DNA from: a virus
IMG/VR virus record: IMGVR_UViG_3300034105_001128
Location: 12,242-76,241 of that record
Reading direction: 5' to 3' (one strand)
Length of the DNA: 64,000 bases
The first letter of the stretch is position 1, and every line of letters begins with the position of its first letter. A program made the translations under genes and the position numbers. The notes beneath the pieces were generated by a model. The model did no database searches. It saw only the letters and a program-made list of their open reading frames with translations, and had not been told where the DNA came from. Shown in pieces: positions 1-64,000 of this stretch.

Positions 1-1209
1 CTTAAGGGTTCGCTTGTAGTCGTCCAGGCTGTCGTGACGATTGAGATAGGTCTCTACCAAAGTACAGCATTCCATTGATTCCAATGACTGTTCTGCGCAA
101 GGATTATACCCGGCTGCACGCCAGTCTTTGTTGTTTTCAGGATCTGCTAGTCTTCCGTACTTACGAGTTACGTCCATCCAGACTACGCCAGGCTCACCGT
201 TACGGGCTATACCGTCAATGATCTTAGAGAGATCTGTACCCACACTTGCCTCAACTGAGTTATTTGACATCCAGCCCCAACCCGGAGCGGCCGGATCGTA
301 GCTATTGCGCTCAGGAAATACTTCGACATTCTTTAAGTTGAGAAACTCATCATCTTCAATACGACCAATTAGTAGCTCAGCTGAACGTCGTACGTTACCG
401 GATACTACGCATACACCAATAAGATTACCAATATCTGCAATGTCGCGGCGTGTTAGTTTTTCTCCTGCACGGCCATCAAAGATCTTAGAGACATAGTTGT
501 GTAGTTTGATTAGTGGGTCGGCTCCTGCGGCTGTTCCTCCGAAGGTTTTGATTGGCGTGCCTTCTGGTCTAATTTCTTCGTAACGAAATACTGGAGCCTT
601 TGTATCTGGTCGTAGGTAAGCATTGATGAGAGCGGATGTGGATTCGACCCATCCTTCTCGGGTGTCTGGGATGACATATTCGTCGCCTTTCTGTGGTTCA
701 TAGATTGTAAAGTCTTTATCTGCGCCCTTGTCGTCAAATCCAACTCCCACTCCCAGCATAGAGGCCTCCATTAGGAAGGCAAATGGTTTAGCTGGATCGA
801 GCTTGGTCATTGAGTTTGTAGATACAAAAGAACAATTCTGAAGTGCTGCAGAGTTTCTCTGAATGTTAATAAGGGGTGTTCCCATCATCCAAAGTCCACG
901 GCCAGGTGGTGTCCACTTCAATTGGAATAGGCGATCAAATGCCTCTTTGGCTGAAGCAGCGGCTTTTGAGTCTGACCAAGGAAGACGTTGAGATTTAGCG
1001 TGGTCCTTTTGTAGGGAATACATGCCGTTGATTACACGCTCACATACATCTACCCAAGTCTCCTTGGTTCCATCCTCTTTAAGACGAGAGTAGGTTCTAA
1101 GAAAGATAATCTCACCTACTGCATTGCCGGCAGCATCTTTATACCCCCATGGAACTGGCTTTCCCCGATATGAATTTACGTATTCTTCTGTCAACTTGAA
1201 TGAAAACAA
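1..1209 (-). CDS. nrdJ: Class II (adenosylcobalamin-dependent) ribonucleotide reductase, 3' end outside window
   Basis: Not in ORF track. Manual translation from TTG at 1209 is open to base 1 and contains RTYSR, PPGRGLW, AALQNC, GVGVGFD, VVSGNVRRSA and catalytic GYNPCAEQ..ECCTLVE motifs. Confidence 0.92.
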   Translation of the reverse strand, partial: MFSFKLTEEYVNSYRGKPVPWGYKDAAGNAVGEIIFLRTYSRLKEDGTKETWVDVCERVINGMYSLQKDHAKSQRLPWSDSKAAASAKEAFDRLFQLKWTPPGRGLWMMGTPLINIQRNSAALQNCSFVSTNSMTKLDPAKPFAFLMEASMLGVGVGFDDKGADKDFTIYEPQKGDEYVIPDTREGWVESTSALINAYLRPDTKAPVFRYEEIRPEGTPIKTFGGTAAGADPLIKLHNYVSKIFDGRAGEKLTRRDIADIGNLIGVCVVSGNVRRSAELLIGRIEDDEFLNLKNVEVFPERNSYDPAAPGWGWMSNNSVEASVGTDLSKIIDGIARNGEPGVVWMDVTRKYGRLADPENNKDWRAAGYNPCAEQSLESMECCTLVETYLNRHDSLDDYKRTLK

Positions 1210-1251
1210 GATACTCTCTCTTTTCTGTTAATTGGTTACTGTTATCAGGTA

Positions 1252-2721
1252 CTAGCCTTCTAAATTGTCACTAATAATTCTACTGGATTCTGCCTCAGTA
1301 AGTCCAATTTCCGGGACTCTTGCACGCTCTCCAAAGAGTTGGGATAAGACTCCCCCAGAGGTTTGACGCTCCACGGTCATCCGGACGAACTCTTTATTCT
1401 CTTCTAATTTTTTAACTTCCCCTATGATCTTAAAGAGTCTGTCAATCTCTTGACCCGTGTTTGGATCGGGGTACCCGCCGTTTAATTCTTCTGCAAATCT
1501 AGCAAAACCTACTCTAGCGGCCTGCATTTCGATAATTGCGTTCAATAATCCCTTTAGTTGCTCTTTGGTATTAATCTCAACCGGTAGATTAAACGCACAA
1601 GAATTGTTAGGTTTGAACGCAGGGCAGTTGCTCGCAACGAAGCAAGTATTGCATTGACGAAAGGAAGTAGTGGTGCTTGTTAATACCGGAGCATCCCTAA
1701 TTACGTCTCTTCCAGTATCATCTTTCTCAATAATTGTCTTACTTGTAACGCCAAAAACAGGCAAAGTTCTGATCTCTTCAGGGTCTCTAGGCTTGAAATC
1801 TTTCCGCACCTCTACCCCTCTGTTATCAGGTGCCAAGCCCCTAGTTTCCGCAGAACCTGCGCTATCTAATTCATCACTGTTATCAGATAACTTCTCTTGT
1901 GAGTATTTTTTATTCAACGAATTCTCCAGCTGCAGGTAGGACCAAATGGCGAGGCGAGTTACCTCATTACTATCATCATTAATAATCTTTTCAAAGTCTA
2001 GTCCGGCCCTCTCGATGATCGCCTTGTAGCGAGGACGAGCTTGGTCTTTCTGCTTCTTCTGATAGCGGACCAGTCTAGTGCCATCCCAGACAATTGTCTC
2101 ACCTCTCATCATTGGACTTAACCAAGATAATGAACTCGCTGTAGCCAATGGGACCTGGCGTAGGTTGTCCGGCTTAGCGCACGCTATGCCATGGAACTGA
2201 AGGTCAGGGAATTGGCTTAATAGGGCCCTGGAGCGGGCTGAGAGACTCGTATCGTCTTCCAGTGACTCTCCGAGTAGCCCAACGTTGTTGTACTGCTCAG
2301 CAAGACCAAATAGGGCAGTGTGCCCAAGATCTTGGTGCCAAACAACTGAAAACTTATCTAAACCAAAGTCCTCACCAAAAGTGCGACGTTGATGATTAAT
2401 CCAGTTTTGTCCCATGGCCCTAGCGTCTACCTCTGTGGCCAGGGTAATCCTATCCTCATTGAGAACAAGCCAATCCTGGTAGGAAGCCGTATACTCTTCG
2501 ATCTCACGCTCTGTCATTTCTAGATCGTTGATCTGATGCCCGCCACCATCTATGTAGATCTTGATGTCATCCGGGAAACGTTCAGCTAATAAATAGTCTT
2601 TGGTCTTTGGGAGACCACGCTTGACTAGTCTGAAGTAGTTAATGCTGATGTGTTTAGCTCCGGCAGCTGCCAGAAGGTTTCTATGTGAGGGTACCTCTCC
2701 GCCCATGAAGACTATGTTCAT
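1252..2721 (-). CDS. Putative TGT/DpdA-fold (queuine transglycosylase-like) protein with C-terminal Cys cluster
   Basis: IYIDGGGHQ resembles TGT DSGGFQ; FHGI and TASSLSW resemble HxLG and DSSSW; C-terminal CNTC-x5-C-x8-C. Confidence 0.45.
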   Translation of the reverse strand: MNIVFMGGEVPSHRNLLAAAGAKHISINYFRLVKRGLPKTKDYLLAERFPDDIKIYIDGGGHQINDLEMTEREIEEYTASYQDWLVLNEDRITLATEVDARAMGQNWINHQRRTFGEDFGLDKFSVVWHQDLGHTALFGLAEQYNNVGLLGESLEDDTSLSARSRALLSQFPDLQFHGIACAKPDNLRQVPLATASSLSWLSPMMRGETIVWDGTRLVRYQKKQKDQARPRYKAIIERAGLDFEKIINDDSNEVTRLAIWSYLQLENSLNKKYSQEKLSDNSDELDSAGSAETRGLAPDNRGVEVRKDFKPRDPEEIRTLPVFGVTSKTIIEKDDTGRDVIRDAPVLTSTTTSFRQCNTCFVASNCPAFKPNNSCAFNLPVEINTKEQLKGLLNAIIEMQAARVGFARFAEELNGGYPDPNTGQEIDRLFKIIGEVKKLEENKEFVRMTVERQTSGGVLSQLFGERARVPEIGLTEAESSRIISDNLEG

Positions 2722-3182
2722 TCGTAGCGGTTAACCCTACTTCCAAGGTGGGCGTCTAGAAGAGCTAGCTTTTGTTTTTCTACCTCATTTTTTAGATCGT
2801 CCCACGGTTTTACTTGGCGGGATGTTCGAACAAACCTAGGTGAAGCAAACATGATTACAGGCACTCCCAAAGATAATGCCTCTGCACATCGGTCTGCATC
2901 TGGATCTACAAATAGCTCGACGCGTCCTTTAGATCTAGCTATAGCTAGCTGGCGGGACCGTAAGTCTTGGCCCTCAAAGAAGTACCTATCATCATAGATA
3001 TCACCGTAACCAATAATTAGGTTGGCACGTAGCCAGTGCTCTGTCTGATCATGTGTAAGATCTGAAGCAATAACAACCCTGTAGTGCTCTGAAAGAATTC
3101 TGTACAGCTTTACACCTTCTGGAATTGGATCTCCAGTTTCCGTTTTTAATACGCCTTCTAGTGCAACAAGTGCTGTAGCCAA
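2718..3182 (-). CDS. Degenerate HAD-superfamily-like protein
   Basis: N-terminal ALVALEGVL (DxDGVL-like) and late LFVD motif; ATGA overlap with next gene. Confidence 0.4.
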   Translation of the reverse strand: MATALVALEGVLKTETGDPIPEGVKLYRILSEHYRVVIASDLTHDQTEHWLRANLIIGYGDIYDDRYFFEGQDLRSRQLAIARSKGRVELFVDPDADRCAEALSLGVPVIMFASPRFVRTSRQVKPWDDLKNEVEKQKLALLDAHLGSRVNRYE

Positions 3183-3185
3183 TTT

Positions 3186-3287
3186 TTAATCCTCCGGGGT
3201 TCCTTGTCTTGCGCAAATACATTTACAATCATCTATCTCACACACAGTGTAATCCATCGTGTGTTTACACTTTATGCAACTAACCAC
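3186..3287 (-). CDS. 33-aa Cys-rich microprotein
   Basis: GTG start 8 nt after AGGAG; MVSCIKCKHTMDYTVCEIDDCKCICARQGTPED; fills gap between flanking genes. Confidence 0.5.
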   Translation of the reverse strand: MVSCIKCKHTMDYTVCEIDDCKCICARQGTPED

Positions 3288-4197
3288 GCAAAGTTCTCCT
3301 GATCAATGTAGATGCATCAGGTAATTCTACACCGTATACGTTCTTTTGTAAACCGGCATCTTGGGCTGCTTTATGGTCTTTAATAGTCTTTAATGCTTGT
3401 ATTACACCGGAACGTTTCCCAGCTTGCCATCGATAGTTGTTAAAATCAGAATATCCTGAACCAACGGCACTGAATGCAATTTTTCTACCGCCGTGAATGT
3501 CATCAAAATGAGCAATTGCCTGTTCTGCAGCTAATTGCATTTTTGTTTCTGCGTTACGGCGATGTGCAGGATTGGTTGCGTTACGTACTTCTGATAACGC
3601 TGAAGAATAACGATTTATTAAATCTTTTGCATTAGCCTCGTCACGCATAGTTCTTTGTTCCCAAGCACGACTATAAGGGGGTTGTGGGTTTACATCAGGC
3701 TTGACTGTCCATGAGTCTGTTGTAAGATCATAGGCAGCGTATGGATTAATGTCCCTAATATTTGACTGTGGATTTACGTAGTATGTTAGTTCATACCCTT
3801 CCCAATTACGGGTGTTAGGCATAAGCTCAGCGCTGAATCCTTCGTTAAATGTCTGTGCAATTTCTTTATCGGAATACCCAGCAAATTCTGGATTGTCCTG
3901 TCTAAACTTAATGTAGTCGATACCAATTAAACAATCAAGGTCACCTGGCTGTCTTGCGGCTGCCCATTGGTAAGATACGCCGGAACCAGCTAACCAAACA
4001 TGTGTCCAGGTATTTGGACTAGTATAGTTCTTACCTAAGTAGTCAAAGAGCATAGAGAGTACACCAGTGCGTACCCAAGGTAGAAGCTGCTGTTCTTGAA
4101 ATAACTTTGGATCTAATTCTGAAGACGGCTCACTAAAATAGGAAGTAGACCCCGGAGTGATCTCCGGGGCCTCATAGTCAAAGTTTTCAAAATTCAT
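3280..4197 (-). CDS. Pol-beta-superfamily nucleotidyltransferase
   Basis: LAGSGVSYQW...GDLDCLI matches GS-x(n)-DxD signature. Confidence 0.7.
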   Translation of the reverse strand: MNFENFDYEAPEITPGSTSYFSEPSSELDPKLFQEQQLLPWVRTGVLSMLFDYLGKNYTSPNTWTHVWLAGSGVSYQWAAARQPGDLDCLIGIDYIKFRQDNPEFAGYSDKEIAQTFNEGFSAELMPNTRNWEGYELTYYVNPQSNIRDINPYAAYDLTTDSWTVKPDVNPQPPYSRAWEQRTMRDEANAKDLINRYSSALSEVRNATNPAHRRNAETKMQLAAEQAIAHFDDIHGGRKIAFSAVGSGYSDFNNYRWQAGKRSGVIQALKTIKDHKAAQDAGLQKNVYGVELPDASTLIRRTLRG

Positions 4198-4251
4198 ACG
4201 CCTATTCTTTCATCCTAGTCGTGCTTACGTCTCGGCTTGAAGCATATAAAT

Positions 4252-4545
4252 TTACTTAGATGCTGTTGAATCTCCCTGATTTGCTGCGTCTGCCTCTGGC
4301 TTCATGCCAGAAAGCTTAATTGCCACGTATTCTGCGGCGGACTGTGCTTGTAGATCAATTAGGATTTCTGAGACATATCGGCGCACTTCTAGAAGTGTAG
4401 CCTCGCGCTCTACCGGAATTGCTAGAACGGATGTATTACGCTCTACAAATACATTTCCGCCCTTGTCAACAACTACTGCAAAGCCAAACGCAAGTTCTGG
4501 GATTGCAGGTGTTGTTTCGTCTTGTGGTGTTGTTTCTTTTGACAT
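4252..4545 (-). CDS. Hypothetical protein
   Basis: 97-aa ORF with GAGGA RBS. Confidence 0.6.
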   Translation of the reverse strand: MSKETTPQDETTPAIPELAFGFAVVVDKGGNVFVERNTSVLAIPVEREATLLEVRRYVSEILIDLQAQSAAEYVAIKLSGMKPEADAANQGDSTASK

Positions 4546-4552
4546 GTTTCCT

Positions 4553-5134
4553 CTATTCGTATAGGCCCATTTTTTTACGATTTTGTTCTACCACATAGGT
4601 TTTTGCTGGACAAAAGTCACACAAGTATACCTTTGTGCCACCTGATTTTGCCGCGCTCTCTAAACCTAATTCTTTTCTTGCGTCTGCCGTGCTCTTAGGT
4701 ATAAGTCGTTTGCTCTCGCTCTTCCAGTCATAGCAACCCTCTACAGGTCGCAAATGCAGGTTAAAACACTTCATCGCATCATCAAAAAATGTTGCCTTGG
4801 TAGTGTAGTAATCTGGGTCAATATCAGCAAGACCACCACCTACTTTATTTCGTAGATTCTCAACAACTTGCTTACGTACTTCAGGACGAGAGTATAACTT
4901 AACGCCAATTTTAGATAGAAAACCATTGTGCGGAATTCCAGCGGATTCATGTCGGTCTACTAATACCTGTAGTGTGACGTCATCATCTGGGTGCCCCTCA
5001 AAGTCTGGGAGTTCTTCGATGGTTTTACAGTTGTAACAGTACAGCAGACGAATCTTAGGACCTTCATCCTTGATCTCTGTGTAAGTGCCCTCATCGGCAG
5101 GCTGTGCGCCTCCGCCTAAAATAGGGATAGTCAT
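4553..5134 (-). CDS. Hypothetical zinc-binding protein
   Basis: CYNC and CDFC motifs; GGAGGAG RBS. Confidence 0.6.
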   Translation of the reverse strand: MTIPILGGGAQPADEGTYTEIKDEGPKIRLLYCYNCKTIEELPDFEGHPDDDVTLQVLVDRHESAGIPHNGFLSKIGVKLYSRPEVRKQVVENLRNKVGGGLADIDPDYYTTKATFFDDAMKCFNLHLRPVEGCYDWKSESKRLIPKSTADARKELGLESAAKSGGTKVYLCDFCPAKTYVVEQNRKKMGLYE

Positions 5135-5189
5135 ATAGCTCCTCCAAATTGTCTTCTGTTATAATTATAGCGGATAATCTCCGCAAGTG

Positions 5190-5969
5190 CTAATCGCCGC
5201 GAGCAGCCCGGCCCATGCCCCAGTTAAGATACTTTAAACGTTCACTTTCATCTGTCATACCTAATTTATTAGCCATGTAATGATATCCAGACATTTCTAG
5301 CTTTCCTCCACCAATTTTTACGGCATGTAAAACTGCTTTGTGGGCAATATCAACTTTAGAATCATGTTCTGGGCCTTGATTGCGCCCACCTGATTCGGCA
5401 GCAAGATTAATAGTATCTTCAACAGGATTTGAGTTTAATATTGCATCGGCCTGCTCTTGAATAGTCTTACTTTTACCAGTTACCTTTTTTTTATCAGTTA
5501 AGGTAGCGTCTGTAAGTTTAGTTTCTCCACGTACCGGGCGACCACGGCCTTGTACAATTGGGGCAACTCCACCACCCTCATGAACATCTTTTGCGGCGTT
5601 AGCACGTGCAAGAGCTGCGGCAATTGCGTCAGCTGCACGAATATCACTATTTCCTTTAGAATCATTCCCTATCATCATAGGGGTACCATGTGACTCAGGA
5701 TCGAAGTTTTCCCGTGCAAAGTGAACATTGCAATAATTTCTATGCTCAGATTCACCATGAAATTTTACACGAATGTTTGCTGGGTGGCGTTGACGACCCA
5801 CTTTACATACTTGTGGGTCCGTATTTTTACCAACATCTTTATAGTTTTGTAGGCTTTGAAATGGCGGCACAACATAATCACCAGTCATCTTGTCTACAAC
5901 AGTAGACTCTTTTTTCTCAGGATTATTTGTAGTAGTGCTATTTTCTAAATTAAGATCGTCTTTCGCCAT
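5190..5969 (-). CDS. Hypothetical protein
   Basis: 259-aa ORF in a tightly packed operon. Confidence 0.6.
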   Translation of the reverse strand: MAKDDLNLENSTTTNNPEKKESTVVDKMTGDYVVPPFQSLQNYKDVGKNTDPQVCKVGRQRHPANIRVKFHGESEHRNYCNVHFARENFDPESHGTPMMIGNDSKGNSDIRAADAIAAALARANAAKDVHEGGGVAPIVQGRGRPVRGETKLTDATLTDKKKVTGKSKTIQEQADAILNSNPVEDTINLAAESGGRNQGPEHDSKVDIAHKAVLHAVKIGGGKLEMSGYHYMANKLGMTDESERLKYLNWGMGRAARGD

Positions 5970-5971
5970 GG

Positions 5972-6151
5972 TTATTTACCTTTGCGTAGATTGTCTGCGT
6001 TCTTCCTAAGTTCTTTGTTATCACGAATGCCGGTAGTACCTGTGGTTTCATCGTCATCTTGAATGCCGCTAGCCGCTATATTTTTTCTAATTTCTTCAGC
6101 AGAAACTACTCCTGTACGGCGAAATGAAGCATTTCTTCCATCTTTATTCAT
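5972..6151 (-). CDS. Small hypothetical protein (59 aa)
   Basis: Manual translation MNKDGRNASFRRTG...LRKGK; fills gap and overlaps upstream stop. Confidence 0.5.
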   Translation of the reverse strand: MNKDGRNASFRRTGVVSAEEIRKNIAASGIQDDDETTGTTGIRDNKELRKNADNLRKGK

Positions 6152-6485
6152 TGATGCCCTTTTTTCTTTCCATAAAATCTGCCATAGAAACTACGTTCTC
6201 TGGTAAATGCTCCGTAACACCTGTCTCAAAATGTTCAGGTCGTGTCTGTGTTTGAGGCGATTGAACTATGTTCGCGTCTTCATTTGAGGCTGGATCTAAA
6301 CCTAAATAGGTAGATACTTTGCCTTCCCAAGAACCAAGTTTAGCTCTAGGTTCTTTGGGAGCAGCCAAATCTTTTTTAATAGGATCTATATAGGTTTGTT
6401 TAACGTGATCTACTAATTTAGTTTTTGCGTCAGCAATATTCTTTCTTTGCTGCATATAACGTTTAGCAGACCCTTTTTTACCCAT
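6144..6485 (-). CDS. Hypothetical basic protein
   Basis: Likely start MGKKGSAK directly after upstream stop. Confidence 0.55.
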   Translation of the reverse strand: MGKKGSAKRYMQQRKNIADAKTKLVDHVKQTYIDPIKKDLAAPKEPRAKLGSWEGKVSTYLGLDPASNEDANIVQSPQTQTRPEHFETGVTEHLPENVVSMADFMERKKGINE

Positions 6486-6486
6486 C

Positions 6487-6768
6487 TTAGTAGCTTGCGC
6501 CCATTTGATTGTTCTCAATGTCTGCAACAGGCATTGAAGAACGTGGCTTTGAGCTTGCGCCCATTTTGCCTGGCTCTACTTTGTTAGGTGTCTCTTGGTC
6601 AATAAACCCATAGTTTTGGAATGGGTGTAGTCCACGACGGTTAGCTAAAGTTATATCGTCACCAGTGCCTGAAGCAACAGTTGTGTTAGGGCGTACCTTG
6701 CGGTACTTGCCATCTGTTGATCCTTCTGATAAGCTTGAATTAAGTGAACCTGATTCGTTAACTGACAT
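6487..6768 (-). CDS. Hypothetical protein
   Basis: 93-aa ORF, TAATG coupling. Confidence 0.6.
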   Translation of the reverse strand: MSVNESGSLNSSLSEGSTDGKYRKVRPNTTVASGTGDDITLANRRGLHPFQNYGFIDQETPNKVEPGKMGASSKPRSSMPVADIENNQMGASY

Positions 6769-7103
6769 TATTTTTTCTCCCAGGTGGTTGCTGAACGAAT
6801 GCCGTTATTGGCACCAGGCTTGGAGTTTGCATCTAGTTTCTTTCCTGCGTTACGTAAAGCGTCTTTTCGAGGTAAGCGTTCGCCAGATGCAGCACGACCT
6901 GCGTCACCGTATTGGGCCTCATATTTAACATCGGTACGGTCGAGCTCATTTTGGTACTTCTCTTCCGTAGTAGATTGTGGACCTGCATCACGAAGTGTGC
7001 CTGACTTTGCCATTGCGGTAATTTGCGCAACAGTATCTGATCCTCCTCCGGCACGTGAAGCATTTACTTGCTTACGGTCACGAACATAACTTAATAGTCC
7101 CAT
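6768..7103 (-). CDS. Hypothetical protein
   Basis: 111-aa ORF, TAATG coupling. Confidence 0.6.
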   Translation of the reverse strand: MGLLSYVRDRKQVNASRAGGGSDTVAQITAMAKSGTLRDAGPQSTTEEKYQNELDRTDVKYEAQYGDAGRAASGERLPRKDALRNAGKKLDANSKPGANNGIRSATTWEKK

Positions 7104-7252
7104 TATTTCTTACCAGCTTTCTTTTTAGGTCCTGTCTTATTTGAAGATTTTTTGAGCATTTCTTCTCTAGCCTTTTGTTCTGCAGTCTTTACCTTTAAAG
7201 GCCTTACTTTGTAGGCAGCTTTACCGCCATCTGGGTTTTTAAGTGTACTCAT
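7103..7252 (-). CDS. Small Lys-rich protein (49 aa)
   Basis: Manual translation MSTLKNPDGGKAAYKV...KKKAGKK; TAATG coupling to next gene. Confidence 0.55.
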   Translation of the reverse strand: MSTLKNPDGGKAAYKVRPLKVKTAEQKAREEMLKKSSNKTGPKKKAGKK

Positions 7253-7258
7253 ATATAA

Positions 7259-7287
7259 ATTATCTCCCTATTTCCTTAGAATGTCAA
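7259..7287 (-). promoter_or_regulatory. SigA-type promoter
   Basis: TTGACA-17 nt-GATAAT on - strand, 6 nt before ATG at 7252. Confidence 0.55.
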
Positions 7288-7445
7288 GCCATACCGCGTT
7301 TAGCGTGGTATGTATATTTAGCGTTTCTACAGTCTGGGCATAGCCCATTATGTGAATAGATAGCCTCAAGTGGGGTTAAGAAATGCCCACACTTTGGGCA
7401 AAGGGTGCTACCTTCGTATACAGTCTCAGTATTAATATCTTCCAT
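7284..7445 (-). CDS. Small zinc-finger protein (53 aa)
   Basis: Manual translation with CPKC and CPDC; TAATG coupling. Confidence 0.6.
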   Translation of the reverse strand: MEDINTETVYEGSTLCPKCGHFLTPLEAIYSHNGLCPDCRNAKYTYHAKRGMA

Positions 7446-7804
7446 TACCAAATACTTTCAGACATATTACGAGCTGTTCCTGTGTAGGAACCCTTTTCTC
7501 CGGTAAAGTCTACACGCTCTGGTTGGAATTGGCTGTTTACATCCATTACATCTAAAATACCAAGCTCACGAGTTCGGTAGCCAAATCGTGGCGGGAATAG
7601 ATTTACTTGGGGTAAGGGTGGTCGAACAAGATCTGGAATTAAAGATGCAGGTATAGTTGCAGACTTTAATGCTCGAGCCATAAATGCTTCTTGAGGATTA
7701 GAGAATGGCCCCATGTAATCATAACGAAGTAGCGATGGTTCTGGATCTTCGCTTACAATCCCACGGCCCTTACTATGATCATAGACTCCATCTTGATTCA
7801 TCAT
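7445..7804 (-). CDS. Hypothetical protein
   Basis: 119-aa ORF, ATGA overlap. Confidence 0.6.
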   Translation of the reverse strand: MMNQDGVYDHSKGRGIVSEDPEPSLLRYDYMGPFSNPQEAFMARALKSATIPASLIPDLVRPPLPQVNLFPPRFGYRTRELGILDVMDVNSQFQPERVDFTGEKGSYTGTARNMSESIW

Positions 7805-8514
7805 GGACGAGTACGACCACGTCTAGCTGAGGGGAGTCCTGGTCCTTCTCCTACAGGAACAAGATTTCCACTTCTACGTGCACCTTCTAAACTAGAACCA
7901 AAAGATGTTCCAGAAGTTGCCTCGCCTGTGGGCATAACACGACCATGTGGTGCGTACTCCATTCGAAGATGAATGTCTTTATGTCCTGGATGATCTTGGT
8001 TCCACAAGTGTCCTGGATTTTCACCGTTGTTACGGCGTCCCTGAATACTTTCGCGTTCTTGCGCTAATTCACCTGAAAGTTTTTTATGCATGCCGCCCCA
8101 TCTAACTTGGGCCGCATCTTTTGCAGATTTATCTTTTCCAACTTTTAATAGGCTAGCTAAATGATTTACAACGTGCTCTTTACTATACCATGTGCGTGTT
8201 GTATCTCGTGCACCTTGACCCTTGTGTTCAATAAACTGTGGGATTGCAGAGTATGAAACTCCTTTAGAGTTATTTGGACCAATACCAAAAATATTTCCTA
8301 CTTCATGGTTAGACATAAGTCCTATACCATTGTGGTCTAAAGGTACTCCTTTAGCAAATGATGGCCTATCACCAAGTGTCCATGGTCGTGGGAACTGAGT
8401 ATCCCCATCAGAAGGGGCAGCTGGAGCAGGAATAATAGGTGCAGCGGCTTCAATATCTGCCCACGGAGTTAACTCACGATTTCTACTGCGTCTTTGATTT
8501 ACTTCGTCTGCCAT
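7801..8514 (-). CDS. Hypothetical protein
   Basis: Long ORF, likely start MADEVNQ coupled to upstream TAA. Confidence 0.6.
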   Translation of the reverse strand: MADEVNQRRSRNRELTPWADIEAAAPIIPAPAAPSDGDTQFPRPWTLGDRPSFAKGVPLDHNGIGLMSNHEVGNIFGIGPNNSKGVSYSAIPQFIEHKGQGARDTTRTWYSKEHVVNHLASLLKVGKDKSAKDAAQVRWGGMHKKLSGELAQERESIQGRRNNGENPGHLWNQDHPGHKDIHLRMEYAPHGRVMPTGEATSGTSFGSSLEGARRSGNLVPVGEGPGLPSARRGRTRP

Positions 8515-9050
8515 TATTTCCACCTAGGTTTCAAATGCTGAAAGTATTGTGCTGTACGGGGATTAAATTCTGCGGGTATGTTAGCTGATACATCAGCCTT
8601 ACCATCGTTAACAAGGTGCGGTGCGGGCACCAACTCTTGATCTGGGGCATAACGCGCTGTGATCATAACTAATGATCCATCATTATCTATTTGCTTAAAC
8701 ATCTTAGGGTTTACGCGACGATCTGGTTCTAAACCTTCAGGCCACATATACTGTGCTGGATCAATACGCTCACCTTTGTGGACACCACGTTGATATGCAC
8801 GCTGGTTCTGTCTATTCTTTAATGAGTCCAGTACTGTATCTGTACCGTTACCCTTATCATCACGACGTGAACGAATGGTTCCTAAATAACCATCTGGATA
8901 TTCTGCTTGGGGAGCACGGCCTACACCTAAACGGGCAAAGTCCATACCGCTACGTGGAACGATGGGAGTACCGCCACCACCTGTGGTGGTGTACGCTCCG
9001 ATATAACCGCTAGCACCTAGGTACTGCCAGTTTTGATGTGACTGAGGCAT
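8514..9050 (-). CDS. Hypothetical phage protein
   Basis: 178-aa ORF in operon. Confidence 0.6.
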   Translation of the reverse strand: MPQSHQNWQYLGASGYIGAYTTTGGGGTPIVPRSGMDFARLGVGRAPQAEYPDGYLGTIRSRRDDKGNGTDTVLDSLKNRQNQRAYQRGVHKGERIDPAQYMWPEGLEPDRRVNPKMFKQIDNDGSLVMITARYAPDQELVPAPHLVNDGKADVSANIPAEFNPRTAQYFQHLKPRWK

Positions 9051-9052
9051 AG

Positions 9053-9283
9053 TTAAGCAATCCTATCAGAAACTATATGCTTTCCCAAAATATTCATGTG
9101 AATGCTATCTCCCACAGGCTGATTGCAATGCCCACAGTTACCGCCTGAAGTTTTAGAAATATCAGGTACAAAATCACTTACAACTCTTTTAACAGTGTCT
9201 GCGTGTTCTGGACCAAAAGGTTTGGAACGTGAGGCATCACCTTTACGGTTAGGGTCATTAGATCTATCATTAGCCATGACCAC
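9053..9283 (-). CDS. Small hypothetical protein with CxxC/His
   Basis: CGHC...H; likely start is the ATG 6 nt after TATTAT. Confidence 0.5.
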   Translation of the reverse strand: MVMANDRSNDPNRKGDASRSKPFGPEHADTVKRVVSDFVPDISKTSGGNCGHCNQPVGDSIHMNILGKHIVSDRIA

Positions 9284-9299
9284 ATAATACCCTGAAATG

Positions 9300-9331
9300 C
9301 AAAAAACCGGAGGGTGTACCTCCGGCCTTTT
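9300..9331 (-). terminator. Intrinsic terminator after holin
   Basis: CCGGAGG-loop-CCTCCGG followed by TTTTTT on - strand. Confidence 0.75.
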
Positions 9332-9346
9332 ACATCTTAAACTAAA

Positions 9347-9541
9347 TTACTTTGAGGCCCCAATACCAATGGACTTATCCTTTGGGTTAACAGCCTTAGC
9401 CAGTGGACCCACCAGACCGGCAATAAATGCGTTAAGCAGGGTCTTTGGATCTGTAATGCCGCTCATATACAGGGCTGCTACAGCTGCTGCTGAAGCGCGA
9501 AGATAAGAACCAAGTGCGTTTTGCAATGTTTTGATGTCCAT
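9347..9541 (-). CDS. Putative holin (2 TM)
   Basis: 64 aa, two hydrophobic helices, SYLR...AVNPKD..G.G pattern; AGGAG RBS. Confidence 0.6.
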   Translation of the reverse strand: MDIKTLQNALGSYLRASAAAVAALYMSGITDPKTLLNAFIAGLVGPLAKAVNPKDKSIGIGASK

Positions 9542-9600
9542 GTTTCTCCTTGTTAGATATGTACCCTTTTAAGGGCCTATTAATTATTATATACGAAAAG

Positions 9601-10254
9601 CTAAGCGGACGCAACTCCAAGATCACGCATTAATTCATTGTAGGCTACACGCTTTCCATAGTAATCCACCTCAAAAGTATCGTCAAAAGCTGACTTAAAC
9701 TCCTGTGAATGAAGAGCGGCGTTAAAGTCCCTACATACCGTATCACTTGCGGAAGCTTGTTCAACAAACCGCGTTAAGGGACAAGGCCAGTTATTTAAAT
9801 CACCAGTTAAATAGTCTTCATCTTTTAGATTTTTTATAATTATTTCAAGATTTTTTGAGTTTTTACCCACAGCATAATTACAATTATTATACTTAAGATG
9901 ACCTGGTTGAGAAGCTGCTAAAAGGTCATGGTCACACTGTAAGATATCAAACGCGTAGTCTAAAGGAGACTTACATACAGAGTCCATATCCGCATACACC
10001 CCACCATATTTATAGGTTACTAAGTATCTCCATATATCTCCTTGAGTTATAGGAGCTAATTTCTCATAATGGGTGTACAGAACAGGATCTTCTGTTTTTA
10101 CAAATTCTGCCCTGTCTATATGATTAACGTACTTATACTGCCAGGTTGGATTTAGATTTATCCAAGTCTGTGTTACTTGCTTTAAATGTTTTGGTAATTC
10201 TTCGTACAGGTAATTATGTGTTTGCCAGATTATCTTAGGGACATCTTTAGGCAT
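9601..10254 (-). CDS. GT32/OCH1-like DxD glycosyltransferase
   Basis: VPKIIWQT, W..LNP.W.Y, DIWRY..YKYGGVYADMD motifs. Confidence 0.85.
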   Translation of the reverse strand: MPKDVPKIIWQTHNYLYEELPKHLKQVTQTWINLNPTWQYKYVNHIDRAEFVKTEDPVLYTHYEKLAPITQGDIWRYLVTYKYGGVYADMDSVCKSPLDYAFDILQCDHDLLAASQPGHLKYNNCNYAVGKNSKNLEIIIKNLKDEDYLTGDLNNWPCPLTRFVEQASASDTVCRDFNAALHSQEFKSAFDDTFEVDYYGKRVAYNELMRDLGVASA

Positions 10255-10261
10255 AATAAAA

Positions 10262-10534
10262 TTACTTTGACTTAGCGATGTAATCTAAAAGAATGTCATA
10301 CATGCGATCTAGTTTTTCTTTCATAGCTTTATGATCTTCTTTCATTTGCTTGCGACTTGCATCTGCTTCAGTAATACGATTCTCAAGTCTTGAAATTTGG
10401 TCTTTCATTGATGAGCCTGAATTAGGCTTGAGTTCGCTTAAATAGTGTTTTACAAGAAATTTAATCCCGCCTGCCATAATACCAACTATGGTTAAAACAC
10501 TTAACAGCAATGCTGCCCAGTCTTGTACGGTCAT
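10262..10534 (-). CDS. Single-TM coiled-coil membrane protein (lysis-associated?)
   Basis: Likely start MTVQDW; N-terminal TM then ELKPNSGSSMKD and coiled coil. Confidence 0.6.
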   Translation of the reverse strand: MTVQDWAALLLSVLTIVGIMAGGIKFLVKHYLSELKPNSGSSMKDQISRLENRITEADASRKQMKEDHKAMKEKLDRMYDILLDYIAKSK

Positions 10535-10632
10535 GTAAGCTCCGGTAGTTGTGGTGACAATGTGTAAACTATGCCGCATAGAATACACCTTGTAATGCTA
10601 AACTATGAGCATAGTAAGAAGGAGATCATTGA

Positions 10633-13338
10633 TTGAATAGAAAATTAAGAATATTTGCAGCCTTCCTGATATCAACAGGATGGCTTTTTGCTGTACCTAC
10701 CGAAGCGCATGCAGTAGAAGGCTTGACTGCCCAAGTGTATAATGTACAAGGCCAAAATAATGCCCCCTATATTCCTCAAGGGGCATCTCCAATATTAACA
10801 ATAAATGTTCCAAATATCAACTTTCAATGGGGCTCTGGTAGTGTTCTTGGTGGACCATCAGAAGACGTTATAGTTAGATTTACTGGATCAATTCTTAGTA
10901 ACACGACTCAAAATATATCATTTTTAGCAACAGCAGACGATGGAACAAGGATCTACATTGATGGTGCTTTGATAGCAGATGATTGGTTTGACAAAGGTGG
11001 TGGGGGAACTACAAGCTCTCCAGTAGCCTTTACAGCAGGAGTCCCAAAGACCATAGAGTTAATGTACTACGAAAATGGTGGAGGAGCAAATGTATTCTTA
11101 CATTGGGATCAATCTGGGTCTATGGATATTATTCCGGCAGAAGCATTTACTTCACAGGCAGCACCAGTAGTAAAAACTATAGGTGCTCCAAGAAATCTTA
11201 CAGTAACAGATGGGGCTACCGCAACAGTATTAACTTGGGATGCCCCAGATACTGGTAATACTCAGCCAGAAAGATACGCGATAGGGCTTAACACTCAAGG
11301 ACAAAATGGTTGGGGTATTGCTACTGGAAATGTTGGTGGCCCAAATTCTTTAAGTACCACAATAACAATTGAGCATTCACTACTTGAAAGCTTAATGCCA
11401 AGTGGAACTATCTGGTCATTTCATATTAGATCAGATAATGATACATTAGCGGTTTACTCTGAAATATCTAATGTTGTAACTCTTAAAATTGGAAAGACTG
11501 CAGAAGAACTTGCTGCAGAGCAGGCAGCAGCTGAGGCCGCAATTGCAGCCGCTACTGCAGAAGTGGCACGACTAGCTGAAGTAGCGAGATTAGCTGAAGT
11601 AGCAAGACTAGCTGAAGTAGCGAGACTAGCAGAAGAAGCAAGGCTTGCTGAGGTAGCGAGATTAGCAGAGATAGCAAGATTAGCCGAAGTGGCTAGACTT
11701 CAAGCAGAAGCAGCAGCACTGTTAGCAGCGCAGCAAGAAGAGGCAAGAATTGCAGCCGCTACAGCAGAGGCTGCTCGTCTTGCTGAAGTTGCTAGACTTG
11801 CAGAGGTAGCAAGATTAGCAGAAGTTGAAAGGCTCGCAGAGATTGCTAGAGTAGCAGAAGCGGCAAGATTGGCAGAGATAGCGAGACTTGCCGAAGAGGC
11901 TAGACTTGCTGAGGTTGCAAGATTAGCGGAAGCAGAGAGAGTTGAGGCCGAAAGAATTGCAGCTGCTACCGCTGAGGTTGCACGATTGGCTGAGATAGCT
12001 AGACTCGCTGAAGTTGCCAGGTTAGCAGAGGTCGAAAGACTTGCCGAGATAGCAAGACTTGCAGAAGCTGCGAGATTAGTTGAAGTCGCTAGAGTAGCAG
12101 AAGAGGCCAGACTTGCAGAAGTTGCTAGACTGGCAGAAGCTGAAAGACTCGAAGCTGAAAGAATAGCAGCAGTGACTGAAGCTGCTCGTGTAGCAGCCGA
12201 AGCAGAAGCTGCCCGTATAGCCGCTGAGGTTGAAGCCGCAAGAATAGCGGCAGAGGTAGCAGCAAAAGCGGAAGCCGACAGAATTGCTGCAGAAGAAGCT
12301 GCAAGAGAAGAAGCAAGAATTAAAGCAGAGGCCGAGGCAAAAGCCGAGGCAGAGCGCATCGCAGCTGAGATTGAAGCAGCAAGAATTCAAGCAGAGATAG
12401 AAGCCAAGGCCGAGGCAGACCGTATTGCAGCGGAGGTTGCAGCAGCGGAGGCAAAGGCAGAAGCCGAGGCAAAGGCTGAAGCTGATCGTATAGCGGCAGA
12501 GGCAGCAGCTAAGGCTGAAGAAGAAAGATTAGCAGCAGAAGCCAAGGCCAAGGCCGAGGCAGAAGAAGCGGCAGCTAAAGCAGAAGCTAAGGCCAAAGCT
12601 GAAGCAGAGGCAAAAGCAGCTGAAGAGGCTCGCTTAAAGGCAGAGGCTGAGGCTAAGGCCAAGGCAGAAGCTGACAGACTTGCTGCTGAAGCAGCCGCTA
12701 AGGCAGAAGCTGATCGTTTAGCAGCCGAAGCTGCTGCCAAAGCAAAAGCAGAGGCCGATAAGGCTGCAGCTGAGGCTGCTGCTAAAGCAGAATCTGAAAG
12801 ACTAGCAGCTGAGAAAGCTGCTGCTGAAAAGGCTGCTCTAGAAGAGGCTGCTAAAGCCGGAACTCTTACAGAAGCTCAGAAGGAAGTTGTTGTAGAGCAG
12901 CTTATATCTGATTTACAGCCTGGAGAATCCGTATCTGCTGAGGCTATACAGGCTGCTGGCATCGAATATAAGGATCTTCCTGCTGAGACTCCTGTCGAGG
13001 TTAGGCAGGATGAAAACGGTAATGAAGTTATAATTACAGCAGACGTTGCTGCAGCCCTCGTATTACTAGAGAACCCTGCGGAATTAATTGGCGAATTATT
13101 TAGTGACCCTGGTCAAGCCCTTCAAGCACTCGGCAGTATCGGTGCTGATATGTCTACAGAAGAACGTGAAGAAGCAACTGAAATGGTTGTTGCTACAGTA
13201 ATTGCAGCCGGAGCTGCAATGAACGCTGTATCAGCCGCAGGTGGAACTACATCCGGTGGATCTACAGGTGGTGGGGGCGGAGGAGGAGGCGGTGGCGCCT
13301 CTGGTGAGTCAAAAGGAATAAGGAGACGTAAACCTTGA
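10633..13338 (+). CDS. Secreted/membrane-anchored PA14 + FN3 + long Ala/Glu helical repeat protein
   Basis: Signal peptide ending EAHA; PA14 motifs [25 protein letters not shown]; FN3-like [13 protein letters not shown]; C-terminal hydrophobic helix, Gly run and RRRK. Confidence 0.75.
11500..12860 (+). repeat. Coding tandem repeat: (RLAEVA)n hexads followed by AEAKAKAE-type repeats
   Basis: Visible in the translation; codons synonymously diversified. Confidence 0.9.
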
Positions 13339-13505
13339 GAGTATTAAGAGATATGGTTGACCAACTATGGACATTGTTAGGCATGTTTATTGCCTGGGTT
13401 GTCCTTGATGGATCTGCAAAGACTATTGTTGGCTATGCAATCATGGGCACATTATTTGCCTGGGCAGTTACTTACCCCCTTCGTAACCCAAAGGACGAAG
13501 AATGA
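13335..13505 (+). CDS. Small two-TM membrane protein (56 aa)
   Basis: Not in ORF track; TTG overlaps upstream TGA after AGGAG; [24 protein letters not shown]...NPKDEE; stop overlaps next ATG. Confidence 0.65.
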
Positions 13506-13708
13506 AAAAAATTGGATATATACTAGCTGCTTTGTTGTTGGCTAGCTCATTAACAAGCTGTGGGTATAGTGGATTCTTCAGATATCCTTGCCAAGACCCA
13601 AAAAACTGGGAAACAGCTGAATGTAAACCACCTATTTGTACCGCAAGTCAGACTTGTCCTGTAGACTTAGTCAAGACCACTCAACCAGAAGGAACACCAA
13701 ATGTTTAA
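13502..13708 (+). CDS. Small Cys-rich lipoprotein
   Basis: MKK + hydrophobic stretch + LTSC lipobox; four further Cys. Confidence 0.7.
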   Translation: MKKIGYILAALLLASSLTSCGYSGFFRYPCQDPKNWETAECKPPICTASQTCPVDLVKTTQPEGTPNV

Positions 13709-14111
13709 AGAAAAGCTAACACCACAAGATCTAGATGCTAGATTAAAGTTTATTCTAGGTATCACATTAGGAACCATCCTATTATGTACATCCCTTGGCA
13801 TTCTTTACGGCCTTTTATTTGTAACACAGCCAATCGGCGCACAATCAGAGAATGACAAGATGTTCTTCAATGTTCTTGGAAGCATTGCTACTTTTATTAC
13901 AGGTACCCTTGCTGGTATCTTAATTGGTCAATCTGGTGCTAAAGATGTTATGGCAGCACAGTTGTCAAACAAAGAGATGGATGCTAAGAACACACAAGCT
14001 GACAAAAAGCTTGAGGCAGAAATTGATGCTACAGCAGCACGTCTTGCAGCAAAGCCAGATGGTGCAACTCCAGAAATACAGCCAGTTGATACAGATTGGG
14101 ATAAAGAATAA
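13701..14111 (+). CDS. Two-TM membrane protein (holin-like)
   Basis: Two hydrophobic helices and charged tail, directly upstream of endolysin. Confidence 0.6.
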   Translation: MFKEKLTPQDLDARLKFILGITLGTILLCTSLGILYGLLFVTQPIGAQSENDKMFFNVLGSIATFITGTLAGILIGQSGAKDVMAAQLSNKEMDAKNTQADKKLEAEIDATAARLAAKPDGATPEIQPVDTDWDKE

Positions 14112-14671
14112 TGGCAGACCAGGGAACAGCAGAACGCCTTATTGAAGTTGCTAAGGCAGAACTAGGAACTATTGAAGGTCCTAAAGACAATGAAACAAAG
14201 TACGGTAAGTACACTAAAGCTAACTTCCAACCATGGTGTGGAAGCTTTATTAACTGGTGTGCAAACGAAGCTGGGGTAAAAGTACCTAACACTGTTTACA
14301 CTCCAGGTGGAGCGCAGGCATTTAAGAAGGCTGGTCAATGGATTGATGGCGACATCGCAGATCCAGAACCAGGCGATATCGTTTACTTTGATTTCCCATC
14401 AGACGGTGTAGATCGTATCTCTCACGTAGGTATTGTTGTAAAAGACAATGAAGACGGAACTGTCTGGTGTATTGAAGGAAACACATCTTCTAAGAAGTCT
14501 GGAAGCCAACGAAATGGCGGAGAAGTTTGCAAACAACTTCGTGCTTTTAAGAAGAACAAGGCTGGAGTAATGATTTCTATTGTTGGCTTTGGTCGCCCTA
14601 AGTTTAAGAAAGCTGCTACTGCTGTCAGCCCAGCTGCCACTACAGTTAAGTGCCCTACTTGCGGTAAGTAA
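14111..14671 (+). CDS. Endolysin, CHAP/NlpC-P60 cysteine amidase/peptidase
   Basis: QPWCGSF, PGDIVYF, SHVGIV, IEGNT, GFGRP motifs. Confidence 0.85.
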   Translation: MADQGTAERLIEVAKAELGTIEGPKDNETKYGKYTKANFQPWCGSFINWCANEAGVKVPNTVYTPGGAQAFKKAGQWIDGDIADPEPGDIVYFDFPSDGVDRISHVGIVVKDNEDGTVWCIEGNTSSKKSGSQRNGGEVCKQLRAFKKNKAGVMISIVGFGRPKFKKAATAVSPAATTVKCPTCGK

Positions 14672-14682
14672 TTACAAATAAG

Positions 14683-14712
14683 AAAGCCCCCCAATTACGG
14701 GGGGCTTTTTTA
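14683..14712. terminator. Bidirectional intrinsic terminator between convergent genes
   Basis: AAAGCCCCCC-AATTAC-GGGGGGCTTTTTT. Confidence 0.85.
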
Positions 14713-15867
14713 TTATAGTAAATTTCCTAGTTTATCTACCGTAGAGTGAATCTCTTGACCACGATACATTGTCTTACCCTTGTGGATGTGGACCTGATCA
14801 AAGTGGAAGCTATCATCGTCACCTTCTTTAAAAAAGATAACGCTTACGCCTTGCTGCCAGTTTTCAAAATACTGGAGAGCTTGGCCTTTAACGTCCACCC
14901 CACCTTTGACAGAAGGGACGGCCCCATCAACTCGGCAAAGGCATCCAGGGCTAAACGAGACGCTTTTGATGGCCTGGTCACGATCAAAGACAGTTTTACT
15001 TTGTTGTTCCATACGATGAGTATGACCAAAGAGTGTTGAAATATTAGGATTCGAGTTAGCGTACTGAGCAGCAGTAGAGCCACTAGCGTTAGCGCGATCT
15101 CCATGCATAGCACGAAGACGCTTGTTGATCCAATGTGCTGCAGCAGGATATCCATCAATAAACTCCACCCCAAGTTCGTCACAACGCAATAAGTTTTGTA
15201 AGCTTAGCACAGGCCAAGCTTCTGGCATATTTGCTACTTTAACGCCATAAGCAGCGGCAGCATTAGTATTAATGAAACGGCTAAGGCGCTTGTCATGATT
15301 GCCTTCAAGTAAAATAATTCTGGCTTCGGATCCTCCGTTAGCTCTTTGTTCAGCAAGAAAACGATGGCCACGATTAATAGCAAGCTGAGCAGTATGAGCA
15401 AAGTTAGTTTCCTGTTCGTATGTTCCATACATAGGTAGATCTAGGAAATCTCCTAGATTAATAATTTGAGCAAGAGGGTGACCGTGGTCCAAACCTACGA
15501 TTTGTAGCGCTACATCCATAGCAGCTTCATCGTGGAATGGATCCAAGGCCCCATCTTCATACTTGCGATAACCGATTTGTGGATCAGGTAATGCAACCGC
15601 AACCTTCCAGTCGCTGCTGATCAGAGATGGTGTACGAACCTTTGGCTGTACTATTACGGGCTCTGCATGCTGCACTGGTTGCCAGGTTGGGCCTTCACCC
15701 CATTTAGGAGAAAGGATAATCTTAGTGTCGTCTGGGTTGTTAGATAAACTAACTTTGCTAACCTTACCGACGTCTTCTGCGGTTAGCCCATTGTTCTTTA
15801 ATAGTTTTTCAATTGAGTTTAATGCTGAGTCTGCTTTAGCATTATTGTATGCATCTTCTAGTGACAT
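14713..15867 (-). CDS. Calcineurin-like metallophosphoesterase
   Basis: DPQ, GDFLD, GNHD, HGD, GHTH motifs. Confidence 0.85.
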   Translation of the reverse strand: MSLEDAYNNAKADSALNSIEKLLKNNGLTAEDVGKVSKVSLSNNPDDTKIILSPKWGEGPTWQPVQHAEPVIVQPKVRTPSLISSDWKVAVALPDPQIGYRKYEDGALDPFHDEAAMDVALQIVGLDHGHPLAQIINLGDFLDLPMYGTYEQETNFAHTAQLAINRGHRFLAEQRANGGSEARIILLEGNHDKRLSRFINTNAAAAYGVKVANMPEAWPVLSLQNLLRCDELGVEFIDGYPAAAHWINKRLRAMHGDRANASGSTAAQYANSNPNISTLFGHTHRMEQQSKTVFDRDQAIKSVSFSPGCLCRVDGAVPSVKGGVDVKGQALQYFENWQQGVSVIFFKEGDDDSFHFDQVHIHKGKTMYRGQEIHSTVDKLGNLL

Positions 15868-16097
15868 GAACAGTTCCCATTTCTGTGCTCTTTGAGCGAC
15901 GTTATACCGAATGTTGCACCTGCAGATTTGTACAGCGTATGAAGACTTCTAGTTGAGAAGTCATCATCATTTAAAGAATTTTCAAATGCAGTTAGGTTCT
16001 TTTCGTCAAGGGAAACAGCCCAAGCTCCAACCACACACTTACCCGCTACATTGGGGTTTTTTTCTTTTGCCTCTGAATACAAAGCATCTAAACTCAT
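15858..16097 (-). CDS. Small hypothetical protein (possible HTH/Zn)
   Basis: C...HR..C.C pattern; GGAGG RBS. Confidence 0.55.
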   Translation of the reverse strand: MSLDALYSEAKEKNPNVAGKCVVGAWAVSLDEKNLTAFENSLNDDDFSTRSLHTLYKSAGATFGITSLKEHRNGNCSCH

Positions 16098-16111
16098 TGC
16101 GCCTCCAAACT

Positions 16112-16149
16112 TAATAATAGAGGCCTAGGTGAATAGGCCTCTATTATTA
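16112..16149. promoter_or_regulatory. Perfect 16-bp inverted repeat overlapping a -10 box (operator or hairpin)
   Basis: TAATAATAGAGGCCTA-6 nt-TAGGCCTCTATTATTA; TATAAT on - strand overlaps right arm edge. Confidence 0.6.
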
Positions 16150-16161
16150 TTATAGTACATT

Positions 16162-16521
16162 TTAGTAAGAAGTGCCAATTCCTTGATCAAAGCTTTGTGT
16201 GCTTCGAACAACGGATGGTGAAACAATGCGACCATTAGCCTGTGTCAAACCTGCTGCTGGATCTGTTGCCTTTGTGTATCGCGCTTTAATTGAATACGCC
16301 GCACTGTTACGTTCTCCACCTGGGGCAGCTGGCACGTTTGGACGTGAAACTTTTGTCCCTGGGGCGGTTGGGTCTCCAGCTGCAGTGTTCTTCTTAGGAA
16401 TAAGAGTACCTGATGCTGGTGAAGCTGACGGAGAAGAAAACTTAACTCCTTCTTTGCCCATTGGTGTACGGCCTTGTGCTGCCATACCCGCTAGAGCTGC
16501 GTCTTGATCTGATTTTGCCAT
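16162..16521 (-). CDS. Hypothetical Ala/Gly/Pro-rich protein
   Basis: 119-aa ORF. Confidence 0.6.
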   Translation of the reverse strand: MAKSDQDAALAGMAAQGRTPMGKEGVKFSSPSASPASGTLIPKKNTAAGDPTAPGTKVSRPNVPAAPGGERNSAAYSIKARYTKATDPAAGLTQANGRIVSPSVVRSTQSFDQGIGTSY

Positions 16522-16565
16522 TGTTAGTACCTAACTGTTAGAGATCTCTTGGCATAAATAATATA

Positions 16566-16847
16566 TTAGTTTACGGTAATAGTAAAGACAATCGCAGAAA
16601 TAGATCCATCTCTGGACTCTACTGTAGCGAATCCAGGCCTACACGTAAGATCTAAGCCACGTGGAGCCACGTAACCTCGAGCTATAGCGATAGCCTTTAC
16701 TGCCTGGTTTACGGCTGAAGCGCCTACTGCACGTAATTTGACCTGTGGAGTCTCATATAGTGCGTGGGCAATTGCTGAGCCAACGGATTGTGCGTTAGAT
16801 CCAGCGCTTACACGCAGGAACTTTTCTTCATTTTCTTTTTCATTCAC
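16566..16847 (-). CDS. spoVS: SpoVS-family (Alba-like) protein
   Basis: LRVSAGSN..SVGSAIA..RAVGASAVNQAVKAIAIARGYVAPRGLDL closely matches SpoVS consensus. Confidence 0.85.
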   Translation of the reverse strand: MNEKENEEKFLRVSAGSNAQSVGSAIAHALYETPQVKLRAVGASAVNQAVKAIAIARGYVAPRGLDLTCRPGFATVESRDGSISAIVFTITVN

Positions 16848-16888
16848 GAGTTGTAGTCCTTAGTTTTATGCCCACCTAAGAGACTATA

Positions 16889-17236
16889 TTACGGTGTATC
16901 TCCATATCCCGCTGCCCTAAGTAAAGAAACAAAATCCTCTAGTCTAAGGAGGGTTACCCACTCCCCAATAGAAGCCTCTCCCTGCCCGTTTAAGCGTAGT
17001 ACAGCTACAGGTAGATCTTTCCCGTTATGTCGCTCTTTTAACTGCTTTATAACGGCACTGGGGTTAAAATCTTTACGGGCTTTTACTTCCCAATCAATTC
17101 CGATTGTTCCAGTAACATCAGTACCGCTGCGACCAGCACCAGTGCTCTCAGCAAATGGAAACCCATTTTCTGCCAAATAGTTTGCAACAACTTTTTGTGA
17201 TCTGTATCCACGATGTTTCCTACTCTGACTAGGCAT
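16889..17236 (-). CDS. PD-(D/E)xK Holliday-junction resolvase-like protein
   Basis: KHRG..SQ..VA.YL, GTD, EVKAR. Confidence 0.7.
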   Translation of the reverse strand: MPSQSRKHRGYRSQKVVANYLAENGFPFAESTGAGRSGTDVTGTIGIDWEVKARKDFNPSAVIKQLKERHNGKDLPVAVLRLNGQGEASIGEWVTLLRLEDFVSLLRAAGYGDTP

Positions 17237-17742
17237 TATGTGTTAAACCTCCGAGTTCTTGACCGCATACCTCCACCATCAGAGGTGCGGCGTGTGAGCT
17301 CACGAGATACTAATTGTGAGTCTCTCTCAACATTGAGAGTGCGTGTTTCAATTAGCTTACGAAAAGCATACTTTACATCTAGCTCATGCTGTAAATCTTG
17401 GATCTCTTTACTAGCCGCAATCTGTGCCTTAATTAAAGTAATTCGATCACCCTTTGCGCCAGTCCAGTTGCTCAGCATACTAGACGCCTCAGCGTTATCT
17501 AATGTGCGCTGTGCCTCACGTTCATTAATAATAGCGATAGCCTGGGCACCAGCAAGATGGTCGTTCCACTGAGTAAACTGTACAAATAGGTCCATAAGGC
17601 CTTCGTCGTCTAGCTCAGTAATATCCCTAGGTAAATTTGGTATGTCGTATTCAGGTTTAGCGGTTAAAGAAAAACCTAATTCATTTACTGCCGCTAAGAC
17701 ATCTCTGCTAATACTCACTTTGCCTCCTGAAATGGTGCGCAA
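17236..17742 (-). CDS. Hypothetical helical protein (recombination mediator-like)
   Basis: Coiled-coil character, VSRELTRR end; located in recombination block. Confidence 0.45.
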   Translation of the reverse strand: MRTISGGKVSISRDVLAAVNELGFSLTAKPEYDIPNLPRDITELDDEGLMDLFVQFTQWNDHLAGAQAIAIINEREAQRTLDNAEASSMLSNWTGAKGDRITLIKAQIAASKEIQDLQHELDVKYAFRKLIETRTLNVERDSQLVSRELTRRTSDGGGMRSRTRRFNT

Positions 17743-18590
17743 CGCTTACAGCCTACTGCAGGATCTGTGCTGCAGACCGGTGGTCGTTTATTATTTACTG
17801 CCCAAGCTACGTCTAAAGCCCTGTCAAAGATATCTTTAGTAAACTCTGGGTTGTATTGTACTACGAATTCTTTGTACTCTTGGTTAGCCTTAAGCTCATA
17901 AATAAACACAATCTCTTTTGGAGCAGACTCAAACAGCCCCTCTTCAACCATTAGGTGACAAAGATGTAGGTATACCTGCCCCTGTAGCTGATGGGAACGA
18001 AAAGGTGTTTTAATATTCTTCCATGCTTTTTCTACGTTGTCGTCTGCTTGTGCCATAATAGCCGGGGCATCCATGCGGATACCTCCAGAACCAATTGACT
18101 TAATTTCAATTAAGCAGTCTTCTCCTAAACCCTTAATCCAACCATCAGCGTGACCACGGATCATATGCTTATCGCTACGCAGAGAAACCTCTGCGTATTC
18201 TTTATTTACAAGTCCTTGAAGATCTTTAGATGTAGCCCAGGTATAATCCTTAGTTATAGGGTTGTACCACTTACCATATAGAACACCCATATCGTTAAAC
18301 CACTTCTGCCATTTAGCATGAATTGTGTGGCCTTCAGCAAAGATAGATGCAAGGCGAGCCGGGGTCTTGTCACGAGTCTCTACGTAGTTACCATTAACAG
18401 CATGGTATTGCGCAAGTGCGCACCAATCATCTTTAATGATATCAGACGGATGAATATAACTCATGTCACGATCATCAAATGGGCGAGTTAACACGTGGCG
18501 CTCTACAGCACCCATAAGTCGGGTTGTTCTTTTCTTTGTTTCTAAGAATGCTTTTAAATCCTTACTAGCAATGGTTTTAGGTGTTGCCAT
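17715..18590 (-). CDS. Cas4-like PD-(D/E)xK exonuclease
   Basis: HPS..C, GH.IH, GHADG, IEIKS, Q...Y, C-terminal C-x7-C-x2-C. Confidence 0.75.
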   Translation of the reverse strand: MATPKTIASKDLKAFLETKKRTTRLMGAVERHVLTRPFDDRDMSYIHPSDIIKDDWCALAQYHAVNGNYVETRDKTPARLASIFAEGHTIHAKWQKWFNDMGVLYGKWYNPITKDYTWATSKDLQGLVNKEYAEVSLRSDKHMIRGHADGWIKGLGEDCLIEIKSIGSGGIRMDAPAIMAQADDNVEKAWKNIKTPFRSHQLQGQVYLHLCHLMVEEGLFESAPKEIVFIYELKANQEYKEFVVQYNPEFTKDIFDRALDVAWAVNNKRPPVCSTDPAVGCKRCAPFQEAK

Positions 18591-18909
18591 ACTTTCTGCC
18601 CTCTTTCTCTAACCACTCTTCTAAGGTTGTGCCTTTTTTCTTATACTTGCGTTGGGCTGCATTTCTTTCTCTATGCGACATTCCGCCAAAGATTCCGTGA
18701 AGCTCATTATTAATTATAGCCTCTTTAAGGCACTCTTGTCTAACCGGGCATGCCGGCCTACCGTCTTTACCTAAACAGATTGCTTTAGCTTTGTCAGCTA
18801 TGGGCTTATACAAAGCCTTATCTCGTGGAGGAAAAAATATCTCTGTGTCTTCTCCCTGACACTTGGCTTCATATCTCCAGGTCCATGCTGGATCATCGCT
18901 ATATCGCAT
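18577..18909 (-). CDS. whiB: WhiB-family transcription factor
   Basis: AKC..FFP..AKAIC..CPVRQECL..GIFGG...ER. Confidence 0.9.
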   Translation of the reverse strand: MRYSDDPAWTWRYEAKCQGEDTEIFFPPRDKALYKPIADKAKAICLGKDGRPACPVRQECLKEAIINNELHGIFGGMSHRERNAAQRKYKKKGTTLEEWLEKEGRKYGNT

Positions 18910-19226
18910 TACTCACCTTTTATTAAATTACGTAATTCAAAGAAATCCTCCTCTAATAGAACGACGTAATTCTCACCATCAAGGTGCAACCCTAGAACAG
19001 GCATACGACTGTCTAGAATTGCTTCAGTTGTAATCTTTTTTAAAACCTCTGACTTAATAGTCACAGATTTTTTACCGGTCCACTTATGCTCAATAAGGAG
19101 TTCGTCATCTCTAACGTCACCCTTACGTGACCAAAAAGCCCCGGAGGCAGCGCTGCGCTGGCCACCTGTAATCTTTTGCAATCGTTTTTCATGCTTTAAC
19201 GATTGTTTTTGTCCTTCACTCTTCAT
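18909..19226 (-). CDS. PD-(D/E)xK resolvase-like nuclease
   Basis: ASGA..KGDV...IEHK. Confidence 0.6.
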   Translation of the reverse strand: MKSEGQKQSLKHEKRLQKITGGQRSAASGAFWSRKGDVRDDELLIEHKWTGKKSVTIKSEVLKKITTEAILDSRMPVLGLHLDGENYVVLLEEDFFELRNLIKGE

Positions 19227-20274
19227 CTGTGCTTAGCATTAGGACTGGAGCAGACTTTAACGTATCCATTACGGCAGTAGTCAGTTCAGTTCTTAACTCA
19301 ATCTCTTCACGAAGTGAATCAATGAGGGCTTGAGCCCCCTGCCACTTACGGTCACCGTAATACATCCAGCCACCACGACGATCTACAATTCCGTTAAGGA
19401 TGGATAGGGCAACGATTTCTTTACCAGAATCATAACCCCCAGCATCAACTGGTCCTCCATCAGAGAAGTAGAAGTCGAGGTAGGCTGTCTGCTGTGGAGG
19501 ATAGGTCTTGTTCTTAATTGTGCGGACTCGGATTGTTTGCCCCACACGGCGCTTATCCTGTCCAGTGCCCACCTCTAGCCATTCATCGCGCTTTATTTCG
19601 CAACGAACGCTATACGCATAATCTTTACCAAGACCACCCGGTGTAGTACGAGGATCGCCGTGCATGACGCCAATCTTCATACGGTATTGATTAATCATCA
19701 TGCCCAATACAGGGCGCTCTGATTCAATCAAATCTCTTTTAGTTGCTGATGCTACTTTTCGGAAGAATTTGTTGGTGATGAGTGCTCCTCGTCCAACAGT
19801 AAATTCATCCATTTCTTTCTCATCCTCTGCTCCAGGTACGAGGGCAGGTAGACTGTCAATAACAACCATATCAACAGCTTTACTTTCCATGAATTTAATA
19901 ACTGCTTCATACGCATTCTCCATACTGTTAGTTTCTACAAGAATAACTCGCTCAGTTATAACGCCACAGAGCTCGGCGTATTTTGCATCGAAATCTTCTG
20001 CAGCAATCCACACTGCAGTAAAGTCTGGGTTTACTTTTTGGTTGGCGGCAATAGTTCTTAGAGCGATAGCTGTCTTACCATGTGATGCCTCGCCTACTAG
20101 TTCTACCCAACGATTCATAGGCCATCCACCACCTAGAACAACGTCTAGTGTTAGAGAACCTGATGTGACACGTTGTGTAGCAACAACGTTATTGGCAGCA
20201 ACTACTGTGTTTGCCCCGTACTTTTTATTTAGTTGGGCGACTACCTTTAGTGCGTCTGAATTAATAACTGCCAT
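19216..20274 (-). CDS. recA: RecA-like recombinase
   Basis: SGSLTLD..LGGG, GEASHGKT, VIDSL, INQYR.KIG..GDP.TTPGG. Confidence 0.92.
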   Translation of the reverse strand: MAVINSDALKVVAQLNKKYGANTVVAANNVVATQRVTSGSLTLDVVLGGGWPMNRWVELVGEASHGKTAIALRTIAANQKVNPDFTAVWIAAEDFDAKYAELCGVITERVILVETNSMENAYEAVIKFMESKAVDMVVIDSLPALVPGAEDEKEMDEFTVGRGALITNKFFRKVASATKRDLIESERPVLGMMINQYRMKIGVMHGDPRTTPGGLGKDYAYSVRCEIKRDEWLEVGTGQDKRRVGQTIRVRTIKNKTYPPQQTAYLDFYFSDGGPVDAGGYDSGKEIVALSILNGIVDRRGGWMYYGDRKWQGAQALIDSLREEIELRTELTTAVMDTLKSAPVLMLSTDEE

Positions 20275-20663
20275 TATCCGATCCTATCTACGATTATGTT
20301 GGGGTTAAAACCTGATGTTCCTACTTGTTTTGCTGCAACTGTTGGTCCTGAACTTTGACTTGGAAGCCCTGTTCCAGTCCCTGATTGTACCAGTGGATAC
20401 CCACAGTCATAACAACGTTTTGCAGTGTTGCTTCCTGGGGATGACATATAGTTTCCTGAATAACAGCCTGGACATGTTTCAGTGCTTCTAGAGCTAGCGG
20501 CTTTGCTCACTAACTGATCTTGAGCAGCATCGTAATCAACACGTACGGTTGGTTGATTAACTGTTGCCCTGTACACGTTACTCGGCGCGGGACCTGTAGC
20601 AGGTGTAGAACTTTGAGTAGGCTTGTTATTTAATTTATTTGCCCACCAGTCATTGTTTGCCAT
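20274..20663 (-). CDS. Hypothetical zinc-ribbon protein
   Basis: CPGC and CYDC motifs; likely start MANNDWW. Confidence 0.6.
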   Translation of the reverse strand: MANNDWWANKLNNKPTQSSTPATGPAPSNVYRATVNQPTVRVDYDAAQDQLVSKAASSRSTETCPGCYSGNYMSSPGSNTAKRCYDCGYPLVQSGTGTGLPSQSSGPTVAAKQVGTSGFNPNIIVDRIG

Positions 20664-21093
20664 TGTTTGCTCCATTTAGTTCAATTAACTCTAAGTTAAA
20701 TAAGGTAGATACGCAAGAAAGTGAAGAGGATAATGCAACTAACCTAAACAATCTTTGAAGCGTTTCTGCGTCTTCCATAAAGTTTTCTTCTATTTGATTG
20801 TCTTCTAGCAAGTACGCAGCAACTGCAATTTTAGATGCTATATCTGCATGCGAGTCGATAAGCGGAAGCAGCCTAGAAAATCGTTGTAAACGTTTTTCAC
20901 TTGCTTGTTCTTCCATGTCAGCTACTTCGTCAGATATTGGGGGTAAGCCCATAGCGTTAGCTATGTCTTCTGCAGGCATGAGCATAGTATCATAAATTAC
21001 TTGACGCATCAAAATAGGCAAAGAAACACTCAGCACCTTATCTGAATCACTAATTGACACTCGTACTTTGTTTTTCTTTTTACGTCCAAACAT
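20650..21093 (-). CDS. Hypothetical protein
   Basis: Start MFGRKKK coupled to polymerase stop. Confidence 0.55.
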   Translation of the reverse strand: MFGRKKKNKVRVSISDSDKVLSVSLPILMRQVIYDTMLMPAEDIANAMGLPPISDEVADMEEQASEKRLQRFSRLLPLIDSHADIASKIAVAAYLLEDNQIEENFMEDAETLQRLFRLVALSSSLSCVSTLFNLELIELNGANNGKQ

Positions 21094-23069
21094 TATTTGG
21101 CGTCTCCCCATCGAGTAACCGTCGTAATATCCGCCAACATTGGGATATTAAGAGCGTTGATTCCTTCCATAGCCTCACGAATCGCTGCCTCTGTTTCCCC
21201 AATAAGATCATTGGGAGTGACAGTAACTAATTCGTCATGGATCGTAAGAATTAGGTTTGACCCGTCAGGAATCATTTTGTGTGCCCTAATCATAGCAAGC
21301 TTTATGAGATCTGCCGAAGACCCCTGAATAACCGTATTAAACGCCTGGCGTTCTGCCCTGGCACGTTCCCAAATCACAGAAGATCTAAGATCTGGCAGGT
21401 ATCTACGGCGATTCATGTAGGTAAGGGCATATGGAACTGGGCCACGATTGCGGCTCTCCTGAATAACCCTCTTCTTGTATCGAGCTACAGAGGGGAACTT
21501 AGCAATAAACCCGTCTAGGAGTTCTCTAGCCTCATTGACAGAACAGCCGATAGAATCAGCAATCTTATCTGGACCTACACCGTATGCTAAAGATAGCACC
21601 AATTGCTTACCGGCTTTACGGTCTACCCCCATAGTAGTACCTACAGTTGTATAGATGTCCTCACCATTCATGTAGGCAGTACACATAATGCGGTCCTCAC
21701 TAAAGGATGCAATAACACGTGGTTCAATCTGAGAGTAGTCAGCCACCACTAATGAGTGGCCTTCTGGTGCAACGAAAAGATTTCTAATCGCTTTACCATT
21801 TACAGTATGCGGAGCAGGCACATTCTGTAAATTAGGGTTGCGACTAGAAAATCTTCCCGTCTCTGCACCATATTGAATAAAGTCCGTGTGGATACGGCCA
21901 TCAAGAAGTAGGCTCTTCTTTGCAACAGTCTTTGACTTACCAAGGAGCGTACGTGTAATATCCCCACCTAAATAGGGAATCACATAAGTTGTTAACAACT
22001 TATTTAGATCAGAATAATTGAGGAGCGCATCTACAAGAGCATCTTTTCCCGCAAACATTTTTAGTGCGGGTTCTGATACCGAATAGTCAGATACCGTTGA
22101 TGGGGTGCCGGAATCCATGCGCTTCTCGCCGGCTGGTGTTAAAACTTTAGGGCGTAATCCACGTCCGCCTTCTTTTTTGCCTAAGAACAAAAGCTTTTGT
22201 TTTTCAGGAATACTGTTAATGTTAAAGGCTTTACCGGCAAGCTTATAGATCTCGCCCTTAGTTGTTTCTAATTGAACCTCTAAGTTGTCTTTTAACTTCT
22301 CTAGTTCAGAAACGTCAATGTCTGCGCCACGTAGCTCCATGTTGCAGATAACATCTAATACATCCATCTCTAAGTTAAATACTCCACGAAGCTTATCAGT
22401 GTCTAGTTGTTTAGAGTATTTAATCCAAAGCTTCCAGGTCCATTCTGCATCTAGTGCAGCGTAGGTTGCAACCTCTTCAAAGCTATATACCTCTACTTCT
22501 TTACCTACACCCTTCACCATCTCGTACCCAAACTCACGCTTAAGGCAATCATCTAGGCCAAGGTTATTACGATTTTGTGTGTTAAGAATAAACGCAGCAT
22601 TAAGAGTACATGCGTATGGTTGTGCAGGTAAGGCGCCAAGATACTTGGTTACGCTCTGTAAATCGAACTTTAGGTTATGACCAATCTTAACCTTGTCGCT
22701 TGCAAATAGTGGGCGAAGTGCCTTAAACACTTCACCACGTGTTAACTGTTCAGGGCCTTCTGTAAAGATCTTCTTAGCTTTGCGCTCATCTTTACTATAG
22801 TCTGAGGGACGTAGTGGAAGGCCCTTAATGATACGGTCTTGTGCAGAAGGTAGCAAAGGATATTCTGTTGTTACATATTCACCATTTGGGTGACCCATAG
22901 GAATAACATCTACGCGGTCGTACGTAGCAAAAGCAATCCACATAACAATATTTTGGCGTGGATCTCCGCGGTGGTCACCTACTGTTTCAACATCGTATAC
23001 AAATGAGTCTACTTTATCGTAGGCAGAAATCATCTCTGCTAACTGGTCAAGTGTGGTAACTATATTCAT
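21093..23069 (-). CDS. polA: Family A DNA polymerase with 3'-5' exonuclease, no 5' nuclease domain
   Basis: DVET, HNLKFD, YAALDA; TGRFSS.NPNLQN, DYSQIE, YG, AFNTVIQGSSAD, IHDE; start set at MNIV after AGGAG. Confidence 0.95.
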   Translation of the reverse strand: MNIVTTLDQLAEMISAYDKVDSFVYDVETVGDHRGDPRQNIVMWIAFATYDRVDVIPMGHPNGEYVTTEYPLLPSAQDRIIKGLPLRPSDYSKDERKAKKIFTEGPEQLTRGEVFKALRPLFASDKVKIGHNLKFDLQSVTKYLGALPAQPYACTLNAAFILNTQNRNNLGLDDCLKREFGYEMVKGVGKEVEVYSFEEVATYAALDAEWTWKLWIKYSKQLDTDKLRGVFNLEMDVLDVICNMELRGADIDVSELEKLKDNLEVQLETTKGEIYKLAGKAFNINSIPEKQKLLFLGKKEGGRGLRPKVLTPAGEKRMDSGTPSTVSDYSVSEPALKMFAGKDALVDALLNYSDLNKLLTTYVIPYLGGDITRTLLGKSKTVAKKSLLLDGRIHTDFIQYGAETGRFSSRNPNLQNVPAPHTVNGKAIRNLFVAPEGHSLVVADYSQIEPRVIASFSEDRIMCTAYMNGEDIYTTVGTTMGVDRKAGKQLVLSLAYGVGPDKIADSIGCSVNEARELLDGFIAKFPSVARYKKRVIQESRNRGPVPYALTYMNRRRYLPDLRSSVIWERARAERQAFNTVIQGSSADLIKLAMIRAHKMIPDGSNLILTIHDELVTVTPNDLIGETEAAIREAMEGINALNIPMLADITTVTRWGDAK

Positions 23070-23087
23070 TGCTCTCCTAAAGTTAAT

Positions 23088-23130
23088 GTGAGGGGCCCGT
23101 AGAAAGGAGGTCAAAAACCGGGCCCCTCAC
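23088..23130 (-). promoter_or_regulatory. 12-bp hairpin upstream of polA with anti-Shine-Dalgarno loop
   Basis: GTGAGGGGCCCG / CGGGCCCCTCAC perfect inverted repeat; mRNA loop contains ACCUCCUUUCU. Confidence 0.65.
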
Positions 23131-23142
23131 TTGATGGGTTAT

Positions 23143-23832
23143 TTAGTTAGCTGACGCAATTTCACGAGCAATCTCAGCCAATTCAGCCTTGGTGGACGTA
23201 TGGAGAGCGTCTGGTCCAAGTGGCTTCATAGTCTTGATTAACTCAGCGGCAGCAACAGGATCAATTTCCCATTCCTCAGCAAGGTCACGTTCCTTCACAG
23301 GAACAATTGAGTAAGAAGTCTTTGTCCCCTGACCAGACTTACTTACTGCCCAATATAGGTCAGCGCGATTAAGTGGGCCTGTCTTCGTATTTGAAGCAAG
23401 CTTTTCAAGCTGACCGCATAAGCGAACCCCGACAACCATTAACTGGAGTTGTGGATCCTCATCAGAAAGATTAAGGACGGTAAAGGCAAACTTTGGATCC
23501 GGCTTGCTACCTACAGCAATTAGTGGATCGTCTTCACCAATACTAATGAATGACTTTTTACCTGGACGGTTTACCCAATGCTGCATAAATGCCATTGGTT
23601 CGTCTGAGATAAATTTAATAAGTTGGACATCTTCGTCAAAACGGAAATCCGTTGCGAATGCCTTTGTAGACTTGGCTACGGCAGTCTTTGCTGCCTTCCA
23701 GCCTGTCTGAATGACAGATGAGCGTTCTGGAACTTCGTTCTCATCTTCTTGGACAAATAGATCTTCATCTGCTGGTGCAGCGTATGAATCTACGTTTGGA
23801 ACTGGCTTTGATATTTTTAACGATGTGCTCAT
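23143..23832 (-). CDS. Putative single-stranded DNA-binding protein
   Basis: IKF..QHWV...SKSGQGTKTSY pattern as in phage SSBs; adjacent to polymerase. Confidence 0.6.
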   Translation of the reverse strand: MSTSLKISKPVPNVDSYAAPADEDLFVQEDENEVPERSSVIQTGWKAAKTAVAKSTKAFATDFRFDEDVQLIKFISDEPMAFMQHWVNRPGKKSFISIGEDDPLIAVGSKPDPKFAFTVLNLSDEDPQLQLMVVGVRLCGQLEKLASNTKTGPLNRADLYWAVSKSGQGTKTSYSIVPVKERDLAEEWEIDPVAAAELIKTMKPLGPDALHTSTKAELAEIAREIASAN

Positions 23833-23893
23833 GGCGCATCCTTTCGGTAGTTGGCTGATAGCTGAGATTCGGTTGAATCTTTACGCTAGGTAG

Positions 23894-24361
23894 TTAGTTA
23901 GTTTCTTGCTCATGGATTTTCTTCCATGTTTCCATCAGTTCAATTGATAGATCATGGTGTTTATTCCAATCAATCCTGGGAACATCAATCAGTCCCCGAG
24001 ACTCAAAGCTTGCAACAGTTGCTTCGATAATTGTTTTACTGTACATCCGCCATCCGGGCTTCTTTACACCTTTAACAATTATTGACTTTAGGCGATAGGG
24101 TGCACGTGGTATAAAACCTTTTCGTTCCCAAAGCCTCAAAGTAACTATCGGTCTGCCTAATGCGAGACACAATGACCCCGCACTATATAATTCTACCACG
24201 TTTCCATTAGGTAGAGTTTTTACCTGAGGATTCTCATCCCAGGAACCTTCTTGTATTACTTTTTTAGGTTTAGCATTTGGATTTACGGCACGACGCTTTT
24301 TCTTAGAGCCTGGATAATAATCATCCAAACTCTTAAATAAGTTGTCTACCTGATCTGTCAT
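23894..24361 (-). CDS. MerR-like HTH DNA-binding protein
   Basis: YSAGSL..ALGR..VTLRLWERKGFIP...GWRMY. Confidence 0.7.
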   Translation of the reverse strand: MTDQVDNLFKSLDDYYPGSKKKRRAVNPNAKPKKVIQEGSWDENPQVKTLPNGNVVELYSAGSLCLALGRPIVTLRLWERKGFIPRAPYRLKSIIVKGVKKPGWRMYSKTIIEATVASFESRGLIDVPRIDWNKHHDLSIELMETWKKIHEQETN

Positions 24362-24369
24362 GTCATCCC

Positions 24370-24798
24370 TTATTTTATGTAGAACGCGTATGAAACTTTC
24401 TTAGTAAACATAGCATCAATATCTTCTTCTGCTAAAAGACCTTCGTATAGGCAAGCCATTACTTCTGCTTCATCTAGCATAGGGATCATCTTATAGCAAC
24501 GCTCTGACAAACCTTTTTCACTAAGAATAGTGTTTGCTGAGTCTTCGTTAAGTGATTGAGATACTTTGCGCTGACGTTGTAGAGATGTAACCCCATCTAC
24601 CTCAAAAGGTAGTGTAAGCCAAATATGGCCTTTTTCGTCTGGCTCACCCTCTTCGTCAACAATGTCTGAAAGCTCGGCCTGAATTGATGACCGCTCTTTA
24701 TCCATATCGGCAATGCGACGCTTTAATGCTACAAAGCTCGCAACCTTATTCATAAAGGTGTTGTTCTGTGGATCTTCTTTTTCTATAACTTTAGGCAT
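24370..24798 (-). CDS. Hypothetical phage protein
   Basis: 142-aa ORF, GGAGG RBS. Confidence 0.6.
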   Translation of the reverse strand: MPKVIEKEDPQNNTFMNKVASFVALKRRIADMDKERSSIQAELSDIVDEEGEPDEKGHIWLTLPFEVDGVTSLQRQRKVSQSLNEDSANTILSEKGLSERCYKMIPMLDEAEVMACLYEGLLAEEDIDAMFTKKVSYAFYIK

Positions 24799-24830
24799 AT
24801 GTTTTTCCCTCCGTTATATATTTTAGCCGA

Positions 24831-24989
24831 TTATTCGACAGAACGCAAATCGTTAATATACGCCTCTAAGGCCTTAATAATGACATCTGTGACGGTACGA
24901 CCCTCAGAGAAAGCTTTGGCTTTAACGGCCTCCCAGAGGTCGCTAGAGACACGTATGGTACGTGTAGGGGTCTTAGGTGCATTAGGCAT
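24831..24989 (-). CDS. Ribbon-helix-helix DNA-binding protein (52 aa)
   Basis: Not in ORF track; MPNAPKTPTRTIRVSSDLWEAVKAKAFSEGRTVTDVIIKALEAYI; ATG 6 nt after TAGAAT. Confidence 0.75.
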   Translation of the reverse strand: MPNAPKTPTRTIRVSSDLWEAVKAKAFSEGRTVTDVIIKALEAYINDLRSVE

Positions 24990-24998
24990 AGAAATATT

Positions 24999-26582
24999 CT
25001 ATACCGAAATCTCTTCTAAAAATGCCCTAAGTGTCCCAACAGTCAAGTTAACGCCACCCTCTGTATTTATGCCTTCACCATCAATTATTGCATTAGCTAC
25101 GGCCATCTTCTGCACCAGCATTGCGTGCTGACGCTCTTCGATAGACCCCTGCATTAAGAAGTCTTGAATAACAATTGAAGGCCAAGTACTAGAGGCCCTT
25201 CGTATACGCCCATTACGTTGTAGCGCCAAACCTGCGTTCCACGGAAGGTCGTAATTAATAAGTAGGTTAGCCTGAGGGAGATCCACGCCATAGCCACCGG
25301 CGTCAGAACTAATAAGTATACGGCAACTTGGGTCAGTTTGGAAAGTGACTTTAGCAATCTCTTTAGCTTTAGCATCTAGTTCTCCAGTATAAATTTGTGG
25401 TGAATACTTTTCAAGACTTTTTTCAAGTAGCCTAACCATGTGAACATAGCTAGTGAAAATAACAATTTTGTTTCCTTCATAACTATCTAAAAACTCAGAA
25501 ACATATTTCTCAAGGGCTGTTGCTTTAGGATGCGCTTTAAGAGGAGCAAGCTTACCGCCTTCATCTAAATCATTTATATATTTAGACCCGGCGTCGTTGT
25601 CTTTACGGTATTTGCCTGCAGAGTTAGACAGTAGGGCGGGAGCATCGCAAAGCATTCTTAATGCCGTTAACTTAGACATAATCTTGCCCTTCATAGCATT
25701 TGCGGCATCGTTTTGGTTTTCTCCAGAGTAGTGGGAAAACAAATCAAATGAGCTACCAAAATCATCTATAGCATTATCTAAATCGTCTAGTATCTCTCTA
25801 ACAATCTGTCTATACAGAACTGCTCCTGCACGGTCAAACTCCACCAAGATAGGCTCTGCAAAAATTGTATCCGGTAAGTAGGGTGCAACATCTGGATCTT
25901 GTTGACGTTTGCGTACAGACGCGGTTGCTAAAGTCTTAGCTAATGTAGAAAGATTTCTATATTTTTCTACTCCACCAAAGTGATTACGCACAATAAAAGT
26001 CTTATCAAATAAATCAAATCTTCCTAATACTTTAGGATCGATAAACTGCATAATGCTGTACAGTTCTTCAGGCTTACCGTTTTCAATAGGTGTGCCTGTC
26101 AGAGCAAACTTAACTGGGCTAGTAAGTTTCTTTACTTGCTTTGATCGTTTTGATCTGAAGCTTTTGATAGCTGTCGCTTCGTCGCACACCACGAATCCTC
26201 GTGCAAGGTGCTGGACATAGTCCCAGTCGTTAACCACCTGCTCATAGTTGAGAATGACATAATCAGTGAGCGAATGCCCCCAGTCGGCCGCCTCAGTGTA
26301 CTGGAGCGCTCTTTGTTTTGGCGTTCCATCAATGACCACAACGTTTGCAGCGTCATCTGTAAATTTCCTAATCTGTTCTGCCCACTGATACTTCAATGAG
26401 GATAGGCAAACAATAATACCAGGTTCAGTTATCTTTCCAAGGTCTTTAAGCTCTTCAAGTGCAGCAATAGTCAGGACAGTTTTACCCAAGCCAAGGTCGT
26501 AGGCCACAAGCATCTTCTTGCGGTCTACCATAGCCTCTACAGCCTCTACCTGGTAGGGAAGAAGGGTCCCGGTGAAGGTCAT
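24999..26582 (-). CDS. SNF2-family helicase
   Basis: LLPYQ, DLGLGKT, CDEA, LTGTP, GYGVDL, QRNGRIRR. Confidence 0.9.
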   Translation of the reverse strand: MTFTGTLLPYQVEAVEAMVDRKKMLVAYDLGLGKTVLTIAALEELKDLGKITEPGIIVCLSSLKYQWAEQIRKFTDDAANVVVIDGTPKQRALQYTEAADWGHSLTDYVILNYEQVVNDWDYVQHLARGFVVCDEATAIKSFRSKRSKQVKKLTSPVKFALTGTPIENGKPEELYSIMQFIDPKVLGRFDLFDKTFIVRNHFGGVEKYRNLSTLAKTLATASVRKRQQDPDVAPYLPDTIFAEPILVEFDRAGAVLYRQIVREILDDLDNAIDDFGSSFDLFSHYSGENQNDAANAMKGKIMSKLTALRMLCDAPALLSNSAGKYRKDNDAGSKYINDLDEGGKLAPLKAHPKATALEKYVSEFLDSYEGNKIVIFTSYVHMVRLLEKSLEKYSPQIYTGELDAKAKEIAKVTFQTDPSCRILISSDAGGYGVDLPQANLLINYDLPWNAGLALQRNGRIRRASSTWPSIVIQDFLMQGSIEERQHAMLVQKMAVANAIIDGEGINTEGGVNLTVGTLRAFLEEISV

Positions 26583-26791
26583 GCGTCACGTCTCCAACGT
26601 AAAAATGATTTGATGTAGACGACTGTGTATGCAACAGCTGCAAATATAAATCCGTATTGATCAGTGGTCACTGCGTAGATAATCCACAAGCATTCGTTGA
26701 ATATGAGCCATAACCATGCCCATTTCTTTTTACGACCTACAAAGTAGATACCTGTAACGCCAATTGTTGCCAATACATATGACCACATCAT
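26579..26791 (-). CDS. Small PnuC-like membrane protein
   Basis: Three Trp-rich hydrophobic helices. Confidence 0.5.
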   Translation of the reverse strand: MMWSYVLATIGVTGIYFVGRKKKWAWLWLIFNECLWIIYAVTTDQYGFIFAAVAYTVVYIKSFLRWRRDA

Positions 26792-27324
26792 ACTAATCCG
26801 TTCATTCTTGTCTTAATCATTAACTCTAAATTTTCTAAAGTACCATTGTTAGCAAAGATCTGATCTACTTGGTAACCATCCATATCACGCTCTGATACGT
26901 GACCATTTACTGCACCAACTCCCATACGCTTTATGCGCCACAGCTGTGCTTCTGGAAATGACTTTAGATAATCAGCTTCGTTTGTAAAACGAACATCTGT
27001 TACTACTACCTTGTCCCATGGTTTGTGAGGTCCCAAAGCCTGCTTAACCCAAAAGCCTTCGCCAAATACCTTGCGAGCACCAACCCCAAGATCTTGCAGT
27101 AAGCGCCGTACTTCCGGGAACGCTGTCTTTGCAACGTCCCAACCATATGCATCAATAACGCCCTGAAGTCTATAATCACCATCTTTAACTGCAGGGTTCA
27201 TTTCATAAAGAAGTTTGCGAATAGGGTCTGCAAATGCTACGCGTTCAAACCCGTAGTGATCTACAAGAACCTTAGCTACGGTGTCTTTGCCTGACTGTGC
27301 GTACCCTGTTAGTCCAATAATCAT
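26788..27324 (-). CDS. Deoxynucleoside monophosphate kinase
   Basis: IIGLTGYAQSGKDT, FADPI, RRLLQ.LG, DVRF.NE, HVSE. Confidence 0.88.
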   Translation of the reverse strand: MIIGLTGYAQSGKDTVAKVLVDHYGFERVAFADPIRKLLYEMNPAVKDGDYRLQGVIDAYGWDVAKTAFPEVRRLLQDLGVGARKVFGEGFWVKQALGPHKPWDKVVVTDVRFTNEADYLKSFPEAQLWRIKRMGVGAVNGHVSERDMDGYQVDQIFANNGTLENLELMIKTRMNGLV

Positions 27325-28292
27325 GCGTATGCCGCCTCCCCAAACACTGAATGTTTTGCCTTCTCTATACCTATTATAACCTGTTCTTCAGTCATATCGC
27401 CAATGTCTTTTACATCCCCGTCATACTTAAAGAAGAAGCACTCCAACCCCTCTTTCTTAGTACGCTCAAGCATGTCCTTGGATGCTTTCTTGCCGGCTGG
27501 GTCAATCTTTGGGTTATCAAAGGCAATGATCAACTTATCTGCACGCCGCATAAGATCAACCTGATCTTGACTGATAGCTGCACCAAAAGTTGAGACGCCT
27601 CCCTCTATTCCCAAAGATGAGAGTCTTATAACGTCCAAAGGAGACTCCACTATGATCATAGTTCCACCAGACCAAACATCTAACCCAAACAAAGTTTTAG
27701 ACTTTTGCACTCCGGTAGGTCTGTTACGAAAGTAACGATTAACTTGTCCCTTTTCCTGCCACCCCATAAGCTTGTTTGTATCAGGTTGACGAATAGGTGT
27801 GATCCAGCCCTGCTGTTTTGCATCCCACTTAACAGAGTGCTTGATGCAAGCCTCTGCCGTTAGACCCCTAGCAGATAAAGCCCAATCTGGTGGTAGGCTG
27901 TCGAAAATCGACAGACGTGCCTCACTCATCTCTACAGGTCTTTCAATGGGGACATAAGAGTTCTTGGCTTCTTCTAGTTGCTTTGCCAATAACTCAAAGT
28001 TAACCTCAATATTTTGACGCAGCCATGATTTAGCTGCGTCAAAATCAAGGCGTCCCCATTCGGTAAGGAACTCATTAATCTCTGCAACAAGAGTAATAAG
28101 AGTTCCGCGGTATCCACAAGAGAAGCAGTGGTGTACACCGGTTTCGCAGTTCATTGACCATGAGGGGTTAGAGTCTGGTCGCCCAGTTCTTTCTAAGTGC
28201 ATAGGGCATAGACCAAGCAACTCACTGTTGCGTTGGTTGACCTCTATGCCTAGCCTTAGTAAAGCAATCTCTACATCGCCCTCACGGTACAT
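27321..28292 (-). CDS. dnaG: DNA primase (CHC2 zinc finger + TOPRIM)
   Basis: CPMH...CFSC; IVESPLD; AFDN; DIGD. Confidence 0.88.
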   Translation of the reverse strand: MYREGDVEIALLRLGIEVNQRNSELLGLCPMHLERTGRPDSNPSWSMNCETGVHHCFSCGYRGTLITLVAEINEFLTEWGRLDFDAAKSWLRQNIEVNFELLAKQLEEAKNSYVPIERPVEMSEARLSIFDSLPPDWALSARGLTAEACIKHSVKWDAKQQGWITPIRQPDTNKLMGWQEKGQVNRYFRNRPTGVQKSKTLFGLDVWSGGTMIIVESPLDVIRLSSLGIEGGVSTFGAAISQDQVDLMRRADKLIIAFDNPKIDPAGKKASKDMLERTKKEGLECFFFKYDGDVKDIGDMTEEQVIIGIEKAKHSVFGEAAYA

Positions 28293-28293
28293 A

Positions 28294-28500
28294 CTATTCC
28301 TCTTCTACAGGTCGATCATCCATCATTACATAATCCTCTGGCATATCTACCAAAGTAGGTGCTGTAGCCATAGAACCACAGTCTGCACATTCCATATCTA
28401 GGAAGTACATAGAGATTTCATAATCTTGGAACATGCACTTTACATTCCATACTTGTGATCCACAAGCACAAATGTGTGTAGGCTCACCGCGAAGATCCAT
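28294..28500 (-). CDS. Small zinc-ribbon protein
   Basis: PTHICACG...CADCG. Confidence 0.6.
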   Translation of the reverse strand: MDLRGEPTHICACGSQVWNVKCMFQDYEISMYFLDMECADCGSMATAPTLVDMPEDYVMMDDRPVEEE

Positions 28501-28520
28501 AGCGTTTTTGTAATCTGGTT

Positions 28521-28778
28521 TTAATTCTGTGATGTGTTTAATTTTCTTAACCTCTTCCGATCATGTGGGGTTGTTCCCGCCCAAATCCCATCTAGGTTTG
28601 GGTATTGCATTGCGTACTTAAGGCAAGAGTCCTTAATCCAACAGTCTTCGCATACTTTTCTAGCCTCATCAATTATGAGCGGATCTTTATAATCCGGTGG
28701 AAAGAATAAGTCTGGATCCGCATCTAGACAAAGTTGGGTTCCGTTAAAAGGATTGAATTGGCTGGCCAAAAGATCCAT
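28521..28778 (-). CDS. whiB: Second WhiB-family protein
   Basis: LC..DPDLFFP..ARKVCEDC.IKDSCL..GIWAGTT...R; start reassigned to MDLLAS after GGAGG. Confidence 0.82.
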   Translation of the reverse strand: MDLLASQFNPFNGTQLCLDADPDLFFPPDYKDPLIIDEARKVCEDCWIKDSCLKYAMQYPNLDGIWAGTTPHDRKRLRKLNTSQN

Positions 28779-29988
28779 ATTCTTCAAAACGTCCTCCTTC
28801 CCAATCCCAAAGCAAATCGCTTGTTGCTGGACCGCAGTTACGGCTAGCAACAATACGAAGTTCACGGGAGGAGTCGTCTTCTTCATCTTGCTTCTGCAAT
28901 CCAAGAATCACATCTGAGTCCTGAAAGAAAGAGGAAGAATAACCGATAGAGTCAGCAGACACTTGGCGCTTCTTCATCTTCCACAATAGGACCTGAGTTG
29001 AGATGACGATTGGAATATTTTGTTTTTGCGCTAAGCGCTTTAGGTTACGAGTAATGCTAGTCAATGCCTGTGGAGTATTTGACTCCCCACTTGCCTCATC
29101 AACCATAAGGTACACGCCGTCTACAAAGACAATGTCCGGCTTGATCTTTTCAATCTTTGCAGCAAGACCGGTAACTGTCATAGCTGAACTTGAGTCGGTA
29201 AGATAGAACTTGTGCATATCTTGCATTCGCTCTAGCGTTTCTTTGTAACGGCGTTCTTCATCGGGATGTAACTTTCCACGAATAAGCCGTGAGTGTGCAA
29301 TCTTAGAGCGCATAGCATCGTGACGATGTTGCTGCTCAATGTTGCTCATCTCAAATGACTGGAACATCGGTACGTACCCATCTTCGTGCACGTTAACTGC
29401 AACCTGCATAGCAAGTACTGACTTACCTGTCTTAGGAGGGGCAATGATAGTAATAAGCTGTCCTGGCTGTAGTCCAGCCGTTGCCTCGTCAATAGTGCGG
29501 AACCCTGTACGGTAACCAAGCAGGCCACCGTCTCTGGTCTTTATGGACATGTACTCTTCAAAACGATTGTTAGTATCTTTTGTAAGATCAACGTCGCTGG
29601 TTTGTCCGGCACCCTCGTCGTAGATAGTTGCTACGCCATGGCTCATCTCAGCAATAGCGGCATCGTGATTGCCGGAAGCAATAAACTCCGCAGCGCTTTG
29701 TACAACCTCAATTGCTTTTTGACGTCTACGGTATTCAACTAACTGGTCAACTAAATACTCTAGCGAGTCCTCTACCGCCAACAACCTGTATGTAGGAAAG
29801 TTATCCTTAACCGTTACTGCGCTAGGTACCTCTTGATACTTTGTCCAGTGAGTACGAATAAACTTCCAAAGGGTACGGTTCTCTTCAACAAAGAACCAGT
29901 TATCTTCTACACCAGCTTCTAGGGCAGGGACAAGCTCACGAGTACGAACTACCCGAGATATGAGACGCTCTTCGTTATCTGCTGCCAT
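28744..29988 (-). CDS. dnaB: DnaB-like replicative helicase
   Basis: TGF..ID, APPKTGKS, FEM, FVDG, STQ, QDSD, SRN. Confidence 0.9.
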   Translation of the reverse strand: MAADNEERLISRVVRTRELVPALEAGVEDNWFFVEENRTLWKFIRTHWTKYQEVPSAVTVKDNFPTYRLLAVEDSLEYLVDQLVEYRRRQKAIEVVQSAAEFIASGNHDAAIAEMSHGVATIYDEGAGQTSDVDLTKDTNNRFEEYMSIKTRDGGLLGYRTGFRTIDEATAGLQPGQLITIIAPPKTGKSVLAMQVAVNVHEDGYVPMFQSFEMSNIEQQHRHDAMRSKIAHSRLIRGKLHPDEERRYKETLERMQDMHKFYLTDSSSAMTVTGLAAKIEKIKPDIVFVDGVYLMVDEASGESNTPQALTSITRNLKRLAQKQNIPIVISTQVLLWKMKKRQVSADSIGYSSSFFQDSDVILGLQKQDEEDDSSRELRIVASRNCGPATSDLLWDWEGGRFEEYGSFGQPIQSF

Positions 29989-30394
29989 TTATTAATGCCC
30001 CTAAATCTAAATACCAATGTCCATAACGTAACCCACGCTCTGGTATATCAATAACGTTCTTTACTTCTGGACGATACGGTAACTCCGCAACAAGATCTGC
30101 AACTACGTTATATGCCCTTGCATAATTAAATGGGTTGGTACCTAGATTATCTAGATCTTCCAACACGCCATCCATCTCTTCTTGAGAATACTCGAACCCT
30201 ACTAATTCTAGTCTGAAACTGTACTTTTCAGCAAATCGCCAAAATTGGGATAGAGCTTGCCGATTGTACGTAACTTCTTCCGAAGCGACCGGTATACCAA
30301 GTACCTTAGTAATCTTGGGCCTGCGATCCAAAATACAGTCAAGAGTAACCAGCACACGAAAAGGAATTTCATTTGATATATCGCCCCCGCGCAT
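29975..30394 (-). CDS. Hypothetical (HAD-like) protein
   Basis: MRGGDISNE..RVLVTLDCIL. Confidence 0.45.
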   Translation of the reverse strand: MRGGDISNEIPFRVLVTLDCILDRRPKITKVLGIPVASEEVTYNRQALSQFWRFAEKYSFRLELVGFEYSQEEMDGVLEDLDNLGTNPFNYARAYNVVADLVAELPYRPEVKNVIDIPERGLRYGHWYLDLGALINGSR

Positions 30395-30396
30395 CT

Positions 30397-30696
30397 CTAA
30401 ACGATCTCTATTTTTCCGTATTTAACTAGGAAGGGCCTAAATAGTTTAGGATCTAAACTAGCTAAGCTGGCTTCTTGTTCTGAAGCCTTCTTTGAAACCT
30501 CGACTGGATAGATACCGTTGTTTTCGTTTCTACGAATACTAACAAAACGAGTATGCTTACAGATATTACGTTCTCTAAATGCAGCACAGTCACAACGAAG
30601 TTTTGCGTTGTCTAGATTTGTGGCAACTTCGTGCACACCAGTTTCAGAAAGAAAAAGTTGCGTTGCTTGCCATTCGCTCATTGTGTCCTCTTTCAT
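30397..30696 (-). CDS. SWIM-type zinc-finger protein
   Basis: CDC-x8-CKH. Confidence 0.65.
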   Translation of the reverse strand: MKEDTMSEWQATQLFLSETGVHEVATNLDNAKLRCDCAAFRERNICKHTRFVSIRRNENNGIYPVEVSKKASEQEASLASLDPKLFRPFLVKYGKIEIV

Positions 30697-31370
30697 TTTC
30701 GTCTATCCCCTTTCAAAGCTTTTACTTTAACAGGAACAAATGCCTCAAGAGCAAAGCTTCCCATAGGTTCTCCATAAACTCCGCCCCAATTCTCTAACTC
30801 AACGTTTGTAGTTACGATAGTTGGTAGGCCTGCGTTAAATCTTGAACGAAGTAAGGCGTCAAATGTATTCTCCGCCCAACCAGAAGTTGTTCGGTACTCT
30901 TTGCCAAGATCATCCAAAACAAACACTCTTACGTTATTCATTCTATCCGAGTCACCGTATATGCTGTCAAGTAGCAACTGATCAGCTTCGTTTTCCTCAG
31001 ACCATAGCGATTTCTGTAAGCGCAAAAGCTTTGGATAGTCCATAAATGCCCCAATTCGATTTGGGAGCGTTCCTGGGGTACCCAAGACTTCTCCTGGAAT
31101 ACCTCTAATAAGGCTCTGGAGGGCCGTAGAGGCGAGAGTAGTCTTTCCGTGACCTGGATTACCCACCAGCATGATCCCGAGTCCGCAAAATGGATCCCCT
31201 GCCTTTTGGATGATCTCACCATTGACCACTCGTTCAACCCACTGACGAACTTTTTCAACTGCTGGGCTTTGCTCAAGATCTGAGAACTCCCACCCTATGG
31301 TTTTCATTGGGAGACCGGCCTGTAGGATTTGCCTGCGCACACTTGGCGCCAATGCAGATAAATCGTACAT
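30693..31370 (-). CDS. DnaC/IstB-like AAA+ helicase loader
   Basis: GNPGHGKT, VLDDLGKE, PTIVTTN. Confidence 0.85.
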   Translation of the reverse strand: MYDLSALAPSVRRQILQAGLPMKTIGWEFSDLEQSPAVEKVRQWVERVVNGEIIQKAGDPFCGLGIMLVGNPGHGKTTLASTALQSLIRGIPGEVLGTPGTLPNRIGAFMDYPKLLRLQKSLWSEENEADQLLLDSIYGDSDRMNNVRVFVLDDLGKEYRTTSGWAENTFDALLRSRFNAGLPTIVTTNVELENWGGVYGEPMGSFALEAFVPVKVKALKGDRRK

Positions 31371-32279
31371 TTATTCTCCTCCGAGTAGTCTCAACATCTT
31401 TTCTTCGTGTGCCGCATAATCAACTGCTACTTCATCTGACACTGGTCTAGTTACAATTCCGTGAACTGTTGGGTAGTAGCCAAAGAATCGTTGCCACAAC
31501 GGCTTTCCAATCCCTGCGTCATGTAAAGACCTAGGATCACCGAAGAACATTCTCATAGCCTTTAGAATTGCTACACGCTCTGTGCCTTCTGCAACCTGCT
31601 TGTTAACCCAAGTCGCTACGTACTTGCCGTTAACTTGAGAGGGCACACCTGGGGCTGCCTTTTGAACTAAGTCGTAGAACTCTGCGACAAGGTCATTGGT
31701 TGACCACAGTTCTTCTGGAGTATTGACCCTATCTCGACTGTCATGTTGGGCTTTAACTGGTTTCTTGTACTTGGCGTTAAGTCGAGCCTGACGATCATCG
31801 ATCTTTCCAACAGTGCCGACTGATTCTTCTTCCGGAGCAATTCCAAAGCGCTTGCGCTTAGGTTTTTCTTCTCCATCAAGATTCCATGCCATCTTCTCCT
31901 CCTCAAGGGGCGCAGCCCCTATAGATAATAATCCGTTAGGATTATTATCTATATTAGTACTAGTGATATAACTACTAGCTGTATAGCTGTCTATGTATAG
32001 AACGCCTGATATTCCGTCGTCGGTAGAAAGCATCTTAATTGCCTCATCCGTGAATTTTAGATTAGTTCTCCACTGGCCGTTTACATTTACCCGGACAGAT
32101 TTAATGTAGCGCAAATCCTTCAATTCGGACATTGCACTTCGAATAGCGTCCCGACCTTCAGGGACTTCTTTATTTTCCCAGAGTTCATCCGCCGATATGA
32201 CTCGGCCCTTTGTGACATAGTAGTAGAACAGGGATCTAGCCCTGAGAGATAGCTTTGGGTTTATAATAGGTTTTAACAT
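31371..32279 (-). CDS. Putative replication initiator (winged HTH)
   Basis: LSLRARSL..Y, EGRDAIRSAMSELK..YI; upstream of DnaC-like gene; start MLKP after GGAGGG. Confidence 0.6.
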   Translation of the reverse strand: MLKPIINPKLSLRARSLFYYYVTKGRVISADELWENKEVPEGRDAIRSAMSELKDLRYIKSVRVNVNGQWRTNLKFTDEAIKMLSTDDGISGVLYIDSYTASSYITSTNIDNNPNGLLSIGAAPLEEEKMAWNLDGEEKPKRKRFGIAPEEESVGTVGKIDDRQARLNAKYKKPVKAQHDSRDRVNTPEELWSTNDLVAEFYDLVQKAAPGVPSQVNGKYVATWVNKQVAEGTERVAILKAMRMFFGDPRSLHDAGIGKPLWQRFFGYYPTVHGIVTRPVSDEVAVDYAAHEEKMLRLLGGE

Positions 32280-32301
32280 GTAACCCTCCTTATAAACTAT
32301 T

Positions 32302-32577
32302 CTATAGCTTAGCCACCTTGTTTGGCAAACCGCGACGTTCTCTAAGCGTAGGCCCACTAAAAATTTGCTCTACTAAAAGAGAAAGGGTTAACCCAATAAA
32401 AGCAGTTGCTAAAGAATAGACAACAAGATACGATAACTTCGTATCAAGATTGTAACAGGCAAGGATTGAAATAGCAAATGCCACTAAACCACGCCATTTA
32501 CCAATAGGCTTATAAAGCCCCTCAACAGCAGTTAAAATACAAGCTGTCGCTAATCCCGAAATAATAACTATGCCCAT
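32302..32577 (-). CDS. Small multi-TM membrane protein
   Basis: Hydrophobic helices; ATG 7 nt after TAGAAT. Confidence 0.55.
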   Translation of the reverse strand: MGIVIISGLATACILTAVEGLYKPIGKWRGLVAFAISILACYNLDTKLSYLVVYSLATAFIGLTLSLLVEQIFSGPTLRERRGLPNKVAKL

Positions 32578-32587
32578 AGATATCATT

Positions 32588-35500
32588 CTACTGTCTAAAT
32601 ACTACGTTGTCAACGTGGAAGGCGTTGCTCGCGCCGTATGTTGTCGGAGTTGATTTTATGGTAATTCTTGCATATGCTGCGCCGGCAATACTGCTTACGG
32701 CGTAAGTGTCTGCAATATATGCCCACCTAGTTGTTAAAGTAACTGCTGTTGTTTTAGTCTTTGTGTACATAGGGGTACCAAAACCTGAACTAGTTGAATA
32801 ATTATTAGCATCATAAAAATCAACAGTTAATATGTAGTTCCCAGCAGCTGAAACTGAAGCCACTGGTCGAACAGCTGCAGAAGCATAATAGCCGCCATTA
32901 GATGTAATTGGTATCGCCTCAGAAACAATCCCATAAGTTTTATCCCCAGAAGAGCCGGCAGTAGTAACTACAGCGTAAGCTTGTCCAGAAACAGTATTGT
33001 AATTAAATATAGATCCAGTTGTTACGTTACGACTTAAGGTAGAATTAGACGCCGTCCAATTTCCCAAAGAAGCCTCAAAAGAGTTATTTGGAATAAGGGA
33101 TTTTTCTATATCAGTGTATGGATGTGTGGGGACGCCTGTTTTAATCGCCCAAGATGAGCCATGCATAGCGTAGTCCCCTAAACTTGCACGAAGTCTAGAA
33201 ATTTTAATATCGTAGTTGTGAAAATAGGTTGACTTGCCTGAATCTCGTGCTTCCGATTGTGTAGCTAAAATATTTTTAGCAGAGTTTGTGGGATTAACTA
33301 AAGTAGTTGTTTCAGAATCGTTAAGTATATATTGAGAAGGTATGCGTCCGTACTCTACTTGTACGCCATCAATATGCACATAAGTAGCTGTAGTTTCAGA
33401 AACAGATATAGTAAATGTACCTGTTGTTGCCCCCGACGTTAATTTATATGTGCCAGAAATTCTAGTCCAACCATCCCCGCTTGCAGGCAATGTATAGCTA
33501 GAGTTACCAATAGAGTAAGTAATAGCGGTAGAAGATGGACGTCGAACATATGCAGAAACAACTATGTCTTCTCCGCCTTTAGCTACTTCTTTAAGATAGT
33601 ATGTTCCTGTAATAGTAGTGCTTGTAGTAAACGCTACTTTTCCAAAATAAGAGTTGTATAGTGGTTCAAGACCACTATCGGAAGCTGTTCTTGTAAGCGT
33701 TCCAGTAGAGGTCCAGTCAGTAGTATTTGTTTCAAACCCATGATTATGCATATAGTTAAATCTATTTTTTATTTCCCACTTGCAATCATTTGGAGAATAA
33801 TACTGTTGTACTACTGGATTTGCAGGTGTTACTCCACTAAGTCCATTAAAATACGGAGAAATCTCAGAGCCTTCCTCTAACATAGCGCCGTCTACCCAGT
33901 ACTCATCATTAGCTAAGTTATCGCTAAAATAAATAGAGACTTTAGCACAAGGTGCTACAGAATCTTGCGAAACTGGTGGTGATAAGAAAGTCACGCTTAT
34001 TTGATTTTTTGTTGTGGTTGACAACGTAATTTCGTCAGAATCAGAGTAGTTAACTAGTGCTGCGTAGTATGCGCCATTAGCATCAGTTAATACTTGTGCC
34101 TGTTCTTCTAGAGTTGCTTTGTTTGAAAATTCAATTCTAATGCGTGCTTTTCTAGTAGCGGATCCCAACACATATGCACTAGCGGTGTATGCGGTGCTTG
34201 GATCAACAGGTACCCAATCTGATATAAGCGCAGAATTTCCGTTAGCTGTTGATTTTAACTTAAGGCATTTTGTTCCGTGTGCAATAGCGGCAGTTTTTGT
34301 GCTATCTTCAATAGCAGACCCATTAAAAGGTTCCCAACCATGTATGCCATTTTCAAAACTGCCGTTTGGCATAAAGTTTTGTTTTTCTCCGTGCACATGG
34401 ATATTTACTCTCCGAGGGTCTTGATACACAAACCTATGTTCAAGTTCAGTAAATTGGCACAGGTCAATTGCGTACCGGCTAGATGACGCAGATGATGGTG
34501 TAATAGTAATTTTTACTTTAGCAAATTTAGCTTTAGGGTGAGATACAATTCCACTGCTATCTGTAGCAGTAAACTCTTTCCAAGACGTAGTTGTTGTTAG
34601 AGAGGGTCCACCAGAAGTTGCGGCCAATAGAGTACCATACATGTCATAGAACTCAATTGTTGACGTGATCGTAGCAGCATTGTCTCTATGAAGTATGTTT
34701 CCTCTAAAGAAATACTTAGTATTTGGCTTAACAGGTACGCCGTATAGGGTTACGTTGTTGCCGCTTCCAGGCAAGCTAAGTGTAACTGCGGAAGTTGAGG
34801 CTGTTGTTAATTGCCCAAAACCAGACAATTTTGGTAATGTAGTAAGTTCCCAAAGAGTTTGAGACAAGCTTGGGGGTGAAAGGGATTCTGCGTCAAATGT
34901 TTTTTGCGCTAGCGTACCGCTTGATGCAGACCATCTACCAAGTGATTCTTCAAAAGAAGCGTCATTATAGTCTAACAGTAAGTTATGGCCTACTCTAATA
35001 TCATTTCCCCAATGCGTTAGGGCCGTAGTAAATGTGGCAAAAGCTGTACTCGTACCTTTATGTGAATGTACCATATTGCCAACACTTGATAGGCTTCTAT
35101 GATACGTATCTCCCAAAGCAGGTTCAAATGGAAAATTAAAGTCTGAAATTTTATATTTAAGGACGGAGTTAGGGGTGTAAATTCTATTGTTTACGTTTCC
35201 TAAAAGAAAAGCTTCTAATCTAAATTTGTCGTAAACGAAAGAAAACACACTTAGCATTTTATAAAACGTATTGTCTTCGTTTTCTCCTACCGCTTCTCCG
35301 GTACTGTAGTCTGTAACGTTTAGCCATGCTTTAGGTAGCCAATTTGACACCTTCTGTAGGCTGCTGTCCTCTGAAATGTTTAGGGCATAAGAAGACCCAC
35401 AGGATATCCATTTAGTTCCGGTAAATACCCAAAGAGAGTAGCAGTACTCGCCAGTAAAAGGATCAGTAATTAAATCTGTATACCCACTAGTAATTGTTGA

Positions 35501-35746
35501 GTACAAGCCGCCAGCTAAATAGGTGCCTTTATAAGGGTCGTCAATATTTCCAACTGCACTCCTAACTAGTTTCCAATGGGTTAGCGGACCATCATTTGGA
35601 TCAGGGTTAATAATCCCCCAAGAAACGGCAATTTCATTATAGTTGTATGCCCAAGCTTCAATACCAGAGTTGTAGTAGACACCTACGGCTGAAGTCTCAC
35701 CATATCTAAAACCAGAGCCGTACCTACTTGTGCCATATTTAGCCAT
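32588..35746 (-). CDS. Baseplate/tail protein with repeated carbohydrate-binding-like (N.SFE...W) domains
   Basis: Follows baseplate J; HKGT wedge-like motif; repeated N(G/N)SFE...W and DG.Q/MLE motifs. Confidence 0.7.
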   Translation of the reverse strand: MAKYGTSRYGSGFRYGETSAVGVYYNSGIEAWAYNYNEIAVSWGIINPDPNDGPLTHWKLVRSAVGNIDDPYKGTYLAGGLYSTITSGYTDLITDPFTGEYCYSLWVFTGTKWISCGSSYALNISEDSSLQKVSNWLPKAWLNVTDYSTGEAVGENEDNTFYKMLSVFSFVYDKFRLEAFLLGNVNNRIYTPNSVLKYKISDFNFPFEPALGDTYHRSLSSVGNMVHSHKGTSTAFATFTTALTHWGNDIRVGHNLLLDYNDASFEESLGRWSASSGTLAQKTFDAESLSPPSLSQTLWELTTLPKLSGFGQLTTASTSAVTLSLPGSGNNVTLYGVPVKPNTKYFFRGNILHRDNAATITSTIEFYDMYGTLLAATSGGPSLTTTTSWKEFTATDSSGIVSHPKAKFAKVKITITPSSASSSRYAIDLCQFTELEHRFVYQDPRRVNIHVHGEKQNFMPNGSFENGIHGWEPFNGSAIEDSTKTAAIAHGTKCLKLKSTANGNSALISDWVPVDPSTAYTASAYVLGSATRKARIRIEFSNKATLEEQAQVLTDANGAYYAALVNYSDSDEITLSTTTKNQISVTFLSPPVSQDSVAPCAKVSIYFSDNLANDEYWVDGAMLEEGSEISPYFNGLSGVTPANPVVQQYYSPNDCKWEIKNRFNYMHNHGFETNTTDWTSTGTLTRTASDSGLEPLYNSYFGKVAFTTSTTITGTYYLKEVAKGGEDIVVSAYVRRPSSTAITYSIGNSSYTLPASGDGWTRISGTYKLTSGATTGTFTISVSETTATYVHIDGVQVEYGRIPSQYILNDSETTTLVNPTNSAKNILATQSEARDSGKSTYFHNYDIKISRLRASLGDYAMHGSSWAIKTGVPTHPYTDIEKSLIPNNSFEASLGNWTASNSTLSRNVTTGSIFNYNTVSGQAYAVVTTAGSSGDKTYGIVSEAIPITSNGGYYASAAVRPVASVSAAGNYILTVDFYDANNYSTSSGFGTPMYTKTKTTAVTLTTRWAYIADTYAVSSIAGAAYARITIKSTPTTYGASNAFHVDNVVFRQ

Positions 35747-35754
35747 TTATTTTC

Positions 35755-37554
35755 CTACTCAATTCCTCCGTTAATAACTGATGTCAAATTTGACGCAGTT
35801 AAAAACGGAATTTGAGAATCAGATAAAACAATAGTTCCTGCACTACTGCCATCATCTGTATTAAGCTTGTTAATAACTACCGATAAAATTCCTGGAATAT
35901 TTTGAATCTCTGCTGTCACAAGAGACAAAGGAATACTATCACCAAAAGTATTATTATTATAATGGAACATTCCGTCTAACCCAAGCATTGCCTGATAAAC
36001 AGCAAGTTTGATATCGGCCTGCTTATACGCAGGGTCAATAGTTGCAGTATATTTTAAGTAAATTGGTACGTATGAGGGTGGAAGCACATTTAGAGATATT
36101 CCCGCTGGAATTTTATCAGCAAAGTATTTTGTTATTTCAGAAGCAATAGAGTTCCAAGTATTCGTAAGTGCTGGGCTTGAGGCGGTTGCTGTTTTAATTG
36201 CTAAGCCCGTACGACCGTCAGCAGTTGCTGTAACCCAAGTACCAGTAGCTGCATTAGTTACTGTGAAGGTAAGGTCGGTAGGAACAGAGGCGACAGTTAC
36301 CTCAGAAAGATTGTACGCTGTTAAATACATGCCGGAAATAGTTATTACGTCTCCAACAGAAAGTCCGTGTGGACTAAGTGTTTTACATGTGTAGGTTACA
36401 GTAGTTCCGTTACCTGAAGCAGACTCAATATTTTTAACTTGTGGGTAGCCTGGGGCAGGGGTCAAATCGTTTGGTCCTTGAATGTATAGGTTTACTAAGG
36501 AGTAAACATTAGACGACGCTTTTGCTTTACCTACCTGAGAAACCATAAGAGCAAGATCTGCGTAATCTTGGAGCGTGACCGCACGTTTTCTTGTGCCAAT
36601 TGCGGCCTTTACTTTTTTACGCAATTGCTCAAAAGTGTCTGCGTCTGCCCCACCAGAAGAAGGCAAAGAGTTAGTTACCTCTATATAGGTAGGTACCTGA
36701 ATATCAAGATTTCCGGGAATAAAAGTAACTTCGCTAATAAGAAGTGACTTAATATTGCCGGCAGCACCAACACTTGATTTGTAAACCGCGCTAATAAGTT
36801 GGTTTGCCGCAGGAATGGAACCATTAATTCCATCCCCAAACACAACGCTTACAAAACCTTCAGCGTCTCGTACAACTGTAAAGACCTTATCTGTTGGTCC
36901 GTACTCTAATAGGTTGTCTACATAAGACCATGAACTAAAGGCTGTTCCTTGACCCACGTATACTGTTAACGACTTATTAACTAAGCCGTAGTCATAGATT
37001 AAAAATGTTTGGTCCTCTGACCCATCAGAAGTGCCTAGATTTGCAGGTAAAGCCTTATTGTAGTTACTATCAATTTGGTCAGGACGGTCGGTGTTTACCG
37101 TTTTTCCTTCCTCACACAGTAGCGTTATGCTTGCTCCTGGGGCTAACGCTGTAGCAGCCTCTAAAGTTTCAAAGTAAACTTGTGAGAATGGGCCGTATGA
37201 AAGGGGGGCAATAACTTGAGTACTAATTGGAATATCATATGAAGTAGTTGTAGAACTATTTGTAAAAGTTACGTACACGGTAGAAGGTGTTGGTCCAGAC
37301 ACTACATAGTCATAGAGGTTAGCAAAAGTTAATAAAGTATCAGTTTTAATAGCTGTATCAATAGAAGTTTCATTTGCAATGCGGTCAAGGTAGTGCGACA
37401 TGATATCCCCCATGTACGCAAATGATTCAACTAGTACGTTTCCTAGGTCAGAGTAGTCTGTAGGGTCCCAGTTAGTATTGGTCCTAGCCTTAATTAAATT
37501 AATTAAATCTGCTTTTAAAGCAGCAAAATCTCTAGAAGTGTAGTCAATTTCCAT
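35755..37554 (-). CDS. Baseplate J-like wedge protein
   Basis: IDYTSRDF, D.G..L.E.FAY.GD, FGDGING.IP, GGAD, RAVT..DY. Confidence 0.88.
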   Translation of the reverse strand: MEIDYTSRDFAALKADLINLIKARTNTNWDPTDYSDLGNVLVESFAYMGDIMSHYLDRIANETSIDTAIKTDTLLTFANLYDYVVSGPTPSTVYVTFTNSSTTTSYDIPISTQVIAPLSYGPFSQVYFETLEAATALAPGASITLLCEEGKTVNTDRPDQIDSNYNKALPANLGTSDGSEDQTFLIYDYGLVNKSLTVYVGQGTAFSSWSYVDNLLEYGPTDKVFTVVRDAEGFVSVVFGDGINGSIPAANQLISAVYKSSVGAAGNIKSLLISEVTFIPGNLDIQVPTYIEVTNSLPSSGGADADTFEQLRKKVKAAIGTRKRAVTLQDYADLALMVSQVGKAKASSNVYSLVNLYIQGPNDLTPAPGYPQVKNIESASGNGTTVTYTCKTLSPHGLSVGDVITISGMYLTAYNLSEVTVASVPTDLTFTVTNAATGTWVTATADGRTGLAIKTATASSPALTNTWNSIASEITKYFADKIPAGISLNVLPPSYVPIYLKYTATIDPAYKQADIKLAVYQAMLGLDGMFHYNNNTFGDSIPLSLVTAEIQNIPGILSVVINKLNTDDGSSAGTIVLSDSQIPFLTASNLTSVINGGIE

Positions 37555-37557
37555 TTT

Positions 37558-37947
37558 TTACCTCGTAACCAATCCGTCGTAATTAAATGTTGCCGTGTTA
37601 ATTTTCATAGTTGCTATTGTATTATCTGGTAATTTTAGGTATAGATTTACGTACACTATTCCTGAGTACTCATCTCCAGAAAGCTCTACTTTTTCTACAG
37701 ATAGGTCTGGGAGCCACCTACGTACTGCGTTAGATATGGCAATAGGTATTGCTCTACGATAGTTGTTTTCATTTTCAAACAGGGTAGTGGACCAGTCTGT
37801 GCCGTATTCTGGAAGCATAGGTCTTTGTCCAACATTTGTTGACAAAAGAGTAACTACCCTATCTAAATACAGTTTAGTTGCTGTTTGGGCACTTGCAACA
37901 ACCCCATTTGTATCTAAAGTGTATGGATAACTAATCGAAGAACTCAT
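37558..37947 (-). CDS. gp25/GpW-like baseplate wedge protein
   Basis: LLST..GQRPMLPEYG, RWLP. Confidence 0.85.
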   Translation of the reverse strand: MSSSISYPYTLDTNGVVASAQTATKLYLDRVVTLLSTNVGQRPMLPEYGTDWSTTLFENENNYRRAIPIAISNAVRRWLPDLSVEKVELSGDEYSGIVYVNLYLKLPDNTIATMKINTATFNYDGLVTR

Positions 37948-38573
37948 GACTGTACTCCAATCCAAACAGGGTATTCAAGAAGGCCGGCCTCAAAAACAAC
38001 CCAAACCATTTGTCCTTCCACAGGTACGGACCTATGAAAGGTATGTTCAGGAACTAGGTCGCCTTTTGAGCCAACAGTTGTGCCTACTCCAAGCCCGCTA
38101 GCAGCAGTATACTTACTATTTTCCTTAGAGTCTGTGGTAGCGCTTGGAGAATTTGCAACAATAGTGGCGTTATTTTTGCTAACAGTTTTTTGTTTAGTAA
38201 CTGCTACATGTTGGTGGTTTAGCTGTTGATTGCCTGGAGACTTTGCCACTATTGTAAGGGCAGGAACAGTCTCTGTATCCCCTCTAGAGTCTGTTACAGA
38301 TACAGGGGTTGTAGTTAACATAGCGGCAAGGGCAGCAACATTATGGGGCTCGTGATCTGGGTGGTATGACGAATCTGTAATAGGTAGGCAGGCTTTAGCC
38401 CAGTTAGATACTTCCGTACCTGAGGGCATAAACACTTTAACTTTTATTCTATTTTTGCCTGTAGGATCTAGGCCGGCAGATACCTGGGCAGAATAGATAC
38501 CATAAAACCTAGATCTTCCTTGCGGATCGTGGTTAAAGGTATTCTCATCAAGGCCGTAATTATCAAAACTCAT
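37944..38573 (-). CDS. Baseplate spike-like protein (gp5/GpV OB fold)
   Basis: FYGIY.A.V...DP...RIKV..WA; VP..G..VWVVFEAG...PVWIG. Confidence 0.75.
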   Translation of the reverse strand: MSFDNYGLDENTFNHDPQGRSRFYGIYSAQVSAGLDPTGKNRIKVKVFMPSGTEVSNWAKACLPITDSSYHPDHEPHNVAALAAMLTTTPVSVTDSRGDTETVPALTIVAKSPGNQQLNHQHVAVTKQKTVSKNNATIVANSPSATTDSKENSKYTAASGLGVGTTVGSKGDLVPEHTFHRSVPVEGQMVWVVFEAGLLEYPVWIGVQS

Positions 38574-39181
38574 TTTACAATTCTCCCACTACTTGTAGCT
38601 ACCCATTTTACAGGGTTTTTTATAGAAATCAAATTAGGATAGTAATCTAAAAATTTGGTTGCGCCGTAGACGCTTGGAACATCTGTCACAGAGGTTGAAG
38701 TATAGGCTGTGGGCATAACTGTCTTAGTTGGAATGAGTTCTGAGGAGTTTGGGGACAGAGAGAACTCAGATAGAACAGTTGCATACCCAACTAAAGACTG
38801 TCCTGACAGCTCTGATTGAATATCTCTAGTTGCTGCGCGAGTAGCTGCAGTAGGGTCTACATCCCCAATTATATCTGTACCAACCTCTAAGTTTAAAAAA
38901 TAATCCGAAGGGCGGCCACCAAATACGTGGACAACAGAAAGAACGGTCCAATATCCAGACAGACCGTTAGGTAGTCCGTCTAAATAGATAGGGTCGTATG
39001 GCTTGATAGAGGGGTGGCCAACAACTGATACCTGAGCCCTATGTTGATATCTATGTGACTTTTTATAGGAATCCGCAATTTGTTTAGCGTCTGTTTGACT
39101 AGTAGCTACTTCGTGCACGTGATATTTTTTAAATCCTGCTTTAGTTGTTGCAGTGGACTTATTATTCGAAAAAACTGTCAT
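38570..39181 (-). CDS. Baseplate hub-like protein, C-terminal part
   Basis: GHPSIKP..PIYLDG....SGYW.V.SV.H as in late-control-D C-termini. Confidence 0.6.
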   Translation of the reverse strand: MTVFSNNKSTATTKAGFKKYHVHEVATSQTDAKQIADSYKKSHRYQHRAQVSVVGHPSIKPYDPIYLDGLPNGLSGYWTVLSVVHVFGGRPSDYFLNLEVGTDIIGDVDPTAATRAATRDIQSELSGQSLVGYATVLSEFSLSPNSSELIPTKTVMPTAYTSTSVTDVPSVYGATKFLDYYPNLISIKNPVKWVATSSGRIVK

Positions 39182-40029
39182 GATAAGAAGAACCCTTCAT
39201 TAGGAACAACTACTCCGCTAACAAGGTTATCATCTACAATGTTTTGATGTGTTGACTGAGCAACAATTCCATTAGCAGTGTTTACCGCAGTAATTACACG
39301 ATCAACTCTTCCACCGGCTTCTGGTGCGTAATCACTAAGCATAGGGCTCCAGCTAATTATGGTTCCAAGTACCTTAAGCTCACGTGGAGCTTGGCCGTCT
39401 TCTTCAGTAGATACATAAAAAAAGTAAGGGGCAGACTTTTTCTTTTCTGAATAAATCTTATCTTTTGACACAAAGAAAATAGTAGTGTTATCTGTAACTA
39501 AGGCAAAACCAGTTTGTTTTGCCAAGCTCCTGATAACCTGCCAATCACTTTGCCCTGCCTGAACAACACTGGGGCGTGTTCTAGGATGGCGTTGAGTGAC
39601 TGTTGCAAGACCATGTTTGTTTGCAATCTTTGTGACAACCTGATCAGCAGTAACATCCTTATAGATTTTTTGATTAGTATCTTTAAGGTAATACGTAGCC
39701 CCTACACAAACAATATCTGTGTTTCCACCTTGCCAGGTGTTTGGCTGCTCTACATGCCTAATATATCCATACCAAGTTTCTTTAATTTTTTTTGATCTAA
39801 ATGTAAACCTAACCGGGTCTCCAGATATTAAGCCTGTTTTTTTATTGCTCGGGTGGCCCTTAAAATGCAGAACAAGTCTGTCATGTTCTTCGGGATTTCT
39901 ATATAGTTCTGCACCAATTAGTGCCATAGTCATATCAGGTGCTTTTGTAAACTCTACTGTAAAAGAAGAATCTATAGATCCTTCTTGCCAAATAAATGGT
40001 CTATTTGACGGAGAATTAGCTGTTTCCAT
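39178..40029 (-). CDS. Baseplate hub (late control D/gp27-like), N-terminal part
   Basis: Y.DVTA..VV.KIA..HGL, Q.GQSDW...LA..TGF. Confidence 0.7.
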   Translation of the reverse strand: METANSPSNRPFIWQEGSIDSSFTVEFTKAPDMTMALIGAELYRNPEEHDRLVLHFKGHPSNKKTGLISGDPVRFTFRSKKIKETWYGYIRHVEQPNTWQGGNTDIVCVGATYYLKDTNQKIYKDVTADQVVTKIANKHGLATVTQRHPRTRPSVVQAGQSDWQVIRSLAKQTGFALVTDNTTIFFVSKDKIYSEKKKSAPYFFYVSTEEDGQAPRELKVLGTIISWSPMLSDYAPEAGGRVDRVITAVNTANGIVAQSTHQNIVDDNLVSGVVVPNEGFFLS

Positions 40030-40300
40030 AAGGGACCCTAATCACTGTTCCGGCAGCGATATTAAATGGGTCATCAATTTCTGGATTAATTTCCATAATT
40101 TCCCACCAATATTTTGAACCTAATCCGTAAGCCTGAGCTAGAATAGCTATTGCATCTCCATCCGCCCACGTATACTCTACATACTGTACTTTTTTAGAAG
40201 TTGGAAAAGCACGGTAAACAGATACGGTAGGGTTACCCGTATATTTATGAGCAGTCTGTGATAGCGGACCATCGTAATATCGTGAAACTCTTTCAATCAT
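40016..40300 (-). CDS. LysM/tail-X-like baseplate protein
   Basis: GD....LA..YG....WW.I...NPEI.DP..I.AGTVIRVP. Confidence 0.8.
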   Translation of the reverse strand: MIERVSRYYDGPLSQTAHKYTGNPTVSVYRAFPTSKKVQYVEYTWADGDAIAILAQAYGLGSKYWWEIMEINPEIDDPFNIAAGTVIRVPYGNS

Positions 40301-40312
40301 GATTATCCTTTC

Positions 40313-42268
40313 TTATGGTTTCGGTGTTTCAGGAGTGCCTGCAGGAGCAATGCCGCCCATAGTACCAATAGACTGGATTCCCGTTTCTCCCTCTACGTTA
40401 AATTGGGCAGGGTAACGAGTAAAGTCAACAGAAACAACTGTAAGCATAGGAACCATATTTAGATCAAAAATTTTATGGGTAACATTGAGTCCAGTTACAG
40501 AACCAAAATACCTTAAATTTGGTCCTAAGTACATCCACAATGGGATACCAGTAATATAGCCAATATCCGAGCTTCTACGATATTCTTTGTGCCCAATATT
40601 AGCGCCGTAGTTTTCATCAAGCAGCATGGTGTTTTCTTCTGGATCTCCGTTTAAACAACGGTATAAAAACTCTAAATCGTATTCAGTTCCTCGGTTTAAA
40701 AGTCCATAACGTTCTTCCTCTTGTAGCGGTCTTCCATACGCAGCGGTTTCATCCCTCTTTGCAGCAGCCATATTTAAATAACTTAGGTCGCTAATCCTAC
40801 TTATTAAAAGCTCAACTTTAACAGTTTGATTACCAGTAAGAGAAGTTGCAGAGTCTTTTGAGCCAAACGTCCAGTCAATTGAATTATTGCCACTAGTGCT
40901 ATAGCCAATAACTTCTGGGTTGTACATAAATCTAAAGCCCCATTGCTTTGCTTTTGCCTTTGAGCCAGTGCCTAAAGATAATGCGCTATGGTTCATTACT
41001 GATGCAGAAAGTTTGTCTTGGAATATGCGGCCGCGTTCTAGGCGACCGTCATCACCTATAAACTTATATTTACCGTTTAGCTTTGCAAATTCGTCAGAAT
41101 TAAATGGTTGACCTTTTGAATCTAATGCAACTCCCGCACGTAAGCCAAAAGGTATGCTCTTGCTAGCAACGTGTGGTGGTGGATTCCATCTTTGAGCATC
41201 ACCTGGTGGAAATACTTGCGTTGGTTTGTCCGGTGTGTTTGCTGGATTCGAATCTAATTTGTCTCCACACTGTCCAAGCTGAGCATCGTATAACTTTTTT
41301 TCCATTTGCCGTAAGTTTGTTGGGCTTTTTTTAAAACTTGTATAGGTACCAGAATAATCTGAGCCCTTAACAATTGTTTTACCGTCAATACTAGAAGTTA
41401 TATAGGAATAGACTATCTTATTGCTAGTTCCAGTCTTTGTTCCAACTTTAAACCCAATCCATTGCTTGTTGCAAAGATCGTAAACATACTGGTACTTAAG
41501 CTGGCTTGTTTTAACAGTAGTATACGCCCCAGTTCTTTCTGTAAGCTTAGCCTTAAACTGATCTGGAAGATCAGGGATTTCTCTTGCTTTTCTTACATAA
41601 ATTTGTGGGTTTAGGCCACCAAGAGTTACTTCTCCAGAATAGGCGGCACTTTCCTTATCAACTTGGATTCTTATAGCGCCGGGAGTAGGTCGATAGGCAA
41701 CTTTATCGGGGAAGATGTCTGCCTTTACGGTAAATGGTGGGTCAAATGTAGCTTTAGTAGCACTTGTAACTGTAAGAGTAAACCAAAAATTTACACTTTG
41801 ATTTTCTGTATCTGAATTTGGAGAAGTTTGCTGGTTTGCAGTAATCCCGCTAAAACCACGATCTTTCTTTTTATCAAGTTGAACTTTACCAATGTCTAAG
41901 GTTGAGGCAGTCGGAATAATTTTTACGTTCTGTACGCATGCCTCATTTAACCAATAATATGTAGATACGTTAGTATCTGTATCAGTTTTTTTAAGATAAA
42001 ATCTTAATGTATATCTATACTTATTCCATCGTGTTGCACGAATTTGGGTAGCGTACGGGCCCGCAGCCGAAGGTGGTGCGGTGTATATACCATACGTATC
42101 TGGTGCGGTCTGTTCCCCTAAACGTTGCTCAAGGTGGGTATTAATATACTGACCAAACTGCGTAGCTAAAATAGTATCGTTGTACGAGCCTCCTGAGTTT
42201 ATCTCATTTTGCGTAATAAACGATGTCTCTACCTGTACAGTGTAGAAATAATTATAGGAAAATGCCAT
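40313..42268 (-). CDS. Tail tube initiator-like protein with N-terminal extension
   Basis: FMYNP motif; located between tape measure and LysM genes. Confidence 0.55.
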   Translation of the reverse strand: MAFSYNYFYTVQVETSFITQNEINSGGSYNDTILATQFGQYINTHLEQRLGEQTAPDTYGIYTAPPSAAGPYATQIRATRWNKYRYTLRFYLKKTDTDTNVSTYYWLNEACVQNVKIIPTASTLDIGKVQLDKKKDRGFSGITANQQTSPNSDTENQSVNFWFTLTVTSATKATFDPPFTVKADIFPDKVAYRPTPGAIRIQVDKESAAYSGEVTLGGLNPQIYVRKAREIPDLPDQFKAKLTERTGAYTTVKTSQLKYQYVYDLCNKQWIGFKVGTKTGTSNKIVYSYITSSIDGKTIVKGSDYSGTYTSFKKSPTNLRQMEKKLYDAQLGQCGDKLDSNPANTPDKPTQVFPPGDAQRWNPPPHVASKSIPFGLRAGVALDSKGQPFNSDEFAKLNGKYKFIGDDGRLERGRIFQDKLSASVMNHSALSLGTGSKAKAKQWGFRFMYNPEVIGYSTSGNNSIDWTFGSKDSATSLTGNQTVKVELLISRISDLSYLNMAAAKRDETAAYGRPLQEEERYGLLNRGTEYDLEFLYRCLNGDPEENTMLLDENYGANIGHKEYRRSSDIGYITGIPLWMYLGPNLRYFGSVTGLNVTHKIFDLNMVPMLTVVSVDFTRYPAQFNVEGETGIQSIGTMGGIAPAGTPETPKP

Positions 42269-45165
42269 TATAGACTACTCGCAATCTTACGTAGTGTTGC
42301 ATCTTTTCTCAATTTTTCTCCAACTAGCTTGACTAAACGTTCTGCCTCTTGAATACTTCCCTGTGCAATGTTTACCTTCATATCAAGGTTAATTGTAACA
42401 TTGCTATTTGAATTTACAGTAGCGCTGCTACTGCCGCCTCCGCCGTGATTTGAGCTAGTTCCTGCACCAGGAGCACCTACGTTCATACCATTGCTAGCTT
42501 CTCCACCCACGCGTGCTTCCAAAGCAACAGCATCTGCTTGTTTTAGGTGCTTCATGTAAGCTCCGGTATTATAACTAGACCAAGCGCTCCAGTTATTACC
42601 TTTTTGACTCATGTGGGCCGCTATACCAGCATTAGTACTTGGGTTAAACAAATCTTGATTGCTTCTGAGGTTAAACTTTTTACGCCTAGCTGGTCCGAGG
42701 CTGCCCAGCATATTAATTTGATACAGTCCGTAAGACTCATCGCCGGTTTTAGTGTTGCCATTAAATGCGTTGGATCTACCGCCGGATTCAGCAATAGCAA
42801 TTGCGTATGCAGTTTTTAGCGCATCTCCTTTAAATCCCTTAGATGAAATTAACTTTATAAGGTCTTTTTTACTACCTGTAATATTGCCGTCATATTTGCC
42901 GCCAGGAAGTTGAGCCAGAACATCGTCAGTTTTCTTTCCAAATACTTTTTCAAGATCATCATAAGATACTGGCTTTCCGTCTACAATGGTTTGTCCAAAA
43001 GCTGCTAAAATACTTGGGGAGGCATAAGAACTAGAGCTCCAGCCAGCCTTTTTAGTTTTAAAAACCCTTGACGCAGCCTCATTTAAGCTTGATAGTACTT
43101 GAGGAACTCCCTTACGTTTTTTAAACCAATCTCTAGGGTTGTACTGGACTCCTTTTTCATCTAATGTTTCAAAGTGAAGGTGTGCGCCACGAGAGTTTCC
43201 TCGACCAGGATCTTTTGCGCCACCACCAGACTTACCAATAACTTGTCCGGCTTTTACTTGTTGTCTGCTAGTTACAAGAATAGAGCGTAAGTGAGCATAT
43301 CGGCTAGAAGTTCCGTCAAGGTGTTTTATATCTACGTAGCTTCCATAACCATTTGGATCATTACCTATTCTTGATACTTTTCCTTCTGAGGCTGCAGTAA
43401 TAGGTGTTCCAGAAGGTGTTGCTAAGTCTATTCCGCGGTGGTTTGAACTAATTCTTTGTCCTTGTTTTGCAGCCCTTGCTGCCGCGCCAGGACGAGGGCC
43501 AAACTCTGAAGACACAGGTGTTGCTGAAGGAACAGGCCACATATGATTTGCGCCAGCAGTTTCTGCTTTCGGAGTTGAGGCATGACCAATGTTCATTCCA
43601 TTGCTGGATTCTCCACCTATCGAACCAAATAGCTGACCAAGTGCGTTACCGCCACCGGCAAGAAGCGCACCTATAATTGCACCAGGGGCAGCAGCAACAC
43701 CAAATCCTGCAGCTCCTACAGCAGCACCACCAGCTGCACCTATTCCAGCAGATTTAAGTACAGAGCCCCAGTCAAAGCCGCCTTTCTTTTTAGCGTCTTT
43801 GTAACCACCAAATGCAGACATTGCGGCACCAACAACTGGAAGGGCTTTACCCGCTACGCCTAAAAATCTTCCTGCTGAAGAAAGTGCTGGACCTGCCTTA
43901 GATAGTAACGACCCTCCCTTAGTTGCGGCCGTACCTAGTGCAGGTAGTACTGCTTTAGCACCTCCGCCACCTAAAAATTTAGATAGTAGTTTGTATTGGA
44001 GGAATGAAGAACCTAAACTTGCAACAGTACTTCCAGCTGTTGCAATGGCGCCTCCGGTGTTTCCCGAGTTAGGCAGAGTTTGTAAAATTCCTTTGAGGGT
44101 CATTAACCCATCATTAATTGGTCCAAGAAGATCTGCCATTGCACTAAAGCCATCATTAACTGCTGCGGTAGTTCTTGTAGCTACGTTGTAACCACCTACT
44201 AGACCTTCTTCAGTTGCAGCTAGTTTTCTAGCCTCACTGGTGTTGTATCTAAAATTAGAACGAACAGGGGAGCTTTTATCAACGCCCATAAGATCCAACA
44301 TCTTATTTGGATCTTTGCTGTTCATTGCACCAGAGTACTTTTTAGCAGACCCTGCTTTTGCTCTAGCACGAAGACCTGACTGCAATTGCTGCATCAAGGC
44401 TTGGTCCCCATTTGTTAGGGTAAGGAGAGTTTGATAAGACTTAGATCCTGGGTTATAAAGTAGGTCTGCTTCTTCTGCGGTAATCTGTCGTCCACGATAT
44501 AAAAAACGATACACATCGTTAACAATTTGGGAAATTGGCTTTAAGTTTCCTTTATCATCACGAATACGTACGCCCATGCGCAAAAAGCTCATGCCGTTCA
44601 TTCCAGCAACAGATGCGGCAGCAGCTTCGTTTGACATACCTGATTGTGCGCTTAGCCCAGCCATTTGGCTCATAATGTTACTTGAAGTTTTGGATCCTGC
44701 GCCATACCCGCCACCATACATCAAAGACATCTGTGCCATGACAGGTGACATAGCGCTTGTAGCTCCGCCACCTACCTGTTTGTTTGCCTGTAAGATAGCT
44801 TGTCGTGAAGACATTCCGGCCATGCCAGCGTAAGAATCTGCGCCAATGCGTTGAGTAACAGCAGCCATGGTATTTGGGGCCATGCTCATATATGTAGAGC
44901 CAGCTGCAAACCCTACAGCCGCACCTACTTGGGCCCGGGTAAACCCACCACCCATACCAATTTTACCGCCGCCAGATTTGCCACCCAAGTTGTCGGTTGT
45001 GTCTTTAACACTGTCCGCCATCTTGTCCCATTGCGAAGCAATGCCGTCCATGTACTTTGATACTTTTTCAAATAACTTTAGTAGATTTTTTCCAAAGTCG
45101 TCAAAGCTAGCGTCGTTGCCCGCTACGCTACCAAACCCTGGGTCGCCATCTGTTGCGACTCCCAA
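42268..45165 (-). CDS. Tape measure protein with M23 peptidase and lytic-transglycosylase-like domains
   Basis: Ala/Gly-rich body; HRGID, YAHL, HLHFE (M23); AIAESGG, YGLYQIN, WSAW (lysozyme-like). Confidence 0.88.
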   Translation of the reverse strand: MGVATDGDPGFGSVAGNDASFDDFGKNLLKLFEKVSKYMDGIASQWDKMADSVKDTTDNLGGKSGGGKIGMGGGFTRAQVGAAVGFAAGSTYMSMAPNTMAAVTQRIGADSYAGMAGMSSRQAILQANKQVGGGATSAMSPVMAQMSLMYGGGYGAGSKTSSNIMSQMAGLSAQSGMSNEAAAASVAGMNGMSFLRMGVRIRDDKGNLKPISQIVNDVYRFLYRGRQITAEEADLLYNPGSKSYQTLLTLTNGDQALMQQLQSGLRARAKAGSAKKYSGAMNSKDPNKMLDLMGVDKSSPVRSNFRYNTSEARKLAATEEGLVGGYNVATRTTAAVNDGFSAMADLLGPINDGLMTLKGILQTLPNSGNTGGAIATAGSTVASLGSSFLQYKLLSKFLGGGGAKAVLPALGTAATKGGSLLSKAGPALSSAGRFLGVAGKALPVVGAAMSAFGGYKDAKKKGGFDWGSVLKSAGIGAAGGAAVGAAGFGVAAAPGAIIGALLAGGGNALGQLFGSIGGESSNGMNIGHASTPKAETAGANHMWPVPSATPVSSEFGPRPGAAARAAKQGQRISSNHRGIDLATPSGTPITAASEGKVSRIGNDPNGYGSYVDIKHLDGTSSRYAHLRSILVTSRQQVKAGQVIGKSGGGAKDPGRGNSRGAHLHFETLDEKGVQYNPRDWFKKRKGVPQVLSSLNEAASRVFKTKKAGWSSSSYASPSILAAFGQTIVDGKPVSYDDLEKVFGKKTDDVLAQLPGGKYDGNITGSKKDLIKLISSKGFKGDALKTAYAIAIAESGGRSNAFNGNTKTGDESYGLYQINMLGSLGPARRKKFNLRSNQDLFNPSTNAGIAAHMSQKGNNWSAWSSYNTGAYMKHLKQADAVALEARVGGEASNGMNVGAPGAGTSSNHGGGGSSSATVNSNSNVTINLDMKVNIAQGSIQEAERLVKLVGEKLRKDATLRKIASSL

Positions 45166-45182
45166 ATTTTCGGCTATTTAAA

Positions 45183-45335
45183 TCACCGCCTTAACCTGTT
45201 AGTTCCTTTTTCAAGCCAATTAATTCGTTCCCTATAAGTAAGGGAACGAATCTCTGTAAGTGTCCACCCGGGGTACATCTGCGTTAGCAGCTCGTACATC
45301 CCAAGCAACACTGTGTAGTCAGTCTCACTCCCGAA
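45183..45335 (-). CDS. Tail assembly chaperone downstream (T-like) frame
   Basis: Open +1 frame FGSETDYTVLLGMYELLTQMYPGWTLTEIRSLTYRERINWLE... between chaperone and tape measure genes. Confidence 0.65.
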   Translation of the reverse strand, partial: FGSETDYTVLLGMYELLTQMYPGWTLTEIRSLTYRERINWLEKGTNRLRR

Positions 45336-46149
45336 AGAGATCTGCCAGGGTTAGTGGCAGTGGCACCTCCGAGCCGCAAGACGTACATTCTTTTTTAATT
45401 TGGCTAAGTTGTGGTCCAGGGTTACGGTTTGTGATTTCTTCAAGGATCGTTCTACGATCCTTCATTCCTAAGTTTCTAACGACTTCTGGGTCAATTATTT
45501 CTTCCCCATTAATTGCTAAAACTGTGCTCTTTAACAGAACTGTGTCTAATTCTGCCATAGTTTTATTTACAGAGTCTACGATTGCTCGTTGTGTTCCACC
45601 CTTAGGGAGTGTCACTACAACTGTGCCAACTTTACACTTTACTGTAAATTCTCTATCTCCCTCTAATTTCTTAATCTTTACGTCTTTATCTAGATCAATA
45701 ACAAATGTTTGGTCATTGTCACACGTAGGGCATTTACCGGGCCCAACAGTTACTTCTGTACCAAATGTTACTTTTCTAATAGCTAGTAGCAATAGTTCTC
45801 TGTCTCCAGCAAACATTGCGTCTAGTAGGTCTTTTGTTGCTTTTTCTTCACCAATTTTAACAGTAGCTCTTTCTAAAATATTTAAAAGGGCTTTTCCAGT
45901 GTCATTGATCTTAGAGATGGCTTCTTCATCGATTCCATTAAGCTCTCTAACCTCAGCAGTAGTAATCAAGCCTTCAAAGGGGTCATACAGACCCCCGGCT
46001 AGTTCTACTGATGTATCAGGAGGCAATGTAATTTTAGGCGCTTCCGCCTTAACCATTGCCTCCTGCTCACCAAGAGCCATAGCATCTGCTGCTAGCTTAT
46101 TAGCCAAATCAGGATTTGTACCCGCATTTATAACCGTATTATTAGACAT
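45325..46149 (-). CDS. Tail assembly chaperone / T4 gp26-like protein
   Basis: VRELNG.DEE, GDR..LLL.IR..TFG, two CxxC; located between tube and tape measure. Confidence 0.7.
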   Translation of the reverse strand: MSNNTVINAGTNPDLANKLAADAMALGEQEAMVKAEAPKITLPPDTSVELAGGLYDPFEGLITTAEVRELNGIDEEAISKINDTGKALLNILERATVKIGEEKATKDLLDAMFAGDRELLLLAIRKVTFGTEVTVGPGKCPTCDNDQTFVIDLDKDVKIKKLEGDREFTVKCKVGTVVVTLPKGGTQRAIVDSVNKTMAELDTVLLKSTVLAINGEEIIDPEVVRNLGMKDRRTILEEITNRNPGPQLSQIKKECTSCGSEVPLPLTLADLFRE

Positions 46150-46169
46150 ATTGTAGTTTCCTTATATTA

Positions 46170-46844
46170 TTAGAATGTTTGGTTTGTGTCAAAAGTAGTA
46201 GGTGCTGTTCCTTCTACTGTGTAATCCTTTGCGTAACGAACATCCCAACCTTCATGAACTACAGTCATTTCTTCCACCATAAGGGTGTTAGAACCTGCGT
46301 CTAGTCCACTGTAAGAAAGTGATGTGATCCAAGCATTATACACCTTAAAGCGAAGTGATGTATGTTGGTCATATGGGGTGTTGGCATCCTGTGTTGTGGA
46401 TGCGCTTCCCTTATATGCCGCTGGGTTTGGATGGCTAAGGACCTGAATTGTTATGTTGCAACGGAAGTTAGATCCAACGCCACCAGTTGCTGTAGGTGTA
46501 AGAACTGAGAATAGCTTCTTCATCCATAGAGAGTTGTCGTTTAGACCAAGTGCTACACCCTTAGAGAATGTAATAGGTGTGAACGATGATTGACCAGGTA
46601 ACTGGTGCATGTTTGTGTTGTAGCCGCCTTCGCGGTATGCAATAGATTCTGTAGAAACTGTTAGGCCAGACATGGATACAAACCCAAGCTTTCCAAAGTT
46701 TTTACCAAAATCTGCTGCGGTGATTTTTACACCATCTCCTGTTGGCTCAAAAGTTACTACGAACTTAAAGTTACGAACTGGATCGGTGAGCATCTGACTA
46801 AGTGTATTTACCACTGCTGAGTTAGTTGGTGCGGGTGTTGTCAT
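46170..46844 (-). CDS. Tail tube protein (T4 gp19-like)
   Basis: DPVRNFKF, GF..MSGL, YREGG, PGQ..F.PIT..KG, YNAW, VHEG. Confidence 0.9.
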   Translation of the reverse strand: MTTPAPTNSAVVNTLSQMLTDPVRNFKFVVTFEPTGDGVKITAADFGKNFGKLGFVSMSGLTVSTESIAYREGGYNTNMHQLPGQSSFTPITFSKGVALGLNDNSLWMKKLFSVLTPTATGGVGSNFRCNITIQVLSHPNPAAYKGSASTTQDANTPYDQHTSLRFKVYNAWITSLSYSGLDAGSNTLMVEEMTVVHEGWDVRYAKDYTVEGTAPTTFDTNQTF

Positions 46845-46858
46845 TTTTTATATCTCCT

Positions 46859-48841
46859 TTACGCTGATGCGTTTCCGGTTAGTTGTCCAAGCTTAATGAC
46901 AACGAACTCTGCTGGGTATTCTAATGCGACGCCAACTTCAATGTTAACTCGGCCGGCTTGCATATCGGCAAAGCTAGTTGTAGTTTCGTCAACTGTTACA
47001 AAGAAAGCTTGGGTCTGGCTATTGCCACGAAGTCCGCCTTCTGACCAATATCCTAAAAGGAAATTGTTAAGCACTGTATGAAGACGACGCCACAAGAAAG
47101 TGTCGTTGTTCTCAAATACTGCAAATGCTGATAGATCTGTTAATTGAGTCGTAATGTACTGCAATGAACGTCTAACATTGATATAGCGATTGTTAGGTGT
47201 GTTATCTAGTGTGCGTCCACCCATAACAACAATGCCGGCGCCAGGGACGTTACGGATTGCGTTAATTGGATTACCGCGAGTGTTTAGCTCATCAAGCTCA
47301 GCATTTGTAAACAAATGCTCAGTTGATACTGCAAGTGCGATAGAATTTCCAAGACCGGCTGGAGTCTTAAAGACGCCACGGCTTGCGTCTGTAGCTAGGT
47401 ACTGACCTACCATGATAGCACCAGGAGCCTGAGCACGTGTTACGCCAGGGATCTTGTTAGTATCAGGAATGTTTATCCAAGGGTAATACGCTGCAGTAAT
47501 GTACTCTGCGCCAGGTCCGGCTGCTGCTGTAGCGTCTACTGAATCTTTAGCTGCTGTTGCTGATAGGCCTGATGGAGTATCAACTACAACAAATGAGTCT
47601 TGTCGTGAAAGCGCATAACTCATTGCGTCACCATGAATCAATGAAGTGTTTGTTTCGTCATACGCAGCGTCTGCTGCGTAGATAACTAGAGGATTTTGAA
47701 TTGGATCAAATGAAGTCCATACCGCGCCGTACTGCGCACGTGTTGGTGTGGAACCATTAGCTCCACCAGCAAGTGCTGTTGGAGAAGTAGCTGTTGTGTA
47801 AGGTGTCTTTGTGACATCTAGTCCAGTAGCTGGGATATTGATTACTCCAGAACTTGAGTTGATTACTGAACGGAAAAAGTACTTATCAGTAGTGCTCATG
47901 CTTAGATCTGTCCAAGACTCCACAAGAGTTGTAACTCCGGTAGGAGAGGTGTAATAGACGTTAAGTCCAAAACGTGTTGAAACTCCGGCAGGAACTACTT
48001 GAACAGAATAGCTTTGTGACCAAGCACCAGCACTAAGTGCGTTAACAGCAAATACTTGGGCTGGGTTAATAACTACAGTAGCTGTAGCTGTGGCTCCTGT
48101 TACTGCAGTACCTGTAGCGGCACTTGTAATAGTAAACTGAGTAGCTGAGCGAGTAACGATTGTAGCATTTGTGATATTAAATGTTGATGTAGAAAGGCCA
48201 GTAATAGATACTGTCTGTCCTACTGTAAAGCTGTTTGACGCTGTATAAGTGATTTTAGCGCTTACAGCTGTAGCTGTAGCTGTAGCTCCAGTAACCGCTG
48301 TACCTGTTGCCGCGTTAGTTACAGTAAATGTTGATGAAGTTGCTGTAGCAATTGTTACTGCAGATAAGTTAAAAGCAGTTGTAGACAAGCCTGAGATGCT
48401 TACTGACTGTCCTGCTTCAAATGTGTTAGTTGCTGTGTAAGTAACTGTTCCACTAGCTGCAGATGCAGCTGTAACAGTAGCTGTTGTTGCTTGAGCAGTT
48501 GCTGCAGTGACTGTAGCAACCACATTTGATGCTGTTGCTGAGTCATTAACAGATACTGTTCCGACAAGAGCGTTGTCACCTAGAACACGACGTACATATA
48601 GATTGCGGCCACCATTAGCATAAAAGTTATAGGCAGCCCAAGTTGTTGGGTAGGAATCGTTTAATCCACCAAATGTCTTTACAAAATCGCTCCAGCTTGA
48701 AACCAACACTGGCGCTGCAGATGGACCCTGTGCTAAAGCACCGGTCATTGCACCTACAGCGTTGCTTGTATCAGGCAACTGAATAGTTTGTGGTAAAGCC
48801 ACTTCTTGAACATAGACTCCCGGGCGACTGTATGTTGCCAT
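46859..48841 (-). CDS. Contractile tail sheath protein
   Basis: Y.RPGVYVQE, FY.NGG, YYPW, RGVFKTPAG, GGRTL, YINVRR, VFENND, PAEFV. Confidence 0.93.
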   Translation of the reverse strand: MATYSRPGVYVQEVALPQTIQLPDTSNAVGAMTGALAQGPSAAPVLVSSWSDFVKTFGGLNDSYPTTWAAYNFYANGGRNLYVRRVLGDNALVGTVSVNDSATASNVVATVTAATAQATTATVTAASAASGTVTYTATNTFEAGQSVSISGLSTTAFNLSAVTIATATSSTFTVTNAATGTAVTGATATATAVSAKITYTASNSFTVGQTVSITGLSTSTFNITNATIVTRSATQFTITSAATGTAVTGATATATVVINPAQVFAVNALSAGAWSQSYSVQVVPAGVSTRFGLNVYYTSPTGVTTLVESWTDLSMSTTDKYFFRSVINSSSGVINIPATGLDVTKTPYTTATSPTALAGGANGSTPTRAQYGAVWTSFDPIQNPLVIYAADAAYDETNTSLIHGDAMSYALSRQDSFVVVDTPSGLSATAAKDSVDATAAAGPGAEYITAAYYPWINIPDTNKIPGVTRAQAPGAIMVGQYLATDASRGVFKTPAGLGNSIALAVSTEHLFTNAELDELNTRGNPINAIRNVPGAGIVVMGGRTLDNTPNNRYINVRRSLQYITTQLTDLSAFAVFENNDTFLWRRLHTVLNNFLLGYWSEGGLRGNSQTQAFFVTVDETTTSFADMQAGRVNIEVGVALEYPAEFVVIKLGQLTGNASA

Positions 48842-48885
48842 TTGGGTTTACTCCTTAGGGTTAGGTTGTTTTCTTAGTGTAGGTA

Positions 48886-49500
48886 TTATGACGATATTGT
48901 GGGGAGATTATACATTTCTGTATGCATAGTTATTGTAGGGTCTTGAGTTACCGTGTACACCTGAGCAAGTAGATCAGGGAATATCTCGGCACTTATCTTT
49001 ATATTATAGACATTGCTGAATAGGCGCTTGCCGCCTTCAGTGGTATCTCTTTTTGAGAACCCCAACATATCCAGACGACGGGCTGTGCCGTCTTCAGGAA
49101 TATCGAGTTGCCCAAATCTAAATGGCAATCTGCCTACGCTAAATAAAGCCGCAGCAATTTGCCGGTCATGACGTGGTTGACGTGCCCAAGTAGAGACTTG
49201 ATAGTACAGGTCAACTGGGGTTGGAAAGTTAGTTATTTTGTTAATGCGGCCATCTACCGCAGTTACGCCAAGACCTTCTGGGATGTACGTAAGTTGAACT
49301 GCGCCTTGGTGAGCCCTAGTGGTATCTTCACGCACAGAGATAAGGTCAATAGTAATATATGGGTAGGTCTGCTGACGAATTTCTTTGTCAGGCTGACCGT
49401 AGTATACGGCAACAGGGCGTGCAGAATTACCTGCATCAGACACTGTAATGCCTTGTAGCATAGTCTTAAGGGCGGCGTCTTCATTGATTAAAAATGGCAT
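48886..49500 (-). CDS. Tail terminator/completion-like protein
   Basis: YPYITIDL, P.PVDL.YQV; directly upstream of sheath. Confidence 0.6.
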   Translation of the reverse strand: MPFLINEDAALKTMLQGITVSDAGNSARPVAVYYGQPDKEIRQQTYPYITIDLISVREDTTRAHQGAVQLTYIPEGLGVTAVDGRINKITNFPTPVDLYYQVSTWARQPRHDRQIAAALFSVGRLPFRFGQLDIPEDGTARRLDMLGFSKRDTTEGGKRLFSNVYNIKISAEIFPDLLAQVYTVTQDPTITMHTEMYNLPTISS

Positions 49501-49778
49501 TATCGATGCTCCAACATAAAGTTACGGAGCATACCTAGTCCGCCACTTGCACGGTTGTCATTTTCTAAAGTAGATACTTCATCTTTAACAGCATCAGGAA
49601 TGATGATAGGGTGGTGGCCATCTTCGTATTTGACCTTTAATTGCTTAATTATCTCAATTGGCCAAGTAGAGTTTTCTTCTGCATACTTGTGCAGTTCTTT
49701 GGTATACGGCTTTACAGCCTGCTTCTTTTTGTACTCTAGGTACCTATGTAGTTCGTCTAGAACTGATGGCTCACGCAT
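49500..49778 (-). CDS. Hypothetical neck-region protein
   Basis: Likely start MREPS overlapping upstream stop. Confidence 0.5.
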   Translation of the reverse strand: MREPSVLDELHRYLEYKKKQAVKPYTKELHKYAEENSTWPIEIIKQLKVKYEDGHHPIIIPDAVKDEVSTLENDNRASGGLGMLRNFMLEHR

Positions 49779-49932
49779 TTTTACCGAGCCAATTCGCAAT
49801 GATATAGCCTGCAACTAAACCAGCGATAACTTTCTTACCGCCATCATTGTTTAGATTAGAAACACCACGAATGAACTCTTGTTTATCGGCATCAGTCTCC
49901 TGACGGAGCAGCCGTTGAGCTAAATAAATCAT
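49771..49932 (-). CDS. Small protein with C-terminal TM
   Basis: Start MIYLAQ after GGAGGA. Confidence 0.5.
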   Translation of the reverse strand: MIYLAQRLLRQETDADKQEFIRGVSNLNNDGGKKVIAGLVAGYIIANWLGKNA

Positions 49933-50008
49933 CAATTCCTCCATAGGAAGGCGCAGGTTATTGCAAGCAGGGTTCCGGATTTCTCCGGCGTTAATAGCAA
50001 TCATAAAC

Positions 50009-50032
50009 GAAAAAACCCCCTTACGGGGGTTA
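50009..50032 (-). terminator. Intrinsic terminator
   Basis: ACCCCC-GTAA-GGGGGT followed by T run on - strand. Confidence 0.8.
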
Positions 50033-50037
50033 AATCG

Positions 50038-50214
50038 CTACTTCTTTTTAATCTTCTTAATGATCTTTTTGTCCATCTTAGCGTCATCCTCTTGGGATTT
50101 AGGCTTGCGGTGTTTTTCATCCGCCTTCTTAAACTTCTTCTTTTGAGCCGGGGTTAGACCCTTCATGTCCTTGGCATCCTGCTTCTTGTCGGACTTCTCG
50201 GTGTACTTAGCCAC
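50038..50214 (-). CDS. Small Lys/Asp-rich protein (58 aa)
   Basis: Manual translation MAKYTEKSDKKQDAK...KKIKKK; TAGTG coupling. Confidence 0.55.
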   Translation of the reverse strand: MAKYTEKSDKKQDAKDMKGLTPAQKKKFKKADEKHRKPKSQEDDAKMDKKIIKKIKKK

Positions 50215-50357
50215 TACATGCCAGTCTTTCTATTCATAGAGGTCTTCTTTGTTGGGGCTTTCTTTACATCTTTCTTAATCATCTTACCCTTATGAGGGCC
50301 TTTGCCATACTTTGGGTGAGTCTTATCTTTTTGCCCACAGCCGCATGTAGCGCACAT
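50214..50357 (-). CDS. Small basic protein with N-terminal MCATCGC
   Basis: Manual translation, 47 aa. Confidence 0.55.
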   Translation of the reverse strand: MCATCGCGQKDKTHPKYGKGPHKGKMIKKDVKKAPTKKTSMNRKTGM

Positions 50358-50381
50358 TATTTCTTACCTTTCGTTTGGTTA

Positions 50382-50963
50382 TTATAGAGTAGTTTCATCA
50401 AAAGCGCGGTAATTTGCATAGCGTTGGAACTGGCTGTCATTAACTAGCTCTTCGGCATTGACCTGCTCACAGCTAATCTGAACTAGAGTATATTTGTCCT
50501 TAATAATACCCTGAAGGCTTATTTGTGTTGGGCTAAACACTTGGTTCCTAAATACGATACGATCCCGCAGATAGGCATCTGGATTAACCTCTATAGTAGA
50601 TAGCTGGCGGGCGTTAGAAGCATTTGCGCCATAAAAATTAAGGTGGTTTTGAACCACATCTACGTTAATAGTAACTGTCATTATATCTGTGTTATAGAAA
50701 CCACGGTCATTTTGAACAGATACGCCTTGCTGTATACGTGCGTTAACCACAGGTATTGTAAATGGGGTTTTCCATTTACGACCACCAGATATGGAAGATG
50801 AGCCAACATCGTATATAGGATCTAGTTGACTACTAGCTGAGTCATAGATCCACCAGTCGACGTTAGTACCGACAGTCTGTACAAGTTCAGCTGTAGTACC
50901 AGAAACGCTTGATCCGCGTTCGTACTGTATGTTGAACCGACCCTCTTTGTTGTCTCCCCGCAT
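50382..50963 (-). CDS. Head-tail joining/head closure-like protein
   Basis: DPIYD, RGFY..D, DRIVF..VF; located upstream of tail genes. Confidence 0.5.
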   Translation of the reverse strand: MRGDNKEGRFNIQYERGSSVSGTTAELVQTVGTNVDWWIYDSASSQLDPIYDVGSSSISGGRKWKTPFTIPVVNARIQQGVSVQNDRGFYNTDIMTVTINVDVVQNHLNFYGANASNARQLSTIEVNPDAYLRDRIVFRNQVFSPTQISLQGIIKDKYTLVQISCEQVNAEELVNDSQFQRYANYRAFDETTL

Positions 50964-50967
50964 AGGT

Positions 50968-51207
50968 TTACTCCGTAGGTGTAGTTGGTTCTAAGATCCT
51001 TGAAAATGCTTTTGTATCTGGGTTATAGGTATCTCCAGGAAACACCATCTTGTTCTCATTAAAGAGATCTGTAACGTCTACTGTTACTGGATCGCTTAAA
51101 AATATAGCGCCTAAACGATCATCTGTATGTAGGACGTCTACCACTTGATTATCAATAACAAAAGCTATTTTAACTGGTGGGGTTGCTGGCTGTTGGTTTG
51201 TTGTCAT
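50968..51207 (-). CDS. Small hypothetical protein (paralog of 61216..61653)
   Basis: AFVID..V...AIFLSDP..VDVT shared motif. Confidence 0.6.
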   Translation of the reverse strand: MTTNQQPATPPVKIAFVIDNQVVDVLHTDDRLGAIFLSDPVTVDVTDLFNENKMVFPGDTYNPDTKAFSRILEPTTPTE

Positions 51208-51446
51208 TGTTCTTCCTTATAAGAGACTCGGACTTGTTCCCATTTGTGTAGTGGACATGATGCATTTGGTAGCTTTGTCTTTGCCGACATGAAGCAACCA
51301 CATTCTTTACAGTTTCCTGTAGGCAATAGCTCTGGACATGCTTTGCAAATAGCATAGCGATCCGCGGCCACTGTTTCAGGAACTCTACCAAGATTTTTAT
51401 TAAAAAGGTCCCACGGACGTGCAGGACGGTCGTACGGATCAGCCAT
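51204..51446 (-). CDS. Small Cys-rich metal-binding protein
   Basis: R..ICKACP...CKECGCF...CPL.KW. Confidence 0.7.
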   Translation of the reverse strand: MADPYDRPARPWDLFNKNLGRVPETVAADRYAICKACPELLPTGNCKECGCFMSAKTKLPNASCPLHKWEQVRVSYKEEQ

Positions 51447-51467
51447 GGTATATCTCCCTCGTTAATA

Positions 51468-53141
51468 CTATTCTACCACGTTTTGCAAGTCTAACGGAAT
51501 CGAATTAAAGTTATCTACTGTACTAGCTTGATTGGCTGTTCCCGAGTACGCCTTTATAATACCGAAGCCGTTACCCTTAGTCCCTGTGTTTGTTGCGGTA
51601 ACGGCCCCCAAAGAGGTAGAGCCATTATATGGGGTAACTGTTGCTGTGTTGCCCTCTGTAGACACTTGAATACTTGTAGGCTGAGAAGCCAACGCGCTTG
51701 AGGTGCTAGAAACCGTGTAGGCAGTACCACTGGCAGTAGAGTAGATAATTTGTAAATAATAATTGTTAGTAACATACCCACCGCTGCAGGTCTGGCAAGT
51801 AGACCCATAAGAGTCGCAGTTAGGGTACGTACCGCCACTAACAAATGCTGTAGTACTACCGCAATGCTCACAGCTAGTACCAGAGTTATTACAGGTTTGT
51901 GGAATTATACAATTTGTTCCACTTAAAGATCCGCCACTAGGGCAAGAATATGAGGTAACGTTTGTATAACATTGTGTACCTGAAAGGGAAGATCCAGGAA
52001 AAGCGCTACAACTATAGGAACTTGAGGTTGTGTAACAACCTGATCCGCTAACTGTTTGGCCTGAAGGACAGCTATAACCAGTTAAAACGCTTGCATAACA
52101 ATCTGTTCCGATTAAGCTTGAACCGGGATAAGCAGAACAACTGTAGGTATTGCTAACAGTTCCACAGTAACACGAATTTACTGATCTACCAATAGTGCTA
52201 CCAGGAGATGGCCCTACTTGTCCTGAAGAGCAGCTTAACCCGTCGCAGTTATAGCCAATTGAAGCAGTGTAATAAGTTCCTGAACAAGTTGCTGGGCCTA
52301 AGTATGGGCCAGCGTAGCGACCGCCGTAGCAATCGGTACCGTCTAGAACACCTTCAGTACAACTATAGGTTAGTGTATAGCACTGTGTGCTAAAGAAGGT
52401 ACCACTACAGGAGTATTGACTTTCACCACCTGGGCAATACCTGAAAGAAGTTGATGCGCCTACTGTACTACCATAAGTTGTTGTCGATCCTACTGTTGCA
52501 GCCCCTTGATTCTGAGATGTATAGGTAGGGGTTGCAGGCCCTGCGTATACGAGTGGGCCATTTACAAGTGTTGCGTTTCCTTGAAGAACTGCACTAGTAC
52601 TGCTTGTAGCAGGGTATGTTACTGGGCAGCTATATGTTCCAAAAGCAGGATTTGTACAAGTATTACAAGTAGTTTGATTGTGCCCATTACACACACAGTT
52701 ACATGGATAGGTAACGGTAGTATTAGTTTGATCACTAGTAAGGTGGGCGGCCCACCAAGATCCCGCAGATGTTACCCAGAATGCTACGCCAACACCGGCG
52801 TTAGGTATGCCAACAGATGTTGTCGCGTCTTTACTCAATAAATCTACATAAGACAGCGCCCCAGCAGTTCCAGAAGAAACTGCGTTGCTTGAAACAGCCA
52901 CAGAGCCATTAGCGGTCCAAGTACCAAAACGTGAAGCCCATGCAATATTAGATTCAGACGTGCCTAAGTTAGAGGTAGTTGTTCGTGTAAAAGTGTCGAC
53001 TGCCCCAACGGTAAACCATTGTTTCCACTCACCAGCAATTTTTACGTATGCGTGAGTAGCAGTTCTCCAAGTACCTGCAACTTTTACTCTAATTGCGGAT
53101 GTTTTTCTAAAGGCGCCGCTTACCCGTACTCTTCCAGGCAT
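51468..53141 (-). CDS. Cys-rich repeat protein, probably virion-associated
   Basis: Repeated YSC..G.SL.G..CY units inserted in a beta-rich domain; N-terminal (V/K)xGxW repeats. Confidence 0.7.
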   Translation of the reverse strand: MPGRVRVSGAFRKTSAIRVKVAGTWRTATHAYVKIAGEWKQWFTVGAVDTFTRTTTSNLGTSESNIAWASRFGTWTANGSVAVSSNAVSSGTAGALSYVDLLSKDATTSVGIPNAGVGVAFWVTSAGSWWAAHLTSDQTNTTVTYPCNCVCNGHNQTTCNTCTNPAFGTYSCPVTYPATSSTSAVLQGNATLVNGPLVYAGPATPTYTSQNQGAATVGSTTTYGSTVGASTSFRYCPGGESQYSCSGTFFSTQCYTLTYSCTEGVLDGTDCYGGRYAGPYLGPATCSGTYYTASIGYNCDGLSCSSGQVGPSPGSTIGRSVNSCYCGTVSNTYSCSAYPGSSLIGTDCYASVLTGYSCPSGQTVSGSGCYTTSSSYSCSAFPGSSLSGTQCYTNVTSYSCPSGGSLSGTNCIIPQTCNNSGTSCEHCGSTTAFVSGGTYPNCDSYGSTCQTCSGGYVTNNYYLQIIYSTASGTAYTVSSTSSALASQPTSIQVSTEGNTATVTPYNGSTSLGAVTATNTGTKGNGFGIIKAYSGTANQASTVDNFNSIPLDLQNVVE

Positions 53142-53836
53142 TATACGTATACAATCCAGATATCCCCGTCAATGCCCCCAGTAGGTGCAGCACTGGTAGA
53201 TGTCCAAATATTTCTGACTACTCCGGAGCTAGTTGATGCAGTTGTAACAGCACCGTTTGTTTGCCCAACGTATGATGATACTGGGGTAGACCAAAACGCC
53301 GCCGTACCACTGCTAGTTAATACCTGACCGTTAGTTCCAAGCCCAAGTGCGCCAAGAGAAGAACTGACTAGCGCATTGTATTCGGTACTATTTACATAGA
53401 GAACGTTATTTGTCCCTACTTTTGGAATACCAAGGTGGTTTACGTTAAATCCTAAAACGTTTGCTGAAGTATATGTCTCAAGAAGTGCAAGGGTTCCAGT
53501 ACCAGTTTTTAAAGATAGTCCTACGTTTGTAGCAGTAAGGACCTGACTACCGCCGGTCTTTATAACGTATGGTGAGTTTGTGCCGAGACCGTTTACAAGG
53601 CCGGCCTCAATATTTAGAAGGCGGGCCCCAAGTGTGCCCCAAGCGGTAGTAGCTGAACTCCATGTACCAGAGAAAGTGGAGACCAGAGGGCTAGTTCCAG
53701 TAGATGAAACACCAAGGGCTGTTTCAATTGCCCGCACCTCTTCTTGCAAGGAGTTAACGTTATCGGCAACGACGATGTCTACAAGGTCAGTACGTGCCGA
53801 ATAATCTCGGACTGTAGTTGGGTAACTGGCTACCAT
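53141..53836 (-). CDS. Tail-fibre-like structural protein
   Basis: D.V.A..VNSLQEE..AIE..LG; GTNGQVLT; PTGG.DGDIW. Confidence 0.6.
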   Translation of the reverse strand: MVASYPTTVRDYSARTDLVDIVVADNVNSLQEEVRAIETALGVSSTGTSPLVSTFSGTWSSATTAWGTLGARLLNIEAGLVNGLGTNSPYVIKTGGSQVLTATNVGLSLKTGTGTLALLETYTSANVLGFNVNHLGIPKVGTNNVLYVNSTEYNALVSSSLGALGLGTNGQVLTSSGTAAFWSTPVSSYVGQTNGAVTTASTSSGVVRNIWTSTSAAPTGGIDGDIWIVYV

Positions 53837-53911
53837 GATGCTCCTTAGTAATTATATAGGCACAACGATACTAAAAAAGACCCCTTTTGTATAGCCTAAC
53901 GGGGGGGAGGG

Positions 53912-54577
53912 TTAGTATTTGCTGCTGTTAATATGGCAAATTTCAATCTCATTTACATTAACATGGCTTGGTAATGACCCTACCCAGTAAATAGATTCTG
54001 CCAGATCCTCTGCAGTCAATGCCTGGTCTCGTTTTTGTTCTTGAGTATCAATCGTTGCTGGGCAGATCTCTGTAATTTTAATGCCGAATTGTGGGAACTC
54101 AAGCCTCATAGTATCGATTAGGCCTCGCGCACCCCTCTTGGCGTTTGTATAGTTTCCTCCACCGCGATAGGGCACTTTACCACCAAAGGAAGTAATAAAG
54201 ACAATAGTTGGTGACTGTGATCTTTCCATACAAGGCACAAATAATTGGGATAAGTACATGGGCCCAGTGACGTTTATGTCATAGGCTTTTCTAAAGTTTT
54301 CTGGGGTCTCATGAATAATGTTGGTAGGTGCCGATCCACCACCAGCATTATTAACTAAAAGGTCTAGTGTTATATCCTTATACTTTTCAAAGAATATCTC
54401 TATTGCCTTAGAGTCTGTAACATCAAGCTGGTATACCTCAACGTTATCGGATACAAGCTCAGATACTTTAGAGAGGTTTCTTGAAACAGCAATGACCTTG
54501 TACCCATTTTCAGATAGGCGTTTGACTGTCGCTAATCCTACGCCTTTGCTTGCCCCAGTAACAATAGCTGTTTTCAA
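53912..54577 (-). CDS. Short-chain dehydrogenase/reductase
   Basis: TGASKGVG, LDVT, NNAG, YTNAK (YxxxK). Confidence 0.92.
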   Translation of the reverse strand: MKTAIVTGASKGVGLATVKRLSENGYKVIAVSRNLSKVSELVSDNVEVYQLDVTDSKAIEIFFEKYKDITLDLLVNNAGGGSAPTNIIHETPENFRKAYDINVTGPMYLSQLFVPCMERSQSPTIVFITSFGGKVPYRGGGNYTNAKRGARGLIDTMRLEFPQFGIKITEICPATIDTQEQKRDQALTAEDLAESIYWVGSLPSHVNVNEIEICHINSSKY

Positions 54578-55333
54578 TTACATACCTTGATTCTTATTAA
54601 GATCCATGTTGTTATGTATCCAATGACCAGGAATCATATATTTAAAACCAGACTTTACAACGTGTGCCGTATGAAAATATGGTGGAAATGCTGGAAATAT
54701 GATGACGCTATTTTCTTTTGGCTTTAATCCAAAATCAATTGCTTTATTTGCAACAGATACATCATAGTCTAGGTCTACAGCTGGTGCTGACCCCTTAGAA
54801 AAGCCGTCAGCACTAGTCCATCCGCCATCATAATCTTTTAATTGGAAAGAGATTTCTCCGCCTTCACAATCATCGTTTAGGTACATAACTAATGAATATC
54901 TTAGTGTTTTATCGCCATCTAACTGGTCAAAGTGTGCGCCCATGCCCACTCCAGTGTTGTACTTTTTTATATTAAAAGTTGGAAAAAGCCTTGGCTCGTC
55001 AAAATCACCTAAAGAAGAGGCGTAGTCTTTGCAAACGTTATACATTGTAGTCATAATAGCGTCGTAGATATATTTACTTTTTTCTGCTACTTCGGCTGAA
55101 TGCGGAGAAAAAATTGGACTAAGCTGGTTTATCGCATTAATATCAAAGGTCTTTGTTTCCCCGTAGATAAAATCTTTATCATTAGAGGCAGTCCAGATGT
55201 TCCAAACATTTACGCCTGACTCTGGGTATTGCTCAAGAGTATCTAGCTCTTTCCAAACTTTTTTAAAAGTATCAAAATCTTCAATAGCATCTGTATAGTA
55301 GTATGCTTTTGGGTCTAGAATTTCTCTATTCAT
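54578..55333 (-). CDS. 2OG-Fe(II) oxygenase, prolyl-4-hydroxylase-like
   Basis: HFD, YLNDD.EGGE, distal H, K. Confidence 0.85.
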   Translation of the reverse strand: MNREILDPKAYYYTDAIEDFDTFKKVWKELDTLEQYPESGVNVWNIWTASNDKDFIYGETKTFDINAINQLSPIFSPHSAEVAEKSKYIYDAIMTTMYNVCKDYASSLGDFDEPRLFPTFNIKKYNTGVGMGAHFDQLDGDKTLRYSLVMYLNDDCEGGEISFQLKDYDGGWTSADGFSKGSAPAVDLDYDVSVANKAIDFGLKPKENSVIIFPAFPPYFHTAHVVKSGFKYMIPGHWIHNNMDLNKNQGM

Positions 55334-55344
55334 CTGTCTCCCCC

Positions 55345-56004
55345 TTAGTATTTATTTTTTTCATAGTGGTCTTTTTCTTTAATAAATCCAACAAGAACGT
55401 ACCTTATTGGTCCATCCCCTACATGCTTGACCCCATGCTCATATTCTTCGTTTCCTGGAAAAAATAGCATAGTTCCTGGTTTAGGTTTTAACTTAATATC
55501 AAGTTTTGGAAAGAATATCTCGCCGTCTGCATAGTCATCATTAATGTATACAATTGTCGCGTACTTAATTGAGGGGTCCGTATGCTGGTCTGTGTGGGCT
55601 TTTAACTCAACACCAGGCTGCATTCTTTGAATTGTCGCAAGACCACTTAAAATTAGTTCTGGGTCAGCTTTGACTACCATTGAGTTTAGTCCATCATATA
55701 AAGGCCTATGGATCCCATGATGTAATATGTTAAAGTTTTTATCTTTCCAATTTTGAGTAATTTCAAACTTACCCTCAGCAACCAAATTCTCTACGTCATC
55801 TCTGCCAAATTTTTCCATGCAAAAGTACTTTAAGTTTGCGTGGTACTCTACTTCCCAATCTTCTTGAGAGGTACTATGGATAATATCCCAAAAAGTAGTT
55901 AGTTGGTCTTCTGATAAAAAGTTTTCAACAGAGAATAGTTCTGGAGTAATATCTGTAACTACATATCCACTATCTATTAGCTGTTGTTTAAAAGACTCAA
56001 TCAT
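55345..56004 (-). CDS. 2OG-Fe(II) oxygenase, prolyl-4-hydroxylase-like
   Basis: ENFLS, HTD, YINDDY.DGE, H, R. Confidence 0.88.
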   Translation of the reverse strand: MIESFKQQLIDSGYVVTDITPELFSVENFLSEDQLTTFWDIIHSTSQEDWEVEYHANLKYFCMEKFGRDDVENLVAEGKFEITQNWKDKNFNILHHGIHRPLYDGLNSMVVKADPELILSGLATIQRMQPGVELKAHTDQHTDPSIKYATIVYINDDYADGEIFFPKLDIKLKPKPGTMLFFPGNEEYEHGVKHVGDGPIRYVLVGFIKEKDHYEKNKY

Positions 56005-56752
56005 TTGCAATATCTTCTATTTTGTACTTATTTCCAGCAGCATCTAACTTCCAACCCTGCTTTAGAAGATCTTGCCACTCTGCTCGTTCAATCTCTTGCT
56101 GAGCTCTAGTAGCCTTCATTTCTTCGGCCCAAGCGTCTCTTACTTCTTGTGGGTAGTCTGACTCTTGTCGGTCATCCCAGAAAGATCCAATGGTGTATCT
56201 TACCCCACCTGTGATAAGGGTTACTTCGTGCATGTTATTAAACCCGCCGTCGAATACGGCAAGCATTCCAACTTCTGGCTTAATGGAGATGTTTTGTGTT
56301 GGGAACTGTAAAAGTCCCCCCTCAAAATCGTCATTAAGATACAGAAAGCCTGCGTAACGGCTTCTTGTAAACGCGCCTGAGTTTCCTTCGGCATCTGTGT
56401 TGTCGGAGTGGATTCTTGCGTATGCTCCTGGCTCCCACTTTTGTGTGTGGTACCCAATCTTACAAATTGTTTTTGGGTCAAGGTCGTGAACTGAAGCAAC
56501 TGCTTCTGGCATTACCTTTTCAATGTCTGAAAATATGGTTGGAGAAAGACCAGCGTCAATGACTTCTTGGTCATTATCTTGTGGCAAAACTGAAGAGTAT
56601 GACTCATAAAATGAAATAGGCATCCAAGAGATTGCCCCATTGGCTGCCTGAGCATCTAGGGCTTGAATCATTTTTTTGCAGTCTTCTTTGCTTATAAAGT
56701 TTTCATAAACAACTATGTCTTTTGTTAGTCTTTTTTTGTTTTCCAGGTTCAT
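55997..56752 (-). CDS. 2OG-Fe(II) oxygenase, prolyl-4-hydroxylase-like
   Basis: ENFIS, HSD, YLNDDFEGG, HEV, R. Confidence 0.88.
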   Translation of the reverse strand: MNLENKKRLTKDIVVYENFISKEDCKKMIQALDAQAANGAISWMPISFYESYSSVLPQDNDQEVIDAGLSPTIFSDIEKVMPEAVASVHDLDPKTICKIGYHTQKWEPGAYARIHSDNTDAEGNSGAFTRSRYAGFLYLNDDFEGGLLQFPTQNISIKPEVGMLAVFDGGFNNMHEVTLITGGVRYTIGSFWDDRQESDYPQEVRDAWAEEMKATRAQQEIERAEWQDLLKQGWKLDAAGNKYKIEDIAND

Positions 56753-56768
56753 TGTATTTTTACTCCAG

Positions 56769-57542
56769 TTAGCTATTTATAAGTGATTTATCTCCAGCGA
56801 TAAGCTTTTCTATTTCTTGTTCAACAAGTGCAAATTCTTCTTGAAACACCTCTGGGGTTCTGCCTTCTCCTAGAGCAGCAGGAGTTCCCGCAGCTATTAG
56901 GGCTTCTTTTAGTGTTTTTTCAATATCGTAATTTAGCACTGTGCACTGGAACCAATTTGCTACATAGCCATCTTTATCAATTAAGTACTTTTCAAAGTTT
57001 CCGCCCTGCATTGCGCCATTAGAAATAGGTTGATTAAGCCAAGGTGACAGGTAACCGTCTCTGTTTGGGATTCCCAATTCTTTTTGCTTTGCGGCGTAAG
57101 CATGCATTTGATCTTTAATCTCACGGTATAGCTCATGAGTTTCTTTTCTTGGCTGCCCCAACCCATTTACAGAATCATCACCTTTATACGGGCTCAATTC
57201 AGTAGCGCTCTTATTTGGGTTTGACGACACCATCTCTGAGAACTTAAAGGTGGTTCCATAAACCTCTTGTCCGTATTCTTGTGAGTCTAGCCCGCAGGTA
57301 ATGCCTTCAGACCACTTACCCTTAGTAACTCCTGGACCACAGAAGTCATTAGTAGGAATAGCAATAACTTGGAAATCATCTCCACCGTACTTATCTTGAA
57401 GCCATTGGAGAACTTCCATTTGATTAGCGTTGCCGCAACCAACTGTTGTATTAGCTAACAGAGTTACTTTACCCTTAAATTGCTCTAAAAACCCAGGGGT
57501 TCCCTCGGCCGAGTTAAGTGGTATATCATAGATAGATTTCAT
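56769..57542 (-). CDS. Cys-type glutathione peroxidase-like protein
   Basis: SIYDI, FKGKV.L.NTTVGCG, PTNDF, NFEKYLIDKDG. Confidence 0.8.
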   Translation of the reverse strand: MKSIYDIPLNSAEGTPGFLEQFKGKVTLLANTTVGCGNANQMEVLQWLQDKYGGDDFQVIAIPTNDFCGPGVTKGKWSEGITCGLDSQEYGQEVYGTTFKFSEMVSSNPNKSATELSPYKGDDSVNGLGQPRKETHELYREIKDQMHAYAAKQKELGIPNRDGYLSPWLNQPISNGAMQGGNFEKYLIDKDGYVANWFQCTVLNYDIEKTLKEALIAAGTPAALGEGRTPEVFQEEFALVEQEIEKLIAGDKSLINS

Positions 57543-57562
57543 AGTTATATTATAGCCTGTCC

Positions 57563-58249
57563 TTACGGTTGTTTGTCACCTGTATGCTTTGTTATTTCCC
57601 AAAAGAATGGGCATGTAAATCTTAAGCCACTCTTGATCTCAGTAACTCCGTGGATATAGTTTTTATCCCCTGGGAAGAAATAAGCAGCGCCCTTTTTAGG
57701 CTTAAACTGTACACCCTGCAAAGGAAAGTATAGCTCACCGCCCTCGTAGTCGTCATTTAAATAGAACAAACTTGAGAGGTCATAGTTTGGAAAATCGTTA
57801 GGTGTTCCAGCATCAGGGCCCTCATGAAGCTCTTTATCAGCATGGGGTTTTTGAAACTGCCCAGGAAGCCACTTAACAATAGTTGTGCCCGTAGGGTGAA
57901 CCTCTACCTTATAAAAGTCTTCAATAATAGGCTTTAGTCTTTGAAATAAGCCTGCAATTATTGGGGATATCTTTGGGTCATTTTTATCTAAGGTAGGCTG
58001 GGTTGCAACCCTATCTTTCCAGTAATCTGAGTCGTAAGTGACCGTACCATTCTCATTTGTATGGCTTTGAGTTACATCCCAGATTGTTAGAGACTTAGCC
58101 GCTTTTTCTAAAAACTCTATCTCTTCTTGAGTCATAAAGTTCTCTAGCTCAACAATCATGTCTTTGCTGTCCCCAAACCAGCCGGATGGGGTCATAGACG
58201 GCGTTCTTTTTACTACAGTATATGAATCTTTGTTTTGTTCCATGTTCAT
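57563..58249 (-). CDS. 2OG-Fe(II) oxygenase, prolyl-4-hydroxylase-like
   Basis: ENFMT, HAD, YLNDDYEGGELYF, HGV, R. Confidence 0.88.
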   Translation of the reverse strand: MNMEQNKDSYTVVKRTPSMTPSGWFGDSKDMIVELENFMTQEEIEFLEKAAKSLTIWDVTQSHTNENGTVTYDSDYWKDRVATQPTLDKNDPKISPIIAGLFQRLKPIIEDFYKVEVHPTGTTIVKWLPGQFQKPHADKELHEGPDAGTPNDFPNYDLSSLFYLNDDYEGGELYFPLQGVQFKPKKGAAYFFPGDKNYIHGVTEIKSGLRFTCPFFWEITKHTGDKQP

Positions 58250-58962
58250 AGCATATTCCTTTTCGTTTTATCTACTACCCCTAATTTTAATGCTTTTACT
58301 TCATGAGAGCCTTGGGACTCTTCTTTTTCATTTACAGCGTCTCTATACCAGTCTGTCCATTTTCCAGCAGAGTTTATTGCCTGTGCGGCATTCCCATAGG
58401 ATATGTTTGCGTTTAGTCTTTTTCTATCTGGGTCTTGGTACTCAACAATCTCAATATCTGTCCCATTTAAATTTGACAAAGATATGGGGATAATTGTGGC
58501 AACTGGAGTTCCCGCTTTAATAACTACTCGCTTATTTGCAGTCTTTGCCTTAATAGCTAAAGGCAAAGGATTATCATAAAAAGAAGTACTAATTAAAGAC
58601 GCCATTGTTTCAAACTCATCACTAAAATAATTTACCGGGTTAATGGTAAAAATACTGACGTCCTGATCTGTTCTAAAAACTAGGCCGGTATTTAGGCTTA
58701 CAGAGGACTGCCCTCTTCCAGAATAGGATCCTTCTGGACTAAATACTTGAACATGATCTGGGGTTTGGTCATTTATACCATCCCAAATAAACTCAATATC
58801 TTCTAGACAAGACAGGCCCCAACCAATTACATTTGACTGGGTTACTGGAAAACACCTATACGCATGGTTCTCTGATGTTGCCTCCATCCAGTCTCTTTTA
58901 ATTGACATGGGTTGAATATCAAACATGGCACCTTGTGTTTTTTCAACTGAGATATTAAACAT
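58246..58962 (-). CDS. Hypothetical beta-rich protein (DUF6065-like)
   Basis: RDWM...HAYRC.P...N..GW; GTP..TIIP. Confidence 0.5.
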   Translation of the reverse strand: MFNISVEKTQGAMFDIQPMSIKRDWMEATSENHAYRCFPVTQSNVIGWGLSCLEDIEFIWDGINDQTPDHVQVFSPEGSYSGRGQSSVSLNTGLVFRTDQDVSIFTINPVNYFSDEFETMASLISTSFYDNPLPLAIKAKTANKRVVIKAGTPVATIIPISLSNLNGTDIEIVEYQDPDRKRLNANISYGNAAQAINSAGKWTDWYRDAVNEKEESQGSHEVKALKLGVVDKTKRNML

Positions 58963-59618
58963 TAGTCTGCGTCTGCGCTATACATCTCTGGGGTGTGAAA
59001 CTTTTTGCTGTAGTCAAGCATTGTCACAATAGAATACTTAGTTCCAGAAGTTACGGGCATTGCTTGATGTGGATACATAAAGTTTGATGGGAAGATAAAT
59101 AGGTCTCCAGCATCTGCTTTAACCTTTAAATTTTGTAATCTAAAGTAAAGCTCCCCACCTTCGTAGTCATCATTTGGATATGCAACTAAAGATACAGTAC
59201 AGTTATAAGAAAAACCATGGTCGTGGTGCTCCATAAAGTGCTGTCCTGGGCCGTACTTAATAAAGTTAAAGGCTTCCCAGTACTTTAGGTTGTTAATATT
59301 ATACATCCTTGAGTAGTCTTGAACCGCAGGCAACTTTACATCGTATAGGTCTTGCCACAAAGATTGAAGATTTAAACTAACCTGACTCATGTCATTTTCA
59401 ATATCTGTCTTTTTAAATTTAAAATCATTGCAGTCACGATATTCTGGCATAAGTTGTTTATACCCAACATATGCTGGTTGCCAAGCATACCCAGTCGTAT
59501 CTCCTTCTGGCTTAAGGTTAGCCTCAATTCGACCTACAACATTGATATCCTTCTTGATTACGCCTTTATAGCAAAAAATGCCATTACCTAAATCAACTTT
59601 TTCTGTCCATGTTTGCAT
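58962..59618 (-). CDS. 2OG-Fe(II) oxygenase, prolyl-4-hydroxylase-like
   Basis: HHD, NDDYEGGELYF, FPSN..YPH, GTKY; start MQTW after AGGGAG. Confidence 0.88.
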   Translation of the reverse strand: MQTWTEKVDLGNGIFCYKGVIKKDINVVGRIEANLKPEGDTTGYAWQPAYVGYKQLMPEYRDCNDFKFKKTDIENDMSQVSLNLQSLWQDLYDVKLPAVQDYSRMYNINNLKYWEAFNFIKYGPGQHFMEHHDHGFSYNCTVSLVAYPNDDYEGGELYFRLQNLKVKADAGDLFIFPSNFMYPHQAMPVTSGTKYSIVTMLDYSKKFHTPEMYSADAD

Positions 59619-59628
59619 TATATTCTCC

Positions 59629-60396
59629 CTATTTGTAGTCTCTTTTTGACCAAACTTTGTTTTGGTATACTCCGCCATCAGGCTGACGGTAAAATTGCAT
59701 GTTATTCACTAGTTTATCATACATTGTAGATTGATCTGGAATCTCTATTTTGTGTTCCCAGTTTTCTCTTTTAAACGGAAGAACCTGCAGGTACGGGGTT
59801 CCTTCGGGTATTGTACCTTCCCAACCTTCTGGAAGAAAAAACGGAAAAGTTCCAAGGAAATGAAGCTTATCTGAGTCTACTACGCCAGTAGTATTTAAAA
59901 ATGGCAGGTCAAACCTATTCATTGGGGTCATAAACAGCGCACTGTATCCTTCTGGGAGCTCTAACCCCCAAGGAGAACTCCAAGCAAAGTGGGTTTGATA
60001 GTACCCCTTTGGGTGTTCAAACTGTGGCATAGGAGGTCGTTGAGTACAAAAATCTTTATACTTAGGGTCATCAATTTTTACGTCTATGATTCCCTGGTCA
60101 TTTTTATAAAAAACTAAGTCGCACGGTGTTTTAAAAATGTATCCAGTTGTAAAGGAGTCCATAAGAGCAGGGCACGCCTTCCACGTAGGAATCTTTCCAT
60201 AGTCATCAGTTGTGCCTTCTTTAGGGAACGGGCAGACTTCTTTTGGCGCCTTGTAGTATTCCCCGTTTGGCATTTTTGCAAACCTATCTGCATCTTTGTA
60301 CCAATCTGGCATCTGTGTTTGTGTTGGCGCTGGGACAGAAATATGCTTCTTATCTATCCATGGGCGAAAAGATCTAAATATAGCGACTAAAGACAT
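59629..60396 (-). CDS. Hypothetical beta-rich protein (DUF6065-like)
   Basis: PDWYK, KACP..D...GY, P.GYS.LF..P.N, GVVDSD, GTP..Q..PFKRE.W. Confidence 0.55.
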   Translation of the reverse strand: MSLVAIFRSFRPWIDKKHISVPAPTQTQMPDWYKDADRFAKMPNGEYYKAPKEVCPFPKEGTTDDYGKIPTWKACPALMDSFTTGYIFKTPCDLVFYKNDQGIIDVKIDDPKYKDFCTQRPPMPQFEHPKGYYQTHFAWSSPWGLELPEGYSALFMTPMNRFDLPFLNTTGVVDSDKLHFLGTFPFFLPEGWEGTIPEGTPYLQVLPFKRENWEHKIEIPDQSTMYDKLVNNMQFYRQPDGGVYQNKVWSKRDYK

Positions 60397-61109
60397 TACT
60401 TGTGCCCCAATTCATTGATATCTGTCATAACAACAACGCAGTATTTTGTCCCCGAAACCATTGGCAGGGATGCATGCTCATAAATATAGTTTGATGGGAA
60501 GACTGCAATGTCCCCAACTTTTGGCTTATAAACTAAGTTATCAAGTCTTGGGAACTTTATGTCTCCACCTTCATAATCATCGTTAATATAGATGACGGCA
60601 GACACTGTACAGTTGTAGGCAGGTCCATGGTCTGCGTGGATATTAAAGTGGGTTCCCGACCCGTCGTATTTTACAAAGTTAAATGCCTCATAATACACAA
60701 CATTAATGCCCCAATATTTTGCATAATCGTCTATGCAGTATTTAAGTTTTTGATATATTTCTTCGTGCAGATCTATTAGTTCTGAGTTAGTTTCGTCCCT
60801 AGGTCCAAGGTTTTCTTGCTTATATTTAAAATCTACGCAGTCTCTGGCCTTTTTAATTGGTACATCAGAATTAGTTACTTGGGCTTCCGACCACTTATAT
60901 TTGCTACCAGTAGACAAATTGGACTCAAGTACGTTAATGTATCTTTTAGAATCATCCAAAGAAAAAGTATTATGATATACATTTAGCCCTAGTCCTGGAT
61001 TGCTAATAGTGATGTCGCTTTGTGGCATTAGTCTTGCAACCCTATCCGAAGCTGTCTCAGACCTATCCTTTGTAAACCAAGGATTTTCATTTTCGTCGTA
61101 TATACCCAT
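60396..61109 (-). CDS. 2OG-Fe(II) oxygenase, prolyl-4-hydroxylase-like
   Basis: HAD, YINDDYEGG, FPSN..YEH, GTKY. Confidence 0.88.
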   Translation of the reverse strand: MGIYDENENPWFTKDRSETASDRVARLMPQSDITISNPGLGLNVYHNTFSLDDSKRYINVLESNLSTGSKYKWSEAQVTNSDVPIKKARDCVDFKYKQENLGPRDETNSELIDLHEEIYQKLKYCIDDYAKYWGINVVYYEAFNFVKYDGSGTHFNIHADHGPAYNCTVSAVIYINDDYEGGDIKFPRLDNLVYKPKVGDIAVFPSNYIYEHASLPMVSGTKYCVVVMTDINELGHK

Positions 61110-61215
61110 AAGATTTCCTATCTTTAAACGTTATAGCCCTATTATAGCGTAAACTGGAGGATTTAATATTTGGGTGCGGCGAGTGTTGCCACTCATTTAG
61201 GGGGTTGCCCTATTT

Positions 61216-61653
61216 TTATGGCGCTACGTAGTCGGGATTTTTTGGATTTTGCGGGTGCCACTCTGTCAGCCTAGCTATCTCTGAAACAGTCCTATTTTTT
61301 ATGATAAACTTTGTACCATCAAAAGATGCGTTTGGTGAGACAACATGGTGCCCATAAGGATACTCAGTTAAGTTTACCACAGTAGGGTTACTTAGTAGGA
61401 TTGCCGCAAAATATTCAGACGTTTGAAATATTTCAATGTCGCCGTTATCTTTTGTTATCTCAAGAGTAGGGCCATCGTGAGACGTATACTCGCTAGAAAT
61501 ATCACGTATCCCAGTGTTTTTTGTAAACAGATTAGCACCTTCTTCTGTGACTACAAAATCATAGACGCATTCTCCGTCAATAACAAAAGTTAATGGTGCC
61601 CCCCGTAACTTATCTCTATCACGGACATAAGTAATATCTAGCTCGTTAATCAT
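61216..61653 (-). CDS. Hypothetical protein (paralog of 50968..51207)
   Basis: TFVIDGE.V...AAILLSNP.VVNLT. Confidence 0.6.
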   Translation of the reverse strand: MINELDITYVRDRDKLRGAPLTFVIDGECVYDFVVTEEGANLFTKNTGIRDISSEYTSHDGPTLEITKDNGDIEIFQTSEYFAAILLSNPTVVNLTEYPYGHHVVSPNASFDGTKFIIKNRTVSEIARLTEWHPQNPKNPDYVAP

Positions 61654-61681
61654 AATGCCTCTTTTCTTATTTTATAGATCA

Positions 61682-62692
61682 TTAGCATTGACCACCAGAT
61701 GTGAAGGATGAGGTACAGGCCCCAACATAGCCACAACCAGGAGTTCCATAATAGTAAACATCTGAGCCACCACACTTATTTGGCGCACTTACTGGGAAGT
61801 AAGGTGGGAAGAATGGCGGGAAGAATGGGAATGATGGCGGGAAGAATGGCGGGAAGAACGGCGGGAAGAATGGAAAGAATGGTGGGAAGAATGGTGGGAA
61901 GAATGGGAAGAATGGAAAGAAGGGTGGGAAGAATGGCGGGAAGAATGGGAAGAACGGTGGGAAGAATGGTGGGAAGAACGGGAAGAATGGAAAGAACGGA
62001 GGAAAAAATGGTGGAAAGAATGGAAAGAACGGCGGGAAGAATGGTGGAAAGAATGGAAAGAATGGAAAGAATGGTGGGAAGAATGGCGGGAAGAACGGAG
62101 CAAGTGTGGTGATTGATCCAGAGGCGGAGGATGCAATTGAGGTTCCATTAGCATTAGTAGCTGTAACTGTATATGTCTGAGAAGTTGATGCGGTATCAGC
62201 AATAACAATAGGAGAAGTAGATCCTGTTCCAGAAGTACCATCAGAGCCTGTTACGGTATAGCTAGTAATGGTGCTACCGCCAGTGGCTGGTGCTGAGAAA
62301 GCAATTGAGTTTTGATTAACACCAGCAGTAGGGGTTGGGGCAGACATGGTTGCAGGAACTGTTGTAGCTGTAATTGAACTTGAAGCAGATGAAGCTGCAG
62401 ATGTTCCGGCAGCATTAGTAGCTGTAACGGTAAATGTGTAGGCTGTGGCAGATTGAAGTCCAGACACTGTAATTGGAGAAGATGCGCCAGTTCCAGTATA
62501 TCCGCCAGGAGATGAAGTTACAGTAAATGATGTAGCGGCCGGGGATAGCGCAGGCAAAGAAAAGGTAACTGTCGCTGCGCCATTGTTAAACGCTCTGCCT
62601 GTCCCTACGTTTGTAGCAGATACACTTGTTGGAGCCAATGGCTCTAGAAAGTCATTTGATGCAGATGAACGTCTACCGGTCTTCTTAGCCAT
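61682..62692 (-). CDS. Two-FN3-domain protein with Pro/Phe tract and Cys-rich C-terminus
   Basis: FN3 signatures GL....YTFTVTATN..G.S..S (twice), then (P)PFF repeats, then 4-Cys tail. Confidence 0.85.
   Translation of the reverse strand: MAKKTGRRSSASNDFLEPLAPTSVSATNVGTGRAFNNGAATVTFSLPALSPAATSFTVTSSPGGYTGTGASSPITVSGLQSATAYTFTVTATNAAGTSAASSASSSITATTVPATMSAPTPTAGVNQNSIAFSAPATGGSTITSYTVTGSDGTSGTGSTSPIVIADTASTSQTYTVTATNANGTSIASSASGSITTLAPFFPPFFPPFFPFFPFFPPFFPPFFPFFPPFFPPFFPFFPFFPPFFPPFFPFFPPFFPPFFPFFPFFPPFFPPFFPFFPPFFPPFFPPSFPFFPPFFPPYFPVSAPNKCGGSDVYYYGTPGCGYVGACTSSFTSGGQC
61793..62098 (-). repeat. Coding repeat encoding ~102 aa of PFF/PPFF units
   Basis: Only Pro and Phe except one Ser and one Tyr; mixed synonymous codons. 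Confidence 0.95.
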
Positions 62693-62707
62693 TTGTATAC
62701 CCCCCTA

Positions 62708-64000
62708 TTACGCTGTTAGATCGCCGTATACAACCCATGTATTTGCTGCTCTCTTAAAGAGAGTTGCAGATGACCAAGTTGTACGAAGTTTTAAGCCAGG
62801 TGTTGCATTTACTGTTGTTGTTCCTGGTGTTACTGCAGCAATTGTTACCTGTCCCGCTCCAGTTTGAAGAATATCAATAGATGTTCCGATTGGGTAGTTT
62901 AGAGTAGCATCTACAGGAATTGATATTGTTACACCAGTTGCTGAAGATACCTCAATTAATGAATCTCTTTCAGTAAGGGCTGACAAAGTATATGCTGCTG
63001 TCTTTTGAATAATTGGTGTACGAGAAGGAGTTCCTTCTTTTGTCTGTGTACCGTCTGTAAATGCTACGCCAGAAAGTGATGGAGTTGCGATTACTGAAAT
63101 TTCATTTCCGCTTACAGAAATATTTGTTCCTGCTGTGATTGTTCCTGAACCTGAGAACTGGAATACATCAATGTTATCTGTTCCAACAACAAATGTTGCA
63201 GGGTCTGCAACTACTTGAATCCAGCCAGTTCCAGCGTTTGTTCCATCTTGTACGAATATGTATGCACCTGGAATCTCTGATGCTTCATCACAATATGTAC
63301 AACGAGTAAGAACATAAGGTGTTGAAATAGATCCCATATTTGAGACGTAGTATCTACCATTTTGAGCCTTATTAGTTTGATTCTTTACAAGAATACCTTT
63401 TCCAACTGCCCAACCTGATGCTCCACCTGATTCTGCAGGAAATACTCCGTTTGTATTGTGTGTAAGAGTTGCGCCTACTCCAGCTGTACCATTGCTGTAT
63501 GTAGCATCAATGTTTGCTGTAGTTGCTCCAAGAACTTGTGGCTTTGCAATAACTCCTGATGCTGTGTTGTCAACATACTGCTTTGTTGCAGCATGCAGTG
63601 AAGATGATGGGTCAGCATGCAAAGTGATGGCCCCTGTCATTGTTCCACCAGCAAGTGCTAACTTAAGATCAAGTGCTGTTTGTGTAGCAGTAGAAACAGG
63701 CTTGTTTGAATCTGCTGTATTGTCAACATTTCCAAGTCCAACATCTGATTTTGTGATTCCAGTAGGTGTATTAATTACTGGAGAGGTTAAAGTTTTGTTA
63801 GTTAGAGTTTCAGTTTTAGAAGCAGTTGACTTAGCATCTAGCTGTGTTTGAATGCTTGAAGTAACACCATCAAGATATCCAATTTCAACATCTGAAACAT
63901 TAGCAACAGTTGCTTGCTTTCCATCTAATTGTGTTTGAATTGCGCCTGTGACTCCATCTAAATATCCAGCTTCTATAGCAGATACTGTTGAAGATATTGC
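62708..64000 (-). CDS. Tail-fibre-like protein, 5' end outside window
   Basis: Frame open from 64000; E.GYLDGVT..IQTQLD x2, LTNKTLTSP, KSDVGLGNVDNT, AATKQYVD, ILVKNQT..QNG.Y, GAGQVT...W..YGDL. Confidence 0.8.
   Translation of the reverse strand, partial: AISSTVSAIEAGYLDGVTGAIQTQLDGKQATVANVSDVEIGYLDGVTSSIQTQLDAKSTASKTETLTNKTLTSPVINTPTGITKSDVGLGNVDNTADSNKPVSTATQTALDLKLALAGGTMTGAITLHADPSSSLHAATKQYVDNTASGVIAKPQVLGATTANIDATYSNGTAGVGATLTHNTNGVFPAESGGASGWAVGKGILVKNQTNKAQNGRYYVSNMGSISTPYVLTRCTYCDEASEIPGAYIFVQDGTNAGTGWIQVVADPATFVVGTDNIDVFQFSGSGTITAGTNISVSGNEISVIATPSLSGVAFTDGTQTKEGTPSRTPIIQKTAAYTLSALTERDSLIEVSSATGVTISIPVDATLNYPIGTSIDILQTGAGQVTIAAVTPGTTTVNATPGLKLRTTWSSATLFKRAANTWVVYGDLTA

Follow-up and report, generated by a model that had tools for sequence, protein, structure and literature searches.

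The gene content of the window, that is, the whole stretch of 64,000 nt that was analyzed, placed a cassette at 62692-53912 on the minus strand. The source is an uncultured lake phage, probably with an actinobacterial host. Every gene listed in a preliminary description of this DNA was recovered on the minus strand at unchanged coordinates. The features, including the two flanking genes, are as follows.

Gene content of the locus

62708..64000, minus strand: tail-fibre protein gene (phrog_8745 and phrog_8780 matches), 5' end beyond the window edge
61682..62692, minus strand: two-FN3/tract protein, 336 aa, candidate substrate (PF00041)
61796..62098, minus strand: DNA of the Pro/Phe tract (75-nt unit, 3.9 copies)
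61216..61653, minus strand: small orphan protein, 145 aa, between the tract gene and oxygenase 1
60396..61109, minus strand: oxygenase 1 (ox1), 237 aa, P4H-like 2OG-Fe(II) type, Lys type (PF13640, E 8e-10)
59629..60396, minus strand: probable DUF6065-type protein A, 255 aa (phrog_7084, E 6e-33)
58962..59678, minus strand: oxygenase 2, 238 aa, Lys type (PF13640, E 7e-13; HHD at residue 151)
58246..58962, minus strand: DUF6065 protein B, 238 aa (PF19541, 88 bits)
57563..58249, minus strand: oxygenase 3, 228 aa, Arg type (PF13640, E 6e-9; HAD at residue 136)
56769..57542, minus strand: divergent GPx-fold protein, 257 aa (PF00255, 37 bits)
55997..56752, minus strand: oxygenase 4, 251 aa, Arg type (PF13640, E 5e-8; charged helical C-terminal extension)
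55345..56010, minus strand: oxygenase 5, 221 aa, Arg type (PF13640, E 2e-10)
54578..55333, minus strand: oxygenase 6, 251 aa, Lys type (PF13640, E 1e-7; ~33-residue insertion in the beta-helix core)
53912..54577, minus strand: SDR, 221 aa, last cassette gene (PF00106, E 7e-42)
53141..53836, minus strand: fibre-like protein, 231 aa, downstream neighbour (anchor gene for the gain/loss test)

The intergenic distances within the cassette ranged from -50 to +106 nt, and thus it is probably a single transcription unit; none of the RNA runs searched for the stretch contains it. The cassette island is located in the structural module, not in the replication module. The upstream tail-fibre gene, which ends 15 nt from the tract gene, matched its two families (tail fibre / minor tail) with E ~1e-20, in agreement with the earlier view that the block sits among virion genes. 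The two genes on the downstream side match no family and are called fibre-like by composition only; for the 231-aa protein, the searches returned no family match.

The tract protein is composed of two FN3-like repeats (approximately residues 20-198), the (P)PFF tract, and a tail of 37 residues, 4 of them Cys. It matched PF00041 with 31.7 bits (cut-off 25), consistent with fibronectin type III membership, and its two repeats shared 51% identity (E 1e-8). The near-pure Pro/Phe stretch, previously put at ~102 residues, was confirmed as 101 aa (residues 199-299; 54 F, 45 P, 1 S, and 1 Y) encoded by repeat units with 86% identity. The other two reading frames across the tract DNA are open, but they are repeat shadows, and no second Pro/Phe tract was found on the 76-kb contig. 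Chance cannot plausibly account for 101 residues of 98% Pro/Phe kept in frame between flanking folded domains.

The Pro/Phe tract recurs in >119 viral contigs. All orthologues of the tract protein (62-100% identity, 75 loci) retain it, with a length of 20 to 166 residues. Lake metagenome contigs accumulate and terminate at the tract DNA, where 3-nt in-frame deletions are also seen. Elsewhere, tract proteins range from 120 to ~1000 aa and end in a Cys-rich tail, in ...PPxFK, or in a Hint-like domain. No paper describing the tract was found. The neighbouring 145-aa protein had no match in Pfam, PHROG, NCBIfam, or Atlas; its homologues were found in only 5-7 related loci, and it is unrelated to the product of the 149-aa gene that fills the same slot in 31 other loci.

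As suggested in the preliminary description, the system could alternatively mature a multi-core, RiPP-like peptide. The tract would then be no structural stalk but a precursor, and the modified peptide would be excised from it and either set free or attached. In keeping with such processing, a self-cleaving domain of the Hint/intein-like type comes after the tract in relatives (Pfam Hint below the cut-off; C[IV]xxDT present), three islands have a radical SAM-SPASM gene, and many short tract proteins terminate exactly at ...PPxFK. However, the tract in this phage is embedded in a 336-aa protein between the FN3 domains and the 4-Cys tail, its gene is within the tail-fibre block, and neither a Hint domain nor a protease, leader-type region, or exporter/transporter was found in the block. 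Moreover, certain tracts are internal linkers within 900-1000-aa proteins. The processed-peptide suggestion therefore gained little from the analysis, and we consider it improbable.

Oxygenases and accompanying proteins

The six genes with an HxD...H arrangement were verified as oxygenases, since all matched PF13640 with 32.9-49.8 bits, above the cut-off of 27, a result confirmed on the whole contig. In all six, the iron-binding HxD...H triad is intact, and the basic residue expected to bind the 2OG C5 carboxylate, 10 residues beyond the distal His, is Lys in three and Arg in three. The ligand residues of ox1 are H158-x-D160, H212, and K222, and H158, D160, and H212 (ox1 numbering) are invariant among the six paralogues and 27 orthologues. 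The paralogues are mutually 21-39% identical (39% for oxygenases 1 and 2), each has orthologues up to ~90% identical, and the order ox1-DUF-ox2-DUF-ox3-(GPx)-ox4-ox5-ox6-SDR was seen in dozens of loci.

The best PDB matches of the oxygenase profile were Bacillus anthracis P4H (7e-11), P3H1, and PBCV-1 P4H. The model of ox1, the sole oxygenase modelled, had a pLDDT of 89.9, and its Foldseek matches in the PDB included PHD2 (1.8e-10), Cr-P4H (9e-10), PPHD (2.6e-9), and vCPH (1.4e-8); prolyl hydroxylases made up 49 of the best 50 structural matches. The enzymes are thus P4H-like by sequence and, as judged from the ox1 model, by fold (a double-stranded beta-helix), which is consistent with the initial assignment. 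PF13640 also covers non-prolyl, non-protein oxygenases such as PiuC, and weak Tet-like similarity was present.

Collagen-type P4Hs (Bacillus anthracis 5hv0/3itq; Chlamydomonas 2jig/3gze; human P3H1 8k0e), which provided the best sequence matches, share the fold and the Fe and 2OG ligands and act on extended polyproline-II-type repeats. However, the identity is only ~14-18%, their substrates are (GPP)n or (SP)n and not Pro/Phe, and the phage cassette has no peptide-substrate-binding domain or PDI-type partner. The HIF/EF-Tu-type enzymes (PHD2, Pseudomonas PPHD 4iw3, and Dictyostelium PhyA 6t8m) were the closest to the ox1 model (TM 0.6-0.67 over ~200 of 237 residues), but their target is a single proline within a folded protein or a signalling protein, and there is no sign of a signalling role here.

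Both of the proteins previously described as related and beta-rich are present, and this description can be corrected to DUF6065 proteins with a dUTPase-like fold. Protein B matched PF19541 (cut-off 26.6 bits) and has an invariant Cys37. Protein A matched phrog_7084, and its nearest Atlas clusters were DUF6065, mostly viral; since it was placed solely via these look-alikes, its membership is probable and less direct than that of protein B, with which it aligns at 19% identity. The model of protein B, of middling quality (pLDDT 69), aligned with dUTPase 5y5o at a VIA-align Z of 10.6 and an rmsd of 2.5 Å over 116 residues. The best 8 matches were dUTPases, as were 13 of the 14 with Z of at least 8, the sole exception being 8qdo at rank 9 (HCMV tegument protein UL82). 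According to this model, DUF6065 has a dUTPase-like fold. No Pfam dUTPase match to the DUF6065 proteins was obtained at E <= 0.01, and the identity of protein B to dUTPases in the structural alignments was 10-14%. Protein B was not filed as a dUTPase, because the fold fits but the Pfam match is lacking. DUF6065 is also present, beside fibre genes, in related phages having neither oxygenases nor tract.

The dUTPase-like fold would suit a scheme in which the oxygenases and these proteins hydroxylate bases or nucleotides in a Tet/JBP-like manner. A weak Tet_JBP match of oxygenase 3, a match of the oxygenase profile to Naegleria Tet (1e-5), and a DpdA-like transglycosylase encoded elsewhere on the contig point the same way. 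Nevertheless, the matches to Tet fall far short of those to P4H, that of oxygenase 3 being under the Pfam cut-off, and the structural neighbours of ox1 are prolyl hydroxylases. In addition, DUF6065 has no dUTPase sequence match and adjoins fibre genes where oxygenases are absent, and the island belongs to the structural module. Modification of nucleotides or DNA is accordingly regarded as highly improbable.

The GPx-like and SDR genes noted earlier were both detected. The GPx-like protein matched PF00255 (cut-off 27 bits); its Cys aligned to the peroxidatic Cys of 3e0u and the Asn is also retained, the tetrad Gln and Trp are replaced by Asp and Gly (TNDF vs CNQF; GNF vs WNF), and the domain is split by an insertion of ~110 residues. 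All NCBIfam GPx models scored far under their cut-offs on this protein. The SDR matched PF00106 with 143.7 bits and shows TGASKGVG and YTNAK motifs in its translation; no NCBIfam equivalog model reached its cut-off. Among roughly 190 related loci, GPx-like genes were found in ~15-26 (in the cassette order in 10 loci) and SDR genes in ~31-45, the SDR closing the cassette in ~45. The two proteins are optional accessories and not core components, and the proposal that they provide the redox support of the system was not supported.

Linkage of tract and oxygenases across phages

In the forward test, loci were fetched solely by a back-translated PPFF DNA pattern. An in-frame tract ORF was present in 117 of the 119 loci found, and segments homologous to the tail-fibre gene in 72. 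Of these loci, 78 had no less than 3 kb of sequence on the downstream side, and 64 of them encoded a homologous oxygenase on the same strand inside that 3-kb interval; dereplication left 67 clusters, 54 of them with such an oxygenase. At 6 kb the count was 36 of 42. Two of the exceptions had 7 oxygenases elsewhere on the contig; certain tracts with no oxygenase in view were internal linkers in 900-aa proteins or lay on short contigs. In the reverse test, loci with >2.5 kb of upstream sequence were fetched solely by ox1 similarity, and a tract ORF was located upstream in all 51 (46 within 2.5 kb and 5 within 5.6 kb). The adjacency is on the same strand, often at 10-800 nt. In five long contigs carrying tract and oxygenases, the tail sheath had no similarity to that of this phage or was only 28-29% identical. 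The co-occurrence test proposed in the preliminary description was therefore strongly positive in both directions, including contigs with little or no sheath similarity. These counts, which come mostly from related lake phages, are inflated by shared descent, and the linkage is genomic evidence only, an association and not proof of substrate.

Relatives of the downstream anchor gene at 92% and 66% identity were accompanied by the oxygenase array, and its distant relatives, where the sequence upstream reached at least 5 kb, had neither tract nor oxygenases. The FN3-anchored test yielded no tract-less orthologue, and thus joint loss could not be shown by it. Among the orthologues, 20-residue tracts were associated with 1-2 oxygenases and tracts of at least 45 residues with 5-8, a hint of a dose relation between tract length and oxygenase number; Spearman rho was 0.31 (p = 0.002). 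The islands in relatives add further families that modify peptides, Asp/Asn beta-hydroxylase and radical SAM-SPASM.

The cyanomyoviruses S-SCSM1 and S-MbCM7 have 2OG oxygenase arrays, and the PP[FY]F tract was found nowhere in their genomes. The arrays of T4-like cyanophages sit by tail-fibre genes, and that of S-SCSM1 directly adjoins them. Such arrays can therefore function without this substrate, which favors the explanation that the array is a fibre-proximal accessory island acting on other virion proteins, host proteins (EF-Tu, ribosomal proteins), or small-molecule secondary metabolites, the tract gene being merely a conserved neighbour. Similarly, the tandem array of Syn9, with 10 dioxygenases and a dUTPase-fold protein, was read as a metabolite biosynthesis system (Iyer, Abhiman, de Souza, Aravind 2010, NAR 38:5261, PMC2938197), and DNA repair or a 2OG drain was proposed by Sullivan et al. 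2010. The occurrence of DUF6065 apart from oxygenases and tract, and of genes from the TauD family, whose members typically have small-molecule substrates, in some islands, points in the same direction. Against this explanation, the tight same-strand adjacency spans unrelated tract-protein architectures and contigs with no detectable sheath similarity, tract and array are jointly absent in distant anchor-gene relatives, and the closest solved structures are protein prolyl hydroxylases and not metabolite enzymes. It is rather unlikely, but it deserves more weight than the processed-peptide and nucleotide schemes.

Proposed function and known systems

On balance, the cassette probably hydroxylates the prolines of the Pro/Phe tract; the tract would be the substrate, proline the modified residue, and the protein a virion component. 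The locus would be a conserved phage cassette that modifies a fibre-associated protein after translation. Its FN3-FN3-(P)PFF protein would be produced late, with the tail-fibre genes, and some or all of the six P4H-like Fe(II)/2OG oxygenases would hydroxylate its tract. The enzymes, which diverged anciently and are conserved individually across phages, probably differ in ring position or context (F-P-P, P-P-F, F-P-F). Hydroxylation may render a highly hydrophobic stalk of polyproline type stiffer or easier to dissolve, or ready it for additional tailoring. Both DUF6065 proteins, with their conserved Cys, may be non-catalytic or otherwise uncharacterized helpers that accompany fibre regions, and of the optional add-ons, the GPx-like protein and the SDR, the latter might oxidize the new hydroxyl or serve redox upkeep. 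What has been demonstrated is the gene content together with the catalytic residues, the folds, and the linkage in genomes. Six to eleven distinct oxygenases exceed the need of simple prolyl hydroxylation, which argues against this reading, and oxidation of Phe by the cassette would be pure speculation.

The closest known system is the viral P4H of PBCV-1 with its Pro-rich repeats. The PBCV-1 P4H acts on the virus's own Pro-rich repeats; as reportedly described by Eriksson and colleagues in 1999, this virus of a eukaryotic alga has one enzyme and repeats of the (PAPK)n type. PBCV-1 vCPH (PDB 5c5t) matched the six-enzyme profile at 5e-8, in addition to its match to the ox1 model. In both cases a virus encodes a P4H-type 2OG oxygenase together with its own Pro-rich repeat protein, the pair here being a candidate one. 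Unlike PBCV-1, the present systems belong to bacteriophages and combine six to eleven distinct paralogues with a polymer of Pro and Phe and with DUF6065 partners, in a cassette whose order is fixed.

The Syn9 array includes a dUTPase-fold protein that, matched by description only, fits the DUF6065 proteins here (dUTPase-like fold, invariant Cys37), and additionally two tryptophan halogenases and a member of the JmjC/MINA group; its authors named no substrate protein and proposed secondary-metabolite synthesis (PMC2938197). For linked bacterial hydroxylases, collagen-like and tail-collar proteins were the predicted substrates (Iyer et al. 2010, PMC2938197).

In summary, the tract and the enzymes travel together in many phages, and phage oxygenases with a role that has been uncertain since 2010 thus have, in the tract, a candidate substrate amenable to testing.

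Organization of the cassette and properties of its enzymes

All elements named in the preliminary description, a protein with a Pro/Phe tract, six 2OG-Fe(II) oxygenases (ox1 to ox6, numbered in gene order from the tract gene) and their companion genes, were found on the minus strand. The tract gene and four companions are as follows.

61682-62692, minus strand: tract protein (336 aa); one FN3 domain exceeds the Pfam cut-off, and a further FN3-like repeat shares 51% identity with it
59629-60396, minus strand: DUF6065-type A
58246-58962, minus strand: DUF6065 B
56769-57542, minus strand: GPx-like protein
53912-54577, minus strand: SDR

The tract gene is followed by a 145-aa orphan, ox1, DUF6065-type A, ox2, DUF6065 B, ox3, the GPx-like gene, ox4, ox5, ox6 and the SDR gene, in that order. 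The cassette is likely to be one transcription unit because the intergenic gaps range only from -50 to +106 nt; a scan for consensus sigma-70 promoters and terminators scored no better than on shuffled sequence. The orphan has neither a family match nor an Atlas look-alike, and does not resemble the 149-aa gene that fills this slot elsewhere. The block had been described as lying among virion genes, which holds for the upstream neighbour, a tail-fibre protein, but does not extend to the two downstream genes, which have no family match. The 557-aa product of 51468-53141 (minus strand), for which no family was found, has a very high content of Cys, Ser, Thr, Gly and Tyr and repeated 'YSCS...GT.CY' units; it probably forms the tip of a fibre or adhesin. 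An 80-aa Cys-motif protein (51204-51446, minus strand) belongs to DUF6171 (phrog_13558), a family seen bordering the oxygenase island in nine other loci.

Residues 199-299 of the tract protein comprise 54 Phe, 45 Pro, 1 Ser and 1 Tyr, and are followed by a C-terminal 37-residue tail with four Cys. The DNA of the tract consists of 3.9 copies of a 75-nt unit with 86% identity, and the two further open frames in this DNA are by-products of the repeat. Contigs from lake metagenomes of several studies matched the island at 99-100%. In four lake metagenomes, positions 61622-62215 were covered 20-70 times as deeply as the flanks and assemblies are interrupted there, an effect of the similar tracts that many phages of the sample share. 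One-codon deletions within the tract were seen at 61892 and 61935 in 2-3 runs, and the tract length varied among close relatives with the reading frame kept, which is consistent with a translated repeat of variable length. In the lake community, the tract is both abundant and polymorphic in length. The PPxF units resemble PR-39, a proline-rich antimicrobial peptide of mammals, but this was treated as no more than an analogy. A literature search with incomplete coverage found no paper on such Pro/Phe tracts or on DUF6065.

All six oxygenases scored above the PF13640 cut-off. The HxD...H motif is invariant among them, and the position ten residues past the distal His is occupied by Lys in three and by Arg in the other three. 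When a profile of the six was compared with solved structures, the prolyl 4-hydroxylase (P4H) of Bacillus anthracis (7e-11), human P3H1 and the PBCV-1 P4H were matched, followed by Tet-like and PiuC proteins. The AlphaFold model of ox1 (33 sequences; pLDDT 90) gave prolyl hydroxylases as 49 of the top 50 Foldseek matches, and its neighbours included PHD2, Chlamydomonas P4H, Pseudomonas PPHD, Dictyostelium PhyA and the chlorovirus enzyme. Given this ranking, in which Tet-like proteins come behind the prolyl hydroxylases, nucleotide modification by the oxygenases appears very improbable. The names 'ferrochelatase', 'DNA endonuclease' and 'endonuclease V' that PHROG gives to these oxygenase families were disregarded as carried-over annotation. 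When ox1 (33-row alignment) was co-folded with tract residues 196-240 and Fe, no answer was obtained (score 0.00), which bears neither way.

The paralogues share only 21-39% identity, each of the six has orthologues in other phages with up to about 90% identity, and the order ox1-DUF-ox2-DUF-ox3-(GPx)-ox4-ox5-ox6-SDR was found in dozens of loci. Taken together, these sequence comparisons indicate that the oxygenases are old, separately maintained functions and not recent duplicates.

Linkage of the tract and the oxygenases in other phages

The co-occurrence of the tract and the oxygenases, proposed as a check in the preliminary description, was examined in both directions. In the forward direction, a back-translated FFPPFFPPFFP pattern retrieved at least 119 stretches from IMG/VR, and the matches listed formed 98 clusters at 85% identity, with an in-frame tract ORF in 117 of the 119 pattern loci listed. 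Among these matches and counting loci with at least 3 kb of downstream sequence, a homologous oxygenase was found within 3 kb downstream on the same strand in 64 of 78 loci (54 of 67 clusters); at 6 kb the count among the matches listed was 36 of 42 loci. The gap between tract and oxygenase was often just 10-800 nt. Five exceptions were examined, two of which had seven oxygenases elsewhere on the contig, and three were fragments of 13-31% completeness. In the reverse direction, 80 loci were fetched by similarity to ox1 alone, and all 51 with more than 2.5 kb of upstream sequence carried an upstream tract ORF on the same strand, within 2.5 kb in 46. The co-occurrence was thus borne out both ways; most of the loci come from related lake phages, so that the counts are not independent events.

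The association was further examined through flanking and structural genes. The tail sheaths of five long contigs with tract and oxygenases had no similarity to that of this phage, or only 28-29% identity. Close relatives (92% and 66% identity) of the downstream 231-aa gene (53141-53836, minus strand) were accompanied by the array, and about 12 distant relatives whose contigs extend at least 5 kb upstream had neither array nor tract. Among orthologues of the FN3 part, a tract of 20 residues was accompanied by 1-2 oxygenases and tracts of at least 45 residues by 5-8; overall, tract length was correlated with oxygenase number (Spearman rho 0.31, p = 0.002), a trend for which lineage may account. 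The FN3-anchored search found no tract-less orthologue, which shows conserved synteny only.

The tract proteins occurred in several forms, namely 120-aa proteins ending in ...PPxFK, FN3-tract-Cys-tail proteins, proteins with a Hint-like domain after the tract, and proteins of 900-1000 aa. A Cys-initiated Hint/intein-like domain (C[IV]xxDT...) directly follows the tract in eight relatives (L007, L030, L040, L054, L076, L083, L084 and L114), where the Pfam matches to Hint_2, Intein_splicing and PT-HINT were below the cut-offs. Self-cleavage in these relatives would expose the tract as a new C-terminus. The alternative that the tract is a processed, RiPP-like peptide is improbable.

The central proposal was that the tract is a substrate of the P4H-like enzymes. 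The two-way linkage and the P4H-like fold stand behind it; the substrate role itself is the best available reading and is slightly favoured, which makes the tract a candidate substrate.

DUF6065 and optional genes of the island

The preliminary description had noted two related beta-rich proteins. They do share a PHROG; DUF6065 B is assigned by Pfam, and DUF6065-type A by its Atlas look-alikes, which are DUF6065 clusters, mostly viral. The DUF6065 model (pLDDT 69) was aligned to dUTPases by VIA-align with Z of about 10 and an rmsd of 2.5 A over 116 residues. The top 8 matches were dUTPases, as were 13 of the 14 with Z of at least 8, the exception being a herpesvirus tegument protein. Foldseek gave weak rows only (E about 4e-3), the fold being recovered with VIA-align, and the sequence had no match to the dUTPase family. 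One Cys is invariant in DUF6065.

Over about 190 loci, the recurrent families of the island were the oxygenases, with 694 genes, the two DUF6065 types, found in 121 and 108 loci, and the SDR, found by the cluster analysis in 31. GPx-like genes, a 149-aa unknown and genes of the Asp/Asn beta-hydroxylase and TauD families were rarer, as was a radical SAM-SPASM gene (three loci). DUF6065-like pairs were also found beside fibre genes in six loci (L202, L207, L208, L211, L213 and L214), about 2.4 kb downstream of a homologue of the gene at 53141-53836, with no oxygenase or Pro/Phe tract in view. DUF6065 is therefore not an obligate partner of the oxygenases and has its own role near fibre genes.

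Because the GPx-like and SDR genes are rarer than the oxygenases and DUF6065, they are optional to the cassette. The GPx-like protein has the peroxidatic Cys and lacks the Gln and Trp of the tetrad. The redox-support role suggested for both is possible but unsupported; the SDR could equally oxidize a newly made hydroxyl group. In L080 (9174-10184, minus strand) and two similar loci, the radical SAM-SPASM gene separates the first oxygenase from the tract gene. The usual role of radical SAM-SPASM enzymes is peptide cross-linking.

The phage, its likely host and proposed functions of the array

The contig, an IMG/VR viral record of 76 kb of which the window covers 64 kb, has a CheckV completeness of about 78%. 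The structural genes in the window are of the myovirus type and include those for the tail sheath, a baseplate wedge and a tape-measure/peptidase protein; PolA, DnaB, a helicase and a DpdA-like transglycosylase are encoded as well. By tail sheath, this phage is closest among isolates to the BRock group of Streptomyces phages (32-33% identity), and this stretch is nearly unchanged in lake-water metagenomes of many studies. At least 16 independent runs contain the phage, and the runs listed for it include no RNA run. Two WhiB-family genes lie in the window and a third copy on the contig outside it (PF02467, E 1e-18 to 8e-14 over the three).

18658-18879, minus strand: WhiB-family gene (PF02467)
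28548-28736, minus strand: WhiB-family gene (PF02467)

Freshwater actinobacteria are the probable host of this phage, judging from the WhiB genes, the resemblance of its tail sheath to that of Streptomyces phages and its origin in lake water. A pattern scan of genome contigs gave 42 stretches, of which only about 12 had real in-frame tracts, all on MAG contigs with mixed taxonomic labels that are probably mis-binned phage; the cultured-isolate matches were without an in-frame tract, and no host was identified by the scan. Isolated phages gave no match to the block by megablast or to the tract protein by tblastn, in searches where the low-complexity filter of BLAST masks the tract and from which close records may be absent. 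The DpdA-like/queuine tRNA-ribosyltransferase gene (489 aa; 1252-2721, minus strand; phrog_887, E 5e-56) is distant from the oxygenase island and suggests 7-deazaguanine modification of the phage DNA. Nearly all other genes lie on the strand opposite to a 901-aa ORF (10633-13338, plus strand), which lacks a PHROG match and coincides with a local sign change of GC skew.

In aquatic phages, few unexplained accessory genes are as common as arrays of 2OG-Fe(II) oxygenases. To our knowledge, none of the functions proposed for them has been tested. The proposals, from 2007-2010 on, include DNA repair, 2OG drain and metabolite synthesis (the latter by Iyer et al. 2010, PMC2938197). Oxygenase arrays are present in the T4-like cyanophages S-SCSM1 and S-MbCM7; in S-SCSM1 (MK867354.2, 211799-224263), six annotated 2OG-Fe(II) oxygenase genes flank virion tail-fibre and short-tail-fibre genes. 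No PP[FY]F tract was found anywhere in either genome, and more distant arrays must therefore act on other targets. That the present array, too, acts on other targets while being linked to the tract gene is possible, though not favoured. PBCV-1 is a known case of a virus that encodes a prolyl hydroxylase together with a Pro-rich substrate for it, whereas here the substrate is a candidate; the likeness to Syn9 lies in a phage dioxygenase array with a dUTPase-fold protein in both.

A more far-reaching and rather doubtful proposal is that many lake phages carry a fibre-borne Pro/aromatic (PPxF)n stalk that is rewritten by the oxygenase battery into an adhesive or rigid adsorption appendage, a new kind of biopolymer and the phage counterpart of extensins and mussel foot proteins. 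The specialized oxygenases would act at several positions to give, for example, 3- and 4-hydroxyproline, dihydroxyproline or hydroxylated aromatic side chains, and the modified (PPxF)n would then perhaps be cross-linked or glycosylated.

In this work, one array subfamily was tied gene by gene, in both search directions, to a simple, synthesizable candidate substrate. If the stalk proposal is true, a long-sought function of tandem 2OG-oxygenase arrays in phages would be revealed. If the tract is confirmed as the substrate, virus-encoded protein hydroxylation would extend from giant algal viruses to bacteriophages, the (PPxF)n tract would represent a new class of virion repeat, and at least six related hydroxylases, possibly with differing regio-selectivities on one polymer, would be of value for biocatalysis and biomaterials.

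Follow-up and report, generated by a model that had tools for sequence, protein, structure and literature searches.

Several described systems resemble, in part, the locus analyzed here. Cassettes that combine a tail-fibre tip with a helper are well known in phages, in particular, lambda Stf/Tfa, P2 H/G, Mu S/U and gp37/gp38 of the T-even phages. Pro-rich shafts of variable length that are associated with hydroxylases are found in collagen-like (Gly-X-Y) phage fibres, extensins and cnidarian minicollagens; in the minicollagens, the Pro-rich stalk lies between Cys-rich end domains. We know of no explanation for the function of the clusters of prolyl 4-hydroxylase (P4H)-type oxygenases in aquatic phage genomes.

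The 64,000-nucleotide stretch of DNA that we analyzed (the window) comes from an uncultured lake phage of Actinobacteria. Adjoining the tail-fibre gene, it carries a minus-strand ORF (61682-62692) for a 336-aa protein, hereafter FN3-PF, in which two FN3 domains are followed by a 101-residue Pro/Phe tract and a 37-residue tail with four Cys. In the reading that we consider the best, and that appears to us about evenly balanced between right and wrong, this gene would encode a modular appendage protein belonging to the tail-fibre block, with a stalk rich in Phe, tips that can be exchanged and prolines that are probably hydroxylated.

Genomic context of the FN3-PF gene

The block that includes the FN3-PF gene consists of the following features, listed in gene order:

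62708..64000, minus strand: 3' part of the tail-fibre gene, truncated at the contig end (PHROG tail fibre / minor tail matches, E 1e-20)
62099..62692, minus strand: FN3-PF residues 1-198, the N-terminal peptide (NDFLEP motif) and two FN3 domains (Pfam fn3, AlphaFold)
61796..62098, minus strand: Pro/Phe tract, residues 199-299 (unit parse, Tandem Repeats Finder, synonymous-only internal differences)
61682..61795, minus strand: 37-residue 4-Cys tail and stop codon, a swappable module (tail-class comparison)
61216..61653, minus strand: orf145, accessory gene travelling with the 4-Cys tail class (blast cluster 4, swapped DNA block)
60396..61109, minus strand: 2OG-Fe(II) oxygenase a, P4H type (Pfam PF13640, E 7.8e-10)
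59629..60396, minus strand: hypothetical phrog_7084 protein, related to DUF6065 (PHROG match; syntenic in relatives)
58962..59678, minus strand: 2OG-Fe(II) oxygenase b (Pfam; iron triad)
58246..58962, minus strand: DUF6065 protein (Pfam, E 8.5e-25)
57563..58249, minus strand: 2OG-Fe(II) oxygenase c (Pfam; iron triad)
56769..57542, minus strand: glutathione-peroxidase-like protein, only in some relatives (Pfam GSHPx, E 2.8e-9)
55997..56752, minus strand: 2OG-Fe(II) oxygenase d (Pfam; iron triad)
55345..56010, minus strand: 2OG-Fe(II) oxygenase e (Pfam; iron triad)
54578..55333, minus strand: 2OG-Fe(II) oxygenase f (Pfam; iron triad)
53912..54577, minus strand: short-chain dehydrogenase/reductase (SDR), last gene of the block (Pfam adh_short, E 6.5e-42; syntenic)

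The sheath, tape measure and baseplate genes lie downstream of the FN3-PF gene, all on one strand, and the gene order around FN3-PF is syntenic in 79 loci. We read FN3-PF as tail-fibre-associated because its gene directly follows the tail-fibre gene, with tail morphogenesis genes downstream. The last ~120 codons of the tail-fibre gene are co-conserved with the FN3-PF gene, and DNA homology to the relatives begins ~350 nt ahead of the tail-fibre stop codon; in the sister-clade loci, the gene in the tail-fibre position carries Mtd_N. The N-terminal residues of FN3-PF itself are nearly invariant across 60 homologues. The N-terminus would dock on the virion, where its probable partner is the co-conserved C-terminal domain of the fibre encoded just before it.

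The FN3 assignment is supported both by the fn3 profile (PF00041; 31.7 bits against a cut-off of 25, E 1.8e-7) and by the AlphaFold model, in which residues 20-200 form two beta-sandwiches with pLDDT >95. The tract joins FN3 domains to a Cys-rich tip, as the first-pass annotation of this DNA, made from the sequence letters, had proposed. Megablast and tblastn searches with the region and the protein against 50,697 phage records produced no match, and identity of the sheath protein to Streptomyces phage BRock reaches just 33%.

The Pro/Phe tract and its relatives

The two-letter tract that the first-pass annotation had noticed at positions 61793-62098 (residues 199-300 of the ORF) is genuine. 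Residues 199-299 parse into 15 PPFF, 11 PFF, one PPSF and one PPYF units, for a composition of 45 Pro, 54 Phe, 1 Ser and 1 Tyr, with the longest uninterrupted P/F run spanning 88 residues; the mixture of codons it had listed is confirmed as well (CCA 31, CCG 13, CCT 2, CCC 1, TTC 44 and TTT 10 in the tract and a few flanking codons). Superimposed on these units is a 75-nt (25-aa) higher-order repeat, far beyond chance, with 3.9 copies and 86% matches (Tandem Repeats Finder score 427). The three full copies differ from each other at 6-11 sites, every one of these in a third codon position. TTC accounts for 90% of the Phe codons in the tracts, but for 12% in the N-terminal halves of these genes. 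A further two long ORFs that overlap the tract (61708-62112, plus strand, and 61789-62241, minus strand) are not genes but other reading frames of the repeat that lack stops.

Among the 75 complete relatives, the tract varies in length from 17 to 180 aa and is in frame in every one. Differences between tracts are almost exclusively synonymous, with 14 nucleotide differences and no amino acid changes in one pair (L037 and L039), and 20 differences and a single change in another (L038 and L049); in the lake populations, the only tract variants are 3-nt indels. The unit grammar derived from 229 sequences is strict in the second aromatic position, which is Phe in 99.2% of the units, whereas the first is F in 76% and Y in 17%. 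As judged from the synonymous-only divergence, the intact frame in all relatives and the codon-sized indels, selection preserves the protein sequence of the tract and allows its length to vary in whole units. It is no drifting microsatellite, in agreement with the earlier argument from synonymous variation, which the comparison of tract length and divergence among homologues bears out.

In the sister clade, the tract position is occupied by Gly-rich, FG-like repeats (FSPFG, GAFGAF) that are in frame and keep ~33% Phe. Non-PF homologues, which the first-pass annotation had expected to speak against its reading, therefore do exist, but as in-frame, Phe-rich repeats they contradict it in letter only. 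A simple frameshift between the PF and FG repeats was considered and dropped on inspection alone. Given the Gly-rich repeats in the same place, the shared feature appears to be Phe-richness rather than a Pro-based rod.

The stiffness that had been ascribed to the stalk is accordingly uncertain. AlphaFold predicts no regular structure for the tract (pLDDT 54-61), and these low values suggest disorder; the 4-Cys tail is modelled with pLDDT below 50, and with confidence low for both parts, the model establishes neither stalk nor knob. The tract carries no charge and is extremely hydrophobic. It contains no Gly, and lacking Gly at every third residue, it cannot form a collagen triple helix. Used alone as a query, the tract gave no scored match to longer proteins, in a search that low complexity makes weak, and PPFF or FFPPFF turned up in the searchable literature only in Amanita peptides and unrelated papers.

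The stretch is present in at least 17 lake-water sequencing runs, and contigs from three runs other than the possible source match both tract borders exactly (61216-61904 and 61961-62455). Among the contigs of these runs, no single short-k-mer contig extends from one end of the tract to the other, and the precise length is that of a single assembly. That the tract as such is an assembly artefact of a low-complexity repeat, a suspicion to which the lack of a spanning contig lends itself, is nevertheless a negligible prospect given the exact borders and the in-frame tracts in 79 independently assembled IMG/VR loci and in >2,800 database proteins with the same architecture, a family of which we found no description in the searchable literature. 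An RNA run yielded only short or ~92%-identical matching pieces, too little to demonstrate transcription of the FN3-PF gene.

The exchangeable C-terminal cassette

The 37-residue tail contains exactly four Cys and belongs to a class defined by the motif C-G-G-S-D-x-Y-Y-Y-G, which is also represented in L017 and L030-L032. The tail alone recovered no candidates in the protein search, where its low complexity makes this weak evidence, and nothing in the PDB sequence search. Compared with loci of a different tail class, the DNA is homologous up to the final codons of the tract, and homology reappears shortly upstream of oxygenase a; where the tail class is shared, the homology continues through the tail and orf145. 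By this comparison, a swapped cassette, described here for the first time, has its left junction where the tract ends; it comprises the C-terminal tail and the downstream gene or genes before the first oxygenase.

This exact boundary raises the question whether the tract is maintained mainly as DNA, that is, a codon-homogenised homology arm for the exchange of tip cassettes, with the peptide a tolerated flexible spacer. The uniform use of TTC and CCA, which raises nucleotide identity between phages, and the great variation in tract length fit such a role. Yet, nearly every substitution within or between tracts is synonymous and the second Phe hardly ever varies, so selection acts on the peptide rather than the DNA, and the sister clade retains its Phe content with quite different repeats. 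We hence consider a primarily DNA-level role improbable, if still the most plausible of the competing explanations. The DNA and peptide roles are compatible and do not exclude each other.

The tail and the gene behind it vary together. An accessory ORF of at least 100 aa follows Cys-rich tails in 28 of 29 distinct cases and short tails in 3 of 15 (Fisher p 2.6e-7), and the accessory blast clusters correspond to tail classes; cluster 4, that of orf145, occurs only beside this 4-Cys tail class and in L067. Like a helper of a tail tip, then, orf145 is the next gene downstream and changes in step with the C-terminal tip. Its 33 representative relatives notwithstanding, orf145 matches no Pfam or PHROG family, hence no tail-fibre-assembly or chaperone family. 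Although the orf145 model is confident (pLDDT 87.5), Foldseek found no match and the ESM Atlas no usable one, and the best VIA-align scores (Z 5.0 for Cwp2; 4.8 for the Pam3 fibre, a cyanophage fibre chain) are within noise and unconvincing; matches to proteins of 1,041-1,285 aa were discarded as noise from WD40 or other repeats. A remote relationship links the orf145 family to two further accessory clusters (hhalign probability 81%, E 1.2e-5), with no relation detected by hhalign to accessory cluster 1. The complex predicted for orf145 and residues 288-336 scored 0.03, a value that speaks neither for nor against their association. By analogy with tail-fibre tips and their cognate downstream helpers, orf145 may help to fold, protect or dock the Cys-rich tip. 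A link between the glutathione-peroxidase-like gene and the Cys tails was also considered, and was dropped because this gene is present or absent whatever the tail type.

A conserved front followed by a repeat and a hypervariable C-terminus, with a small co-varying gene directly downstream, is a layout that also recalls polymorphic toxins, in which case the Cys-rich peptide would be a secreted effector, orf145 its immunity protein and the tract the delivery region. This is very unlikely: no toxin or immunity family was detected, many relatives are tail-less or terminate in a Hint domain that nothing follows, and the context is a lytic-phage structural block.

These Hint domains, with Cys1 and a terminal His-Asn, cap many relatives but are absent from the FN3-PF protein of this window. 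A profile of the caps matches inteins (E 7.6e-8) and BIL domains (E 1.5e-6), whereas single-sequence PDB searches with the Hint-like ends returned nothing useful. Similar caps occur on proteins annotated as phage tail and virion components, which bears on whether FN3-PF is a virion protein at all. An extremely hydrophobic, uncharged tract might instead insert into lipid, with the protein acting on the host envelope or membrane during infection, for example in exclusion, in the timing of lysis or in making infected cells adhere. Besides the Hint caps, the position of the gene between the fibre and tail morphogenesis genes and an N-terminus without a signal peptide or transmembrane helix make such a non-virion function unlikely.

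Oxygenases, putative proline hydroxylation and comparison with known systems

All six oxygenases encoded downstream of FN3-PF (Pfam 2OG-FeII_Oxy_3, PF13640) contain the invariant HxD...H triad (H158/D160/H212 in oxygenase a), with a Lys or Arg, the putative basic 2OG-binding residue, 9-10 residues past the distal His. Among solved structures, prolyl and lysyl hydroxylases are the nearest to them; for oxygenase a, the closest structure is the Bacillus anthracis prolyl 4-hydroxylase (E 4e-4). PF-type loci contain 6-8 oxygenase matches downstream, with at least one in each of 56 loci, FSPFG-type loci mostly 1-2, and Pro-free GAFGAF-type loci none, although the Pro-free lineages retain one oxygenase ~8 kb upstream; between the syntenic L103 and L110, the oxygenase pair is the difference. 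Across lineages, the number of oxygenases appears to track the proline content of the tract, but phylogeny confounds this trend, which largely reflects one deep split: there are 3-4 independent tree contrasts, all in the same direction, too few for significance. The tract is the likeliest target of the six neighbouring proline-hydroxylase-like enzymes, and hydroxylation of its prolines is probable. The hydroxylation suggested in the first-pass annotation thus gains plausibility from genomic evidence, namely the intact triads, the hydroxylase relatives and the oxygenase counts.

The same annotation had also envisaged a repeated core peptide, with antamanide and cyclolinopeptide as parallels. 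The repeated PFF/PPFF units and the many adjoining tailoring-type enzymes are indeed what a RiPP-like precursor of excised or cyclic Pro/Phe peptides might look like. However, there are no cleavage or recognition sequences or spacers between the units, the order of which is irregular; none of the 11 neighbouring genes matches a protease or macrocyclase family in Pfam; the tract is part of a 336-aa folded protein in a tail-fibre block, and a folded FN3 "leader" of ~200 aa would be unprecedented; and homologues carry FG-like repeats in place of the tract. The parallels are limited to shared letters, and we regard a peptide precursor as exceedingly improbable.

Under the preferred reading of FN3-PF as a tail-fibre-block appendage, the tract would serve to present the variable tip, as a hydrophobic, cohesive or adhesive stalk, and the six P4H-type oxygenases would hydroxylate its prolines, tuning solubility and conformation. 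A bolder version, which we find distinctly less probable, although not far-fetched, is that the tract is a new protein material, a ribosomally made Pro/Phe polymer that is heavily hydroxylated by six dedicated oxygenases. It would form an adhesive or cohesive virion fibre, functionally intermediate between extensin or mussel glue and FG hydrogels, with plug-in distal tips, either Cys knots that have private helpers or Hint caps that remove themselves, and would serve both as a working stalk and as a recombination joint. If the appendage reading is correct, a substrate would be at hand for the P4H-type oxygenase clusters of aquatic phage genomes, the repertoire of phage appendage shafts would gain a novel repeat type, two-letter Pro/Phe or FG-like, and abundant lake actinophages would possess a host-range-type cassette system of a tip and its private helper. 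A polymer with hydroxylation-dependent solubility would also be of interest as a biomaterial and would provide a natural test of aromatic-proline conformational effects.

Like the lambda Stf/Tfa-type cassettes, this locus combines a conserved proximal part with a variable C-terminal tip and a co-varying small downstream gene, exchanged jointly. In contrast to those cassettes, the shaft is a Pro/Phe polymer, the tip is a Cys-rich peptide of 25-85 residues rather than a folded receptor-binding domain, and orf145 falls outside the Pfam and PHROG families and has no convincing solved fold. With BIL/Hint proteins (PDB 2lwy) and inteins, the family shares the Hint ends of many of its members, but the protein analyzed here has a Cys-rich tail and a separate accessory gene instead. 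The pairing of P4H-type oxygenases with a Pro-rich repeat protein is reminiscent of chlorovirus PBCV-1, the prolyl 4-hydroxylase of which acts on the virus's own Pro-rich repeats, and the B. anthracis enzyme (PDB 3itq, 5hv0) is the nearest solved sequence, sharing the iron triad with the six paralogues despite weak similarity (E ~4e-4). Unlike these two cases, the lake phage has six predicted oxygenase paralogues along with DUF6065, phrog_7084, GPx and SDR genes, and the putative substrate prolines are flanked by aromatics, not by Ala, Lys or Gly. The tract resembles FG-nucleoporin repeats as an uncharged, Phe-rich, low-complexity sequence with literal FG repeats in the sister-clade homologues, but is itself devoid of FG dipeptides and hydrophilic spacers and belongs to a phage-fibre context. 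Finally, although half of the tract is Phe, without the regularly spaced Gly of collagen-like fibres, it resembles these fibres, extensins and minicollagens, by analogy only, in being a Pro-rich repeat of variable length accompanied by hydroxylase-like enzymes, and the Cys-rich end module could staple chains together by disulfides.

The Pro/Phe tract and its maintenance as protein

The Pro/Phe tract is a real feature under strong selection. It lies within a single ORF, here denoted FN3-PF:
61682-62692, minus strand: FN3-PF ORF, 336 aa; the Pro/Phe feature at 61793-62098 corresponds to its residues 199-300

Residues 199-299 consist, with no remainder, of 15 PPFF, 11 PFF, one PPSF and one PPYF units (45 Pro, 54 Phe, one Ser and one Tyr), the longest uninterrupted P/F run being 88 residues, and Tandem Repeats Finder identified a 75-nt higher-order unit, (PPFF)2(PFF)2(PPFF)2PFF, repeated 3.9 times with 86% identity. 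As described in the first-pass annotation, the tract joins FN3 domains to a four-cysteine end: two such domains precede it (Pfam fn3; AlphaFold pLDDT >95 over residues 20-200), and a 37-residue tail with four Cys follows. The rod-like stiffness proposed for this segment is unsupported, the AlphaFold model having no regular structure in the tract (pLDDT 54-61; tail pLDDT <50). Two further ORFs in the region, 61708-62112 (plus strand) and 61789-62241 (minus strand), were rejected as genes, being stop-free frames of the repeat; their respective read-outs are Gly/Arg/Met-rich and Ser/His-rich, and gene callers may misannotate both.

As initially claimed, the tract is kept as protein; five independent grounds support this. 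Pairwise comparison of the window's three full 25-aa copies gave 6, 8 and 11 nucleotide differences, all 25 of them at third codon positions. Among relatives with tracts of equal length, L037 and L039 differ at 14 nucleotides with no amino acid change, and L038 and L049 at 20 nucleotides with one. The tract is in frame in 75 of 75 complete ORFs from the 79 IMG/VR loci retrieved by a search with this protein, in which its length ranges from 17 to 180 residues. Within the tract, all length variants listed for lake metagenome contigs measure 3 nt: two deletions and one TGG insertion, which adds a Pro codon. Across 229 family sequences, the unit follows the grammar P(1-2)-X-F, with Phe at the final position in 99.2%; X is Phe in 76% or Tyr in 17%, with a few Ser, His, Arg or Met.

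Codon usage in the tracts is the inverse of that in the remainder of the same genes, in the window gene as elsewhere. The TTC:TTT counts are 2842:324 in the tracts vs 56:391 in the N-terminal halves; among Pro codons, CCG accounts for 24% vs 2.6%, and CCT for 10% vs 30%. Selection might account for this inversion, either by disfavouring T or C runs prone to slippage or by favouring rapid cognate decoding where half of the residues are Phe. Dependence of translation on EF-P at the 17 Pro-Pro steps is plausible.

An assembly artefact was considered as well. The stretch is present in at least 17 lake-water sequencing runs, and contigs of three runs, with the possible source run excluded, match 61216-61904 and 61961-62455 without mismatch; none of the short-k-mer contigs bridges the full repeat. 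The tract is therefore real, as are its borders, but its exact length, taken from the assembly of this record alone, is provisional.

The tail-fibre block and its exchangeable tips

The 76-kb IMG/VR contig to which the window belongs comes from a myovirus-like phage, with sheath, tape measure and baseplate genes. Other features noted on it are:
18658-18879 and 28548-28736, minus strand, and G000:C1:247-411, outside the window: three WhiB-like genes (Pfam Whib, E 1e-18 to 8e-14)
19216-29988, minus strand: replication block with RecA, family A DNA polymerase, SNF2 helicase and DnaB-like helicase
32588-35746, minus strand: 1,052-aa protein with a CBM_4_9 carbohydrate-binding domain, adjoining a baseplate wedge gene
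42268-45165, minus strand: tape-measure-like protein with a metallo-endopeptidase/lysin domain
10633-13338, plus strand: 901-aa ORF with a PA14 domain, oriented against nearly all other genes and located in a stretch in which both GC and AT skew change sign

Given the three WhiB genes, the lake-water origin and the G+C content of ~43%, this is most likely a freshwater actinophage; no close cultured phage was found, and no tRNA genes were found in the window. On a single strand, the tail fibre is followed by the FN3-PF gene, the accessory gene orf145, oxygenase a, phrog_7084, oxygenase b, DUF6065, oxygenase c, a GPx-like gene, oxygenases d, e and f, and SDR, with the sheath and remaining tail genes further down. 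This gene order is conserved across the 79 loci.

Sorting the loci by the sequence that follows the tract yielded 29 distinct cases of Cys-rich tails and 15 cases of short, Cys-free tails. An accessory ORF of at least 100 aa follows the Cys-rich tails (12-85 residues) in 28 of 29 cases vs three of 15 for the short tails (Fisher p 2.6e-7), one of these three, L033, being a parsing error with a tail that is actually of the Cys type. Where the tail is short, or is the Cys1-Hint end of L037 or L039, the first oxygenase adjoins it after a gap of 71-160 bp. BLAST clusters of the accessory ORFs correspond to tail classes; the orf145 cluster is found with tails of the C-x-G-S-D-x-Y-Y type (the window, L017 and L030-L032) and with L067. 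Many Cys-rich tails are accompanied by a second cassette gene, a CxxC...CxxC mini-protein of ~80 aa (Pfam DUF6171, phrog_13558; L006:11264-11524, L007:4947-5195 and 24 others), which is absent from the window. In L003, L004, L005 and L047, the C-terminal domain belongs to a separate class of ~170 aa with the motif I-N-C-E-P-Y-D and without the Hint Cys1 and His-Asn; three unannotated extra genes (170-212 aa) follow these proteins.

In loci with other tail classes, DNA homology to the window begins ~350 nt within the fibre gene, breaks off at the final tract codons and restarts ~0-45 nt upstream of oxygenase a, whereas in loci with the window's own tail class it is unbroken across the tail and orf145. 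The exchanged unit is therefore the tail plus the accessory gene, with the left junction at the tract end. N-terminal identity to the window is 91-92% in loci with other tails vs 86-89% in those with its own class; similarity thus does not track tail class, which indicates recombination.

Only 33 representative relatives of the orf145 protein turned up among 1.8 billion clusters, and neither Pfam nor PHROG assigns it to a family. An L-S-N-P motif links it remotely to two further accessory clusters. Its structural model is confident (pLDDT 87.5), with no convincing structural neighbour found. A second FN3-tract gene occurs in some relatives (L009:10687-11580, L010:8223-9651); the L010 copy precedes an orf145 homologue, suggesting duplication of whole fibre modules.

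The sister clade and the adjoining oxygenases

A word-indexed search retrieved 2,870 proteins at E ≤0.001 among 8,000 scored candidates, and in nearly all of the 120 matches listed, FN3 domains are combined with a P(P)[FY]F tract and an end belonging to one of several types. No description of the family was found in the literature searched. A second scan, seeded with a variant match, revealed a sister clade with the same N-terminal motif and FN3 domains, in which the tract is an FG-like repeat (FSPFG, VFGFSPFG, FTPFG or the Pro-free GAFGAF). The aromatic fraction is steady at about one third to one half of the tract in both clades, so what the members have in common is a tract of low complexity that is rich in Phe and uncharged, whereas proline richness is confined to one branch. 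The two-letter composition initially emphasized thus gives way to FG-type tracts in some homologues, but these remain Phe-rich and of low complexity.

All six oxygenases retain the HxD...H triad and the Lys or Arg after the distal His, and all six match Pfam 2OG-FeII_Oxy_3. For a and b, the two compared with solved sequences, the nearest are Bacillus anthracis prolyl 4-hydroxylase and the collagen lysyl hydroxylase LH3, both weak (E ~4e-4). Oxygenase number varies with tract type.

Oxygenase matches within 9 kb downstream of the tract gene
PF-type tract: 6-8 matches; at least one in 56 of 56 loci
FSPFG-type tract: mostly 1-2 matches
Proline-poor or proline-free GAFGAF-type tract: 0 matches

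The syntenic loci L103 and L110 differ by one pair of oxygenase genes. On a tree of N-terminal halves, there are 3-4 independent contrasts, all in the same direction and too few for significance, and the FG clade has one oxygenase ~8 kb upstream whatever the proline content. The association is no more than suggestive. An aromatic residue before proline favours the cis peptide bond, and 4-hydroxylation the trans/PPII form, which provides a rationale for tuning by hydroxylation. The hydroxylation postulated in the first-pass annotation is likely, to judge from the intact P4H-type enzymes alongside and their varying counts.

Proposed role and comparison with known proteins

The analysis demonstrates a selected Phe-rich tract within the tail-fibre block, a tip-plus-helper cassette joined at the tract, and intact P4H-type enzymes adjoining. 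The best-supported role, to which we give an even chance, is that of a fibre-associated stalk with exchangeable tips. The conserved N-terminus would dock on the virion, the C-terminal domain of the preceding fibre being a candidate partner because the two are co-conserved. The tract, its prolines presumably becoming hydroxylated, may serve as a length-adjustable stalk that is hydrophobic, cohesive or adhesive, and the Cys tail could be a distal or docking knob in need of its own helper. The other initial proposal, a repeated core released as cyclic peptides, was rejected: the units lack spacers and recognition sites, Pfam assigned none of the 11 neighbouring genes to a protease or macrocyclase family, and a folded 200-aa front and the FG-type replacements in homologues also argue against it.

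The 600-aa sister-clade protein L101:97-1897 looks like a two-module fusion: a Pro/Thr/Val linker and an internal Cys-rich segment lie between its two FG-type tracts, and a Hint-like end follows. In both clades, many proteins are capped by an end domain whose first residue is an invariant Cys and which finishes in His-Asn; the window protein lacks this cap. A profile of twelve such ends matches inteins (E 7.6e-8) and the bacterial intein-like domain 2lwy (E 1.5e-6), and 11 of the 12 match Pfam Intein_splicing with E values no higher than 0.1, the lowest being 1.1e-6. Comparable caps are found on annotated phage tail and virion proteins.
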